Shown here: piece after piece, positions 1 to 64,000 of the stretch | Layout: the number at the start of each line of letters is the position of its first letter | Position numbering within the stretch: the first letter of the stretch is position 1 | Source: Phyllobates terribilis | Taxonomy: Eukaryota | Reading direction: 5' to 3' | NCBI RefSeq assembly: GCF_046119375.1 | Contig: NW_027362772.1 | Span: 311,488,001-311,552,000, forward strand | Length of the DNA stretch: 64,000 nt | The notes under the pieces: model-generated | Databases searched by the model: none | What the model was told of the DNA's origin: nothing | What the model saw: the letters and a program-made list of their open reading frames with translations, nothing else | Made by a program: the position numbers and the translations under genes

Positions 1-3000
1 GGAATTCTTTATGGACGTCGTCTATTAACTTGTCCACGTAAGTCAACGTTAAAATCTTCTGGTATCCGACCTGCGGGGACGGATGAAGAGAAGACACACA
101 AGGGTTAATGCACTGGATCGGGAGGTCGTGCTGTGATCAGACCCATATTGCGCAGTCCCCTGCTCCATCCACCCTTACATCAGGAGGCTCAGGATGAGCG
201 AGGAGGACACAGAACAACATTATAAATCAGCGCCCGGCCGCCATCGTCCATGACTTACCACGAACACCAGCTCAAACTGATTGTCCAGCTTGTACTTCAG
301 CATGAGGGAGTCATGGTTGTAGCAGTTGCTGCCGCCTCGCTCCTGCAGGGACAACACAGACAATGATGAGAGTAGTGGTCCCCACCCCATCACAGACCGC
401 AGTGTTACAGCTCCGAACCTGCCGCACAGAGCCTGGACAGGACGCCCCAAAAATGCCGGACGCCCCCAGAGTCTGCAGACAAATGAACAACGCCCCATGG
501 GCCCTCAGTGACCCCTGAACATTAACCCAACGGTGACAACCACCACAGCCCAATATGATGGGGACGGGGGCGCCGGGAGTATGGGGGACACCGAGGGACA
601 AGGGCGCCAGGGGGGATGGCCCAGAATATGAGAGAGGAAACGAGCGCAGAAACAATAATGTGACAGTGAGATTCGCTCGACCTGGGACCACCTGACCCCG
701 ACATTGTGACGCACAAGGGTCAGGACCCGTGAGAAGAGTCCGGGCATCACCTCTCTCCCACATCAGGTCCCCGGTAATACCAGCATCTCTGTACTGACCC
801 CCCGACTAAGAGTGTGAACCCCAACACACCACCGCGCTCCCCACATGGGGTCCCTCCCAAAAAAACAGCGCAAGACGTACACCACAAATATGGAGATCGA
901 TCCGCAGCAGCAGGACACCCCGGGAATCAGTGGAATATGGGGTCACCACCCCGCCCCCCGGGAATCAGTGGAATATGGGGTCACCTCCCCGCCCCCTGGG
1001 AATCACTGGAATATGGGGTCACCTCCCCGCCCCCTGGGAATCACTGGAATATGGGGTCACCTCCCCGCCCCTTCCCCGGGAATCACTGGAATATGGGGTC
1101 ACCACCCCGCCCCCTGGGAATCACTGGAATATGGGGTCACCACCCCACCCCCTGGGAATCACTGGAATATGGGGTCACCACCCCGCCCCCTGGGAATCAC
1201 TGGAATATGGGGTCACCTCCCCGCCCCTTCCCCTGGGAATCACTGGAATATGGGGTCACCTCCCCGCCCCTTCCCCGGGAATCACTGGAATATGGGGTCA
1301 CCTCCCCGCCCCTTCCCCGGGAATCACTGGAATATGGGGTCACCTCCCCGCCCCTTCCCCGGGAGTCACTGGAATATGGGGTCACCACCCCGCCCCCTGG
1401 GAATCACTGGAATATGGGGTCACCTCCCCGCCCCCTGGGAATCACTGGAATATGGGGTCACCTCCCCGCCCCTTCCCCTGGGAATCACTGGAATATGGGG
1501 TCACCTCCCCGCCCCTTCCCCGGGAATCACTGGAATATGGGGTCACCTCCCCGCCCCTTCCCCGGGAATCACTGGAATATGGGGTCACCTCCCCGCCCCT
1601 TCCCCGGGAATCACTGGAATATGGGGTCACCACCCCGCCCCCTGGGAATCACTGGAATATGGGGTCACCACCCCACCCCCTGGGAATCACTGGAATATGG
1701 GGTCACCACCCTTCCCCCTGGGAATCACTGGAATATGGGGTCACCTCCCCGCCCCTTCCCCTGGGAATCACTGGAATATGGGGTCACCTCCCCGCCCCTT
1801 CCCCGGGAATCACTGGAATATGGGGTCACCTCCCCGCCCCTTCCCCGGGAATCACTGGAATATGGGGTCACCTCCCCGCCCCTTCCCCGGGAATCACTGG
1901 AATATGGGGTCACCTCCCCGCCCCTCCCGCCGGGAATCACCGGAACATGGGGTCCCCTCCCGCCGGGAATCACCGGAACATGGGGTCCCCTCCCGCCGGG
2001 AATCACCGGAACATGGGGTCCCCTCCCGCCGGGAATCACCGGAACATGGGGTCCCCTCCCGCCGGGAATCACCGGAACATGGGGTCCCCTCCCGCCGGGA
2101 ATCACCGGAACATGGGGTCCCCTCCCGCCGGGAATCACCGGAACATGGGGTCCCCTCCCGCCGGGAATCACCGGAACATGGGGTCCCCTCCCGCCGGGAA
2201 TCACCGGAACATGGGGTCCCCTCCCGCCGGGAATCACCGGAACATGGGGTCCCCTCCCGCCGGGAATCACCGGAACATGGGGTCCCCTCCCGCCGGGAAT
2301 CACCGGAACATGGGGTCCCCTCCCGCCGGGAATCACCGGAACATGGGGTCCCCTCCCGCCGGGAATCACCGGAACATGGGGTCCCCTCCCGCCGGGAATC
2401 ACCGGAACATGGGGTCCCCTCCCGCCGGGAATCACCGCAATATGGGGTCCCCTCCCGCCGGGAATCACCGCAATATGGGGTCCCCTCCCGCCGGGAATCA
2501 CCGCAATATGGGGTCCCCTCCCGCCGGGAATCACCGCAATATGGGGTCCCCTCCCGCCGGGAATCACCGCAATATGGGGTCCCCTCCCGCCGGGAATCAC
2601 CGCAATATGGGGTCCCCTCCCGCCGGGAATCACTGGAATATGGGGTCCCCTCCCTCCGGGAATCACTGGAATATGGGGTCCCCTCCCCCCGGGAATCACT
2701 GGAATATGGGGTCCCCTCCCTCCGGGAATCACTGGAATATGGGGTCCCCTCCCTCCGGGAATCACTGGAATATGGGGTCCCCTCCCTCCGGGAATCACTG
2801 GAATATGGGGTCCCCTCCCTCCGGGAATCACTGGAATATGGGGTCCCCTCCCTCCGGGAATCACTGGAATATGGGGTCCCCTCCCTCCGGGAATCACTGG
2901 AATATGGGGTCCCCTCCCTCCGGGAATCACTGGAATATGGGGTCCCCTCCCTCCGGGAATCACTGGAATATGGGGTCCCCTCCCCCCGGGAATCACTGGA

Positions 3001-4349
3001 ATATGGGGTCCCCTCCCCCCGGGAATCACTGGAATATGGGGTCCCCTCCCCCCGGGAATCACTGGAATATGGGGTCCCCTCCCCCCGGGAATCACTGGAA
3101 TATGGGGTCCCCTCCCCCCGGGAATCACTGGAATATGGGGTCCCCTCCCCCCGGGAATCACTGGAATATGGGGTCCCCTCCCCCCGGGAATCACTGGAAT
3201 ATGGGGTCACCTCCCGCCGGGAATCACTGGAATATGGGGTCCCCTCCCCCCGGGAATCACTGGAATATGGGGTCCCCTCCCCCCGGGAATCACTGGAATA
3301 TGGGGTCCCCTCCCGCCGGGAATCACTGGAATATGGAGTCACCTCCCCCCGGGAATCATTGGAATATGGGGTCCCCTCCCCCCGGGAATCAATGGAATAT
3401 GGGGTCCCCTCCCCCCGGGAATCAATGGAATATGGGGTCCCCTCCCCCCGGGAATCAATGGAATATGGGGTCACCTCCCCCCGGGAATCACTGGAATATG
3501 GGGTCCCCTCCCTCCAGGAATCACTGGAATATGGGGTCCCCTCCCCCCGGGAATCACTGGAATATGGGGTCCCCTCCCTCCAGGAATCACTGGAATATGG
3601 GGTCCCCTCCCGCCGGGAATCACTGGAATATGGGGTCCCCTCCCTCCAGGAATCACTGGAATATGGGGTCCCCTCCCGCCAGGAATCACTGGAATATGGG
3701 GTCCCCTCCCGCCAGGAATCACTGGAATATGGGGTCACCTCCCCCCGGGAATCACTGGAATATGGGGTCCCCTCCCCCCGGGAATCACTGGAATATGGGG
3801 TCCCCTCCCCCCGGGAATCACTGGAATATGGGGTCCCCTCCCCCCGGGAATCACTGGAATATGGGGTCACCTCCCCCCGGGAATCACTGGAATATGGGGT
3901 CACCTCCCCCCGGGAATCACTGGAATATGGGGTCCCCTCCCCCCGGGAATCACTGGAATATGGGGTCACCTCCCCCGGGAATCACTGGAATATGGGGTCC
4001 CCTCCCCCCGGGAATCACTGGAATATGGGGTCCCCTCCCCCACACCGTGCACCCCAATACCACAGTCCTGAGGTTTATGCCCCTGGATGTCAAGACCCCC
4101 GGTTTCTCCACGTTACGTCATCAGACCTCCCAGATCGTCTTCTCAGGGGGAGTCGGACACTCTATATCCCCCGTGTGGACCCGACTACAGGAGCTCTGAC
4201 ATCTGAGGCCCCGCAGCGCCCCCGGCGGTCACCTGCAGGATGACGGATCGCAGCAGCGCATTCACTGAGCTGCTGATGGAGCCGCGCACCCCCTGGAAGC
4301 ACCAGAGCACGATGCCGCCTTTGCTGAAGATGGTGAAGAAGTCCAACAT
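1..4349 (-). CDS. SRPRA: Signal recognition particle receptor alpha, coding exons 1-3 (gene continues off the left edge)
   Basis: Exon1 4349-4233 (MLDFFTIFSKGGIVLWCFQGVRGSISSSVNALLRSVILQ), exon2 342-259 (ERGGSNCYNHDSLMLKYKLDNQFELVFV), exon3 70-1 partial (VGYQKILTLTYVDKLIDDVHKEF). GT-AG junctions, all phase 0; matches the vertebrate SRPRA longin-domain N-terminus as I recall it. Confidence 0.97.
911..4040. repeat. 33-bp GC-rich minisatellite (38-43-bp variants at the left end) filling SRPRA intron 1
   Basis: Unit atatggggtcccctccccccgggaatcactgga; explains the 1000-aa repeat ORFs in the track. Confidence 0.97.
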
Positions 4350-4633
4350 GTTTCTCCGTCCTCGCTGTGCACCGCACGTCACTAACGGCCCCGGGACACG
4401 TCAGAGAAACACCGGGATACGCGTCATTTCCGCACGTACCGGAAGAGGCGGGCCCTCTGCGTTCCAGAGTATCACCGCCGCCATCTTCCTGCACCCATCA
4501 CCTGACCAGCGCGCCCTCTGGAGGAGACTGTGATATTTCACTGCACTGCTCCGATTGGCTGTCAGTATGACGCACGCTGATGATGTCACGGAATATGAAA
4601 GTTCTCTATCCGTGGTTGTCAGTCACTAGAGCT
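4350..4633. promoter_or_regulatory. Bidirectional CpG promoter shared by SRPRA and FOXRED1
   Basis: Only 284 bp between the two divergent ATGs. TGACGTG (minus strand) at 4375-4381 and 4397-4403, ETS CCGGAAG 4439-4445, YY1 CGCCGCCATCTT 4476-4487, inverted CCAAT 4553-4558. Confidence 0.8.
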
Positions 4634-7600
4634 ATGAGTGTGAGCAGGGTGTGCAGGACGGGGGCGCTGCGGCTGCTGAACCACGGGGGCCAGGGGGCCA
4701 CAGCAGCCGCACACAGGGGCTTCAGGACATCCACAGCTTTACCGAAGGAGGATGAATTCACCAAAAGTAAGTGACCCCGCACAACATAGGGCACTGATAT
4801 GTATAAGCAGGGTGTGGAGTCTATAAGCCAAACCTACGACTCCGACCCCCTCATACACGGCTGCGACCCCCTCATTCACGACTCATGTGTAAGTGATAAA
4901 TTTACTGCAGCACAGATTCATCTCAGTAAAGTCCAGACCCTGAGATCAGGAATAGGACGGACATTTATAGGACATTTCAGAACTTTCCCAAATTCTAATG
5001 AAAAATATTCCCCACAAAACTGCATTGAACGACTGCACCCAATGTATTATATATTGTTGGAGTTGGTCCATTTTATACCGACTCCAGCTCCACAGCCCTG
5101 TGTGTGTGTGTGTGTGTATATATATATTATTTTACTCACTTATATAGTGCCATTAATTCCACAGCACTTTACAGACATTATCATCGCTGTCCCCATCGGG
5201 GCTCACAATCTACATTCCCTATCAGTATATCTTTGGATTGTGGGTAGAAACCCGAGAACACGGAGGAAACCCACGAAACACGGGGAGAACATACAAACTC
5301 CTTGCAGATGTCGTCCTTGGTGGGATTTGAACCCAGGACTCCAGCGCTGCAAGGCTGCAGTGCTAACCACTGAGCCACCATACAGTGCTAACCACTGAGC
5401 CACCATACAGTGCTAACCACTGAGCCACCATACAGTGCTAACCACTGAGCCACCATACAGTGCTAACCACTGAGCCACCATACAGTGCTAACCACTGAGC
5501 CACCATACAGTGCTAACCACTGAGCCACCATGCTGCCCTATATATAATGTGTGAGCAGTGACTGCAGCACTGTGTGCACAATCCCANNNNNNNNNNNNNN
5601 NNNNNNNNNNNNNNNNNNNNNNNNNNNNNNNNNNNNNNNNNNNNNNNNNNNNNNNNNNNNNNNNNNNNNNNNNNNNNNNNNNNNNNNNNNNNNNNNNNNN
5701 NNNNNNNNNNNNNNNNNNNNNNNNNNNTGTATCATCCTATTCTCTGTGTGATTAGTATGTTTTCCTCCCTGATCTGTGGCTGCACAGACGTTCCTGTCCC
5801 CATCGGTCCACATCGGCTGCTTCCCTATCAGCGAAGATGATTCTTTCACCTTTGGGGACTGTAGCAAGTTGTCTGACAACTGACAGTAGCTGCTGCACGG
5901 CCTCCTCACAGGTGTCACCGATAATTACTGAGGAAATAATGTCACATGACGGCTCGTTACTTCTGGACTCGTCACCTTGTATTAACCCCGTGGTGTAACG
6001 AGCCGTCACAACTGCTGACAATGCTGCTGATTGTGCACGAGATATCTCTGGTTATTGCTTAATATTAAAACTTAAAGACTAAACCCGTCATAAAGAATCA
6101 TCAGCTGTTTATGTATCAGCCTCATTACAAACTCCATACTGTTCAATACTGCTGACAACCAGCCTGTATATCATCATGTAGAGAGGTTGTCAGATCTGCC
6201 CCCTGGTGGTGACATCACTGACAGCACCGTCTGCTCGCCGTTGATCGTCTGTGATCGGATCATTATTTCTCTGTTTTCCTCCCAGTTCTCTCCCATGAGA
6301 TGCAGAAGATCCACAATAAAGTGCGGGACGCTCTGCCCGGCAGTGACTGGTCACCGTTGAAATCCATGGACCATATGCCGCCAGAACACTCGGACATCGT
6401 CATCGCAGGGGGCGGAGTCATGGGCTGGGCAGTTGCCTATTGGCTGATGAAAATGCAGACCAAGAAGAAAGCGTACAATGTGCTGGTGGTGGAGCGCGAC
6501 CCGACCGTGAGTCTCCTGGCAGGTCGGAGCGGCGCGCACAGATCGGAGCGGCGCGCTCTGCGCCGTCACTTTATCGTAACATTCAGATTTTAACGTGAAA
6601 GCGCCAACTGCAGGGCCGTTGTGACTATTACACCAGGGAGTTGCCTTGTAAGCAATTGTCTATTATTCATCATCTACCGGAATACAAGGTGTCATCCGCC
6701 CCAGATCCGATGCCCTATTGACAGCTGTTGAGTGGTCTGCGCCTCTGTGACCCCGTTATTTGTAGTATATTATACACCCTGCGAGCCGTGTACATGAGGC
6801 ATCCCAGAGGACCCAGGTAACGTTATGTAATAACTCCCTCTCTTCTCTCACCCCCAGTACTCTCACGCCTCCACCGTTCTCTCGGCAGGCGGCATCCGGC
6901 AGCAATTCTCCCGACCCGAAAACATCCAGATGTCGCTGTTTGGCGCCCATTTCCTGCGCAACATTAATGTAAGATGCCAGTAATGTAACAAAAGGGACCG
7001 ATGCAAAGAACCCACAGTACAGTCACTTATCACCTGCTATTATACTCCAGAGCTGCACTCACTATTCTGCTGGTGCAGTCACTGTGTACATACATTACAT
7101 TACTGATCCTGAGTTACCTCCTGTATTATACTCCAGAGCTGCACTCACTATTCTGCTGGTGCAGTCACTGTGTACATACATTACTGATCCTGAGTTACCA
7201 ACTGTATTATACTCCAGAGCTGCACTCACTATTCTGCTGGTGCAGTCACTGTGTACATACATTACTGGTCCTGAGTTACCTCCTGTATTATACTCCAGAG
7301 CTGCATTCACTATTCTGCTGGTGCAGTCACTGTGTACATACATTACATTACTGATCCTGAGTTACATCCTGCATTATACTCCAGAGCTGCACTCACTATT
7401 CTGCTGGTGCACTCACTGTGTACATACATTACATTACTGATTCTGAGTTACGTCCTGTATTATACTCCAGAGCTGCACTCACTATTCTGCTGGTGCAGTC
7501 ACTGTGTACATACATTACTGATCCTGAGTTACCAACTGTATTATACTCCAGAGCTGCACTCACTATTCTGCTGGTGCAGTCACTGTGTACATACATTACT

Positions 7601-10600
7601 GATCCTGAGTTACCAACTGTATTATACTCCAGAGCTGCACTCACTATTCTGCTGGTGCAGTCACTGTGTACATACATTACTGGTCCTGAGTTACCTCCTG
7701 TATTATACTCCAGAGCTGCATTCACTATTCTGCTGGTGCAGTCACTGTGTACATACATTACATTACTGATCCTGAGTTACATCCTGCATTATACTCCAGA
7801 GCTGCACTCACTATTCTGCTGGTGCACTCACTGTGTACATACATTACATTACTGATTCTGAGTTACGTCCTGTATTATACTCCAGAGCTGCACTCACTAT
7901 TCTGCTGGTGCACTCACTGTGTACATACATTACATTACTGATTCTGAGTTACGTCCTGTATTATACTCCAGAGCTGCACTCACTATTCTGCTGGTGCAGT
8001 CACTTTGTACATACATTACATTACTGATCCGGAGTTACATCCTGTATTATACTCCAGAGCTGCACTCACTATTCTGCTGGTGCAGTCACTGTGTACATAC
8101 ATTACATTACCGATCCTGAGTTACATCCTGTATTATACTCCAGAGCTGCACTCACTATTCTGCTGGTGCAGTCACTGTGTACATGCATTACATTACTGAT
8201 CCTGAGTTACATCCTGTATTATACTCCAGAGCTGCACTCACTATTCTGCTGGAGCAGTCACTGTGTACATACATTACATTGCTGATCCTGAGTTACATCC
8301 TGTATTATACTCCAGAGCTGCACTCACTATTCTGCTGGTGCAGTCACTGTGTACATACATTACATTGCTGATCCTGAGCTACATCCTGTATTATACTCCA
8401 GAGCTGCACTCACTATTCTGCTGGTGCAGTCACTGTGTATATACATTACATTACTGATCCTGAGTTATATCCTGTATTATACTCCAGAGCTGCACTCACT
8501 ATTCTGCTGGTGCAGTCACTGTGTTCATACATTACATTACTGATCCTGGGTTACCTCCTGTATTATACTCCAGAGCTGCACTCACTATTCTGCTGGTGCA
8601 GCCACTGTGTACATACATTACATTACTGATCCTGAGTTACATCCTGTATTATACTCCAGAGCTGCACTCACTATTCTGCTGGTGCAGTCACTGTGTATAT
8701 ACATTACATTACTGATCCTGAGTTACATCCTGTATTATACTCCAGAGCTGCACTCACTATTCTGCTGGTGCAGTCACTGTGTATATACATTACATTACTG
8801 ATCCTGAGTTATATCCTGTATTATACTCCAGAGCTGCACTCACTATTCTGCTGGTGCAGTCACTGTGTTCATACATTACATTACTGATCCTGGGTTACCT
8901 CCTGTATTATACTCCAGAGCTGCACTCACTATTCTGCTGGTGCAGTCACTATGTACATACATTACATTACTGATCCTGAGTTACATCCTGTATTATACTC
9001 CAGAGCTGCACTCACTATTCTGCTGGTGAGGTCACTGTGTACATACATTACATTACTGATCCTGAGTTACATCCTGTATTATACTCCAGAGCTGCACTCA
9101 CTATTCTGCTGGTGCAGTCACTGTGTACATACATTACATTACTGATCCTGAGTTACCTCCTGTATTATACTCCAGAGCTGCACTCACTATTCTGCTGGTG
9201 CAGTCACTGTGTACATACATTACATTACTGATCCTGAGTTACATCCTGTATTATACTCCAGAGCTGCACTCACTATTCTGCTGGTGCAGTCACTGTGTAC
9301 ATACATTACATTACTGATCCTGAGTTACATCCTGTATTATACTCCAGAGCTGCACTCACTATTCTGCTGGTGCAGTCACTGTGTACATACATTACATTAC
9401 TGATCCTGAGTTACATCCTGTATTATACTCCAGAGCTGCACTCACTATTCTGCTGGTGCAGTCACTGTGTACATACATTACATTACTGATCCTGAGTTAC
9501 TTCCTGTATTATACTCCAGAGCTGCACTCACTATTCTGCTGGTGCAGTCACTGTGTACATACATTACATTACTGATCCTGAGTTACATCCTGTATTATAC
9601 TCCAGAGCTGCACTCACTATTCTGCTGGTGCAGTCACTGTGTACATACATTACATTACTGATCCTGAGTTACTTCCTGTATTATACTCCAGAGCTGCACT
9701 CACTATTCTGCTGGTGCAGTCACTGTGTACATACATTTCTTGTCCTCTTTCTTGGACCTGCCTGAGACCCCCATGTTTATTACAGGAGTACTTGGGTGTT
9801 ATAAATGAAGACCCCGTTGATATTCAGTTTAACCCCTCGGGGTACCTCTTCCTGTCCAGTGAGAAAGGAGCCGATATCCTGGAGGAAAATTACCGAGTGC
9901 AGAGGTACTGGGTGGGGATGATAGAGGTTGTAGTACCAGGCCGCTCCATTCTTCTATAAGTCATATAATGTGGTATCATGGGAACCTCCTCATTTACACA
10001 AGACCTGACACTCGCTGAGGGTTTGTTACAGTTGTATTCAGTGTGGACAATCCTGTGTGAGCTGCACACCACTTCTGTCTTGAGGGTTTGTTACAATGTA
10101 TCGCCCAGCTCCGGGGTACTTTGTGGTTGATGGTGGGGATTATAGGGTGGGCTCAGGTTCCCCCCGGGGTCTGCGAAAGCCGCGATGGACTTTCTAGTGG
10201 GAGGCTGTTGTGACCTTGGTGTTTCTGGTCACTTCCCACGAGATGTTGTGTCCTGGACATTAACCACAGACGTGGCCCATCAGTGGGTGTCACTCAGGAC
10301 GGCCGCTCCTGCAGCTCCCGGGGGGTTGTCGCCAGTGGGTGTCACTCAGGATGTTGGCTCCTGCAGCTCCCGGGAGGTTGTCGCCAGTGGGTGTCACTCA
10401 GGATGTTGGCTCCTGCAGCTCCCGGGAGGTTGTCGCCAGTGGGTGTCACTCAGGATGTTGGCTCCTGCAGCTCCCGGGAGGTTGTCGCCAGTGGGTGTCA
10501 CTCAGGATGTTGGCTCCTGCAGCTCCCGGGAGGTTGTCGCCAATGGGTGTCACTCAGGATGTTGGCTCCTGCAGCTCCCGGGAGGTTGTCGCCAGTGGGT

Positions 10601-13600
10601 GTCACTCAGGATGTTGGCTCCTGCAGCTCCCGGGAGGTTGTCGCCAGTGGGTGTCACTCAGGACGGCCGCTCCTGCAGCTCCCGGGAGGTTGTCGCCAGT
10701 GGGTGTCACTCAGGACGGCCGCTCCTGCAGCTCCCGGGGGGTTGTCGTCAGTGGGTGTCACTCAGGATGTTGGCTCCTGCAGCTCCCGGGAGGTTGTCGC
10801 CTGTGGGTGTCACTCAGGATGTTGGCTCCTGCAGCTCCCGGGAGGTTGTCGCCAGTGGGTGTCACTCAGGATGTTGGCTCCTGCAGCTCCCGGGAGGTTG
10901 TCGCCTGTGGGTGTCACTCAGGATGTAGGCTTCTGCAGCTCCCGGGAGGTTGTCGTCAGTGGGTGTCACTCAGGATGTTGGCTCCTGCAGCTTCCGGGAG
11001 GTTGTCGCCAGTGGGTGTCACTCAGGATGTTGGCTCCTGCAGCTCCCGGGAGGTTGTCGCCAGTGGGTGTCACTCAGGATGTTGGCTCCTGCAGCTCCCG
11101 GGAGGTTGTCGCCAGTGGGTGTCACTCAGGATGTTGGCTCCTGCAGCTCCCGGGAGGTTGTCGCCAATGGGTGTCACTCAGGATGTTGGCTCCTGCAGCT
11201 CCCGGGAGGTTGTCGCCAGTGGGTGTCACTCAGGATGTTGGCTCCTGCAGCTCCCGGGAGGTTGTCGCCAGTGGGTGTCACTCAGGACGGCCGCTCCTGC
11301 AGCTCCCGGGAGGTTGTCGCCAGTGGGTGTCACTCAGGACGGCCGCTCCTGCAGCTCCCGGGGGGTTGTCGTCAGTGGGTGTCACTCAGGATGTTGGCTC
11401 CTGCAGCTCCCGGGAGGTTGTCGCCTGTGGGTGTCACTCAGGATGTTGGCTCCTGCAGCTCCCGGGAGGTTGTCGCCAGTGGGTGTCACTCAGGATGTTG
11501 GCTCCTGCAGCTCCCGGGAGGTTGTCGCCTGTGGGTGTCACTCAGGATGTAGGCTTCTGCAGCTCCCGGGAGGTTGTCGCCAGTGGGTGTCACTCAGGAT
11601 GTAGGCTCCTGCAGCTCCCGGGAGGTTGTCGCCAGTGGGTGTCACTCAGGATGTTGGCTCCTGCAGCTCCCGGGAGGTTGTCGCCAGTGGGTGTCACTCA
11701 GGATGTAGGCTCCTGCAGCTCCCGGGAGGTTGTCGTCAGTGGGTGTCACTCGGGATGTTGGCTCCTGCAGCTCCCGGGAGGTTGTCGTCAGTGGGTGTCA
11801 CTCGGGATGTAGGCTCCTGCAGCTCCTGGGAGGTTGTCGTCAGTGGGTGTCACTCGGGATGTTGGCTCCTGCTGCTCCCGGGAGGTTGTCGTCAGTGGGT
11901 GTCACTCGGGATGTTGGCTCCTGCAGCTCCCGGGAGGTTGTCGTCAGTGGGTGTCACTCGGGATGTTGGCTCCTGCAGCTCCCGGGAGGTTGTCGTCAGT
12001 GGGTGTCACTCGGGATGTTGGCTCCTGCAGCTCCCGGGAGGTTGTCGTCAGTGGGTGTCACTCGGGATGTAGGCTCCTGCAGCTCCTGGGAGGTTGTCGT
12101 CAGTGGGTGTCACTCGGGATGTTGGCTCCTGCTGCTCCCGGGAGGTTGTCGTCAGTGGGTGTCACTCGGGATGTTGGCTCCTGCAGCTCCCGGGAGGTTG
12201 TCGTCAGTGGGTGTCACTCGGGATGTTGGCTCCTGCTGCTCCCGGGAGGTTGTCGTCAGTGGGTGTCACTCGGGATGTTGGCTCCTGCAGCTCCCGGGAG
12301 GTTGTCGTCAGTGGGTGTCACTCGGGATGTTGGCTCCTGCAGCTCCCGGGAGGTTGTCGTCAGTGGGTGTCACTCGGGATGTTGGCTCCTGCAGCTCCCG
12401 GGAGGTTGTCGCCAGTGGGTGTCACTCAGGACGGCCGCTCCTGCAGCTCCCCGGGGGGTTGTCGCCCGGCTTTTCCAGGAGCAGACAGGCAGTGACTCCC
12501 TGAATTCGGGGTATTGTCTTGGTGACACTTTTTGTATTACTTTCTTGCACGGCAGGGAGCAGGGGGCCAAGGTGACGCTGCTCTCCCCGGATCAGCTGAA
12601 GAGGAAGTTTCCGTGGATCAGTACGCAGGACGTGGCTTTGGCCTCTTATGGTGAGGGCTGCTCCGTACCGGACCATCAGGTTCTGGATTACTGCAATGAC
12701 TGTGGGTTTCTCTGTATTCAGGGCTGGAGAACGAGGGCTGGTTCGATCCCTGGCTGCTGCTCAGTGCTCTCCGGCGTAAGGCCATGTCCATGGGCGCCCT
12801 GCATTGTCACGGAGAGGTGACGGGTGAGTGCCGCGCTCAGCAAGTGTCACCATTGGTCCTGTACTTGGTCTCTCCCGCTCGTCCTTAGCCAATGGCAGAA
12901 CTTCAGGAAATCAACCCTAAATATATCCAGATAAATGAGGGGAACTGCAGAGGAAAGTGGGGGTCAAAAATCACCTAAATATTAACATGCAGCACCAGTA
13001 ATAACCAGTGGGTGGCAGCACTGCAATGTGTCTTATACAATGTGATCCGCCCTGGTGTTGCAGCCGCCGGCGTAGAACTACATATCCCAGAATGCCCGGA
13101 CTTCTAATAAAATATTATTGTCGATAGGTTTCAACTACATGTTGCAAGGAATGATGACGGAGGGCGGCGAGCGGGTGAACTGTAAAATAATCAAACAAGT
13201 AATTGTGAGTATATCCCGGATGGCGGGTTTATGTGATTACTGACGTTAATTAGGTTTTGTTTATTTCAGATTGATTTATTTTTTTCATATTATGGACATT
13301 CTGATTTTTGTAGTTTTTTTTTGTACATTCTGGTATTTTCCAGGTCCAGACGCAGAACAGTTTGGAGACGCAACCTGTGGACTGTATGGCGGTCGTCAAT
13401 GCCGCCGGCGCCTGGTCTACCAAAGTGGCAGAGATGGTTGGGATCGGCTGTGGGAACCCGGGCACCTATGAAGAAGTCAAACTCCCTGTAGAGCCCAGAA
13501 AGAGGTATCATCACCCTCATCGTCCGGCTCGGTTGTTTCTCTGCACCGTTTTTATCCAGAATCATTTGACTTCTCCGCCAGATACATCTACATGTTCCAC

Positions 13601-14799
13601 TGCCCCGGCGGCCCCGGTCTGGACTGCCCGATGATGATCGACAGCTCCGGGGTTTATTTCAGGAGGGAGGGAATGGGGGGAAACTACATCGGGGGCCTCT
13701 CTCCCCCGGAGGTAAGTGGCGGCTGCGTGCACGATGGCGGCTGCGTGCACGATGGCGGCGGAGGAGACACTAATCGTCCTTCTGCGCAGGAGGAAGAACC
13801 GGACACCAGTAACCTGGACGTGGACCACGAGTATTTCCAGCAGAAGGTCTGGCCGCTCCTGGCACACAGAGTGCCGCTCTTCGAGTCCTTGAAGGTGCGT
13901 CCGGCGGAGGAAACCGTCCACGGGTTCACATCAGCACAATCACTCCCATCATCTCTTTCAGAAGTTGTGAGACTTTAGAATAGACGTCGTTTCAATGTCT
14001 CACCATTTTCCGGCTCTCTGCTTGCTGTCAGTGAATAGATACAGCCGGTTCACTTCCAGGGGCTGGAGCCCCATACACAGGTGGTCTTCTTCTATTCTCC
14101 CAGCTGATAGAATTGTAGCCAAGCTGCTCTGGGTAATCCTGTGACTGCTACATTGTAGCAAACCCGGATTGTCAGCAGTGGGGTCCTGGGGTCAGGACTT
14201 CACTGACAGCAAGCGGAGATCTTCTACAGGACAAGAAACAAAGGGGCCGATTCGTCAGAGTAAAACTTTTTAAACAACTTGCAGACTCGAGAAAACGTTG
14301 TAAGTTTTGGCGCTTTCACACCGACCCCCCGCCATCTGGAGTGGGTGGATTTTATGGGAGGGGGGTGGTCAGGAGCGATGGATTTTGCAGACAAAGCGCC
14401 ATTCTTGATGAATCGGTCACAAAGTAATTAGAAGCTGCAGAACTTCTTTGTGCCATAATTGGGGGCGGCCCTGTCAGCTCCTCCAGGGGTGGCCGCTGCG
14501 GCTCTTCGGGTCGTGCCCTTAGTGACGCGGGGTCTCTCGTGCAGGTGAAGTCGGCCTGGGCCGGGTATTACGACTACAACACGTATGACCAGAACGGCGT
14601 CATCGGCATCCACCCGCTGGTGCAGAACCTTTACTTCGCCTGCGGCTTCAGCGGGCACGGCTTGCAGCAGGCTCCGGCCGTGGGCCGCGCCATCGCAGAG
14701 ATTCTGCACAACGGGCGCTTCACCACACTGGACCTGGAAGCTTTCGGGTTCCAGCGTTTCATCTCCCAACAACCAGTCCTGGAGAGGAACATTGTGTGA
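4634..14799 (+). CDS. FOXRED1: FAD-dependent oxidoreductase domain-containing protein 1 (complex I assembly factor), ~502 aa, 11 exons
   Basis: Exons 4634-4766, 6286-6506, 6858-6968, 9786-9904, 12556-12650, 12722-12823, 13128-13204, 13344-13504, 13582-13711, 13790-13894, 14545-14799. All GT-AG, phases consistent, total 1509 nt. GGGVMG FAD motif, [11 protein letters not shown] motif and a mitochondrial-presequence-like N-terminus. The start ATG at 4634 is the least certain part. Confidence 0.95.
5130..5537 (-). mobile_element. tRNA-derived V-SINE with a tandemly amplified 5' end
   Basis: Minus strand: A box TGGCTCAGTGG, B box GGTTCAAATCC, V-domain-like GTTTGTATGTTCTCCCCGTG; seven copies of a 25-bp unit at 5358-5530. 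Confidence 0.8.
5587..5727. other. Assembly gap (141 N)
   Basis: Run of N. Confidence 1.
7033..9735. repeat. 86/81-bp satellite in FOXRED1 intron 3
   Basis: Unit tacattactgatcctgagttacatcctgtattatactccagagctgcactcactattctgctggtgcagtcactgtgtacatacat; 86-bp periodicity in the ORF track; same family recurs at 36185-48290. Confidence 0.97.
10280..12460. repeat. 52-bp minisatellite in FOXRED1 intron 4
   Basis: Unit gtgggtgtcactcaggatgttggctcctgcagctcccgggaggttgtcgcca, ~42 copies. Confidence 0.97.
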
Positions 14800-15649
14800 G
14801 GTGAGTGCGGGATGGGGGCGCTGGTCCGATGTGCACCCCGGGAATTTCGCTGCAGACCCCCCCCCCCCCCTCACGCGGCTACAGAACCCTGCAATTATCT
14901 TCTCCTGCTCATCCTGAGCCTCTCAGTGCATGAATATAATGTGAGTAGTGCAGTAAAGACTGACAGAGAATTCCTGGCATTGCAGTAATACATAAGGATG
15001 TATATGCCATTCAGGGCATGTGGAAAGCTGGGTGATCCCCACTTTGGGGCTAGTTGGGGGAGGGGTCTATTTTAACCCTTTGCAGTCTTTTTTGATGTTT
15101 CTAAGACTTCTTGTCTCTACAGCGTGGACAGGAGACTGCAGTCGCTGCCTTTTATATCCAGAGCCAAAGAGACAAAGATGGAGGCCGATGGCTTCAGGGA
15201 TTACACCGTCACAAGTGCCCATTAAAGACTTGTATGAATGTGACTTATTGTGCACTCAGCTGCTATCTGCACGTGACCCTATGACAACTCTTCCTGCACC
15301 AATCCCCTGTTGTCATAGTCCTCTGGGCCTTGGTGCAATTGATGTTTTTTTTTTACTTGTGATGGATGTAGTGAAGTCCTTTAGCCCAGAAGAGCTGTCA
15401 TAGGGACTGTCTTCTACATCGAGCTCTACCCTCTATTCGGAATGTATCTGGTGCTGTAGGAGGATCGCTTCTGGTACTTCCCCTTTAAGATACTGATTTC
15501 CAGCAGATACAATATATTTTTATCATTATCGGATCCTCTGTGTGATCGGCTTATTCCAGGGATCCCGTCCTCTCTGGGATCTAATAATCTACTTCCGCTG
15601 CGGGATCAATGAGCTGAGGATCTGTGGCTCTGCACAGCCGCTCAGGAGT

Positions 15650-17215
15650 ATATAGAGGGGGGGGCTCTGGAGTATATTGGTGGGGGGGGGGGGCGGCGGC
15701 CCACGAGTATATCGGCGGTGGTGGTGGCGGCGGTGATATACTCCCGAGCCCTCCCCACCACCACCGCCGATATACTCGTGGGCCGCCGCCCCCACCACCG
15801 CCGATATACTCGTGGGCCGCCGCGGCCCACGAGTATATCGGCGGCGGTGGTGGGGAGGGCTTGGGAGTATATCATCGGCGGCAGCGGTGGTGGGGAGGGC
15901 TCGGGAGTATATCATCGGCGGCAGCGGTGGTGGGGAGGGCTCGGGAGTATATCATCGGCGGCAGCGGTGGTGGGGAGGGCTCGGGAGTATATCATCGGCG
16001 GCAGCGGTGGTGGGGAGGGCTCGGGAGTATATCATCGGCGGCAGCGGTGGTGGGGAGGGCTCGGGAGTATATCATCGGCGGCAGCGGTGGTGGGGAGGGC
16101 TCGGGAGTATATCATCGGCGGTGGTGGGGAGGGCTCGGGAGTATATCATCGGCGGCAGCGGTGGTGGGGAGGGCTCGGGAGTATATCATCGGCAGCAGCG
16201 GTGGTGGGGAGGGCTCGGGAGTATATCATCGGCGGCAGCGGTGGTGGGGAGGGCTCGGGAGTATATCATCGGCGGTGGTGGGGAGGGCTCGGGAGTATAT
16301 CATCGGCGGCAGCGGTGGTGGGGAGGGCTCGGGAGTATATCATCGGCGGCAGCGGTGGTGGGGAGGGCTCGGGAGTATATCATCGGCGGTGGTGGGGAGG
16401 GCTCGGGAGTATATCATCGGCGGTGGTGGGGAGGGCTCGGGAGTATATCTGAGGTGGGGAGGGCTCGGGAGTATATCATCGGCGGCAGCGGTGGTGGGGA
16501 GGGCTCGGGAGTATATCATCGGCAGCAGCGGTGGTGGGGAGGGCTCGGGAGTATATCATCGGCGGCAGCGGTGGTGGGGAGGGCTCGGGAGTATATCATC
16601 GGCGGCGGCGGGGAGGGCTCGGGAGTATATCATCGGCGGCAGCGGTGGTGGGGAGGGCTCGGGAGTATATCATCGGCGGCAGCGGTGGTGGGGAGGGCTC
16701 GGGAGTATATCATCGGCGGCGGCGGGGAGGGCTCGGGAGTATATCGGCGGCGGCGGGGAGGGCTCGGGAGTATATCGGCGGTGGTGGTGGGGAGGGCTCG
16801 GGAGTATATCGGTGGTGGGGAGGGGCTCGGGAGTATATCGGTGGTGGGGAGGGGCTCGGGAGTATATCGGTGGTGGGGAGGGGCTCGGGAGTATATCGGT
16901 GGTGGGGAGGGGCTCGGGAGTATATCGGTGGTGGGGAGGGGCTCGGGAGTATATCGGTGGTGGGGAGGGGCGCGGGAGTATATCGGTGGTGGGGAGGGGC
17001 TCGGGAGTATATCGGCGGCGGCGGGGAGGGCTCGGGAGTATATCGGTGGTGGGGAGGGCTCGGGAGTATATCATCGGCGGCAGCGGTGGTGGGGAGGGCT
17101 CGGGAGTATATCGGCGGTGGTGGGGAGGGCTCGGGAGTATATCGGCGGTGGTGGTGGGGAGGGCTCGGGAGTACATTGGCGGCGGCAGTGGGGAGGGCTC
17201 GGGAGTACATCGGGG
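15650..17215. repeat. G-rich ~30-40-bp minisatellite between the FOXRED1 and photolyase 3' ends
   Basis: Unit ggtggtggggagggctcgggagtatatcatcggcggcagc; inverted copies at the left end. Confidence 0.95.
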
Positions 17216-18228
17216 GGAGCCAGGCCGCTGCTTTCTACTATATTTTGTGAGGTAGCACCTCGCCTTTTATCAGATCTCTGCTTCCCGTCAGTGAATGGAA
17301 ACAGGTTAGTGTCTGAGATCTGAACATCTCACAGCTGAAGATTTGTTACTATTGGATCCGCTCTAGACAATCTCTTGGGACCTTGCACATCTGCAGTCCT
17401 GGTGGTTGTTACAGTGTGTCAGCGCAGAGTCCCTGATGGCCTGGATACAACTGAAGCAAACCCTCAGCTGTGAGCATTAGCTCTCACTAGGTACAATATC
17501 CTGCACCCTGCCGGGCTCTGACCGCAGCCGGCGCCGTTCTTCTTACTCGGAAGTAAAAATCATTTTACTGAACATTAAATTAACTTTTTATTTTAAAAAA
17601 ATTGTAACAAAAAAAATTTTTTCAAAAGAAAATGGAATTTTCCCTTTCACCGATTCGTCACTTATGGGGTCTTTAAGTCATTTGTGCCTTTTCTTGTTTC
17701 ATTTTTTTGGTGTTTTTCACCTGTTTTACGCGGTCGCCATTGTATGTGAAGTTCAGAGCTGATGAATATTGACTGATGCCTTAATTGTAACGATAAAAAA
17801 GTTGCTAAATTTCTGCACAAATGTCCCCCAGCGATTTTTCTTATGAATTACTGAGCCTTTTTTGTACAAGTTTTTTATGACATTTTTAGCAGAACATGGA
17901 AACGTTTGAGCGAAAAAGTTGCACAAAAGCGTTAAAAGAACCTAAAAAGGTGAGGAAAGGGTTAATACAGTTATGAGAATGGGATCCCCACACTCCGGAT
18001 CCACCGAGTCCATTACCAGCACCGCCGTTCCCAGGACCCTCCATCAGCACAGGGGTTGGGACCCCCCCAATAAACACCATAATAAGATGCAGAACGTTAC
18101 TTTGTATCCACCGTGCGGAGCCAATAATGGCTGTCACTGCCCCCGGGGGGGCCGCACATCCGGCCGCTGCGACTCCGCTCTATGTTCTCGGGGCCGCGAG
18201 GTTCGCCGCACCTCGTTCCAGCTCCTCG

Positions 18229-21200
18229 TCACTTCTTTTTGAAGAACTCGGCCACAGACGTCGTCCTCTTCACCCCTGCAAGGAAGGATCCATATCACAT
18301 CTACTGCTACCAAACTACAACTCCCAGCGTGTGCGGGGGAATATGGGGGTTGTACTTTGGTAGCAGCTGCCGGCCTCACCTCGGAGATTTCTGCCATCAC
18401 AAGTCACTTCTGTGAATGTAAAGGGGTCTTATACAAATAAAGTGCAACAACTTTCTCCGAGACTGAACCCCCCGCTGCTTGCTGTCAGTGAATGTGCACA
18501 GTGTTACCTTGACTCATGTCCAACCCGTACATGTGCATTAGCGGCGATACACTGTAACAAACCTGCAGATCTAGGGCCGTGCGGTCCTTCATGCTCTGAA
18601 TGTTGCCCTTCACTGACAGCAAGCACAGATATTACAATGGCTAGGAAGCAGAGTCACCGCCACCACTGATGACTTGTAATGTGGAGATGCCCCTTTAAAT
18701 GTACATATGGGCGTTGAACAGAGCTGCAGCTCCGTTTCTGTGTGTCAGTTTCCGGATGATAGAAACCTGTGTGCGCACCGACGCCAGACTGAACTTGTAC
18801 ACAGCAGGCAGTCGAAACAAGCAGAGCTGCAGTGTAAAGCATGAGGGAGTGAGACCCCCCACCAGTCGTGCAGCAGTGCTGGAGTCGCCCATGTTTTCCA
18901 TCTGTCACCCTGACGCTGTTCTCACCCTTGCTGGGGCTTTGTGGCCCGTCCGTCCCGCCGCTCCCCGACCTCCGGGCGTACGCCGCCTTCATGCGCTGGA
19001 TGTTTCGCTTGCTCACGGTCTCGTGCTCCACGATGGGCTTGGGGTAGTCCTGTCCGATGATGCAGCCGGCGCGCTCCTGCACGCTGCGGGGGGATTTCCA
19101 CGGCTCGTATATGTACTCGGGTGGGAACTTCTTTAATATCGGCAAATATTTCCTGCAGGACGGGAGCTGGAAAGTGATCAGCGGCTCCACGAACCCCCCA
19201 CAATGGACCCGGCCCCAGCAGGGGGCGCCCCTCAGTGCCCGCTCGCCCGCCTTACAAATGCTCAGCAGCTGATGGGCAAAGGTGGAGGATTTGCGGTAAA
19301 ACTGCTGGAACAATTCGAGCGTTTTTACTTGTATTTTTTTCCCATTCTGTTGAATCGCATTCACTGATGTTATTGGAAAGTGCAGCGGCTTTTATCATTG
19401 AAAATCATGCAGCGTGTGAACGAGCCCTGAAAGGGACGTTCCAGTTTGATGTGACTATTGAGAGTGCTCTACACTGACAGGCAGCAGAGGTCTTACTGGT
19501 AAGAAGCAGCGGTCCTTCCCAGTGCCGGAGGCGTCTAATCCGATGATTCGGCACTCACTTTATGTAATCTCCGTTTTTGTCGGTTTTCTTCCCAAACGCC
19601 ACCGGGGAGTAAATGCGGAAGAAGCGGTGGAAGAAGGCGCTGGCGGAGAGCCACAGCCAGTTCCCGGCATTCAGCGACCAGTCCGCGTCCAGCAGCAGCT
19701 CCTCAAAAACCTGCGGGTGGAGAACACGGCGTCAGCGGCCCTCCCGCTCCGCCCATCAGATCACCCACACGGCCGCCATCTCTCTGACCTTCTGACCTTC
19801 CTCCCACGATATCCACAGATCTCCACGGGTCAGGAAACAGGCGACGGCGTGCCGAGCAAGATGGTGGATCCAGCCCTCCGTCCTCAGCTGCGTCATGATG
19901 GCGTCTATGAAGGGGAAACCAGTCCTGGCCTGAGGGAGGTCAGACACGGTCATCACCCAGCGGCCTGAACACATGAGCTGACACTCTACAGCACATAGAT
20001 GAACGGACACCGGGGAATTGGTCACCGGGCCGTACTTATGTGTTGGTATCAGCCTGTATTAGGCAATGCTGGGGGTAGTAGTTCTACCACATCTGGAGAC
20101 CACAGGAGGCAGATCAGTGTGACAGCCTGCAATTAGGCATGAACCAGCAGCGCCATCCCCCTCCTCCCCCACATCACTCACTTCGCTCCAGGCTTCCAGA
20201 TATTCCTTGTTCTCATCCCAATCCACCTGCACACACACAGAGTTTCCCACCATCTTGTCAAAGTTGGGTGTCCCTGCCCCCGCTATGTAGTAGAACTCGC
20301 GCCACAGAAGCTGACCGTGGAGTGACACCGGCGGAGACGAGTGCTTCTTCTGCAGAAGGAGAAATGGTTAAGAGGCTGCAGAAAGGAGAGCGCGAGGCGG
20401 CAGAAAGGAGGGAGGGAGCGAGGCGGCAGAAGGGAAAGGGAAGCGAAGGAGGGAGGGAGCGAGGCGGCAGAAGGGAAGGAAGGAGCGAGGCGGCAGAAGG
20501 GAAGAGAAGGAGGGAGCGAGGCGACAGAAGGGAAGGAAGGAGCGAGGCGGCAGAAGGGAAGAGAAGGAGGGAGCGAGGCGGCAGAAGGGAAGGAAGGAGC
20601 GAGGGAGGGAGCGAGGCGGCAGAAGGGAAGCGAGGGAGGGAGAAAGGCGGCAGAAGGGAAGCGAGGGAGGGAGCGAGGCGGCAGAAGGGAAGCGAAGGAG
20701 GGAGCGAAGCGGCAGAAGGGAAGCGAAGGAGGGAGCGAGGAGGCAGAAGGGAAGCGAAGGAGGGAGCGAGGCGGCAGGAGGGAGCGAGGCAGCAGAAGGG
20801 AAGCGAAGGAGGGAGTGAGCGAGGCAGAAGGGAAGCGAAGGAGGGAGCGAGGCGGCAGAAGGGAAGCGAAGGAGGGAGCGAGGCGGCAGAAGGGAAGCGA
20901 AGGAGGGAGCGAGGCGGCAGAAGGGAAGCGAAGGAGGGAGCGAGGCGGCAGAAGGGAAGCGAAGGAGGGAGCGAGGCGGCAGAAGGGAAGCGAAGGAGGG
21001 AGCGAGGCGGCAGAAGGGAAGCGAAGGAGGGAGAGAGCGAGGCGGCAGAAGGGAAGCGAAGGAGGGAGAGAGCGAGGCGGCAGAAGAGAAAGGGAAGCGA
21101 AGGAGGGAGGGAGCGAGGCGGCAGAAGAGAAAGGGAAGCGAAGGAGGGAGGGAGCGAGGCGGCAGAAGGAAAGCGAAGGAGGGAGGGAGAGGCGGCAGAA

Positions 21201-24200
21201 GGAAAGCGAAGGAGGGAGGGAGAGGCAGCAGAAGGAAAGTGAAGGGGGGAGGGAGAGGCGGCAGAAGGAAAGTGAAGGGGGGAGGGAGAGGCGGCAGAAG
21301 GAAAGTGAAGGGGGGAGGGAGCGAGACGGCAGAAGGGAAGTGAAGGAGGGAGCGAGGCGGAAGAAAAGAAGGAGGGAGTGAGGTGGAAGAAAAGGAGGGA
21401 GGGAGCGAGGCGTCAGGAGGGAGGGAGCGAGGTGACAGAGGGAAGGGTGATGGAAGTGTCCTGCATTCCCCCAAACCCATGAAGTGAATATAGAGATGAC
21501 TTGTCCAGAAGGCATCTTCTCACCCCGTGGTAGATCTCCACCAGTCTCCAGTAGAAGACCCGTGCAGACAGACACCCAAACTTCACATAGGGGCTCAGCA
21601 CCGTCGTACTGGGGCTCAGACTGTTGGGTTCAGTGTCCGGTTTCTTGAAGTTACACACCCAGACCTGAGAGCAGGAAACAACCAATCAGCAATCGGCTTA
21701 TGACTGCTCCGATCGCCGCAGACGTCTCCTCACCGTCCTCCGCATGTGCAGGTCCAGCCGCCGCAGGGCCTCGCTCTCTCCCCCGGGGTACAGGTGAGGT
21801 CCCAGCTTGCTGGGGTCTTGTCCCAGCTCTTGTAATGTGGGAATCCCATATATCTCCTCGTATGACATCTTCCATGGTGTGCGGCAATCTAGAAAGAACC
21901 AGGTAGTGATGAGCCCATCCCCCTCACAGGCTCTGATCACTGCCCGAGCCGCACGGAGACCCTCCGTCTGCACCTCTCGTGTTTTCTTCAGTAGGTGCTG
22001 GACACGGACGCTTCGGAGCACCGATGGAGGACAGGACGGTTTGCAGGCGGACGTAGGTTAGAGGGGGCTTGCCATTGTTTTCAGCAATCACTCTGCAGGA
22101 CGAAGAAAGAAGGTGGCAAATATGACCGGACAGAAGGAACAGAGATAATGGTCCGCACGGTATAGGGGCTGCCCCCCGGCACCCGCCTGTCCACATCGTA
22201 CAGGGGCTGCCCCCCCCGCACCCACCTGTCCACATCGTACAGGGGCCGCCTCTTCACACCCGCCTGTCCACATCGTAAAGGGGCCGCCCCCCGGGCACCC
22301 ACCTGTCCACATCGTACAGGGGCCGCCTCTCCACACCCGCCTGTCCACATCGTACAGGGGCCGCCTCTCCACACCCGCCTGTCCACATCGTACAGGGGCC
22401 GCCTCTTCACACCCGCCTGTCCGCATCGTACAGGAGCCGCCTCTCCACACCCGCCTGTCCACATCGTACAGGGGCCGCCTCTCCACACCCGCCTGTCCAC
22501 ATCGTACAGGGGCCGCCTCTTCACACCCGCCTGTCCACATCGTACAGGGGCCGCCTCCCCACACCCGCCTGTCCACATCGTACAGGGGCCGCCTCTTCAC
22601 ACCCGCCTGTCCGCATCGTACAGGGGCCGCCTCTCCACACCCGCCTGTCCACATCGTAAAGGGGCCGCCCCCCCGGCACCCACCTGTCCACATCGTAAAG
22701 GGGCCGCCCCCCCGGCACCCACCTGTCCACATCGTACAGGGGCCGCCTCTCCACACCCGCCTGTCCACATCGTAAAGGGGCCGCCCCCCCGGCACCCACC
22801 TGTCCACATCGTAAAGGGGCCGCCCCCCCGGCACCCGCCTGTCCACATCGTACAGGGGCCGCCTCCCCACACCCGCCTGTCCACATCGTACAGGGGCCGC
22901 CTCTTCACACCCGCCTGTCCACAACGTAAAGGGGCCGCCCCCCCGGCACCCACCTGTCCACATCGTACAGGGGCCGCCTCTGCACACCCGCCTTTCCACA
23001 TCGTACAGGGGCCGCCCCCCCGGCACCCACCTGTCCACATCGTACAGGGGCCGCCTCTCCACACCCGCCTGTCCACATCGTACAGGGGCCGCCTCTCCAC
23101 ACCCGCCTGTCCACATCGTACAGGGGCCGCCTCCCCACACCCGCCTGTCCACATCGTACAGGGGCCGCCTCCCCACACCCGCCTGTCCACATCGTACAGG
23201 GGCCGCCTCTTCACACCTGCCTGTCCACAACGTAAAGGGGCCGCCCCCCCGGCAACCACCTGTCCACATCGTACAGGGGCCGCCTCTCCACACCCGCCTG
23301 TCCACATCGTACAGGGGCTGCCCCCCCCGCACCCACCTGTCCACATCGTACAGGGGCCGCCCCCCCGGCACCCACCTGTCCACATCGTACAGGGGCCGCC
23401 TCTCCACACCCGCCTGTCCACATCGTACAGGGGCCGCCTCTCCACACCCGCCTGTACACATCTTACAGGGGCCGCCTCTTCACACCCGCCTGTACACATC
23501 TTACAGGGGCCGCCCCCCCGGCACCCACCTGTCCACATCGTACAGGGGCCACCTCCCCACACCCGCCTGTCCACATCGTACAGGGGCCGCCACCCCACAC
23601 CCGCCTGTCCACATCGTACAGGGGCCGCCTCCCCACACCCGCCTGTCCACATCGTACAGGGGCTGCCTCTTCACACCCACCTGTCCACATTGTACAGGGG
23701 CCGCCCCCCCTGCACCCGCCTGTCCACATCGTACAGGGGCCGCCTCTCCACACCCACCTGTCCACATCGTACAGGGGCCGCCCCCCCGGCACCCGCCTGT
23801 CCACATCGTACAGGGGCCGCCTCTTCACACCCACCTGTCCACATTGTACAGGGGCCGTCCCCCCTGCACCCGCCTGTCCACATCGTACATGGGCCGCCTC
23901 TCCACACCCGCCTGTCCACATCGTAAAGGGGCCGCCCCCCCGGCACCCACCTGTCCACATCGTACAGGGGCCGCCTCTCCACACCCGCCTGTCCACATCG
24001 TACAGGGGCTGCCCCCCCTCACCCACCTGTCCGCACGGTACAGGGGCTGCTCCCCCGCACCCGCCTGTCCGCACGGTACGGGGGCTGCTCCCCCGCACCC
24101 GCCTGTCCGCACGGTACAGGGGCCACCTCCCCGCACCCGCCTATCCGCACGGTACAGGGGCCGCCCACCCGCACCCGCCAGTCCGCACGGTACAGGGGCC

Positions 24201-26066
24201 GCACCCGCCTGTCCGCATCATACAGGGGCCACCCCCCCGCACCCGCCTGTCCGCATGTTACAGGGGCCGCCCCCCCGCACCCGCCTGTCCGCATGGTACA
24301 GGGGCCGCCCCCCCGCACCCGCCTGTCCGCATGGTACAGGGGCCGCCCCCCGCACCCACCTATCCGCATGGTACAGGGGCCGCCCCCCGCACCCACCTAT
24401 CCGCACGGTACAGGGGCCGCACCCGCCTGTCCGCATCATACAGGGGCCACCCGCCTGTTCGCATCATACAGGGGCCGACCCCCCGCACCCGCCTGTCCGC
24501 ACGGTACAGGGGCCGCCCCCACCTGTCCGCACGGTACAGGGGCCGCCCCCCGCACCCGCCTGTCCGCACGGTACAGGGGCCGCCCCCCCGCACCCGCCTG
24601 TCCGCACGGTACAGGGGCCGCGCCCCGCACCCGCCTGTCCGCACGGTACAGGGGCCGCGCCCCGCACCCGCCTGTCCGCACGGTACAGGGGCCGCGCCCC
24701 GCACCCGCCTGTCCGCACGGTACAGGGGCCGCGCCCCGCACCCACCTGTCCGCAACATACAGAGGCCGCCCCCCTGCACCCACCTGTCCGCATCGTACAG
24801 GGGCTGCTCCCCGGCACCCACCTGTCCATATTGTACAGGGGTCGCCCCCCCCCCCCGATCCACCTGTCCACGTCATACACGGGCCGCCCCCCTGCATCCA
24901 CCTGTCCACGTCATATAGTGTCCGTCCCTCCCACACCCATATGTCCGCACGGTACAGGGGCCGCCCCCCCCCCCAGCACCAGCCTGTCCGCACGGTACAG
25001 GGGCCGCCCCCCCTCCGCACCCACCTGTCTACATCGTACAGGGGCAGCCGCACCCACCTGTCCACGTCGTACAGAGGCCGTCCCCCCGCATCCGCCTGTC
25101 CGCACGGTACAGGGGCCGCCCCCCCCCCCGCACCCGCCTGTCTGCACGGTACAGGGCCGCCCCCCCCACACCCACCTGTCCGCACGGTACAGGGCCGCCC
25201 CCCCGCACCCAATTGTCCGCATGGTACAGGGGCCGCCCCCCCTCCGCACCCACCTGTCTACATCGTACAGGGGCAGCCACACCCACCTGTCCATGTCGTA
25301 CAGAGGCCGTCCCCCCGCATCCGCCTGTCCGCACGGTACAGGGGCCGCCCCCCCCCGCACCCGCCTGTCCGCACGGTACAGGGGCCGCCCCCCCCCCACC
25401 CGCCTGTCCGCACGGTACAGGGCCGCCCCCCCCACACCCGCCTGTCCGCACGGTACAGGGCCGCCCCCCCGCACCCAACTGTCCGCACGGTACAGGGCCG
25501 CCCCCCCGCATCCACCTGTCCACGTCATATAGGGGCTATCCCTCCCGCACCCACCTGTCCACGTCATACAGGGTGTTGGACACCTTCTGGATGACCTCCA
25601 CGTTGTGCTCGGCGGCCAGCTTCTCCACCTCGGCATCCCGCTGCCTTGCGTACGGCTCGGTGTCCACCTCGAATGTCAGACGCGTCACCTTCCACTTCCT
25701 GAAAAGCTGCGGGAAAACTTCTGCTGGTTTCCCTCGTACCACAAACAACCTGCACAGAAGTAATGAGCCCCCATGAGGCATAAGCTCCGCCCAGGAGAAG
25801 CCCCCGCTAGAGGGGCCACAGTGTAACCCCAGGGCCCCTTCTTACCTGGAGTTGATCCTCTTCAGGTTCTCGTCCAGATCTCGCAGGGACTCGATGAGGA
25901 ATCTCCAGCGGTTCACACTGACCTTCATGTTCTTAGGGAACCAGGGATCCAGAATGAAGATGGGCAGCAGCTGCTCGCAGTCCCTGATGGCGGCCAGCAG
26001 CGCCGGGTTATCATGGAGGCGCAGCCCCTTCCTGAACCAGTGGATGGAGCAGTGCGGAGGCGGCAT
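18229..26066 (-). CDS. cry5: (6-4) DNA photolyase (cry5 / 6-4 phr), ~521 aa, 10 coding exons
   Basis: Exons 26066-25846, 25749-25555, 22092-21974, 21888-21734, 21664-21524, 20349-20182, 19929-19789, 19710-19559, 19152-18926, 18275-18229. All GT-AG, total 1566 nt. Motifs [48 protein letters not shown]; short C-terminus SVAEFFKKK*. Closely follows Xenopus (6-4) photolyase as I recall it ([21 protein letters not shown], [14 protein letters not shown]). Confidence 0.93.
20390..21420. repeat. ~31-bp purine-rich minisatellite in photolyase intron 5
   Basis: Unit gaggcggcagaagggaagcgaaggagggagc (pyrimidine-rich on the coding strand). Confidence 0.95.
22160..25560. repeat. ~38-bp minisatellite filling photolyase intron 2, derived from the exon 2 end plus its 5' splice site
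   Basis: Unit cctgtccacatcgtacaggggccgcctctccacacccg; minus strand reads CTGTACGATGTGGACAG|G(T/C)GGGT versus the real junction CTGTATGACGTGGACAG|GTGGGT. Confidence 0.93.
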
Positions 26067-26104
26067 GGTGCTGCACAGAGACGAGGAGGAGAAATGCAGT
26101 CAGT

Positions 26105-26985
26105 AGTAGAGGATGGTGGGGGTGATAGTGCACTGTGGTGTCAGTAGATGGTGGGGGTGATAGTGCACTGTGGTGTCAGTAGATGGTGGGGGTGATAGTG
26201 CAGTGGGGGCTCGATAGAGGATGGTGGGGGCGATAGTGGTGTCAGTAGATGGTGGAGGTGATAGTGCACTGTGGTGTCAGTAGATGGTGGGGGTGATAGT
26301 GCACTGTGAGGGCTCGGTAGGGGATGGTGGGGGTGATAGTGCACTGTGGGGGCTCGGTAGAGGATGGTGGGGGCTCGGTAGAGGATGGTGGGGGTGACAG
26401 TGCACTGTGGGGGCTCGGTAGAGGATGGTGGGGGCTCGGTAGAGGATGGTGGGGGTGACAGTGCACTGTGGGGGCTCGGTAGAGGATGGTGGGGGTGACA
26501 GTGCACTGTGGGGGCTCGGTAGAGGATGGTGGGGGTGACAGTGCACTGTGGGGGCTCGGTAGAGGATGGTGGGGGTGATAGTGCACTGTGGGGGCTCGGT
26601 AGACGATGGTGGGGGTGACAGTACACTGTGGGGGCTCGGTAGAGGATGCTGGGGGTGATAGTGCACTGTGGGGGCTCGGTAGAGGATGCTGGGGGTGACG
26701 GTGCACTGTGGGGGCTCGGTAGAGGATGGTGGGGTTGATAGTGTACTGTGGGGGCTCGGTAGAGGATGCTGGGGGTGATAGTGCACTGTGGGGGCTCGGT
26801 AGAGGATGCTGGGGGTGACGGTGCACTGTGGGGGCTCGGTAGAGGATGCTGGGGGTGATAGTGCACGGTGGGGGCTCGGTAGACGATGGTGGGGGTGATA
26901 GTGCACTGTGGGGGCTCGGTAGAGGATGGTGGGGGTGACAGTGCACTGTGGGGGCTCGGTAGACGATGGTGGGGGTGATAGTGCC
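26105..26985. repeat. 40-bp minisatellite in the putative 5'UTR intron of the photolyase
   Basis: Unit gtgcactgtgggggctcggtagaggatggtgggggtgaca; bounded on the minus strand by an acceptor just before CACC-ATG (26071) and a donor CAG|GTACC at 26990. Confidence 0.9.
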
Positions 26986-27014
26986 GGTACCTGCTTTCTC
27001 CTCTCTGGGTCTCG

Positions 27015-27046
27015 GTTACATCACGCTTTAAGAAAAGTTACACAAC
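27015..27046 (-). promoter_or_regulatory. Two D-box-like (PAR bZIP) elements at the photolyase 5' end
   Basis: GTGATGTAAC (27024-27015) and GTTGTGTAAC (27046-27037), 22 bp apart, next to the putative non-coding first exon. Confidence 0.55.
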
Positions 27047-28082
27047 GTTCCATGTGGGGGAGGAGCTACAGCCGGAAAGACCAATGAGAACGAGCCACTC
27101 TGGCCACACCCACAGCTAGTAACCCTGTACATCCTGTATTGGGAGCAAGTGATGGGATCGTAGAACTGATGTCGGCCGATGTGATCGCTGTCGGCCACGG
27201 ACGAGAACATTCTCCGTCCTTGTATTGTATTCCGTGTCCGTCCTGTAAAGTATTCTCAGACCATACTGGGGGCGAAGCCTGATGGATCAAATACCCGGAA
27301 GTGAGCGGTGCCCCCGACACCCAGGACCGGGTCATCGCTCGTCATCACACCGATCGTCCATGCTTCCAGCTTTTACATTGTGTCCGTGAAAAACATTGTC
27401 TCTGATTTTTTATAAGATTTCCAGAAACAGGAAAAAATCAAGCTGGTGACCAAATTCCATCATGACTCCCCCCCACCATTGGCGCTCGGACGGTTGTCCT
27501 CCGGGACATCAGACCGGGATCACACCGAGGTTTACGGAGATGATCATCAAATCTTGGAAAAGTTCCTATTCATTTCTATGGGAAACACTTGGTGGAAAAA
27601 ACAAAGTGCAGGTGACTAGAGAAGAGGATCCCGCTGGAATCTGCTCCACGCTGGGCGCCGTCCAATCAGAAGGCTGCAAAAAAACACGCTTCATGGAAAG
27701 AAAAACTCCCCAAAAAAGGAAAAACTCCTCTGATTTATCCTCAGTGTGAACATGGCCTTATTCGCTTCATAAACTGTCACCGCGCGGCGTGTCTATGTGA
27801 CACCTCTCAGGGGAGGCTCTGAGGACGCCCGTCACCCCCCATCTACAGCCCCGCGGCCCTGAGCGAGGCACGACCCCTGCGACCCTATCTATTCCAAGAC
27901 CGCGGACAATCAGCCGCCGCTCCCGTCTCATCTCTGGCATCAATCGGCCCCATTACCTCTAGAGGCAAACTTCGTGTTCTGTGCAGGGGTCTCTCCCGGG
28001 GGTGTCCCTGCCCCAACCCCATCTGTTGTGCTGCTGTACTGACGAGGTCAGGACCCCAGCCGGTCCGTGCATCTGGCCATCC

Positions 28083-29400
28083 TGAGACCCCGACACATGG
28101 ATGTGTGACCCCGGCCATACTCTGACCCCCAACACATGGATGTCTGACCTCGGCCATACTCTGACCCCCGACACATGGATGTGTGACCCTGGCCATACTC
28201 TGACCCCCGACACATGGATGTCTGACCTCGGCCATACTCTGACCCCCGACACATGGATGTGTGACCCTGGCCATACTCTGACCCCTGACACATGGATGTC
28301 TGACCTCGGCCATACTCTGACCCCCGACACATGGATGTGTGACCCCGGCCATACTCTGACCCTCGACAAATGGATGTGTGACCCTGGCCATACTCTGACC
28401 CCCGACACATGGATGTGTGACCCCGGCCATACTCTGACCCCCGACAAATGGATGTGTGACCCCGGCCATACTCTGACCCTCGACAAATGGATGTGTGACC
28501 CTGGCCATACTCTGACCCCCGACACATGGATATGTGACCCCGGCCATACTCTGACCCCCGACACATGGATGTGTGACCACGGTGATACTGACCCCGACAC
28601 ATGGATGTGTGACCACGGCCATACTCTGACCCCTGACACATGGATGTGTGATCCCGGCCATACTCTGACCCTGACACATGGATGTGTGATCCCGCTGTAC
28701 TCTGACCCTGACACATGGATGTGTGACCCCGGCCATACTCTGACCCCCGACACATGGATGTGTGACCTCGGCCATACTCTGACCCCCGACACATGGATGT
28801 GTGACCTCGGCCATACTCTGACCCCCGACACATGGATGTGTGACCCTGGCCATACTCTGACCCCCGACACATGGATGTGTGATCCCGGCCATACTCTGAC
28901 CCCCGACACATGGATATGTGACCCCGGCCATACTCTGACCCTGACACATGGATGTGTGACCCCGGCCATACTCTGACCCCCGACACATGGATGTGTGACC
29001 CCGGCCATACTCTGACCCCCGACACATGGATGTGTGACCCCGGCCATACTCTGACCCCCGACACATGGATGTTTGACCCCCGGCCATACTCTCACCCCAG
29101 ACACATGGATGTGTGACCCCGGCCATAGTCTGTACCCAGACACATGGATGTGTGACCCCGGCCATACTCTGACCCCCGACACATGGATGTTTGACCCCCG
29201 GCCATACTCTCACCCCAGACACATGGATGTGTGACCACGGCCATACTCTGAGCCCCTGACACATGGATGTGTGACCACGGCCATACTCTGACCCTGACAC
29301 ATGGATGTGTGACCACGGCCATACTGACCCCCGACACATGGATGTGTGACCCCGGCCATACACTGACCCCTGACACATGGATGTGTGACCCCGGCCATAC
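28083..29400. repeat. 39-bp minisatellite with an internal ACACAT-GG-ATGTGT palindrome
   Basis: Unit ctgacccccgacacatggatgtgtgaccccggccatact, ~33 copies. Confidence 0.95.
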
Positions 29401-30174
29401 TATGACCTACAGGAATTGCTGTTATAATGAGGCCTGGATACCATGTTGATGCCGGACTGTGCACAGATTGGACTCTGCTGTGATTTTCACCGATCCGTAG
29501 ACTTGTGAGTCTGATCCCTGATTTTTTGCAGACACATGAACGGCCCCTTAGATTATGATGGGAACCTGTTCTAGCTGTGAGAATCGCAGAACACATACTG
29601 CGCGTGACTCAGTGTGAACGAGGCCCTGTTGGGTAACGTAAACGAGCGCCGCTCCGTCCTACATAATCGCATCCATATCTCACTCGGCTTCACGACTGCA
29701 CCAGTAACGTCTTCGCTTTCCAAGGATCAGATCTGATTTCTGCTCTAATTTATCTTGAAATTGCAGCAAACAATCCAGGACTTTGTGAAACCAAAATGTC
29801 GCCCCAAGAAATGCATCAGACGGTGCGATCCTGCAGCTCCGCGCATCGGGGGCTTCTTGTAGGATCTGAGGATCGGTGAATATTAAAGGGAACCTGTCAC
29901 GTCCTGTGTGCTATATACACTTTGTTAGTGATGTAATGTGCAATGTGCGTCACTAACGAGCTGTTTTCACTTAAATCAGTGGTGGTAGAATGATTTTATA
30001 ACATTATATACACTTTGTCCTTCCTGCTCGTATTCAGTCATAGGGGTGTGATCCTGCCATTCAGTCAGTGGTGGGCGCCGCATTCAGTCACTGCTGGTGC
30101 CGCGCACGTATTTGAATACTGGTCCCGGCAAGCGCTGATATTACTGTGGCCCGCATGCGCATTTCTACATGTCC

Positions 30175-30310
30175 GGCTGCTGGTCCGGCGCCTGCGCAGT
30201 GAGGCTGTGTGGTTTCCAGCTTGACTGCGCTATGACCAGTGGATCCCCGTGCGTGCGCAGTGAAGCTGGAAACCACACAGCCTCACTGCGCAGGCGCCGG
30301 ACCAGCAGCC
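30175..30310. repeat. Perfect 48-bp inverted repeat (hairpin)
   Basis: 30175-30222 is the exact reverse complement of 30263-30310. Confidence 0.95.
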
Positions 30311-31735
30311 GTGTCTGCCCCAGCGGCCGTGCCTGCCTCCCCGCTGTGTCTGCCCCCCGCACCGTGTCTGCCCCCCGCGCCGTGCCTGCCTCCCCGCTGT
30401 GTCTGCCCCCCCGCTGTGTCTGCCCCCGCGCTGTGCCTGCCTCCCCGCTGTGTCTGCCCCCCGCACCGTGTCTGCCCCCCGCGCCGTGCCTGCCCCCCCG
30501 CTGTGTCTGCCCCCCCGCTGTGTCTGCCCCCGCGCTGTGCCTGCCTCCCCGCTGTGTCTGCCCCCCGCACTGTGTCTGCCCCCCGCGCCGTGTCTGCCCT
30601 CTCGCCGTGTCTGCCCCACGCGCCGTGTCTGCCCTCTCGCCGTGTCTGCCCCCCGCGCCGTGTCTGCCCTCTCGCCGTGTCTGCCCCCTTGCCGTGTCTG
30701 CCCCCCCCGCACCGTGTCTGCCCTCTCGCCGTGTCTGCCCCCGCACCGTGTCTGCCCCCGCGCCGTGTCTGCCCTCTCGCCGTGTCTGCCCTCTCGCCGT
30801 GTCTGCCCTCTCGCCGTGTCTGCCACCCGCGCCGTGTCTGCCCCCCGCGCCGTGTCTGCCCTCTCGCCGTGTCTGCCCCCGTGCCGTGTCTGCCCCCGCG
30901 CCGTGTCTGCCCTCTCGCCGTGTCTGCCCCCGCGCCGTGTCTGCCCCCTCGCCGTGTCTGCCCCCGCACCGTGTCTGCCCTCTCGCCGTGTCTGCCACCC
31001 GCGCCGTGTCTGCCCCCGCGCCGTGTCTGCCCCCCGCGCCGTGTCTGCCCTCTCGCCATGTCTGCCCCCCGCGCCGTGTCTGCCCTCTCGCCGTATCTGC
31101 CCCCGCGTCATGTCAGCCCCTGCACCGTGTCTGCCCCCTGCACCGTGTCTGCCCTTCGCGCCGTGTCTGCCCTCCGCGCCGTGTCTGCCACCCGCGCCGT
31201 GTCTGTCCTCTCGCCGTGTTTGCCCTCTTCCCGTGTCTGCCCCCTCGCCGTGTCTGCCCCATCGCCATGTCTGCCCCCCCGCACCGTGTCTGCCTTCTCG
31301 CCGTGTTTGCCCCCCCGCACTGTCTGCCCTCTCGCCGTGTCTGCCCCCCGCACCGTGTCTGCCCTCTCGCCGTATCTGCCACCCGCGCCGTGTCTGCCCC
31401 CGCGCCGTGTCTGCCCCCCGCGCCGTGTCTGCCCCCGCGCCGTGTCTGCCCCCCGCGCCGTGTCTGCCCCCGCGTCATGTCTGCCCCCGCGTCATGTCTG
31501 CCCCCCCGCACCGTGTCTGCCCCCTGCACCGTGTCTGCCCTCTCGCCGTGTCTGCCCCCTGCACCGTGTCTGCCCTCTCGCCTTGTCTGCCCCCCGCACC
31601 GTGTCTGCCCCCTCGCCGTGTCTGCCCCCCGCACCGTGTCTGCCCTCTCGCCGTGTCTGCCCCCCCGCACCGTGTCTGCCCCCCGCGCCATGTCTGCCCC
31701 CCGCACCCTGTCTGCCCCCCGCACCGTGTCTGCTG
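30305..31735. repeat. ~18-21-bp C-rich minisatellite (core cgtgtctgccc)
   Basis: Tandem array starting directly at the right arm of the hairpin. Confidence 0.95.
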
Positions 31736-32469
31736 CACTGAATCTGCTGCTGTGATGTGTTAGTACTTTGATTGACAGCTCAGTCGTCCCGTCTGGTGCT
31801 AAGCTGCCGGTGTTTTGAGTGACAGCTCGGCCGTCCAATCTGGGACTGAGAGGTGCTGAGCTCCTTCAGTTGTTCCCTGTTCCAGGTGATTGTCCAGCTA
31901 CTTAGCGGAGCTGTCTGTCTCAGATGGCTGCCAGTCGTAGCTCAGAGTGGTTTCTCCTCTGTGCCAGATCCTGGATTCACCTATTGATCACCCCTTTGTG
32001 TTACCCCTTTTGTCTTCACATGCTCGGACTCTGGGCTGTGACCTGACTGCGCCTCCTGTCTCACCCCTTGTATATGACGCCCTCTTGGTATCTGACCCCG
32101 GACCTCTTGATGACCCAGGTCTCTTGGCTTGTCTGTCAGTATTCAGCACGAGCTTCTGGACTTGGTTGATAAATCTCACACAGTAGTAATGGGTGTCCTG
32201 GGAGGGGCCGGCAGTGTGCAGGGGCCCGGCTGTACATGTGAGCAGGAGGAAGGACGTTGTGGGAATTTGTACCTCCCCGCAGACACTTCCTCCTGAGCCT
32301 CCTCCTCCTCCTCCTGAGCCTGGGCCTCCTCCTCCTGAGCCTGGGCCTCCTCCGCCTCCTGATCACAACCCTTCCAGCCTTGGGGAGAATGACGGCAAAC
32401 ACTAAGGATTCCTAAGCAACAGGTAACAAACCTGTTCTGCGGTGCCAGATGGGCAGCACTGGGTATACC

Positions 32470-32750
32470 GTGGGGTACAGACGGGCAGGACGGGACAGGC
32501 TGCAGGGCACAGGCTGGCAGGACGGGACGGGCTGCAGGGCACAGATGGGCAGGACTGGACACGCTGCAGGGTACAGGCGGGCAGGATGGGACAGGCTGCA
32601 GGGCACAAGCTGGCAGGACGGGACGGGCTGCAGGGCACAGATGGGCAGGACTGGACACGCTGCAGGGTACAGGCGGGCAGGATGGGACAGGCTGCAGGGC
32701 ACAGGCGGGCAGGACATGAAGGGCAGGACGGGACAGGCTGCAGGGCACAG
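32470..32750. repeat. Short ~32-bp degenerate tandem repeat (gggcaggacgggacaggctgcagggcaca-like)
   Basis: About 9 related units, including a 96-bp duplicated block. Confidence 0.8.
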
Positions 32751-32899
32751 ACTATGTGCAATATATTGATGATAGGACAGTATTATGCCATTACCGTATA
32801 TCTGAATCTCCTGTATTCGCACACATCAGCTCTGTATCTGTGGGGTGATGTGACCCAGAGCCATAGGGGTTCTGTCTGGCAGCATGGGTGTCGTAGGAA

Positions 32900-34420
32900 A
32901 TCTGGGTGAGTCACCCTGCTGGTACAGTGTCGCTGCATATTCCCTCGTAAAGGCCTCTGCCTGGCGTTAGCCCCGTGGTCTCCAGACCAATCTTCGGCTA
33001 TCACTGCGTCCAAGAAAAAAGCTGGACTCCATGCTGAAAAGGACAGACCTCCATTCCAGCCTCCACTGCTCCAGTCCATCCTCTAGTCTTCACCCGGAGA
33101 CCACTTAGGCAGCACCATGAAGAGACCTTCATGAGGGAACGTCACACTGGTCCTATCCCCAGGATTATGGTGTGGGGGATAATGTACCCGGTAGCCGGAC
33201 GCCTCTAGTCTCCATTCCTGGTCACTAACAGCTCAGGCGTTCCAGTGATTTGTTGGAGGAACAAGGGGTGCTACTATTTCTCTAAAGGCTCCCAGGAGCC
33301 ATTTTTCCACATGACACCCCCTCGTATTATTGCGAGCCTCCTGCGTAGCTTGAATGTGCTCCGGTGGCTGCAGAGTCTCCAGACTTGTCTCCATCGAGCA
33401 CATCGGGGACGTCATTGGTCGGTGATCACACAGGAGCTGCCGGCAGCGTCTCCGGACTTGTCTCCATCGAGCACATCGGGGACGTCATTGGTCGGTGATC
33501 ACACAGGAGCTGCCGGCAGCGTCTCCGGACTTGTCTCCATCGAGCACATCGGGGACGTCATTGGTCGGTGATTACACAGGAGCTGCCGGCAGCGTCTCCG
33601 GACTTGTCTCCATCGAGCACATCGGGGACGTCATTGGTCGGTGATCACACAGGAGCTGCCGGCAACGTCTCCGGACTTGTCTCCATCGAGCACATCGGGG
33701 ACGTCATTGGTCGGTGATCACACAGGAGTTGCCGGCAGCGTCTCCGGACTTGTCTCCATCGAGCACATCGGGGACGTCATTGGTCGGTGATCACATAGGA
33801 GCTGCCGGCAGCATCTCCAGACTTGTCTCCATCGAGCACATCGGGGACGTCATTGGTCGGTGATCACACAGGAGCTGCCGGCAGCGTCTCCGGACTTGTC
33901 TCCATCGAGCACATCGGGGACGTCATTGGTCGGTGATCACACAGGAGCTGCCGGCAGCGTCTCCGGACTTGTCTCCATCGAGCACATCGGGGACGTCATT
34001 GGTCGGTGATCACACAGGAGTTGCCGGCAACGTCTCCGGACTTGTCTCCATCGAGCACATCGGGGACGTCATTGGTCGGTGATCACACAGGAGTTGCCGG
34101 CAGCGTCTCCGGACTTGTCTCCATCGAGCACATCGGGGACGTCATTGGTCGGTGATCACACAGGAGCTGCCGGCAGCGTCTCCGGACTTGTCTCCATCGA
34201 GCACATCGGGGACGTCATTGGTCGGTGATCACACAGGAGCTGCCGGCAGCGTCTCCGGACTTATCTCCATCGAGCACATCGGGGACGTCATTGGTCGGTG
34301 ATCACACAGGAGCTGTCGGCAGCGTCTCCGGACTTGTCTCCATCGAGCACATTGGGGACGTCATTGGTCAGTGATCACACAGGAGCTGCCGGCAGCGGAT
34401 CCTGATGATTTGTACATTTA
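32900..34420 (+). mobile_element. Degenerate Tc1/mariner transposase remnant with an internal 73-bp tandem expansion
   Basis: Frameshifted IMVWG (33169-33183), LPGAIF, LNVL(P)W and SPDLSPIEHI(W)DVIGR motifs; the last is repeated 14 times at 33375-34396. Confidence 0.75.
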
Positions 34421-34770
34421 GTGGCAGAACCTTCTTCAGACGACCATTAATGACCTCAGTGACAGCAGCCGAGGCCGGAGGTGCCGGGATTTCTGCACGA
34501 GGCTCAGACTCCGGACTGGAGAATCCAGATGTATAGGACATTTACCTTCCATTTTCCATCAGTTGCAGATCAGTCTCCGTCCTGTGATCTCCATCATTCA
34601 CCACTTGTAGATCACGAATATCACAGCACAATAGTAAATATTTCCTCACTTGCTTCTTGGTCTGAATGAAATTTTGCTTTTCATTTTCCAGAAAAATTTC
34701 CATACGTAATCGGACCGGAAGATAACAGCAAGAGGAATGTCTGGTAAGATACTATGAATCCATTGTACTC

Positions 34771-35802
34771 CTGCAGTCCTATGTAACACCACAGAAAACA
34801 CAGTAATAACTCGCTGAGTACAGATAATGTAGTAGATGTCACCTGCAGTCCTATGTAACACCACAGATAACACAGTGATATCTCTCTGAGTACAGATAAT
34901 GTAGTAGATGTCACCTGCAGTCCTATGTAACACCACAGATAACACAGTGATAACTCTCTGAGTACAGATAATGTAGTAGATGTCACCTGCAGTCCTATGT
35001 AACACCACAGATAACACAGTGATAACTCTCTGAGTACAGATAATGGACTAGATGTCACCTGCAGTCCTATGTAACACCACAGATAACACAGTGATAACGC
35101 TCTGAGTACAGATAACATAGTAGATGTCACCTGCAGTCCTATGTAACACCACAGATAACACAGTGATAACTCTCTGAGTACAGATAATGTAGTAGATGTC
35201 ACCTGCAGTCCTATGTAACACCACAGATAACACAGTGATAACTCTCTGACTACAGATAATGTAGTAGATGTCACTTGCAGTCCTATGTAACACCACAGAT
35301 AACACAGTGATCACTCTCTGAGTACAGATAATGTAGTAGATGTCACCTGCAGTCCTATGTAACAGCACAGATAACACAGTGATAACTCTCTGAGTACAGA
35401 TAATGTAGTAGATGTCACCTGCAGTCCTATGTAACACCACAGATAACACAGTGATAACTCTCTGAGTACAGATAATGTAGTAGATGTCACCTGCAGTCCT
35501 ATGTAACACCACAGATAACACAGTGATAACTCTCTGAGTACAGATAATGTAGTAGATGTCACCTGCAGTCCTATGTAACACCACAGATAACACAGTGATA
35601 ACTCTCTGAGTACAGATAATGTAGTAGATGTCACCTGCAGTCCTATGTAACACCACAGATAACACAGTGATAACTCTCTGAGTACAGATAATGTAGTAGA
35701 TGTCACCTGCAGTCCTATGTAACACCACAGATAACACAGTGATAACTCTCTGAGTACAGATAATGTAGTAGATGTCACCTGCAGTCCTATGTAACACCAC
35801 AG
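34771..35802. repeat. 72-bp minisatellite
   Basis: Unit ctgcagtcctatgtaacaccacagataacacagtgataactctctgagtacagataatgtagtagatgtcac, ~14 copies. Confidence 0.96.
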
Positions 35803-37011
35803 GTAACTCAGCAGTTTTCATCTTCAGTTCTGCAGTTACACTGTGTGCTGTAATCTTACTTCTGTTCTGATATTACAGGTAAGTCATGAGTGTAATTATC
35901 CGGCGTCTTCAGGACTTTCCTGTTCTGGCGCAGAGATTAATGTTTCCTGCCTGACATTTATTTTTACCTGCGGATGATTCAGAATCTTCCCTCAGTGATA
36001 ATGTCACGTGTGGATGTAAAGCGTCAGTACAATGGTGAGGAAGAGCAGTGATAGGATAATGGCTGCTGGAAGAGCTACTCACTCCCCTCAGTATTAGAGC
36101 TCGTACTGAACAGAAAGGAAAAACAGCAGGTAGCCGATATGAAAACAGGACCCAAACCTGGGAAACTCAGTCCTAAAGGCTGAACTATACTCCAGAGCAG
36201 CACTCACTATTCTGCTGGTGCAGTCACTGTGTACATACATTACATTACTGATCCTGAGTTACATCCTGTATTATACTCCAGAGCAGCACTCACTATTCTG
36301 CTGGTGCAGTCACTGTGTACATACATTACATTACTGATCCTGAGTTACATCCTGTATTATACCCCAGAGCTGCACTCACTATTCTGCTGGTGCAGTCACT
36401 GTATACATACATTACATTACTGATCGTGAGTTACATCCTGTATTATACCCCAGAGCTGCACTCACTATTCTGCTGGTGCAGTCACTGTATACATACATTA
36501 CATTACTGATCCTGAGTTACATCCTGTATTATACTCCAGAGCTGCACTCACTGTTCTGCTCGTGCAGTCACTGTGTACATACATTACATTACTGATCCTG
36601 AGTTACATCCTGTATTATACCCCAGAGCTGCACTCACTATTCTGCTGGTGCAGTCACTGTATACATACATTACATTACTGATCGTGAGTTACATCCTGTA
36701 TTATACTCCAGAGCTGCACTCACTGTTCTGCTCGTGCAGTCACTGTGTACATACATTACATTACTGATCCTGAGTTACATCCTGTATTATACCCCAGAGC
36801 TGCACTCACTATTCTGCTGGTATAGTCACTGTGTACATACATTACATTACTGATCCTGAGTTACATCCTGTATTATACCCCAGAGCTGCACTCACTATTC
36901 TGCTGGTGCAGTCAGTGTGTACATACATTACATTACTGATCCTGAGTTACATCCTGTATTATACTCCAGAGCTGCACTCGTTATTCTGCTGGTGCAGTCA
37001 GTGTGTACATA

Positions 37012-40000
37012 TGACGCGCCCCCTGGGCCAGTGCTGTTTGGGGGATTACCCGGAGCCGGATCAGATGGGGGTTGTAGTCTCCGAGTGGCGGCGACCCGGT
37101 CCGTGCCCAGGGTGTCAAGCTCAGTGTGTGGCAGTCTTTACAGATGTTATTGGTTGTTCTTAGTGTCGACTACGCCACCCGTTGGTTTGCGGTCAAAAGG
37201 CCGCCGCTCCAGCAGGGTCCGCTGAGGCTGGTGGTATATGTGCAGCTGTGGTGGTATAACCCCCAACGGGAGGGGTATAGCCTCAGGGGGTCAGGTGTAG
37301 AGGATGGTGGTAGTGGTGGTGCAGTGTGGATGTTAAGAAGACTCAGAGTCGGGCTGTGCAGTTCAGGGTTTTTACTTACTGCTGTTCTGTGGGTCACTCT
37401 GGCCTTGAGTGACCGCCCGAGCCGTGCTGCGTCCACCAGGTCCTGGACTCGGCCAACCCCCAAGCAATTCTGGAGCGTGGTCCTGAGCTCCCTTTCTGAC
37501 TGTCCTCTCTACTGGCCGTTCCCACCAGGGGTCCACTTATGTCCGGCTCCCTCGGGTCTCCTGTTGGGTGAACCTTCTTTGGCTTCCCTGACCCTATGCT
37601 CGGTGTGCCTTCTAGTGGACTTGGTGAGGGGCTGCTCCACATGTAATGTCGCAGCCTCCGGTTCTTAGCTGAGGGTAGTTTCTCTCCTCCACTAATTTGG
37701 GATCCGGTTCCCTTGCGTGCCAACCCTTCACCCTTCTGGTTGTATACTGGGTTCTTGGGGTTCCTTCTTCTTCCCCTCTGGGTCCTTCTCTTCTCCTCTC
37801 TCTCTGCAGGCTCTCCTGGACCTCTCTCAGGACCGACTGTCCCTCTACAAAAGACTGACTGACTGACTGACCCTGTCTCTAGATGGTACCCACCTTATAT
37901 ACTCCCTCTATGTGTGAGCTCAGGTGACCAGCACCCAATGAGCTCCTAGCCTTACCCAGACTGCTCCCCCTATCTGCCCCTACACTACTGGGATGTTCCA
38001 CCCCCCTCCCACTCCAGCCAGGGACAGACACTGTCGTACCTGCACATATACTGGTGGGAGTACCGTCGGTCTGTCCCCCGGAAATGGGATGTGTGTAGTG
38101 CATGCAGCCTACTGAGCTCAGTTCCACACTCCATCCTTACCCGGGAGTGGAATATCACACCTCTGGCTTGAGGTGTAATACCCCTGTAGCAGCCGAATCC
38201 TCAGGGTGCTACATTCCCCCCTGGTAAATCACAGCACGTCCTCGGGCTGTAAGAGAACAAAAACATCCAAAAACATACTTTTTTTTTTTTTTTTTCATAA
38301 CAACATAAACATATAAAACATTATATAAATATTATTAGCATAAAAACTTTCTCATAATTAACATTCTTGGAAACTCTCTTGCTCCTCCGGCCACGGTGCA
38401 ACTTGTGACCGGGTAAAGTGCGACAGTCTCTTCTGGAAAGAAAAACACAGCTTTCCTATAAAACCAGTAAGCGGCGCCTTTAAAAAGCGCAACTATATAC
38501 AAGGGGAGGTTTGGCCGCTCTCAGTCCTCGACCAGTGGGAATAGGGACACACGGGTTAAAGTTCAATTTGCTGGTCCCAACGGGGACTATAATGGTAACA
38601 GTTCTGGTACCCTGACGGGTAACTATGTACAGTCTCTTTACCGTACTTTAATGACGGCGTACTCCTGCTCCTTCTTCAGACCCGTCCGGGTCCTCTTGCT
38701 CCTCTTCACACCGTAGCTCCTCCTCCGTCAGCCGGTGTACATGGAGGGCGTAGGGTCCTTTGGCACACTTGTGCCGGGTGAACGTGACCTCGTCCCCTAC
38801 ATATAGGTCACGACCTCTGTGTCCCTCCGGTAGGTGGGACTCAACGTCTCTTCTGGTCACAAAGACGTCGCTGGGGGTGTGATGATCCCTGATGAAACCC
38901 CAACCATGCTGCAGTTGGAATTTAATTACAGTCCCGGTGGCACGGGGACCGTGGGCTGCACGGGGGTTCCTCCTGGTCCTGCTCTTCTGCCCTGCGCTCT
39001 GTTCCTGCAGCCGCTGCTCACGGACCCGCCTCTCTCTCCGTTCTTGCTCGAAGACTGCCAACTGCTGGCGGCAGCACTCCACACGCTCCGCTGCGGCTGC
39101 CCGAGTTTCCTGAGTGAACCCCGTGAGGTCTCCTCCGGTGGGGTCCCACTCGAACTGCGCTTCTTCCAGCGGGAGCGGGGTCCTCTTAACGGGCTTCGGA
39201 GCCGGAATCAGGGGCTCGCACAGGGGCCTTGCTTTTTGGAGTTCCAGTTGGTAGTACTCCGGTGGCCATTTAAAGGGCTGCCCATCCGGGCACGTATGCT
39301 GGGCAAATAGGTCTTCACCCAGGTGTGGCGCTGTGGATGTTGAGGGCGCGGTGGTGGTAGCGGCGCCCGGGTTCGCCAGGCCTTGCGACCAGGCCTGGGG
39401 TACCCTGAACGTAAAGGGCACCGTGAAGACGGCGGCGCCCGGGGTTACTTGGCCCAGCGACCAGGCCGGTGGTGTTTCCTGCTTTGCCGCGCTTAGGGTT
39501 GAGGCGCGTGACGTCACAGGGGTCGCGGCCGCGGCTTCTGCTTGAGGCCTTGTCTGGAGCGGTGACGATGCAGCGACGGGCACGGCAGGGGGAATTTCGG
39601 GCTCTGCGACGGGGAGCTGGGGCAGGCTCACGGTTTCCCGGCTCGGGGTAGTGACGTCCCCTTTACCTGCCTCCATCTGTTCAGCTCCCTCTTCGGCGCC
39701 GTCTCCGGCCTTCACTCCTCCTGCACCATCCTCAGAGGCGGTCTGTCTCCTCGTCTCGGGTGGCGTGCTTTGCTGGCGGGTTCTTGCCTGCAGGGCCATC
39801 TCTCGGCTCCACTCCGTCAGCGTCTCTCGCTGCACCTGGGCCATCCTCCATGCGAGGCGCTCCAGCGCGGTCTGCGCACACTCCCGGTCTCGGGGGAGCT
39901 GTGCCAGAATCTCCACTAAGCCTAGTGGGGTTGTTGCTTGCAGCAGGCTCCTGACCACTGGGTCGGTGCTGCCTGTCTCTCCTTCCATCTCCGGGTGTGC

Positions 40001-41700
40001 TTTCTCCAGACTCCTCCAGGCTGCACCCATCTTCGCTCTTTTCTTCTGTCTCCGCCCACATTGAGGGTGGTCCCGGGGCAACTTTGTGATTGTCAGTTCC
40101 AGGGGCAGTTCTCTCACGCTGATGGACATCTCTAGCATCACAGTCTCTGTTGGTGGGCGCGGTTTCCGCTTTTGGCGCCATTCCTTGACCTGGCCCACGA
40201 TGGGAGGTGACCTCTTGCCACCCTCTGGCACGCCCATAATGGCGTCCGCTCTTCCAAGGCGGGAAATCTTCTGGAAATGGCGGGAATCGTCTCCCAGTGG
40301 CGGGAAACTCCGTGGATGGCGGGAAAAAGCTGCAAATGGCGGGCAACCGGCGGGAGCCGACTTGTGATGGCGTCCGATGGCGGGGACCCTCCGGAACCGG
40401 CGGGAGACTTCTTTTTGAGGTAAATGTGTACTTTTCTTCAGGCACGCAGTACCCGGTGGTTGCGGGCACGAAATCCTGCCGACTACGCCAAAGTTGACGC
40501 GCCCCCTGGGCCAGTGCTGTTTGGGGGATTACCCGGAGCCGGATCAGATGGGGGTTGTAGTCTCCGAGTGGCGGCGACCCGGTCCGTGCCCAGGGTGTCA
40601 AGCTCAGTGTGTGGCAGTCTTTACAGATGTTATTGGTTGTTCTTAGTGTCGACTACGCCACCCGTTGGTTTGCGGTCAAAAGGCCGCCGCTGCAGCAGGG
40701 TCCGCTGAGGCTGGTGGTATATGTGCAGCTGTGGTGGTATAACCCCCAACGGGAGGGGTATAGCCTCAGGGGGTCAGGTGTAGAGGATGGTGGTAGTGGT
40801 GGTGCAGTGTGGATGTTAAGAAGACTCAGAGTCGGGCTGTGCAGTTCAGGGTTTTTACTTACTGCTGTTGTGCTGGTCACTCTGGCCTTGAGTGACCGCC
40901 CGAGCCGTGCTGCGTCCACCAGGTCCTGGACTCGGCCAACCCCCAAGCAATTCTGGAGCGTGGTCCTGAGCTCCCTTTCTGACTGTCCTCTCTACTGGCC
41001 GTTCCCACCAGGGGTCCACTTATGTCCGGCTCCCTCGGGTCTCCTGTTGGGTGAACCTTCTTTGGCTTCCCTGACCCTATGCTCGGTGTGCCTTCTAGTG
41101 GACTTGGTGAGGGGCTGCTCCACATGTAATGTCGCAGCCTCCGGTTCTTAGCTGAGGGTAGTTTCTCTCCTCCACTAATTTGGGATCCGGTTCCCTTGCG
41201 TGCCAACCCTTCACCCTTCTGGTTGTATACTGGGTTCTTGGGGTTCCTTCTTCTTCCCCTCTGGGTCCTTCTCTTCTCCTCTCTCTCTGCAGGCTCTCCT
41301 GGACCTCTCTCAGGACCGACTGTCCCTCTACAAAAGACTGACTGACTGACTGACTGACCCTGTCTCTAGATGGTACCCACCTTATATACTCCCTCTATGT
41401 GTGAGCTCAGGTGACCAGCACCCAATGAGCTCCTAGCCTTACCCAGACTGCTCCCCCTATCTGCCCCTACACTACTGGGATGTTCCACCCCCCTCCCACT
41501 CCGGCCAGGGACAGACACTGTCGTACCTGCACATATACTGGTGGGAGTACCGTCGGTCTGTCCCCCGGAAATGGGATGTGTGTAGTGCATGCAGCCTACT
41601 GAGCTCAGTTCCACACTCCATCCTTACCCGGGAGTGGAATATCACACCTCTGGCTTGAGGTGTAATACCCCTGTAGCAGCCGAATCCTCAGGGTGCTACA
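37012..41700 (-). mobile_element. Non-autonomous LTR retroelement copy 1 (4689 bp) carrying a cold-shock-domain ORF
   Basis: LTRs 41700-40495 (5', 1206 bp) and 38213-37012 (3', 1202 bp), TG..CA ends; TSD CATA; PBS TGGCGTAGTCGGCAGGAT 40490-40473 complementary to the tRNA-Ser 3' end (..ATCCTGCCGACTACGCCA); PPT AGGGGGGAA abutting the 3' LTR; TATATAA at 41388-41382. Confidence 0.95.
38648..40237 (-). CDS. 529-aa element-encoded protein with a C-terminal cold-shock domain (CSD ~38941-38729)
   Basis: TGTVIKFQLQHGWGFIRDHHTPSDVFVTRRDV...LYVGDEVTFTRHKCAKGPYALHV aligns by eye with the YBX/LIN28/CspA CSD (GTVKWFN..GYGFI....DVFVH....L..GE.VEF....G.KG..A.NV). Preceded by a coiled-coil-like E/R/Q segment. 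No RT, IN or CCHC motif. Confidence 0.85.
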   Translation of the reverse strand: MGVPEGGKRSPPIVGQVKEWRQKRKPRPPTETVMLEMSISVRELPLELTITKLPRDHPQCGRRQKKRAKMGAAWRSLEKAHPEMEGETGSTDPVVRSLLQATTPLGLVEILAQLPRDRECAQTALERLAWRMAQVQRETLTEWSREMALQARTRQQSTPPETRRQTASEDGAGGVKAGDGAEEGAEQMEAGKGDVTTPSRETVSLPQLPVAEPEIPPAVPVAASSPLQTRPQAEAAAATPVTSRASTLSAAKQETPPAWSLGQVTPGAAVFTVPFTFRVPQAWSQGLANPGAATTTAPSTSTAPHLGEDLFAQHTCPDGQPFKWPPEYYQLELQKARPLCEPLIPAPKPVKRTPLPLEEAQFEWDPTGGDLTGFTQETRAAAAERVECCRQQLAVFEQERRERRVREQRLQEQSAGQKSRTRRNPRAAHGPRATGTVIKFQLQHGWGFIRDHHTPSDVFVTRRDVESHLPEGHRGRDLYVGDEVTFTRHKCAKGPYALHVHRLTEEELRCEEEQEDPDGSEEGAGVRRH

Positions 41701-42093
41701 CATACATTACTGATCCTGAGTTACATCCTGTATTATACTCCAGAGCTGCACTCACTGTTCTGCTGGTGCAGTCACTGTGTACATACATTACATTACTGAT
41801 CCTGAGTTACATCCTGTATTATACTCCAGAGCTGCACTCACTATTCTGCTGGTGCAGTCACTGTGTACATACATTACATTACTGATCCTGAGTTACATCC
41901 TGTATTATACTCCAGAGCTGCACTCACTATTCTGCTGGTGCAGTCACTGTGTACATACATTACATTACTGATCCTGAGTTACCTCCTGTATTATACTCCA
42001 GAGCTGCACTCACTATTCTGCTGGTGCAGTCACTGTGTACATACATTACATTACTGATCCTGAGTTACATCCTGTATTATACTCCACAGCTGC

Positions 42094-45000
42094 TGACGCG
42101 CCCCCTGGGCCAGTGCTGTTAGGGATACCCGGAGCCGGATCAGATGGGGGTTGTAGTCTCCGAGTGGCTGTGACCCGGTCCGTGCCCAGGGTGTCAAGCT
42201 CAGTGTGTGGCAGTCTTTATGATGTTACTAGATGTTCTTTTGTGTCGACTACGCCACCCGTTGATTTGCGGTCACTACGGCCGCCGCTGCAGCAGGGTCC
42301 GCTGAGGCTGGTGATGTGAGTGCAGCTTAGGTAGTATAACCCCCAACGGGAGGGGTATAGCCTCAGGGGGTCAGCCGTGGAGGATGGTGGTTGTGAAGGT
42401 GCAGCAAGGAGACTCAGAGGCATAAAATGCAGTTCCAGGGTTTTACTTACTGGTGTTGCTCGGGTCACTGTGTACAGCAGTGACCACCCAAGCCGTGCTG
42501 CGTCCACCAGGTCCTGGACTCGGTCGACTCCCAGGCAACTCCGGAGTGTGGTCCTGAGCTCCTTTCTGTCTCTCCCTTCTTCTGGCCGTTCCCACCAGGG
42601 ATCCACCTAAGTCCGGCTCCCTCGGGCCTCTTGTTGGTCAAGCCTCCTCTGGGCTCCCTGACCCTATTCTTGGTCTGCCTTCCGGGTGGATTTGGTGGGT
42701 GATCGTGGCAGATCCTGCCCACGACCTCCGGTTCCTGGCTAAGGTGTGCTGTAGCCTCTGCCAGCTTGGGATCCGGTACCCTGTTGCCGACCCTTCACCC
42801 TATTAGCTCTCTTATGGGCTCTTGGGGTCCCCTCTGCGCCTCTGGGTCTCTCTCTCTTCTCCTCTGCTCTGCTTCTCAGGTTACACTCTGACAGACTGAC
42901 GTCTCACAGACTGACAACTGACTGACCGACTGACCCTGATCTAAGATGGTGCCCACCTTATATACTCCCTCTATGTGTGAGCTCAGGTGACCAGCACCCA
43001 ATGAGCTCCTAGCTTTACCCAGGCTGCTCCCCCTATCTGCCCCTACACTACTGGGATGTTCCACCCCCCTCCCACTCCAGCCAGGAACAGACACTGTCGT
43101 ACCTGCACATTTCTCTAGTGGGAGTACCATCGGTCTGTTCCCCGGAAATGGGATGTGTGTAGTGCATGCAGCCTACTAGCTCAGTTCCACACTCCATCCT
43201 TACCCGGGAGTGGAATATCACACCTCTGGGTTGAGGTGCAATACCCCTGTAGCAGCCGAATCCTCAGGGTGCTACATTCCCCCCTGGTAAATCACAGCAC
43301 GTCCTCGGGCTGTAAAATATAAACATCCAAAACATACAAAATTTTTTTTTTTTCATAAACATATAAAACATATAAAACATCATATACATCATCAGCAGCA
43401 ATAAACTCTTCATATAAAAACTTTTCATAAATAACATTCTTGTTTCTGGTTCCTCCGGTCACGGTGCAACTTGTGACCGGGTAAAGTGCTACAGTCTCTT
43501 GAAGAAAACAGTTTCCTATAAAACCGGTAGGGGGCGCTTTAGGAAGCGCAACTATATACAAGGGAAATATGGCCGCTCTCAGTCCTCGGCCAGGTATTAG
43601 GAACTAGGGACACACGGGCATCAGTTCAATTGGCTGGTCCCAACGGGGACTATATTTTAACTAGAACAGTTCTTATACCCTGACGGGTAACTATGTACAG
43701 TCTCTTTACCGTACTTTAACGACGGCGTCCTCCTGCTCCTTCTTTAGATTCTTCAGACCCGTCCGGGTCCTCTTGCTCCTTCTCACACCGCAGCTCCTCC
43801 TCCGTCAGGCGATGCACATGGAGGGCGTAGGGTCCTTTGGCACACTTGTGCCGGGTGAAGGTGACCTCGTCCCCTACATACAGGTCACGACCTCTGTGTC
43901 CCTCCGGCAGATGGCTTTCTACGTCTCTGCGAGTTACAAAGACGTCGCCGGGGGTCTGATGGTCTCTGTTAAAGCCCCATCCGTGCTGCATGTTGAATTT
44001 TATCACAGTCCCGGTGGAAGGGGGACCATGTGCTGCACGGGGATTCCTCCTGGTCCGGCTCTTCTGCTCCGCGCTCCTTATCTGCGCTTGCTGTTCCCGG
44101 ACCCGCCTCTCTCTCCGCTCCCTCTCGAAGACCTCGAGCTGCTGCCGGCAGCACTCTGCACGCTCTGCTGCGGCCGCCCGAGTCTCCTGAGTGAACCCCA
44201 TGAGGTCTTCTCCGGTGGGGTCCCACTCGAACTGTGCCTCCTCCAGCGGGGGCGAGGTCCTCTTTACGGGCTTCGGAGCCGGAATCAGGGGCTCGCACAT
44301 GGGCCTTGCTCTCTGGAGTTCCAGCTGAATGTACTCCTGGGGCCATATGAAGGGCTGCCCATCCGGGCACGTATGCTGGGCAAATAGATTTTCACCCAGG
44401 TGCGGCACTCTAGATGTTGAGGGCGCGTTGATGGTAGTGGCGCCCGGGTCGACCAGGCCTTGCGACCAGGCTTGGGGCACCCTAAAGGCAAAGGGCACCG
44501 TAAGAACGGCGGCGCCCGTGGTTACTCGGCCCTGCGACCAGGCCGGTGGCTCCGCGGAGGTAGGGGGCGCTGTTGGAATTGCGGCGCCCGGGTGTACTAG
44601 GCCTTGCGACCAGGCCGGTGGTATTTCCTGCTTGGCCACGCTCGAAGTCGAGGCGTGTGACGTCACAGGGGTCGCGGCCGCGGTTTCCGGTTGAGGCCTA
44701 GTCGGCGGCGGTGACGATGCAGCGACGGGCACGGCAGGGGGAACTTCGGGCTCTGCGACGGGGAGCTGGGGCAGGCACGCGGTTTCCCGGCTCGGGGTAG
44801 AGACGTCCCCTTTACCTGCCCCCATTCGTTCAGCTCCCTTCTCGGCGCCGTCTCCGGCCTTGAGTCCTCCTGCACCATCCTCAGAGGCGGTCTGTCTCCT
44901 CGTCTCGGGTGGCGTGCTCCGCTGACGGGTTCCGGTCTGCTGGGCCATCTCTCGGCTCCACTCCGCCAACGTCTCTCGCTGCACCCGGGCCATCCTCCGT

Positions 45001-46867
45001 GCGAGGCCCTCCAGCGCGGTCTGTGCACACTCCCGGTCTCGGGGGAGCTGTGCTAGGATCTCCAGCAGGCCTTCTGGAGTGGCGACCTGCAACAGGCTCC
45101 TGACCACTGGGTCGGTGCTGCCTGACTCTCCCTCCATCTCCGGGTAGGCTCTCTCTGGACTCTCTTCCAGACGTCTTGTCTCCGGGTGCGCTCTCTCCAG
45201 ACTGCTCCAGGCGACACCCATCTTTGTTCTCTTCTTCTGTCTCCGCCCACATTTAGGGTGGTCCCGGGGCAACTTTGTGATTGTCAGTTCCAGGGGCAGT
45301 TCTCTTACGCTGATGGACACTTCCAGCATCACAGTCTCTGTTGGTGGGTGCGGTTTCCGCTTTTGGCGCCATTCTTCGACCTGGCCCACGATGGGAGGTG
45401 GCCTTTTGCCACCCTCTGGCACGCCCATAATGGCGTCCGCTCTTCCAAGGCGGGAAATCTTTGGAAATGGCGGGAATCGTCTCCCAGTGGCGGGAAACTC
45501 CATGGATGGCGGGAAAAAGCTGCAAATGGCGGACAACTGGCGGGAAACGACCTGTGATGGGGTCCGTTGGCGGGGACCCTCCGGAACCGGCGGGAGACTT
45601 CTTTTTAAGGTAACGGTGTACTTTTCTTCAGGCACGCAGTACCCGGTTGTTGCGGGCACGTGATCCTGCCGACTACGCCAAAGTTGACGCGCCCCCTGGG
45701 CCAGTGCTGTTAGGGATACCCGGAGCCGGATCAGATGGGGGTTGTAGTCTCCGAGTGGCTGTGACCCGGTCCGTGCCCAGGGTGTCAAACTCAGTGTGTG
45801 GCAGTCTTTATGATGTTACTAGATGTTCTTTTGTGTCGACTACGCCACCCGTTGATTTGCGGTCACTACGGCCGCCGCTGCAGCAGGGTCCGCTGAGGCT
45901 GGTGATGTGAGTGCAGCTTAGGTAGTATAACCCCCAACGGGAGGGGTATAGCCTCAGGGGGTCAGCCGTGGAGGATGGTGGTTGTGAAGGTGCAGCAAGG
46001 AGACTCAGAGGCATAAAATGCAGTTCCAGGGTTTTACTTACTGGTGTTGCTCGGGTCACTGTGTACAGCAGTGACCACCCAAGCCGTGCTGCGTCCACCA
46101 GGTCCTGGACTCGGTCAACTCCCAGGCAACTCCGGAGTGTGGTCCTGAGCTCCTTTCTGTTTCTCCCTTCTTCTGGCCGTTCCCACCAGGGATCCACCTA
46201 AGTCCGGCTCCCTCGGGCCTCTTGTTGGTCAAGCCTCCTCTGGGCTCCCTGACCCTATTCTTGGTCTGCCTTCCGGGTGGATTTAGTGGGTGATCGTGGC
46301 AGATCCTGCCCACGACCTCCGGTTCCTGGCTAAGGTGTGCTGTAGCCTCTGCCAGCTTGGGATCCGGTACCCTGTTGCCGACCCTTCACCCTATTAGCTC
46401 TCTTATGGGCTCTTGGGGTCCCCTCTGCGCCTCTGGGTCTCTCTCTCTTCTCCTCTGCTCTGCTTCTCAGGTTACACTCTGACAGACTGACGTCTCACAG
46501 ACTGACAACTGACTGACTGACTGACCCTGATCTAAGATGGTGCCCACCTTATATACTCCCTCTATGTGTGAGCTCAGGTGACCAGCACCCAATGAGCTCC
46601 TAGCTTTACCCAGGCTGCTCCCCCTATCTGCCCCTACACTACTGGGATGTTCCACCCCCCTCCCACTCCAGCCAAGAACAGACACTGTCGTACCTGCACA
46701 TTTCTCTAGTGGGAGTACCATCGGTCTGTTCCTCGGAAATGGGATGTGTGTAGTGCATGCAGCCTACTAGCTCAGTTCCACACTCCATCCTTACCCGGGA
46801 GTGGAATATCACACCTCTGGGTTGAGGTGCAATACCCCTGTAGCAGCCGAATCCTCAGGGTGCTACA
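42094..46867 (-). mobile_element. Non-autonomous LTR retroelement copy 2 (4774 bp), a diverged subfamily of copy 1
   Basis: LTRs 46867-45685 and 43276-42094 (both 1183 bp); TSD CTGC; same tRNA-Ser PBS at 45680-45663 and same PPT. Confidence 0.95.
43716..45428 (-). CDS. 570-aa element-encoded cold-shock-domain protein (CSD ~44020-43806)
   Basis: Homologous to the copy 1 ORF from the shared MGVPEGG start. The 690-aa track ORF extends upstream, but that part is frameshifted in copy 1. Confidence 0.85.
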   Translation of the reverse strand: MGVPEGGKRPPPIVGQVEEWRQKRKPHPPTETVMLEVSISVRELPLELTITKLPRDHPKCGRRQKKRTKMGVAWSSLERAHPETRRLEESPERAYPEMEGESGSTDPVVRSLLQVATPEGLLEILAQLPRDRECAQTALEGLARRMARVQRETLAEWSREMAQQTGTRQRSTPPETRRQTASEDGAGGLKAGDGAEKGAERMGAGKGDVSTPSRETACLPQLPVAEPEVPPAVPVAASSPPPTRPQPETAAATPVTSHASTSSVAKQEIPPAWSQGLVHPGAAIPTAPPTSAEPPAWSQGRVTTGAAVLTVPFAFRVPQAWSQGLVDPGATTINAPSTSRVPHLGENLFAQHTCPDGQPFIWPQEYIQLELQRARPMCEPLIPAPKPVKRTSPPLEEAQFEWDPTGEDLMGFTQETRAAAAERAECCRQQLEVFERERRERRVREQQAQIRSAEQKSRTRRNPRAAHGPPSTGTVIKFNMQHGWGFNRDHQTPGDVFVTRRDVESHLPEGHRGRDLYVGDEVTFTRHKCAKGPYALHVHRLTEEELRCEKEQEDPDGSEESKEGAGGRRR

Positions 46868-48478
46868 CTGCACTCACTATTCTGCTGGTGCAGTCACTGT
46901 GTACATACATTACATTACTGATCCTGAGTTACATCCTGTATTATACTCCAGAGCTGCACTCACTATTCTGCTGGTGCAGTCACTGTGTACATACATTACA
47001 TTACTGATCCTGAGTTATATCCTGTATTATACTCCAGAGCTGCGCTCACTATTCTGCTGGTGCAGTCACTGTGTACATACATTACATTACTCATCCTGAG
47101 TTACATCTTGTATTATACTTCAGAGCTGCACTCACTATTCTGCTGGTGCAGTCACCGTGTACATACATTACATTACTGATCCTGAGTTACATCCTGTATT
47201 ATACTCCAGAGCTGCACTCACTATTCTGCTGGTGCAGTCACTGTGTACATACATTACATTACTGACCCTGAGTTACCTCCTGTATTATACTCCAGAGCTG
47301 CACTCACTATTCTGCTGGTGCAGTCACTGTGTACATACTGTACATTACATTACTGATCCTGAGTTACATCCTGTATTATACTCCAGAGCTGCACTCACTA
47401 TTCTGCTGGTGCAGTCACTGTGTACATACATTACATTACTGATCCTGAGTTATATCCTGTATTATACTCCAGAGCTGCGCTCACTATTCTGCTGGTGCAG
47501 TCACTGTGTACATACATTACATTACTCATCCTGAGTTACATCTTGTATTATACTCCAGAGCTGCACTCACTATTCTGCTGGTGCAGTCACCGTGTACATA
47601 CATTACATTACTGATCCTGAGTTACATCCTGTATTATACTCCAGAGCTGCACTCACTATTCTGCTGGTGCAGTCACTGTATACATACATTACATTACTGA
47701 TCCTGAGTTACATCCTGTATTATACGCCAGAGCTGCACTCGTTATTCTGCTGGTGCAGTCACTGTGTACATACATTACATTACTGATCCTGAGTTACATC
47801 CTGTATTATACTCCAGAGCTGCACTCACTATTCTGCTGGTGTAGTCACTGTGTACATACATTACTGATCCTGAGTTACATCCTGTATTATACTCCAGAGC
47901 TGCACTCACTATTCTGCTGGTACAGTCACTGTGTACATACATTACATTACTGATCCTGAGTTATATATCCTGTATTATCCTCCAGAGCTGCACTCAGTAT
48001 TCTGCTGGTGCAGTCACTGTGTACATACATTACATTACTGATCCTGAGTTACATCCTGTATTATCCTCCAGAGCTGCACTCACTATTCTGCTGGTGTAGT
48101 CACTGTGCACATACATTACATTACTGATCCTGAGTTACCTCCTGTATTATACCCCAGAGCTGCACTCACTATTCTGCTGGTGCAGTCACTGTGCACATAC
48201 ATTACATTACTGATCCTGAGTTACCTCCTGTATTATACTCCAGAGCTGCACTCACTATTCTGCTGGTGCAGTCACTGTGTACATACATTACAACTACCAC
48301 AATGCAGCACCAGTCAGTGTGTACAGACACTGAACAAGTAACTATCAGCCAGGATATCTGATGTCTGCAGCTGCACTATGAATGCAGCTCTGGCTGTGAC
48401 TGACACATGTGAAGCTTCTGCTTTATTCATTTCCTTTGAAACAAATCTTCATTATTATTTTTTTTTAGGCTTTTGGAA

Positions 48479-49049
48479 ATGGGTTCAAGGGAGAGTAAAT
48501 CCAAGTCGCCCCCCAGGATTCTTGCGAGTCTGGACCATGGGAGCAGAATCAGAGCCGTGACCAGCGGCCGCAGTATGCCAATGCAGCCAGTGCAGTCCAC
48601 TAGTCGTGCGCCCGTCCCTGTGTGGCCGGACAGCAGCGTGCGCTGGCAGAGTCAGTACGATGTCTACATCTGCCACAGCGAGGCCGACGGCTCTTATGCC
48701 ATGGAGATGCTGTCATACCTGGAGCAGCAGCCAGAGAAGCTGCGCTGCTTCCTACCCATGAGGGACATGCAGGCGGGGGGTCCGATACCCTCGGAGATGT
48801 GCAGCGGCTTAGAAAGCAGCCACTGCTGGGTGATGCTGCTGACCCCACAGTTCCTCTCTGATAGCTGGTGTAAATACCAGATGCACCAGTTCCTGGCACA
48901 AGCGCCATGCTCCAATGGGCGATTAATCCCGGTTATCATTGGACTGTCATTTGCGCAGTACCCATCAGTAGTGAAGCATATGTATGCCATCAAGGGCGCG
49001 CTCAGTGACCCCAGTGTGTTCTCAAAAGTCAAAGAAGCCATAGTAACAT
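48479..49049 (+). CDS. TIRAP: TIR domain-containing adaptor protein (Mal), main coding exon; terminal exon not identified
   Basis: RWQSQYDVYICHSEAD..LRCFLPMRDMQAGGPIPSEMCSGLESSHCWVMLLTPQFLSDSWCKYQM..KVKEAIVT matches the TIRAP TIR domain. Acceptor at 48468, donor T|GTAAGT at 49049/49050; syntenic with SRPRA and FOXRED1. Confidence 0.92.
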
Positions 49050-49072
49050 GTAAGTACAATTCTCCAAATCCC

Positions 49073-52000
49073 CAGCTGTATACAGAAATACATGATAAAA
49101 TTGTATCTGCAGCCACCACTAGGGGGAGCTCCCTGTATACAGAGATAGATGATGAGATTCTGTCTGCAGCCACCACTAGGGGGAGCTCCCTGTATACAGA
49201 GATACATGATAAGATCCTGTCTACAGCCACCACTAGGGGGAGCTCCCTGTATACAGAGATACATGGTAAGATTCTGTCTGCAGCCACCACTAGGGGGAGC
49301 TCCCTGTTTACAGAGATACATGATAAGATTCTGTCTACAGCCACCACTAGGGGGAGCTCCCTGTTTACAGAGATACATGATAAGATTCTGTCTACAGCCA
49401 CCACTAGGGGGAGCTCCCTGTATACAGAGATACATGATAAGATTCTGTCTACAGCCACCACTAGGGGGAGCTCCCTGTATACAGAGATACATGATAAGAT
49501 TCTGTCTGCAGCCACCACTAGGGGGAGCTCCCAGTATACAGAGATACATGATAAGATCCTCTCTGCACTAACCACTACGTGGAGCTCCCTGTATACAGAG
49601 ATACATGATAAGATTGTGTCTGCAGCCACCACTAGGGGGAGCTTCCTGTATTCAGAGATACATGATAAGATCCTGTCTGCAGCCACCACTAGAGGGAGCT
49701 CCCTGTATACAGATAAATGATAAGATTCTGTCTGCTGCCAGCACTAGGGGGAGCTCCCTGTATACAGAGATACATTATAAGATTGTGTCTGCAGCCACCA
49801 CTAGGGGGAGCTTCCTGTATTCAGAGATACATGATAAGATTGTGTCTGCAGCCACCACTAGGGGGAGCTTCCTGTATACAGAGATACATGATAAGATTCT
49901 GTCTGCAGCCACCACTAGGGGGAGCTCCTGTATACAGAGATACATGATAAGATTCTGTCTGCAGCCACCACTAGGAGGAGCTCCCTGTATACAGAGATAC
50001 ATGATAAGATCCTGTCTGCAGCCACCACTAGGAGGAGCTCCCTGTATACAGAGATACATGATAAGATCCTGTCTGCAGTCACCACTAGGGGGAGCTCCCT
50101 GTATACAGAGATACATGATAAGATCCTGTCTGCAGCCACCACTAGGGAGAGCTCCCTGTATACAGAGATACATGATAAGATCCTGTCTGCAGCCACCAGT
50201 AGGGGGAGCTCCCTGTATACAGAGATACAAGATAAGATCCTGTCTGCAGTCACCACTAGGGGGAGCTCCCTGTATACAGAGATACATGATAAGATCCTGT
50301 CTGCAGCCACCACTAGGGGGAGCTCCCTGTATACAGAGACACATGATAAGATCCTGTCTGCAGCCACCACTAGGAGGAGCTCCCTGTATACAGAGATACA
50401 TGATAAGATCCTGTCTGCAGCCAGCACTAGGGGGAGCTCCCTGTATACAGAGACACATGATAAGATCCTGTCTGCAGCCACCACTAGGAGGAGCTCCCTG
50501 TATACAGAGATACATGATAAGATCCTGTCTGCAGTCACCACTAGGGGGAGCTCCCTGTATACAGAGATACATGATAAGATCCTGTCTGCAGCCACCGCTA
50601 GGGGGAGCTCCCTGTTTACAGAGATACATGATAAGATCCTGTCTGCAGCCAGCACTAGGGGGAGCTCCCTGTATACAGAGACACATGATAAGATTCTGTC
50701 TGCAGCCACCACTAGAGGGAGCTCCCTGTATACAGAGATACATGATAAGATCCTGTCTGCAGACACCGCTAGGGGGAGCTCCCTGTATACAGATACATGA
50801 TAAGATTCTGTCTGCAGTCACCACTAGGGGGAGCTCCCTGTATACAGAGATACATGATAAGATCCTGTCTGCAGCCACCAATAGGGGGAGCACCCTGTAT
50901 GCAGAGATACACGATAAGATTCTGTCTGTAGCCACCACTAGGGGGAGCTCCCTGTATATAGAGATACATGATAATATTCTGTCTGCAGCCACCACTAGGG
51001 GGAGCTCCCTGTATACAGAGATACATGATAAGATTCTGTCTGCAGCCACCACTAGGGGGAGCTCCCTGTATACAGAGATACATGATAAGATCCTGTCTGC
51101 AGCCACCACTAGGGGGAGCTCCCTGTATACAGAGATACAAGATAAGATCCTGTCTGCAGCCACCACTAGGGGGAGCTCCCTGTATATAGAGATACATGAT
51201 AATATTCTGTCTGCAGCCACCACTAGGGGGAGCTCCCTGTATACAGAGATACATGATAAGATCCTGTCTGCAGTCACCACTAGGGGGAGCTCCCTGTATA
51301 CAGAGGTACATGATAATATTCTGTCTGCAGCCACCAATAGGGGGAGCTCCCTGTATACAGACATACATGATAAGATTCTGTCTGCAGCCACCACTAGGGG
51401 GAGCTCCCTGTATATAGAGATACATGATAATATTCTGTCTGCAGCCACCACTAGGGGGAGCTTCCTGTATACAAAGATACATGATAAGATTCTGTCTGCA
51501 GTCACCACTAGGGGGAGCTCCCTGTATACAGAGATACATGATAAGATCCTGTCTGCAGCCACCACTAGGGGGAGCTCCCTGTATACAGAGATACATGATA
51601 AGATTCTGTCTGCAGCCATCACTAGGGGGAGCTCCCTGTATACAGAGATACATGATAACATTCTGTCTGTAGCCACCACTAGGGGGAGCTTCCTGTATAC
51701 AAAGATACATGATAAGATTCTGTCTGCAGTCACCACTAGGGGGACCTCCCTGTATACAGAGATACATGATAAGATCCTGTCTGCAGCCACCACTAGGGGA
51801 GCTCCCTGTATACAGAGATACATGATAAGATCCTGTCTGCAGCCACCACTAGGGGGAGCTCCCTGTATACAGAGATACATGATAAGATTCTGTCTGCAGC
51901 CACCACTAGGGGGAGCTCCCTGTATACAGAGGTACATGATAAGATTCTATCTGCAGCCACCAGTAGGGGGAGCTCCCTGTATACAGAGGTACATGATAAG

Positions 52001-52215
52001 ATTCTATCTGCAGCCACCAGTAGGGGGAGCTCCCTGTATACAGAGATGCATGATAAGATTCTATCTGCAGTCACCACTAGGGGGAGCTCCCTGTATACAG
52101 AGATACATGATAAGATCCTGTCTGCAGCCACCACTAGGGGGAGTTCCCTGTATACAGAGATACATGATAAGATCCTGTCTGCAGTCACCACTAGGGGGAG
52201 CTCCCTGTATACTGA
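49073..52215. repeat. 57-bp minisatellite in the TIRAP intron
   Basis: Unit ctgtatacagagatacatgataagattctgtctgcagccaccactagggggagctcc, ~55 copies. Confidence 0.97.
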
Positions 52216-52522
52216 TGTATACAGCTCTTATTGAATTAAATTAGTATTTAGTCTTCAGAAAGCTCCTTCTAGTGGTGACAACAGAAATAATAATGTTAAA
52301 GGGGTACTCCAGGGAGCTAAAAAAAAATTGTACTGTGTCTGCACTCATACACTAAAGGGGAGATGCCCAGTGCACTTTAATGATCTTTATATAACACTTG
52401 TAATTCTGTGTGACAGGAGCTGCTCCCCCCTGTGAGTAACAGCCTGAGAAGAGGGGCCATGGCCTGTGGCGGCCCCTCATATCTGTCTCTATTCAGTCCA
52501 AGAACAGATAGATAGAAACATA

Positions 52523-55500
52523 CAGGTGCATCTCACAAAATTAGAATATCATCAAAAAGTGAATTTATTTCAGTTCATCAATCCAAAAAGTGAAACTCCT
52601 ATATTATATAGAGTCATTACACGCAGAGCGATCTATTATATAGAGTCATTACACGCAGAGGGATCTATTATATAGAGTCATTACACGCAGAGGGATCTAT
52701 TATATAGAGTCATTACACACAGAGGGATCTATTATATAGAGTCATTACACGCAGAGCGATCTATTATATAGAGTCATTACACCCAGAGGGATCTATTATA
52801 TAGAGTCATTACACCCAGAGGGATCTATTATATAGAGTCATTACACACAGAGTGATCTATTATATAGAGTTATTACACCCAGAGGGATCTATTATATAGA
52901 GTCATTACACCCAGAGGGATCTATTATATAGAGTCATTACACCCAGAGGGATCTATTATATAGAGTCATTACACACAGAGGGATATATTATATAGAGTCA
53001 TTACACGCAGAGGGATCTATTATATAGAGTCATTACACACAGAGTGATCTATTATATAGAGTCATTACACACAGAGTGATCTATTATATAGAGTCATTAC
53101 ACCCAGAGGGATCTATTATATAGAGTCATTACACGCAGAGCGATCTATTATATAGAGTCATTACACCCAGAGGGATCTATTATATAGAGTCATTACACCC
53201 AGAGGGATCTATTATATAGAGTCATTACACACAGAGTGATCTATTATATAGAGTCATTACACCCAGAGGGATCTATTATATAGAGTCATTACACCCAGAG
53301 GGATCTATTATATAGAGTCATTACACCCAGAGGGATCTATTATATAGAGTCATTACACACAGAGGGATATATTATATAGAGTCATTACACGCAGAGGGAT
53401 CTATTATATAGAGTCATTACACCCAGAGGGATCTATTATATAGAGTCATTACACACAGAGTGATCTATTATATAGAGTCATTACACCCAGAGGGATCTAT
53501 TATATAGAGTCATTACACACAGAGTGATCTATTATATAGAGTCATTACACCCAGAGGGATCTATTATATAGAGTCATTACACACAGAGTGATCTATTATA
53601 TAGAGTCATTACACCCAGAGGGATCTATTATATAGAGTCATTACACCCAGAGGGATCTATTATATAGAGTCATTACACACAGAGTGATCTATTATATAGA
53701 GTCATTACACACAGAGGGATCTATTATATAGAGTCATTACACACAGAGGGATCTATTATTTAGAGTCATTACACACAGAGGGATCTATTATATAGTCATT
53801 ACACACAGAGGGATCTATTATATAGAGTCATTACACACAGAGTGATCTATTATATAGAGTCATTACACGCAGAGGGATCTATTATATAGAGTCATTACAA
53901 GCAGAGGGATCTATTATATAGAGTCATTACACGCAGAGGGATCTATTATATAGGGTCATTACACGCAGAGGGATCTATTATATAGAGTCATTACACGCAG
54001 AGGGATCTATTATATAGAGTCATTACACGCAGAGGGATCTATTATATATAGTCATTATGCGCAGAGGGATCTATTATATAGAGTCATTACGCGCAGAGGG
54101 ATCTATTATATAGAGTCATTACGCGCAGAGGGATCTATTATATAGAGTCATTACGCGCAGAGGGATCTATTATATAGAGTCATTATGCGCAGAGGGATCT
54201 ATTATATAAAGTCATTACGCGCAGAGGGATCTATTATATAGAGTCATTACACGCAGAGGGATCTATTATATAGAGTCATTACACGCAGAGGGATCTATTA
54301 CATAGAGTCATTACACGCAGAGGGATCTATTACATAGAGTCATTACACGCAGAGGGATCTATTATATAGAGTCATTACACGCAGAGGGATCTATTACATA
54401 GAGTCATTACACACAGAGGGATCTATTACATAGAGTCATTACACACAGAGGGATCTATTATATAGAGTCATTACACACAGAGGGATCTATTATATAGTCA
54501 TTACACACAGAGGGATCTATTATATAGAGTCATTACACACAGAGGTATCTATTATATAGAGTCATTACACACAGAGGGATCTATTATATAGAGTCATTAC
54601 ACACAGAGGGATCTATTCTATAGAGTCATTACACACAGAGGGATCTATTATATAGAGTCATTACACACAGAGGGATCTATTATATAGAGTCATTACACAC
54701 AGAGGGATCTATTATATAGAGTCATTACACACAGAGGGATCTATTATATAGAGTCATTACACGCAGAGGGATCTATTATATAGAGTCATTACACGCAGAG
54801 GGATCTATTATATAGAGTCATTACATGCAGAGGGATCTATTATATAGAGTCATTACACGCAGAGGGATCTATTATATAGAGTCATTACACGCAGAGGGAT
54901 CTATTACATAGAGTCATTACACACAGAGGGATCTATTACATAGAGTCATTACACACAGAGGGATCTATTATATAGAGTCATTACACACAGAGGGATCTAT
55001 TATATAGTCATTACACACAGAGGGATCTATTATATAGAGTCATTACACACAGAGGTATCTATTATATAGAGTCATTACACACAGAGGGATCTATTATATA
55101 GAGTCATTACACACAGAGGGATCTATTATTTAGAGTCATTACACACAGAGGGATCTATTATATAGAGTCATTACACACAGAGGGATCTATTATATAGAGT
55201 CATTACACGCAGAGGGATCTATTATATAAAGTCATCACAGACAGAGGGATCTATTATATAGAGTCATTACACGCAGAGGGATCTATTATATAGAGTCATT
55301 ACACACAGAGGGATCTATTATATAGAGTCATTACACACAGAGGGATCTATTATATAGAGTCATTACACACAGAGGGATCTATTATATAGAGTCATTACAC
55401 ACAGAGGGATCTATTATATAGAGTCATTACACACAGAGGGATCTATTATATAGAGTCATTACACACAGAGGGATCTATTATATAGAGTCATTACACACAG

Positions 55501-56833
55501 AGGGATCTATTATATAGAGTCATTACACGCAGAGCGATCTATTCTATAGAGTCATTACACGCAGAGGGATCTATTATATAGAGTCATTACACGCAGAGGG
55601 ATCTATTATATAGAGTCATTACACGCAGAGGGATCTATTATATAGAGTCATTACACGCAGAGTGATCTATTATATAGAGTCATTACACGCAGAGTGATCT
55701 ATTATATAGAGTCATTACACGCAGAGGGATCTATTATATAGAGTCATTACACACAGAGGGATCTATTATATAGAGTCATTACACGCAGAGGGATCTATTA
55801 TATAGAGTCATTACACGCAGAGGGATCTATTATATAGTCATTACACGCAGAGGGATCTATTATATAGAGTCATTACACACAGAGGGATCTATTATATAGA
55901 GTCATTACACACAGAGGGATCTATTATATAGAGTCATTACACACAGATGGATCTATTATATAGAGTCATTACACACAGAGGGATCTATTATATAGAATCA
56001 TTACACACAGGGGGATCTATTATATAGAGTCATTACACACAGAGGGATCTATTATATAGAGTCATTACACACAGAGGGATCTATTATATAGAGTCATTAC
56101 ACACAGAGGGATCTATTATATAGAGTCATTACACACAGAGGGATCTATTATATAGAGTCATTACACGCAGAGCGATCTATTATATAGAGTCATTACACGC
56201 AGAGGGATCTATTATATAGAGTCATTACACGCAGAGGGATCTATTATATAGAGTCATTACACGCAGAGTGATCTATTATATAGAGTCATTACACGCAGAG
56301 TGATCTATTATATAGAGTCATTACACACAGAGGGATCTATTATATAGAGTCATTACACACAGAGGGATCTATTATATAGAGTAATTACACGCAGAGGGAT
56401 CTATTATATAGAGTCATTACACGCAGAGGGATCTATTATATATAGTCATTACACGCAGAGGGATCTATTATATAGAGTCATTACACACAGAGCGATCTAT
56501 TATATAGAGTCATTACACACAGAGGGATCTATTATATAGAGTCATTACATACAGGGGGATCTATTATATAGAGTCATTACACACAGAGGGATCTATTATA
56601 TAGAGTCATTACACACAGAGGGATCTATTATATAGAGACATTACACACAGAGGGATCTATTATATAGAGTCATTACACACAGGGGGATCTATTATATAGA
56701 GTCATTACACACAGAGGGATCTATTATATAGAGTCATTACACACAGAGGGATCTATTATATAGAGTCATTACACACAGAGGGATCTATTTCACGTGTTTA
56801 TTTCTGTTAATGTCGATGATTATTGCTTACAGC
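52523..56833 (+). mobile_element. Tc1-like DNA transposon 5' terminal fragment containing a 4.2-kb 32-bp tandem expansion
   Basis: TA|CAGGTGCATCTCACAAAATTAGAATATCATCAAAAAG start resembles fish/frog Tc1 ends as I recall them; the element-like sequence resumes after the array (TATTTCACGTGTTTATTTCTGTTAATG..TTACAGC). Confidence 0.7.
52602..56789. repeat. 32-bp AT-rich minisatellite, ~130 copies
   Basis: Unit tattatatagagtcattacacacagagggatc. Confidence 0.97.
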
Positions 56834-59800
56834 TAGTGATGAGCTCGCAGACAATTTCCGGGTTGCTCGGTGGAAGCTCGGGTCCCCTCCTTGCATGTTT
56901 GGCGCTCTTTACAGAGCCAATGAACTTGCAGGGATTGCCTGCCATGCACTGTAATGCCGTAGCCATGTTGGTTGTGGGCATTACAGTGATTGGCTGGCCG
57001 CACAGCGTCATCAGGTCTATATAAGACCTGGCACCGCCATGCTCGTCACAGTCACTCCGGATCAGACAGTGTAGGGAGAGCTGCTGCTGTGTCAGGGAGA
57101 GATTTGCTTGTGTATTAGGTGGTGTAGGGAGAAAAACCGTACATTACACATATCCATCTTAACAAACAGTCCTTCTGAGGACTAATCCATCTGCAGAGAT
57201 ATCAGGCAGGCAGTGTATATAGGCAGGCAGGCAGGGTATATAGCAGACTGCAGTGCATATAGCACAAGAGGCTCCATTCCAGTTCTGCCTTCTGCTGCTG
57301 TTAGATATTTCTAGACATAACCCCAGGTCTCAGGGGCCAGGAATAATTTTTTTTTGTATCTTAATCCTCATTATTTGTTTAAAAAGCAATCCAGAGAACA
57401 CCGTTTTTCTGTGTCATTTGCCAGGTCCTTTCCATATTACAGAGCTAAAAATCCAGCTATTTAAAACTGTGGTTTGTCCGTCACATGGATCACATATAAT
57501 TGCGCTGAAAATACTGCCATTTCTGGCCTCCATTAAAAATTTGTTTCAGTGTGTCAGTGAAGCTATTGACACCAGTTTGCTGTTCAAAATAGTTACCTAC
57601 AGGCCAGGTATTTAAAACTGTGGTTTGTCTGTCACACAGATCACATATAAATTCGCTCCAAATTCAGACATTTGTAGTGAGCGTGGAAGATATTATCCTC
57701 CATTTAAAATGGTGCATGCAGAGGCCGAGGCCGTGGGCAAGCTGAAATTGTGCCACAACAAACACCCACATCTTCTCGCTCAACCTTCCTGTCCCAATTA
57801 ATAGGGGACCGCAGCACACCACTATTGAACCCAGAGCAGTGTGAAAAGGTTATTAGTTGGATAGCAGATAATGCTTCCAGTCACTTAGCCACCACCACCC
57901 TGTCTTCCACACGGTCAAGTCTCAGTAGCCGTGAGTCTGGACCGCATATTCCTCACCCTGATCCTCCATCCTCCCACCATGCCGAGTGCCCAGAGACAAC
58001 TGATCCCACACTTGGACACTCTGAAGAGCTGTTCACTTTTCCATTTATAGATTCGGGCCTCTCGCCCGGTCCACTTGAAGTGGGGCATGAGGAGATGGCA
58101 TGTAGCGATGCCCAAATATTTGAGCAGTCACGGTCACACGAAAGCGACGGTGGGAAAGTGACACAAGAGGTGGATGATGATGAGACACAATTGCCAGAAA
58201 GTCAGGAGGAGGACCAGGGTGCGGAAGTGGAAGACGAGGTGGTGGATGATATAGTAACTGACCCAACCTGGCAGGAGGACATGCAGAGCGGGGCCAGCAG
58301 CACACAGGGGGAGGTAGGCAGAGCACCCCAACAGGCAGGAAGAAGCAGTGTGGTGGCCGCAGAGAGAAGGTGGGCAACCGCTCCCTGTAACACCAACACG
58401 AAGGAAGTTGCCAATACAACTGTTAGGTCTTCCCGAGTCTTGGTGTTTCTTAAAGACTCTGCCAATAACCCCAAAAAAGGCCATTTGCACCACCTGCCAG
58501 GCCAGTATCAGCAGGGGTGGCAAAACGACCAGCCTGACCACCACCAGCATGATCAGGCACATGGCAGCAAAGCACCCGACTAAGTGGGCCGAGCCCCAGG
58601 GTCCAGGAACAGTGTCTGCAGGTGGCACCATTGTTTCTTCCGCTGTTGTGCGTGCAAGCCAATCCCCTGTCCATGTGAAGACTCCTCCTGCCCTGCACCT
58701 GTCGTTGCGCACTCTCAAGAAGCAGCATCAGGAAGCACGTCCACATCCTTGTCCCAGCGCAGCGTTCAGTTGTCCATACCCCAGTCCTTGGAACGCAAGC
58801 GCAAATATGCAGCCAACGCCCCACAGGCCACACTACTAAATTCTCACATTTCGCGACTGCTTGCACTCGAAATGTTGCCTTTTAGGCTCATGGAGATGGA
58901 AGCATTCCGCAACCTGATGGCGGTGGCTGTCCCTCAGTACTCTGTCCCCAGCCTCCACTATTTCTCCCGGTGTGTCGTCCCCGCATTACACAAGCACGTG
59001 TCCCAAAACATTAGCCGTGCCCTCAACAACGCAGTTACCGGGAAAGTCCACCTAACCACGGACACGTGGACAAGTGGTTGTGGACAGGGATGGTACATCT
59101 TGCTGACGGCACACTGGGTTAACATAGTGGAAGCCGGGACCCAGTTGGACCTTGTGACGGAACACGTCCTCCCGACGCCAAGGATTGCAGGCCCTAGGTC
59201 AATCAGGGTTTCCACCACAGTCTACAGCTCCTGCACCTCAGCCTCCTCCTCCTCTTCAGCCTCCATCTCCGAAATGACCACATCAGTCACAAGCTGGAAG
59301 CACTGCAGCCCTGCCTCGACCAAGCGGCAACAGGCTGTGCTGAAGCTAATATGCTTAGATGACAAACCACACAATGCTGTGGCTCACACCGCTGAACCTA
59401 CAGTCTACACACATAAGACCTCAGGAGTGGACATGGATGTCAGACATATGTACCATCCTCCAAAACTTTGAGGACTCCACCAAGATGGTGAGCGGCGATG
59501 ACGCCATAATTAGAGTCACCATCCCTCTTCTCTGTCTTCTGAAATGCTCACTGCTCACAATCAAAGAGGATGCATTGCAGGCAGAGCACGATGAGATGGA
59601 GCAAGGAACCATACAGAATGATTACACACAGCCAAGCCTCATCTCTTCCCAACGTGGATTGGGTGATAATGAGGAAGAGGAGGAGGAAGAACAGGAGCTA
59701 GTTTCATGCGCTATAGACTGTACTACCTGCACAACTGTCATACCGTCTGTTCAGCGTGGATGGCCAGAGGACAGAGAGGAGGAGGAGGAGGAGAGCATGG

Positions 59801-59923
59801 TCACTCGTCCTCTTGGTGAGGACACGGAAGTCTTGCCTGTTAGTAGTCTGGCACGCATGGCTGAGTTTATGTTACGCTGCCTTTCCCATGACCCTCGCGT
59901 TCTCAAAATTTTGGCTGACAGTC
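56834..59923 (+). mobile_element. Defective hAT DNA transposon (zf-BED transposase pseudogene ~57700-59920), interrupted by Gypsy
   Basis: TAGTGATGAGC terminus; BED finger (KAICTTCQ..SMIRHMAAKH); KVHLTTDTWTS..LTAHWV catalytic motif; multiple frameshifts and an internal deletion removing the CxxH and WNST regions. Confidence 0.85.
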
Positions 59924-62900
59924 TGTTACGGGTCCGGGTGGTGGAACCTCTGTGCCGAGGTGCAAGGAGGGACCCAGAGGGGCGTGACTAAGTATCCACC
60001 CGAACCGACCCTGGTCGTACGCCAGCAAACGACACCGTGACCAGGGAGGATCCGGGCTGAGGGACCAGGTGCTACTCTGGGGACGACCTTGTAAGAGAGC
60101 AGGTGGCTCCCACAGGTCAGATGGCAGGGACTGACCAGTATGGCGGATGGACACGGCAAGCAGGCGGAAGTCTCTGGTAGCAGACAGGTGGTCACAGTTC
60201 GAGAAAGCAGGGCAAGTAGCAGTCTTTAGGTTTACCAGGAAGGTGGTCACAGCAAGTGACGGCAGGGTCTCCAGGCAAGGCTGGCAGGAAACAGGCAGGT
60301 GCTCCCAGGTGAGCAGGCAGACAGATGAGGCAGGTAACTGGCAGGTAACTGGTGGGTGCTCCCAGGTGAGCCGGCAGACAGACGAGGCAGGTAACAGGTG
60401 GGCGCTCCCAGGTGAGCGGTCTGACAGACAAGGCAGCCGGATGCTCCCAGGTGAGCGGACAGATAGCCAAGGCAGGTAACCGACAGGTAACAGGTGAGCG
60501 CTCCAGGTGAGCAGGCTGGCAGGTAACGGGCAGGCAGGACGAGAAGTCAGGCTAGCAGCGGGACCTGAGGGCTGAAGCACAGATCAGACACAGTGCAAAC
60601 AACTTTGCTCGGGCACCTCCATTTTGGAGGAGGTGCCTTATATATGGGAGGTCCTCCGGCAATTGGCCGGGGACTCCTTAGGACGGCGCGCGGTCCCTTT
60701 AAGAGAGGGGGAGCGCGCGCGCGCCCTAAGCACACAGCCGGGGAAGGAGCGCGTGCCGGAAGCAGCGGGGACAGAAGCGCTAGAGGACGCCGCGCCAGGA
60801 GCGGGAAGGTTAGAGGGACGGCGTCTCTGCCTAGCAAGGGGCAGAGACGCCGATGCTACAGTACCCCCCCCCCCCTTTAGGCCCCCTCTTTTTTAGGCCA
60901 GAAAGAAATTTTTCAAGGAGAAGCGGGGCGTTGATGTTCTCCCTGGGTTCCCAAGTTCTCTCCTCGGGACCAAATCCCTTCCAATCTACCAGAAAAAAGG
61001 TCTTTCCTCTTACCCTCTTGGTGGCCAGAATACTGTCTACCTCAAAGACGTCTTCAGCGGAAACCGGAGCAGGGGGAGCACCTGGATTGTTGGAAAAAGA
61101 GTTAAAGACAACGGGTTTGAGGAGAGATACGTGGAAGGAGTTGGGAATCCGTAAGGTGGCCGGGAGTTTTAATTTGTAGGCCACTGGATTAATTTGCCTG
61201 AGGATTTCGAAAGGGCTGATGAAGCGAGGACCTAACTTGTAGGAGGGTATCTTGAGCCGTACATGTTTGGAGGAGAGCCAAACCTTGTCCCCCGGACGGA
61301 ATTGAGGCGGATCCAGACGTCTCTTATCAGCATATTTCTTCATCCGCTCGGAGGACAGAAGAAGTGCGGACCTAGTGCTCTCCCAAATAGTAGAAAACTC
61401 GCTGACAAGAGACTGCGCGGCAGGGTTGTCCACAGAGGCGGAGACGGGAAACGGAATCCGGAGGTGCTGGCCATAGACAATAAAGAACGGGGACTTGGAA
61501 GAGGATTCACTCTCGTGGTTATTATAAGAGAACTCGGCCCAAGGAAGGAGGTCCACCCAATCAGAATGGTGGGCATTAACAAAGTGCCGGAGATAGCTGG
61601 TAAGGATCTGATTGATCCGCTCCACTTGACCATTGAACTGAGGGTGGTAAGCGGAGGAGAAATCCAGGGTGACGTCTAGCAGTTTACATGTGGCTCTCCA
61701 GAAGCGTGAGGTGAACTGAACCCCTCGATCCGACACGATGTGGAGGGGTAGGCCATGGAGACGGAAGATATGACAAAGAAATCCTTGGCCAGCTCAGGTG
61801 CAGACGGGAGACCAGGCAGGGGAATGAAGTGGGCCATTTTAGAAAAGCGGTCCGCGACTACCCAAATGACAGTACACCCGGCAGAAACAGGGAGATCGGT
61901 AATGAAGTCCATAGCGATGTGTTGCCACGGGGCAACAGGTATGGGAAGCGGCAGGAGATGACCAGCTGGTAAGTGTCTGGGAACTTTGTTGCGACCACAA
62001 GATGAACAGGCAGAGACGAAGTCTACCACATCCTTACGCAGGGTAGACCACCAGTAATGCCGGGAAATGAGTAGGAAGGTCTTCTTTTGGCCGGCATGGC
62101 CAGCTAGTTTAGAAGAATGACCCAGAACCTTCTCACGGTCAGGAGCCGCCACGAATGTCTTGCCGGGTGGTAGACGAGTCAAATCCAAGGGGGCCACATT
62201 CATCACCTTGGAGGGGTCGATAATGTGCATAGGCTCCTCCTCTTGGTCGGAGGACAGGAAGGATCGAGACAAGGCATCAGCTTTGACATTTTTGTCCGCC
62301 GGGCGGAAATGAAGGATGAAATCGAAGCGGGCAAAATACAAAGACCACCGGGCCTGACGTGGATTAAGTCTCTGGGCATTTTGGAGATATGCCAGGTTTT
62401 TGTGATCCGTGTAGATGATCACCGGGTATAGAGCCCCTTCAAGCAGATAGCACCACTCTTCAAGCGCCAATTTGACGGCCAGCAGTTCTCGGTCTCCTAT
62501 GGAGTAATTGTGCTCAGAGGAGGAGAAGATTTTGGAGAAAAAGCCGCAGGTTACCATTCTCCCAGATGAAGACTTTTGGGTGAGCACCGCTCCGGCTCCA
62601 GAAGAGGAAGCATCAACCTCCAGGTAGAACTGTTTGTTGCAGTCCGGACGGTGCCGCACAGGGGCAGAGGAGAAGGCTTGCTTCAGGGAAAGGAAGGCCT
62701 CCTCAGCTTCGGATGACCATACCTTGGGATTTGCTCCCTTACGGGTGAGCGCAGATATGGGCGCAGTCCGTGACGAGAAGTGAGGAATGAAGAGACGATA
62801 GTAATTAGCGAAGCCCAGGAATCGCTGTATCGCCTTCAAGCCCTCCGGACGGGGCCACTTTAGGACAGCAGAGAGCTTCTCGGGATCCATTCGCAAGCCT

Positions 62901-64000
62901 GTCTGGGAGATAACATAGCCTAGAAATGGAAGAGAGGTCTGCTCAAAAAGGCACTTCTCGTATTTAGCATAGAGGTGGTTCTGCCTGAGCCTAAGCAGGA
63001 CGTGACGAACATCCCTCCGGTGTGTGGGAAGATCCGGAGAGAAGACCAAGATGTTGTCCAGGTATACCACCACGCAGGAGTAAAGAAGGTCACGGAAGAT
63101 GTCGTTGACCAGTTCTTGGAAGACGGCGGGAGCATTGCAGAGACCGAAGGGCATCACACGGTACTCATAGTGTCTGTCCCGGGTATTAAATGCTGTTTTC
63201 CACTCGTCTCCCTGACGGATACGGACCAGGTTATATGCTCCACGTAGATTCAGCTTGGAAAAGATCCTGGCACCTTTAAGGCGATCAAATAACTCAGAGA
63301 TGAGCGGAAGGGGGTATTTATTTTTAACCGTGATCTGATTGAGTCCTCTATAGTCAATACAGGGGCGTAGCGAGCCATCCATTTTTTTGACAAAGAAGAA
63401 TCCGGCTCCAGCCGGGGAAGTAGACTTCCGGATGAATCCCCTGGCCAGATTTTCCTCTATGTACTCAGACATGGCCCGGGTTTCAGCCGCAGACAACGGA
63501 TAAATACGCCCACGGGGTGGAGTGGCGCTAGGTACCAGGTCGATCGGGCAATCATATGGCCTATGAGGTGGCAATGTCTCTGCTTCCTTTTTACCGAAGA
63601 CATCAGCATAGGGCCAGTAAGGAGCCGGAAGACCGGGTAAATTAGCTGGGGTAGGTGGAGGACGAACCGGAACCAGGCAGGTCTTATGGCAGAGCGGCCC
63701 ACACCGGAGTACTTCACCGGAATGCCAGTTCAACACGGGTTCATGTGTCTGGAGCCAAGGTAGGCCTAGCAATAGGGAGTGGGAGATTCCGGGCAACACA
63801 TGGAAGGAGATTACCTCAGAGTGCAGCATTTCCACCTGCAGGGTTATGGGTTCCGTGACGAGCAGGATGGTCACCGAAAGGAGTCTTCCATCCACGGAGG
63901 CGACTGACAAAGGTTCAGCCAGAGACTTGGTGGGAATATGGTATTTCTCAACCAGGGACTGAGAGATGAGGTTTCCAGCGGATCCAGAGTCCAGATGGGC
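59924..64000 (-). mobile_element. Ty3/Gypsy chromodomain LTR retrotransposon (3' LTR 60860-59924, PPT ~60861-60890, pol continues off the right edge)
   Basis: LTR TG..CA; poly-G PPT; PR LDSG (63992-63984), RT, RNase H, integrase HHCC and SDRG motifs, GPF motif, chromodomain (FEVDSILATK..FLVDWKGFGPEERTWEP). Confidence 0.95.
60880..64000 (-). pseudogene. Gypsy pol (PR-RT-RH-IN-chromo), inactivated
   Basis: Frameshift near 61780 inside the integrase; YLDD changed to YLDN and KLDLR changed to KLNLR. Confidence 0.88.

Follow-up and report, generated by a model that had tools for sequence, protein, structure and literature searches.

How a long terminal repeat (LTR) element that encodes none of the enzymes of its own mobilization can spread, and what its only gene contributes, is the question raised by two insertions in the Phyllobates terribilis genome. 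The window is the whole 64,000-nt stretch that was analyzed (GCF_046119375.1, contig NW_027362772.1, 311,488,001 to 311,552,000 of the forward strand), and the part treated here covers window positions 37012 to 46867. It holds two complete LTR elements, both on the minus strand: element 1 (37012 to 41700) and element 2 (42094 to 46867). An 86-bp satellite repeat separates them (41701 to 42093) and surrounds them (36186 to 37011 and from 46868). Element 1 lies between a 3' LTR of 1,202 nt (37012 to 38213) and a 5' LTR of 1,206 nt (40495 to 41700) that are 99.6% identical (5 mismatches, 4 gap positions), and the two 1,183-nt LTRs of element 2 (3', 42094 to 43276; 5', 45685 to 46867) are 99.4% identical (7 mismatches); both are young elements. 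The 5' LTRs contain a TATA-like box (41382 to 41388 and 46549 to 46555, respectively), and that of element 1 has an AGTAAA near 40859 and a putative U5 at 40495 to 40859.

An earlier note, made from the sequence of this stretch, had described TG..CA LTR ends, a 4-bp TSD, a tRNA-Ser PBS, and a PPT in both elements, and all of these were present. The TSDs are CATA for element 1 (37008 to 37011 and 41701 to 41704) and CTGC for element 2 (42090 to 42093 and 46868 to 46871). Automatic scoring found a 4-bp TSD at 22 of 32 further loci, several of the misses being nested or tandem copies. The polypurine tracts, at 38214 to 38222 and 43277 to 43285, are purine runs just before the 3' LTRs. The PBS begins 4 nt past the 5' LTR (40472 to 40490 in element 1; 45662 to 45680 in element 2) and is complementary to the 3' end of tRNA-Ser; its complement was the end of tRNA-Ser(AGA/TGA) genes at 6 of the 7 loci matched by pattern. 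The four matches returned by an earlier tRNA pattern search were all copies of the element PBS, not tRNAs.

The interiors, of 2,281 nt in element 1 and 2,408 nt in element 2, had been described as devoid of PR, RT, RH, IN, and a CCHC knuckle. In agreement with this, no Pfam model for PR, RT, RH, IN, or zf-CCHC matched the 529-amino-acid open reading frame (ORF) of element 1 (P0001; 38648 to 40237, minus strand) or the 570-amino-acid ORF of element 2 (P0002; 43716 to 45428, minus strand), and the sole Pfam match of both at E ≤ 1 was the cold-shock domain (CSD), PF00313. The ATG of P0001 lies 257 nt past the 5' LTR, and its Kozak-like context is good; P0002 would comprise 595 amino acids if begun at an in-frame ATG at 45503. 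Counted from the assumed start site, the two leaders contain 1 and 2 ATGs, versus 7.7 and 8.6 expected from dinucleotide shuffles, and only 0 and 2 of 500 shuffles had counts as low. Because the leader is depleted of ATG, we infer that the protein is translated from the full-length RNA. Some subfamilies have a longer frame that opens at an ATG within U5; in the 6 pairs compared, this extension shows no coding constraint (dN/dS near 1, or synonymous changes absent), and therefore the ATG after the leader was taken as the start. In four sequencing runs stored as contigs, every one of the 30 bins has coverage, of a kind that cannot indicate transcription. A search of Rfam gave a single match at chance level.

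The protein is predicted to consist of a basic N-terminus, a short helical block, a disordered linker, a long helix, and the CSD. The N-terminus has 19 K/R in 80 residues in P0001, and 49 in 150 in a second family (family B, below). In the AlphaFold2 model, the helical block (residues 93 to 156; 39770 to 39961, minus strand) forms two short helices and one long helix over about 64 residues and is followed by about 220 low-confidence residues. A long charged helix (residues 379 to 423; 38969 to 39103) stands directly before the CSD (residues 434 to 501; 38735 to 38938), and P0001 ends in a 26-residue acidic tail. In the ESM Atlas, the whole protein gave no usable match and residues 360 to 515 gave weak matches, under 0.9.

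The C-terminal domain, which the earlier note had read as a CSD, scored 33.6 bits against PF00313 in element 1 and 28.8 bits in element 2 (43812 to 44015, minus strand), both above the Pfam cut-off of 27 bits; a family-B copy (L082) scored 21 bits, below it. AlphaFold2 modelled the domain as a five-strand barrel (pLDDT of about 90) that matches the CSD structures of CspA and YBX, with a TM score to CspA of 0.88 to 0.89 by target length (Foldseek). The proposed RNP2 motif VFV is there, but it reads VFVT and thus lacks the His of the customary VFVH. Of the YB-1 residues compared, the element CSD keeps the equivalents of F74, F85, and K118, has Trp in place of Y72, and has Lys and Thr in place of W65 and H87, two of the four residues described as stacking in YB-1 (PMC7498358). 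These last two replacements may leave RNA binding weak or altered.

The ancestry of the domain is less clear than its fold. A profile of element CSDs scored YBX1/2 at 48 to 49 bits, bacterial Csp at up to 39 bits, LIN28 at up to 21 bits, and CSDE1 and CARHSP1 at 16 bits, and the long beta3-beta4 loop of the Y-box match is also found in the element. Single-sequence phmmer and Foldseek, however, placed bacterial Csp on top, and a CSDE1 copy in the genome, at 20.4 bits, outscored a decayed Y-box-like one, at 15.4 bits. In a CSD tree of 24 rows, none of them YBX, the 20 element-type rows grouped at 88/86, below the starred support level, a grouping from which no origin is drawn. The gene was captured and probably derives from a Y-box CSD, although its origin is not clean. 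The profile scores favor the label "Y-box-like", whereas phmmer, Foldseek, and the decayed copy do not; "LIN28-like" is not supported, since LIN28 scored 21 bits versus 49 for Y-box and carries two CCHC knuckles after its CSD, whereas the element ORF has none. From YBX1 and YBX2 (FRGY2), the element protein differs in the absent W65 and H87 equivalents, in the placement of its CSD at the C-terminus behind a long helix, and in its acidic tail, which stands where YB-1 has a long C-terminal domain that alternates between basic and acidic blocks (PMC6040738).

The family is very large. The PPT/LTR junction has 28,703 matches in the 10.6-Gb genome, arithmetically about 100 to 135 Mb, or 1.0 to 1.3% of the assembly. 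For the 16-nt LTR end, 106,652 genomic matches were counted versus 0 for a reversed control, indicating that the family is not a product of chance. The ORF is under purifying selection: whole-ORF dN/dS was 0.16 to 0.42 in 21 pairs of real copies, although pairwise values are not independent of each other. In the CSD, dN/dS was 0.06 to 0.15 (6 family-A pairs with dS of 0.51 to 1.36 and Fisher p ≤ 5e-7; a seventh pair was saturated); it was 0.08 to 0.36 in the long helix and 0.18 to 0.38 in the helical block, and the basic N-terminus was the least constrained part (0.28 to 0.81). Selection has retained the gene, and the earlier note's option of a captured accessory gene is supported. Variation of dS along the ORF suggests mosaic subfamilies. 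On whether most copies lack an intact ORF, a refuting condition of the earlier note, a position-ordered sample was almost evenly split, with 7 of 15 CSD-family copies uninterrupted and 8 broken; dN/dS is the stronger evidence.

Family B, which also lacks pol but has LTRs unrelated to those of the first family, likewise carries a CSD gene. Its CSD dN/dS was 0.08 to 0.65 (not significant in 2 of 5 pairs), and the same last five LTR bases together with the PBS occur at 2,435 sites, versus 471 for family B itself. Three other CSD types were examined at one locus each (L051, L053, and L135); no LTR pair flanked them, and they are not counted as LTR elements.

Among 20 position-ordered LTR pairs, 3 were Gag-Pol elements (PNMA, zf-CCHC, RT, RH, IN), which we refer to as the candidate helper of the pol-less satellite element. 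They share its LTR end and PBS, with the first 61 nt 95 to 98% identical in 2 of 3, have a similar PPT, and likewise make a 4-bp TSD. The satellite U5 is 74% identical to that of the helper over 385 nt (blastn), and its last 330 nt are 79% identical to the helper versus 56 to 57% for an unrelated LTR. The helper junction has 33,240 matches with one mismatch, a figure that was checked at 3 loci, disagrees with the 15:3 ratio of the sample, and is not taken as a copy number. With a PNMA-type capsid (23.3 bits, below the cut-off of 25), zf-CCHC, and the order PR-RT-RH-IN, the helper resembles frog PNMA-Gag Ty3/Gypsy elements (Metaviridae) as described in PMC4131045 and PMC11011659, whereas the satellite has only cis signals in common with it. 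This domain order excludes the arrangement described for Gmr1 (PMC4131045). We strongly infer that the satellite is mobilized by this candidate PNMA-Gag Gypsy partner, although the shared U5 could also be a legacy of common ancestry or of recombination instead of a sign of current dependence. Both parts of the earlier proposal, a non-autonomous LTR family and mobilization in trans by an autonomous partner, gain support: the family has paired LTRs, a PBS, a PPT, and no pol, and the candidate partner shares U5, LTR ends, PBS, and TSD length.

Further lineages bear on what the protein does. A recombinant subfamily, whose junction has 285 genome matches, carries the helper's U5, leader, and first 13 gag codons (85 to 89% identity over about 790 nt in 14 of 14 fetched copies), which fits reverse transcription of satellite and helper RNAs within one particle. 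Its gene was broken in all 15 copies examined, at the same place in 11. A junction that deletes the CSD has 152 matches. Loss of the CSD by breakage or deletion has not stopped lineages from spreading; therefore, the protein helps but is dispensable in cis.

The explanation that we favor, and to which we give an even chance, is a satellite Ty3/Gypsy element whose captured, probably Y-box-derived protein favors its own RNA, with a quantitative benefit. The satellite RNA would bear the helper's cis signals (U5, LTR ends, tRNA-Ser PBS, and PPT), by virtue of which the co-resident PNMA-Gag Gypsy family would package, reverse-transcribe, and integrate it, and one captured gene, probably from a Y-box CSD, would stand where gag-pol would. 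The protein, presumably made from the full-length RNA, is most likely a binder of element RNA that prefers the transcript encoding it. Once bound, it would coat or chaperone that RNA, improving germ-line survival and competition for helper particles. Protein-less copies would then be mobilized in bursts, and long-lived lineages would retain the protein. Host YB-1 is described as increasing retroviral RNA levels and particle output (PMC6040738), and the fact that a selfish lineage has kept its gene under long-term selection suggests a benefit skewed toward its own RNA. A bolder version falls somewhat short of even chances. It holds that this is an old hyloid-frog satellite class in which a captured Y-box domain replaced gag-pol as a private RNA coat, either outcompeting the helper for particles or escaping the masking of maternal mRNA in the oocyte; the class would span several LTR families, occupy about 1% of a giant genome, and have CSD-less cheaters of its own, making a three-level parasite system of helper, satellite, and defective satellite.

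A diffusible regulator is possible, at a clearly lower probability. The protein would act as a Rev- or CERV-like export factor, an LTR activator, or a decoy against Y-box masking or small-RNA silencing, serving the whole family and perhaps the helper, with CSD-less copies as cheaters in trans. CERV, an LTR-element accessory protein that genomic RNA export requires (PMC10309623), is a precedent, and the spread of CSD-less lineages, the basic N-termini of P0001 and family B, and the altered binding face are all consistent with such a role. A shared good should erode under cheaters, yet CSD dN/dS is 0.06 to 0.07 at dS of 0.87 to 1.36, and the basic N-terminus is the very part that is least constrained.

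It is improbable that the protein acts in helper particles as an auxiliary chaperone of the nucleocapsid type, aiding tRNA-Ser annealing and strand transfer for satellite RNA. CSDs melt nucleic-acid structure, and a second tRNA-Ser-complementary 11-mer near 40660, inside U5, is conserved in satellite and helper; however, helper Gag has its own zf-CCHC, and CSD-less copies have completed reverse transcription and integration.

The earlier note had also considered a highly diverged Gag, of the TR-GAG or Quinta kind, with a CSD for a knuckle, a reading that is already largely refuted and that we consider very unlikely. The ORF does occupy the gag position, straight after the PBS leader, and runs from a basic N-terminus through a helical block to a nucleic-acid-binding domain. 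Its helical block, however, comprises three helices ahead of the low-confidence stretch, had no Pfam match below E 0.04, and reached a probability of 0.4% against helper Gag (hhalign); the listed Foldseek matches in PDB or BFVD include no capsid, and tblastn of P0001 against two helper copies gave no match at E ≤ 1. Moreover, the start of gag and the helical block lie in different frames in 14 of 15 recombinant copies. A complex prediction for helper Gag and the helical block, run without alignments, scored 0.01, which is no evidence either way. Domestication, in which host-level selection keeps the ORF and the element is a mere carrier, is the least credible reading: several frog gene models include an element-type CSD, but these look like unrelated genes to which a predictor has fused it, the ORF is broken in 8 of the 15 copies sampled, and selection is seen among dispersed element subfamilies flanked by near-identical LTRs.

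As a satellite whose sole gene encodes a CSD protein, the element differs from the closest known systems. Non-autonomous LTR elements are usually non-coding or encode Gag only, as do the plant TR-GAG elements, which are paired with autonomous Gypsy elements. LINE-1 ORF1p, which belongs to an autonomous non-LTR element, combines a helical oligomerization region with an RNA-binding domain and shows cis preference, an analogy for which we claim no homology. A close likeness is the pair RLG_Quinta and RLG_Cereba of einkorn wheat, a coding non-autonomous element and an autonomous Gypsy element with LTR, PBS, and PPT motifs in common; as described there, the Quinta Gag derives from the partner (PMC11302176), whereas the frog gene has no detectable Gag homology and a host-type CSD. 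The rotifer ORF3s (PMC5408684) and CERV of Cer1 (PMC10309623) are captured non-gag/pol genes that serve element RNA or spread, but these are described beside gag-pol in autonomous elements, whereas the helper-dependent frog element has no gene but this one. We found no earlier description of such a family in the searchable literature, a scope outside which Repbase and Dfam lie.

An abundant, enzyme-less frog element that apparently borrows its partner's enzymes and carries a selected gene is an unusual build for a parasite's parasite. That a non-Gag, host-type nucleic-acid-binding gene is under strong selection implies a step of the element's cycle, be it RNA survival, export, or entry into particles, where a hitch-hiker's own protein pays. 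Because intact, deleted, and recombinant lineages coexist, cis preference and cheating are testable from sequence alone. The satellite family makes a real contribution to genome size in the poison frog, and since it lacks pol, homology-based annotation would overlook it. Homologues also occur in dendrobatoid frogs and Bufo, and the findings suggest that some frog gene models named "Y-box-like" or "CSD-containing" are transposon ORFs.

The satellite family (family A), a pol-less LTR family of the Phyllobates terribilis genome, is a genuine non-autonomous Ty3/Gypsy element whose ORF is under selection. The two complete, cold-shock-domain (CSD)-bearing elements that the earlier note described in the window were borne out, with their LTR pairs, target site duplications (TSDs), primer binding site (PBS), and one ORF each. 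Both lie on the minus strand, in a setting of 86-bp satellite DNA, and have TG..CA ends: element 1 at 37012 to 41700 (LTR pair 99.6% identical, TSD CATA, interior of 2281 nt) and element 2 at 42094 to 46867 (99.4%, CTGC, 2408 nt). They are 88 to 89% identical to each other in their LTRs and 90% in their interiors. The PBS fits the 3' end of tRNA-Ser, and its complement found tRNA-Ser(AGA/TGA) genes at 6 of 7 loci. Each interior contains a single long sense ORF (529 aa in element 1, 570 aa in element 2), and in both the predicted CSD (PF00313) was confirmed as the sole Pfam match, above the cut-off. The AlphaFold2 model of the 529-aa protein (P0001), made from an input alignment of 21 rows, contained a confident barrel (residues 432 to 502), a long helix (379 to 423), and three helices (93 to 156), with pLDDT below 50 in 318 of 529 residues; a Foldseek search with this model returned only cold-shock/OB folds among the PDB matches listed.

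The family is abundant. In the 10.57-Gb genome, the 16-nt LTR end occurred 106,652 times, helper copies (see below) included, the satellite PPT/LTR junction gave 28,703 matches (≤2 mismatches), and a 28-mer within the CSD gave 11,366 (≤1 mismatch), versus 0 for each control. LTR sequence flanked the ORF on both sides in all 30 best protein matches, which were chosen by score. A fairer sample came from the first 6 Mb of contig C1, where 20 LTR-end pairs were taken by order of position: 15 had ORF homology, 3 were Gag-Pol elements, and 2 were neither. Seven of the 15 ORF-homologous copies were uninterrupted, 2 had a single stop, 3 were frameshifted, and in 3 little or none of the CSD remained. 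Head-to-tail arrays were seen on contigs C254, C468, C675, C5, C7, and C1; their spacing of 3.1 to 3.7 kb is what neighboring copies with a common LTR would give.

Selection was assessed by Nei-Gojobori dN/dS (own script) in pairwise comparisons of real, uninterrupted copies rather than a consensus, the pairs being mutually nonindependent. Whole-ORF values were 0.16 to 0.42 over 21 pairs. By region (7 pairs each), they were 0.06 to 0.15 for the CSD (one pair saturated), 0.08 to 0.36 for the long helix, 0.18 to 0.38 for the helical block (one pair saturated), 0.31 to 0.48 for the linker, and 0.28 to 0.81 for the N-terminal 88 residues. dS was uneven along the ORF, a sign that subfamilies may have recombined. 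Counted from an assumed transcription start 30 nt past the TATA box, leaders contained 1 and 2 ATGs versus 7.7 and 8.6 expected, a scarcity that would be consistent with ribosome scanning to the ATG of the ORF; we infer with moderate confidence that the ORF is translated.

The candidate helper is a family of Ty3/Gypsy elements (L037, L049, and L050) with a PNMA-type Gag, zf-CCHC, a weakly matched protease, RT, RNase H, and integrase; domains were scanned in L049, where the PNMA-type Gag scored 23.3 bits, just below the cut-off. Two of the three elements change frame at the gag-pol border. Helper and satellite have in common the LTR end, a 4-nt spacer, the PBS with the first 61 nt, and 4-bp TSDs, and their PPT and LTR start are similar. 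The last 330 nt of their LTRs are 77 to 81% identical (56 to 57% for an unrelated LTR), and the LTR middle is at background (55 to 58%). The same pattern of shared signals is described as having served to pair RLG_Quinta with RLG_Cereba (PMC11302176). In a recombinant subfamily (L043 and L111 to L124), the satellite gene is joined to sequence of the helper comprising U5, the leader, and the first 13 codons of gag; all 14 fetched sister copies of L043 had this structure, junction matches numbered 285, and the copies are ~98.6% identical in the interior. The recombinants would fit co-packaging of satellite and helper RNA, and dependence of the satellite on the helper is strongly suggested by sequence.

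We propose that the satellite protein would coat or chaperone its own RNA. Two points favor this role: a selfish lineage can stay under selection for long only if the benefit falls preferentially on that lineage, and host YB-1 reportedly increases both the amount of retroviral RNA and the release of particles (PMC6040738). Confidence is moderate to weak for RNA binding and for a cis-biased benefit. As context rather than as evidence on this family, ova of a related frog reportedly contain much Gypsy RNA (PMC6278860). The main rival is that the CSD protein acts as a family-wide regulator or decoy. Copies with no working CSD gene bear on any cis role. The gene was broken in all 15 recombinant copies examined, 11 of which were split at one common place, so the break was inherited; a deletion removing the long helix and CSD gave 152 junction matches scattered over many contigs. 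These lineages, small against the 28,703 satellite junctions, show that the protein is dispensable in cis, speak against any obligatory role there, and are compatible with its supply in trans. The diverged Gag raised in the earlier note was rejected because no comparison found Gag or capsid likeness: the helical block (9 members) matched no Pfam family below an E value of 0.04 and reached 0.4% when compared with a helper-type Gag profile, P0001 had no tblastn match at E ≤ 1 in two helper copies, and a capsid fold was absent among the BFVD matches listed for its model.

A profile built from 16 CSD regions of the elements scored 48 to 49 bits with YBX1/2, ≤39 with bacterial Csp, ≤21 with LIN28, and 16 with CSDE1 and CARHSP1. 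Pointing away from a Y-box source, single-sequence and structure searches placed bacterial Csp first, and a decayed Y-box-like genomic copy scored under a CSDE1 copy; we consider a Y-box origin reasonably probable. Genomic loci L125 to L130 and L155 to L157 (G000:C1:734.43-734.45 Mb) are what we take to be intronless CSDE1-like stretches broken by other repeats; L131 and L132 are presumably exons of CSDE1 type on C2, and L145 presumably a Y-box-like CSD in decay. The contact residues described for YB-1 are W65, F74, F85, H87, and K118 (PMC7498358). In the aligned element CSD, F74, F85, and K118 are retained, whereas Trp stands at Y72, Lys at W65, and Thr at H87; a neighboring Arg and a Tyr of the last strand are near-invariant across the family. 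The Trp of W65 is retained in one homologue (P0044) and the RNP2 His at one genomic locus (L135).

A second pol-less family with a CSD ORF, family B (L075 and L081 to L110; e.g., G000:C1009:295500-305000), has LTRs of ~1020 nt unrelated to those of family A, the same tRNA-Ser PBS, 4-bp TSDs, and a 2.6-kb interior with a single ORF (574 to 588 aa, Arg-rich N terminus, CSD). It gave 471 junction matches in the genome; all 20 fetched loci had the ORF and none had pol between the LTRs, and whole-ORF dN/dS was 0.26 to 0.44 (5 pairs). Two family-B elements (L092 and L093) lie inside another PNMA-type Gypsy (pol 69% identical to the helper) at the identical pol position at two loci separated by 143 kb, for which a local duplication is the probable cause. 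A second tRNA-Ser-complementary motif, of 11 nt (window 40650 to 40660, ~165 nt upstream of the LTR end), is conserved in satellite and helper (L049) and absent from family B; it could be a second primer contact.

Subfamilies of family A diverge to ~33% identity. Named homologues came from P. terribilis, Ranitomeya variabilis, R. imitator, Anomaloglossus baeobatrachus, and Bufo bufo, and those outside the P. terribilis genome are presumed to be LTR associated. Other matches listed were multi-CSD proteins, including those of protists and a rotifer; no named homologue from other vertebrates was among them, which, with the searches limited to 8000 candidates, is weak evidence for absence. Three more divergent CSD ORF types (L051/L077, L053/L076, and L135) were seen at single loci, around which no LTR pair was detected; L051 is 81% identical to an R. 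imitator CSD. Five frog gene models (P0039, P0046, P0047, P0068, and P0071) contain an element-type CSD and are probably annotated transposon ORFs; one of the five is named Y-box-binding protein 2-A-like, and in others the CSD is fused to an R3H, astacin/CUB, DDE_Tnp_4, or MIF4G domain.

No description of a cold-shock/Y-box retrotransposon was among the papers listed by full-text searches of the open literature, which takes in few subscription journals and neither Repbase nor Dfam. Cold shock goes unmentioned in the main text, as distinct from the supplements, of PMC6278860, PMC4131045, PMC12822217, and PMC6338049, and appears only in a reference in the main text of 10.1101/2023.11.06.565769. 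An existing repeat library may already hold the family, perhaps labeled as an "unknown" LTR.

Elsewhere in the window, 13293 to 14800 (+) and 18657 to 20058 (−) presumably contain exons like an FAD-dependent oxidoreductase (FOXRED1-like) and a cryptochrome/photolyase, and we take 57700 to 60000 (+) to be a decayed hAT-like transposase; the pieces of these regions scanned had no significant Pfam match. At 48479 to 49060 (+), 1.6 kb past element 2, lies an exon whose TIR_2 domain scored 61.8 bits. A different, frameshifted Gypsy of the chromovirus type, unrelated to the satellite, occupies 60834 to 64000 (−), with RT, RNase H, integrase zinc finger, SH3, and chromodomain.

Follow-up and report, generated by a model that had tools for sequence, protein, structure and literature searches.

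Non-autonomous long terminal repeat (LTR) retrotransposons are expected to stop coding for proteins or to retain gag alone: TRIM and LARD elements are described as non-coding, and TR-GAG elements as keeping the gag of their helper (PMC13570524). Accessory open reading frames (ORFs) are reported from autonomous LTR elements, as in the plant aORFs (PMC7264820) and CERV of Cer1 (PMC10309623). Cis preference in LTR retrotransposons is treated as an open question (PMC9073684), and much repeat DNA in the group of the poison frog Phyllobates terribilis is reported as unclassified (PMC12208295, PMC11152451). Here we describe two LTR elements of this frog whose only ORF encodes a cold-shock domain (CSD); the literature that we searched yielded no description of a CSD-carrying LTR element. 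An unrelated RNA-binding domain held at the level of constraint of a reverse transcriptase (RT) implies that a passenger can improve some stage of the LTR life cycle to its own benefit, and because intact, CSD-only and CSD-less natural variants exist side by side, cis preference is testable here.

Two LTR elements within a tandem repeat array

The window (the whole 64,000-nt stretch analysed) contains the following features, numbered from its first letter.

36186–48292, no strand: 86-bp tandem repeat array, target of both insertions, in pieces 36186–37011, 41703–42093 and 46868–48292
37012–41700, minus: copy 1, complete non-autonomous LTR element, delimited by LTR ends and target-site duplication (TSD) TATG
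40495–41700, minus: copy 1 5′ LTR, 1206 nt, TG...CA; five mismatches and one 4-nt indel relative to the 3′ LTR
40473–40490, minus: copy 1 primer-binding site (PBS), by sequence; we take it to be of the tRNA-Ser type
40238–40494, minus: copy 1 leader, 257 nt, without coding constraint as judged by shared variants in 256-nt leaders
38648–40237, minus: copy 1 ORF, 529 aa, by translation and by domain and structure prediction
38984–39112, minus: copy 1 predicted long charged helix before the CSD, a possible coiled coil, omega 0.14
38735–38938, minus: copy 1 CSD, PF00313, aa 434–501, omega 0.079 across copies
38214–38647, minus: copy 1 3′ UTR with a polypurine tract (PPT) at its end, by sequence
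37012–38213, minus: copy 1 3′ LTR, 1202 nt
42094–46867, minus: copy 2, complete non-autonomous LTR element, delimited by LTR ends and TSD GCAG
45685–46867, minus: copy 2 5′ LTR, 1183 nt; seven mismatches relative to the 3′ LTR
45663–45680, minus: copy 2 PBS
43716–45428, minus: copy 2 ORF, 570 aa from the MGVPEGG start common to both copies
43812–44015, minus: copy 2 CSD, aa 472–539, with a private GWGFN change
42094–43276, minus: copy 2 3′ LTR, 1183 nt

Both copies are young, complete elements, with 1.2-kb TG...CA LTR pairs that are 99.4–99.6% identical, a PBS, a PPT and a 4-bp TSD. Pfam profiles and sequence comparison detected no gag/pol, RT or integrase between their LTRs, which places them among the non-autonomous LTR retrotransposons; Rfam gave no match in 37000–47000. 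The ORF of copy 1 encodes a basic N-terminus, a helix (118–156), a Pro/Ala/Thr linker, the long helix (376–418), the CSD and an acidic tail. The leader was considered as an upstream coding extension and rejected: it is open in many copies, but leaders of 257, 231 and 114 nt break the frame, and when 256-nt leaders are translated in frame with the ORF, their shared variants (18 nonsynonymous, 5 synonymous) reveal no constraint.

The cold-shock domain and selection on the ORF

The window ORFs match the PF00313 profile with 33.6 and 28.8 bits (curated cut-off 27). The predicted model of the domain is a five-stranded OB barrel, with which Foldseek retrieves CspA (E 6e-7, target TM-score 0.91) and the CSD of YBX2 (E 9e-7); the full-length single-sequence model is poor (pLDDT 44) and gives no basis for judging the fold. 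The residues G-W-G, D-V-F-V, R-R, D and Y are invariant in all 47 copies aligned, and F448 in 46 of them. CSD motifs are described as [YF]-G-F-I for RNP1 and [YF]-[YF]-H for RNP2 (PMC7825780); the element has W-G-F-I for RNP1 and an RNP2 without His. Membership in the family of Y-box proteins was rejected, given an identity to Y-box CSDs of about 30% and an alignment in which the equivalents of Trp65 and His87, described as RNA-contact residues of YBX1 (PMC7226217), are both replaced, by Lys and Thr/Asn; Y-box-like specificity therefore cannot be assumed. In the CSD tree, the element domains form their own frog clade (support 98/95), and the tree, which lacked intact host YBX and LIN28 sequences, resolved no donor. 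The best ESM Atlas match scores 0.84, a lead only.

An earlier note, based on the two copies, had proposed that purifying selection acts on the ORF, most strongly in the CSD, and that the ORF is not decaying cargo, naming dN/dS and a sliding window across many copies as the check. Between copies 1 and 2, dN/dS is 0.28–0.36 over the ORF (kappa 1–4; P ≤ 1e-9 versus neutrality) and 0.14–0.18 in the CSD (kappa 1–4), although for this pair alone the CSD does not differ significantly from the rest of the ORF (Fisher P = 0.12). Across 47 intact copies, codon-model omega is 0.079 in the CSD, 0.14 in the adjoining helix and 0.45–0.56 elsewhere; the RT of the likely helper has 0.075. The most constrained 73-codon windows begin at codons 433–445. 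Shared variants number 17 nonsynonymous to 73 synonymous in the CSD versus 288 to 318 in the rest (P = 2e-7), counts that are not independent events because the copies are recombinant mosaics; bootstrapping gives 0.096 [0.04–0.18] versus 0.38 [0.33–0.44]. These 47 copies, together with older families, bear out both proposals.

The details of the earlier comparison largely held. The codons of VTRRDVESHLP differ at 10 of 33 nt between the two copies with identical amino acids, and 46 of 48 intact copies encode this peptide, through 23 different DNA sequences; ORF lengths of 529 and 570 aa are as given, and the single 1-nt indel does lie upstream of the start, in the 256/257-nt leader. Three in-frame ORF indels (42, 72 and 9 nt) are present, but those of 14 and 24 codons are deletions that only copy 1 carries (1 of 48 intact and 0 of 58 near copies), located between in-frame internal repeats. 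GWGFN in copy 2 is real and likewise private to that copy (1 of 48 and 0 of 58). Being confined to one copy each, these changes say little about selection. A comparison of copies 1 and 2 also shows 27 indels in the LTRs and 15 in the 3′ UTR, most of a length not divisible by three.

Over variant frequency classes 1, 2–3, 4–9 and 10+, vN/vS is 0.76, 0.43, 0.39 and 0.19 in the ORF, and 0.68, 0.05, 0.13 and 0.08 in the CSD. A nonsynonymous share that falls with frequency is the signature of selection during retrotransposition, and PMC9073684 argues that such a pattern requires the product of a copy to benefit that same copy.

Copy number, relatives and a likely helper

The genome holds at least 26,066 CSD motifs of the element type, roughly 1% of its 10.6 Gb at 4.7 kb each. 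Of 24,538 junctions between an LTR end and a PBS, we classified the first 100, all within the initial 32 Mb of a single chromosome: 60 have the CSD (46 with an intact ORF) and 21 have gag and pol. Matched 4-bp TSDs flank 51 of 68 CSD-family loci; the copies are dispersed, with independent TSDs and a partner family with common cis signals. Median LTR mismatch is 0.1%, which indicates tens of thousands of young copies; intact ORFs differ by up to 27% and fall into many subfamilies that recombine heavily. Contigs of four of nine sequencing runs, which may be DNA, span the element in 29–30 of 30 bins. Related families reduced to Met, CSD and tail still hold an omega of about 0.2, and a second deep clade has other LTRs and an unrelated N-terminus with the CSD kept. 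Among 40 divergent loci examined, none of the 26 with a flanking LTR pair contained RT or integrase. Homologs also occur in Ranitomeya, Anomaloglossus and Bufo. Element ORFs contaminate gene models under names such as 'uncharacterized' or 'Y-box-like'.

The claim that the protein is functionally required by the lineage went too far. Junctions of four kinds, each of which removes the CSD, lie dispersed at 452, 94, 62 and 8 places, and 10 of the 100 elements sampled belong to the CSD family but lack the CSD (five of them in two tandem arrays). As such derivatives also spread, the protein is advantageous and not strictly required in cis. That they spread only with the helper's leader was rejected, since 62, 94 and 8 junctions have the leader of the CSD family.

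A Ty3/gypsy family with PNMA-like gag is the likely helper that would mobilise the CSD elements in trans, as judged from shared sequence signals and recombinants. Its representative L105 has one 1695-aa ORF with a gag that resembles PNMA (E 5e-5, short of the Pfam cut-off), CCHC zinc knuckle, protease, RT, RNase H and integrase, in that order, and no CSD; a Gmr1-like gypsy, with integrase upstream of RT, was thus rejected. Both groups share the U5 end, PBS, first ~60 leader nt, PPT, 4-bp TSD and a TG-N4-CA target preference, TG preceding the TSD at 29 of 68 CSD-family and 10 of 24 helper loci (background 7%), and helper/CSD recombinants exist (L124, L141). The element ORF has no similarity to the helper Gag-Pol (best E 3.1). 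An AACATC motif, presumably linked to FRGY2, lies in the LTRs of 46 of 46 CSD elements and 16 of 21 helpers, reflecting shared descent and a lead only; the literature searched did not contain that link.

Proposed function of the protein and comparison with known systems

The best reading of these sequences is that the ORF product serves a parasite element as an RNA-binding accessory protein with a preference for acting in cis. The CSD is as constrained as the helper's RT, probably because binding of the protein to RNA of its own element promotes the spread of that copy; on balance we favour a high-copy, gypsy-mobilised, non-autonomous LTR element with its CSD under purifying selection for this role. 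The helper would supply capsid, RT and integrase, and the ORF would be translated in the germ line. The CSD may coat the transcript that encodes it, much as Y-box proteins in germ cells package mRNA and stabilise it; coating could protect the transcript or bring it to helper particles against competing RNA of the helper and of CSD-less derivatives. Because such derivatives can borrow the machinery, the effect would be a graded advantage.

A less likely alternative is a protein acting in trans, as a silencing suppressor, an RNA-export or translation factor, or a single-stranded-DNA-binding LTR activator, with per-copy selection arising from few expressed loci per germ cell. Amplification of CSD-less derivatives is expected of a shared product, the ORF has an acidic tail, CSDs are described as binding single-stranded DNA as well as RNA (PMC7825780), and PMC9073684, which notes that cis-targeting is not shown for Ty1, cites sparse expression from few loci as able to mimic cis preference. 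However, young copies number in the tens of thousands and their subfamilies recombine heavily, so a single cell must express several of them; free riders make up only about 10–13 of 100 sampled elements; and helpers lack a CSD although they would gain from one.

It is improbable that the ORF encodes a reshaped Gag able to assemble a particle of its own, with the CSD in place of the zinc-knuckle nucleocapsid. Its position directly after the PBS, its helical stretches with a predicted RNA-binding domain at the C-terminus and the TR-GAG precedent (PMC13570524) fit this idea, but Gag origin was rejected on sequence (no Pfam capsid match, no similarity to helper Gag), and the N-terminal omega of 0.45–0.56, the Met-plus-CSD families and the unrelated N-terminus of the second clade also speak against it. 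We give equally little weight to selection at the level of the host, on a domesticated CSD gene or a passively copied source locus. Three clustered CSD copies that lack LTRs and belong to the same clade (G000:C4:791.48–791.52 Mb), and the annotation of the Bufo homolog as a Y-box-like gene, would suit it. However, this cluster, partly broken, shares only about 35% identity with the window protein; intact ORFs lie up to 27% apart and form numerous subfamilies that recombine; singleton changes behave almost neutrally; and broken copies have their stop codons at different positions. A long open frame guards RNA against nonsense-mediated decay, but constraint on the frame or on RNA structure in place of the protein is very improbable and already largely refuted, as the amino-acid sequence is kept while synonymous positions change freely (Ser and Arg codon-family switches and the 23 encodings of one peptide among them) and constraint peaks on the CSD fold.

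Returning to the cis-preferring accessory protein, we put forward a wider scenario tentatively: hyloid frogs may host old, still active satellite-like LTR retroelements whose sole gene, a captured cold-shock protein, marks and hijacks their own RNA into gypsy particles; by this protein-based cis preference they would outnumber their helper about three to one, and they may have switched helpers and primers and helped to inflate poison-frog genomes.

Among known systems, L105 has the gene order of PNMA-capsid Ty3/gypsy elements (Metaviridae; PMC11011659, PMC4131045), whereas the window elements keep only cis signals; the available part of the frog domain table of PMC4131045 has no entry 'cold' or 'CSD'. 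With YBX1/YBX2 (FRGY2), LIN28 and CspA, as described in PMC7825780 and PMC7226217, the element shares the CSD fold, RNP1 GWGFI, an RNP2-like DVFV and about 30% identity; unlike them, it adds RRDVE and GWY/GPY motifs, is encoded by a mobile element and lacks the Y-box tail and LIN28 knuckles. Like plant aORFs and CERV (PMC7264820, PMC10309623), it is an extra element-encoded protein that may act on element RNA, but those adjoin gag-pol in autonomous elements, and the available text of these sources reports none as a CSD. TRIM, LARD and TR-GAG elements resemble the frog elements in their LTRs, PBS, PPT, TSD, lack of pol and reliance on an autonomous partner. TR-GAG also retains a single ORF, although the frog ORF is not gag, having neither a capsid family nor similarity to helper Gag; unlike TRIM and LARD, the frog internal region codes, with its ORF under purifying selection, and, unlike in all three, a cold-shock domain of cellular type that is missing from the helper forms its conserved core. 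In LINE-1 ORF1p, a long helix is followed by an RNA-binding domain with cis preference for its own RNA. The frog protein, with the same succession predicted, may work by analogy with ORF1p, which differs in being an RRM-fold trimer from a non-LTR element.

Two LTR elements and their likely helper

Two complete LTR elements lie within an 86-bp tandem array, each with a primer-binding site (PBS), a polypurine tract (PPT) and a cold-shock domain (CSD) ORF as its sole gene; no pol was found between the LTRs of either copy.

LTR elements and PBS-like 11-mers in the window
37012-41700, minus strand: copy 1, complete LTR element (TSD TATG; 5′ and 3′ LTRs differ at 5 sites)
42094-46867, minus strand: copy 2, complete LTR element (TSD GCAG; 5′ and 3′ LTRs differ at 7 sites)
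37167-37177, minus strand: PBS-like 11-mer in LTR
40650-40660, minus strand: PBS-like 11-mer in LTR
42246-42256, minus strand: PBS-like 11-mer in LTR
45837-45847, minus strand: PBS-like 11-mer in LTR

We take the PBS to match the 3′ end of tRNA-Ser. The PBS-like 11-mer, about 160 nt before the LTR end, is present in 91 of 100 elements, helpers included; because it covaries with the PBS in families having the other PBS variant, its sequence suggests a second tRNA contact. The CSD was the only domain matched in a Pfam search of the window ORFs, and a model predicted from a 20-sequence alignment combines a 48-residue helix with a five-strand barrel, the top structural matches of which are CspA and the YBX2 CSD.

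The likely helper is a PNMA-gag Ty3/gypsy element. At an example locus, L105, a single 1695-aa ORF encodes a PNMA-like capsid (below cut-off), CCHC, protease, RT, RNase H and integrase, with no CSD. L105 and the CSD elements have in common the U5 end, the PBS and the opening ~60 bases of the leader (about 80% over 340-370 nt); the PPT and a 4-bp TSD are likewise common to helper and CSD elements. TG stands two bases 5′ of the TSD in 29 of 68 CSD elements and 10 of 24 helpers (background 7%), and CA follows the TSD in 29 of 51 and 3 of 7, respectively. At two loci (L124 and L141), helper leader or LTR is joined to CSD-family sequence. Genome-wide, there are 21,293 matches to an RT motif typical of the wider helper clade.

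The TG-N4-CA target preference (L091-L232 flanks) may explain both insertions in the array. AACATC occurs in the last 900 nt of the 5′ LTRs (L091-L232) of 46/46 CSD elements and 16/21 helpers, never antisense; it is a possible CSD site and not independent evidence. Elsewhere in the window, a chromodomain-bearing Ty3/gypsy pol in pieces (60831-63829, minus strand; ~35% identity to the helper RT) is unrelated to the CSD elements, 5587-5727 consists of 141 N, and a TIR-domain exon (48479-49057, plus strand) lies just past the array. The exon is presumably TIRAP-like, judging by synteny with an exon near 13592 that we take to be FOXRED1-like and that had no Pfam match.

Family size, older families and homologues

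The 10.57-Gb genome holds 24,538 LTR-end-plus-PBS junctions and 26,066 matches to the element-type CSD motif (reversed-motif control, 0), the latter a lower bound, as copy 2 and clade 2, a second deep clade of CSD-bearing elements, escape the motif. The first 100 junctions listed, all located below 32 Mb on contig C1, comprised 46 with an intact CSD ORF, 14 with a CSD and a broken or different start, 21 with gag and pol, 5 helper-derived with no pol seen, 10 CSD-family copies without the CSD (5 of them inside two tandem arrays) and 4 others. Median LTR mismatch is 0.1% in intact copies (n = 44) versus 0.45% in broken copies (n = 12): intact copies are young, broken ones older. As divergence among the intact ORFs reaches 27%, the reading frame of these young copies has passed through many replication rounds. 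Element copies are recombinant mosaics.

Older families keep the helix and CSD, differ in their N-termini and have a second PBS variant; at L070, L083 and L085 only Met, CSD and tail are left. Clade 2 has its own 1.03-kb LTRs and an interior of 2.6 kb, pairs its CSD with an unrelated N-terminus, and has the same PBS and 4-bp TSD as the first clade. Its loci (L237, L238 and L254-L263) often form tandem arrays with a 3.63-kb period. Among 40 divergent loci fetched, none of the 26 with a flanking LTR pair had gag/pol between the LTRs.

Named homologues (6/6 looked up, at protein level) belong to Phyllobates terribilis, Ranitomeya variabilis, R. imitator, Anomaloglossus baeobatrachus and Bufo bufo, names that point to a dendrobatid frog as the likely host. 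The homologues and the element CSDs group in a single clade (support 98/95) in a tree that names no donor. A tandem of three CSD ORFs that lack LTRs (L071/L234, L235 and L236; G000:C4:791.48-791.52 Mb) belongs to the element clade, groups with the Bufo protein and may be an old remnant, a domesticated copy or a source gene. Two database models, P0002 and P0003, combine the element ORF with a Harbinger-type nuclease region or R3H/coiled-coil protein 1, and are likely annotation artefacts or exonisation. At G000:C1:734.44 Mb (L061-L066) lies an intronless processed copy, LINE-interrupted and partly duplicated, which we take to be CSDE1-like.

Selection on the ORF and loss of the CSD

The earlier note had read purifying selection from the two window ORFs (529 and 570 aa), and the pair bears this out: the VTRRDVESHLP block differs at 10 of 33 nt with an identical peptide, and dN/dS is 0.28-0.36 for the ORF as a whole and 0.14-0.18 for the CSD, the range being set by kappa. 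The GWGFN of copy 2 is a private change (1/48 intact copies, 0/58 near copies). All three gaps inside the ORF (42, 72 and 9 nt) are in frame as described, but the 14- and 24-codon ones are deletions that copy 1 alone carries (1/48 and 0/58, likewise). The claim that constraint is strongest in the CSD was not significant against the rest in the pair alone (P = 0.12) and held once 47 intact ORFs were compared (the two window copies and 46 sampled ones, with the distant L121 left out; P = 2e-7 against the rest of the ORF, P = 0.048 against the helix). Codon-model dN/dS across copies, the kind of check that the note had named, gave an omega of 0.079 for the CSD, 0.144 for the helix, 0.45 for the N-terminus and 0.56 for the linker; the helper RT region gave 0.075 (13 copies used of 18 tried). 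Deeper comparisons (six pairs, and three pairs among CSD-only families) gave 0.16-0.36.

That the lineage requires the protein stood only in part: the ORF is selected, but junctions that remove the CSD are dispersed at 452, 94, 62 and 8 places, and in three of the four junction types the leader is that of the CSD family itself. The protein is thus advantageous, yet copies that do not encode it can still be mobilised.

A model for the cold-shock protein

Searches of the main text of openly accessible papers found, among the papers listed, no description combining a cold-shock domain with LTR retrotransposon/gypsy, non-autonomous elements, accessory ORFs or amphibian/Y-box; a further search listed only papers on host YBX1. 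'Cold shock' was not found in the accessible text of PMC11152451, PMC12208295, PMC12822217 and PMC4131045, and PMC7540406, in its accessible part, reports bacterial Csp genes in a tunicate, outside elements. The family may already have a database name. The observation is real, strong and larger than first reported: the element is a non-autonomous LTR retrotransposon whose cold-shock protein is under selection and is not a Gag.

From the structure, copy numbers, selection and common cis signals observed directly, we favour, with some confidence, a model in which the helper would provide the enzymes, the ORF would be translated in the germ line and the CSD would bind its own transcript, stabilising the RNA or channelling it into helper particles. 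For variants seen 1, 2-3, 4-9 and 10+ times in the 47 ORFs, vN/vS was 0.76, 0.43, 0.39 and 0.19 across the ORF and 0.68, 0.05, 0.13 and 0.08 in the CSD (counts exclude 124 multi-step codons); no constraint was found in 21 leaders read in the ORF frame. According to PMC9073684, which applies this variant-frequency test, such a pattern requires either that a copy benefits from the product it encodes or that sparse expression imitates this. The latter is the main rival, a trans-acting factor sparsely expressed, which we consider unlikely. Less likely still are Gag replacement (no similarity of the window ORF to the helper Gag-Pol was found), frame-only selection and host domestication.

Binding of its own RNA by the CSD would be plausible in a frog by analogy, because Y-box proteins package and stabilise oocyte mRNA (PMC7226217 and PMC7825780, in their accessible parts). 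Trp65 and His87 of YBX1 are, however, replaced in the element CSD, so its RNA specificity would differ from that of YBX1.
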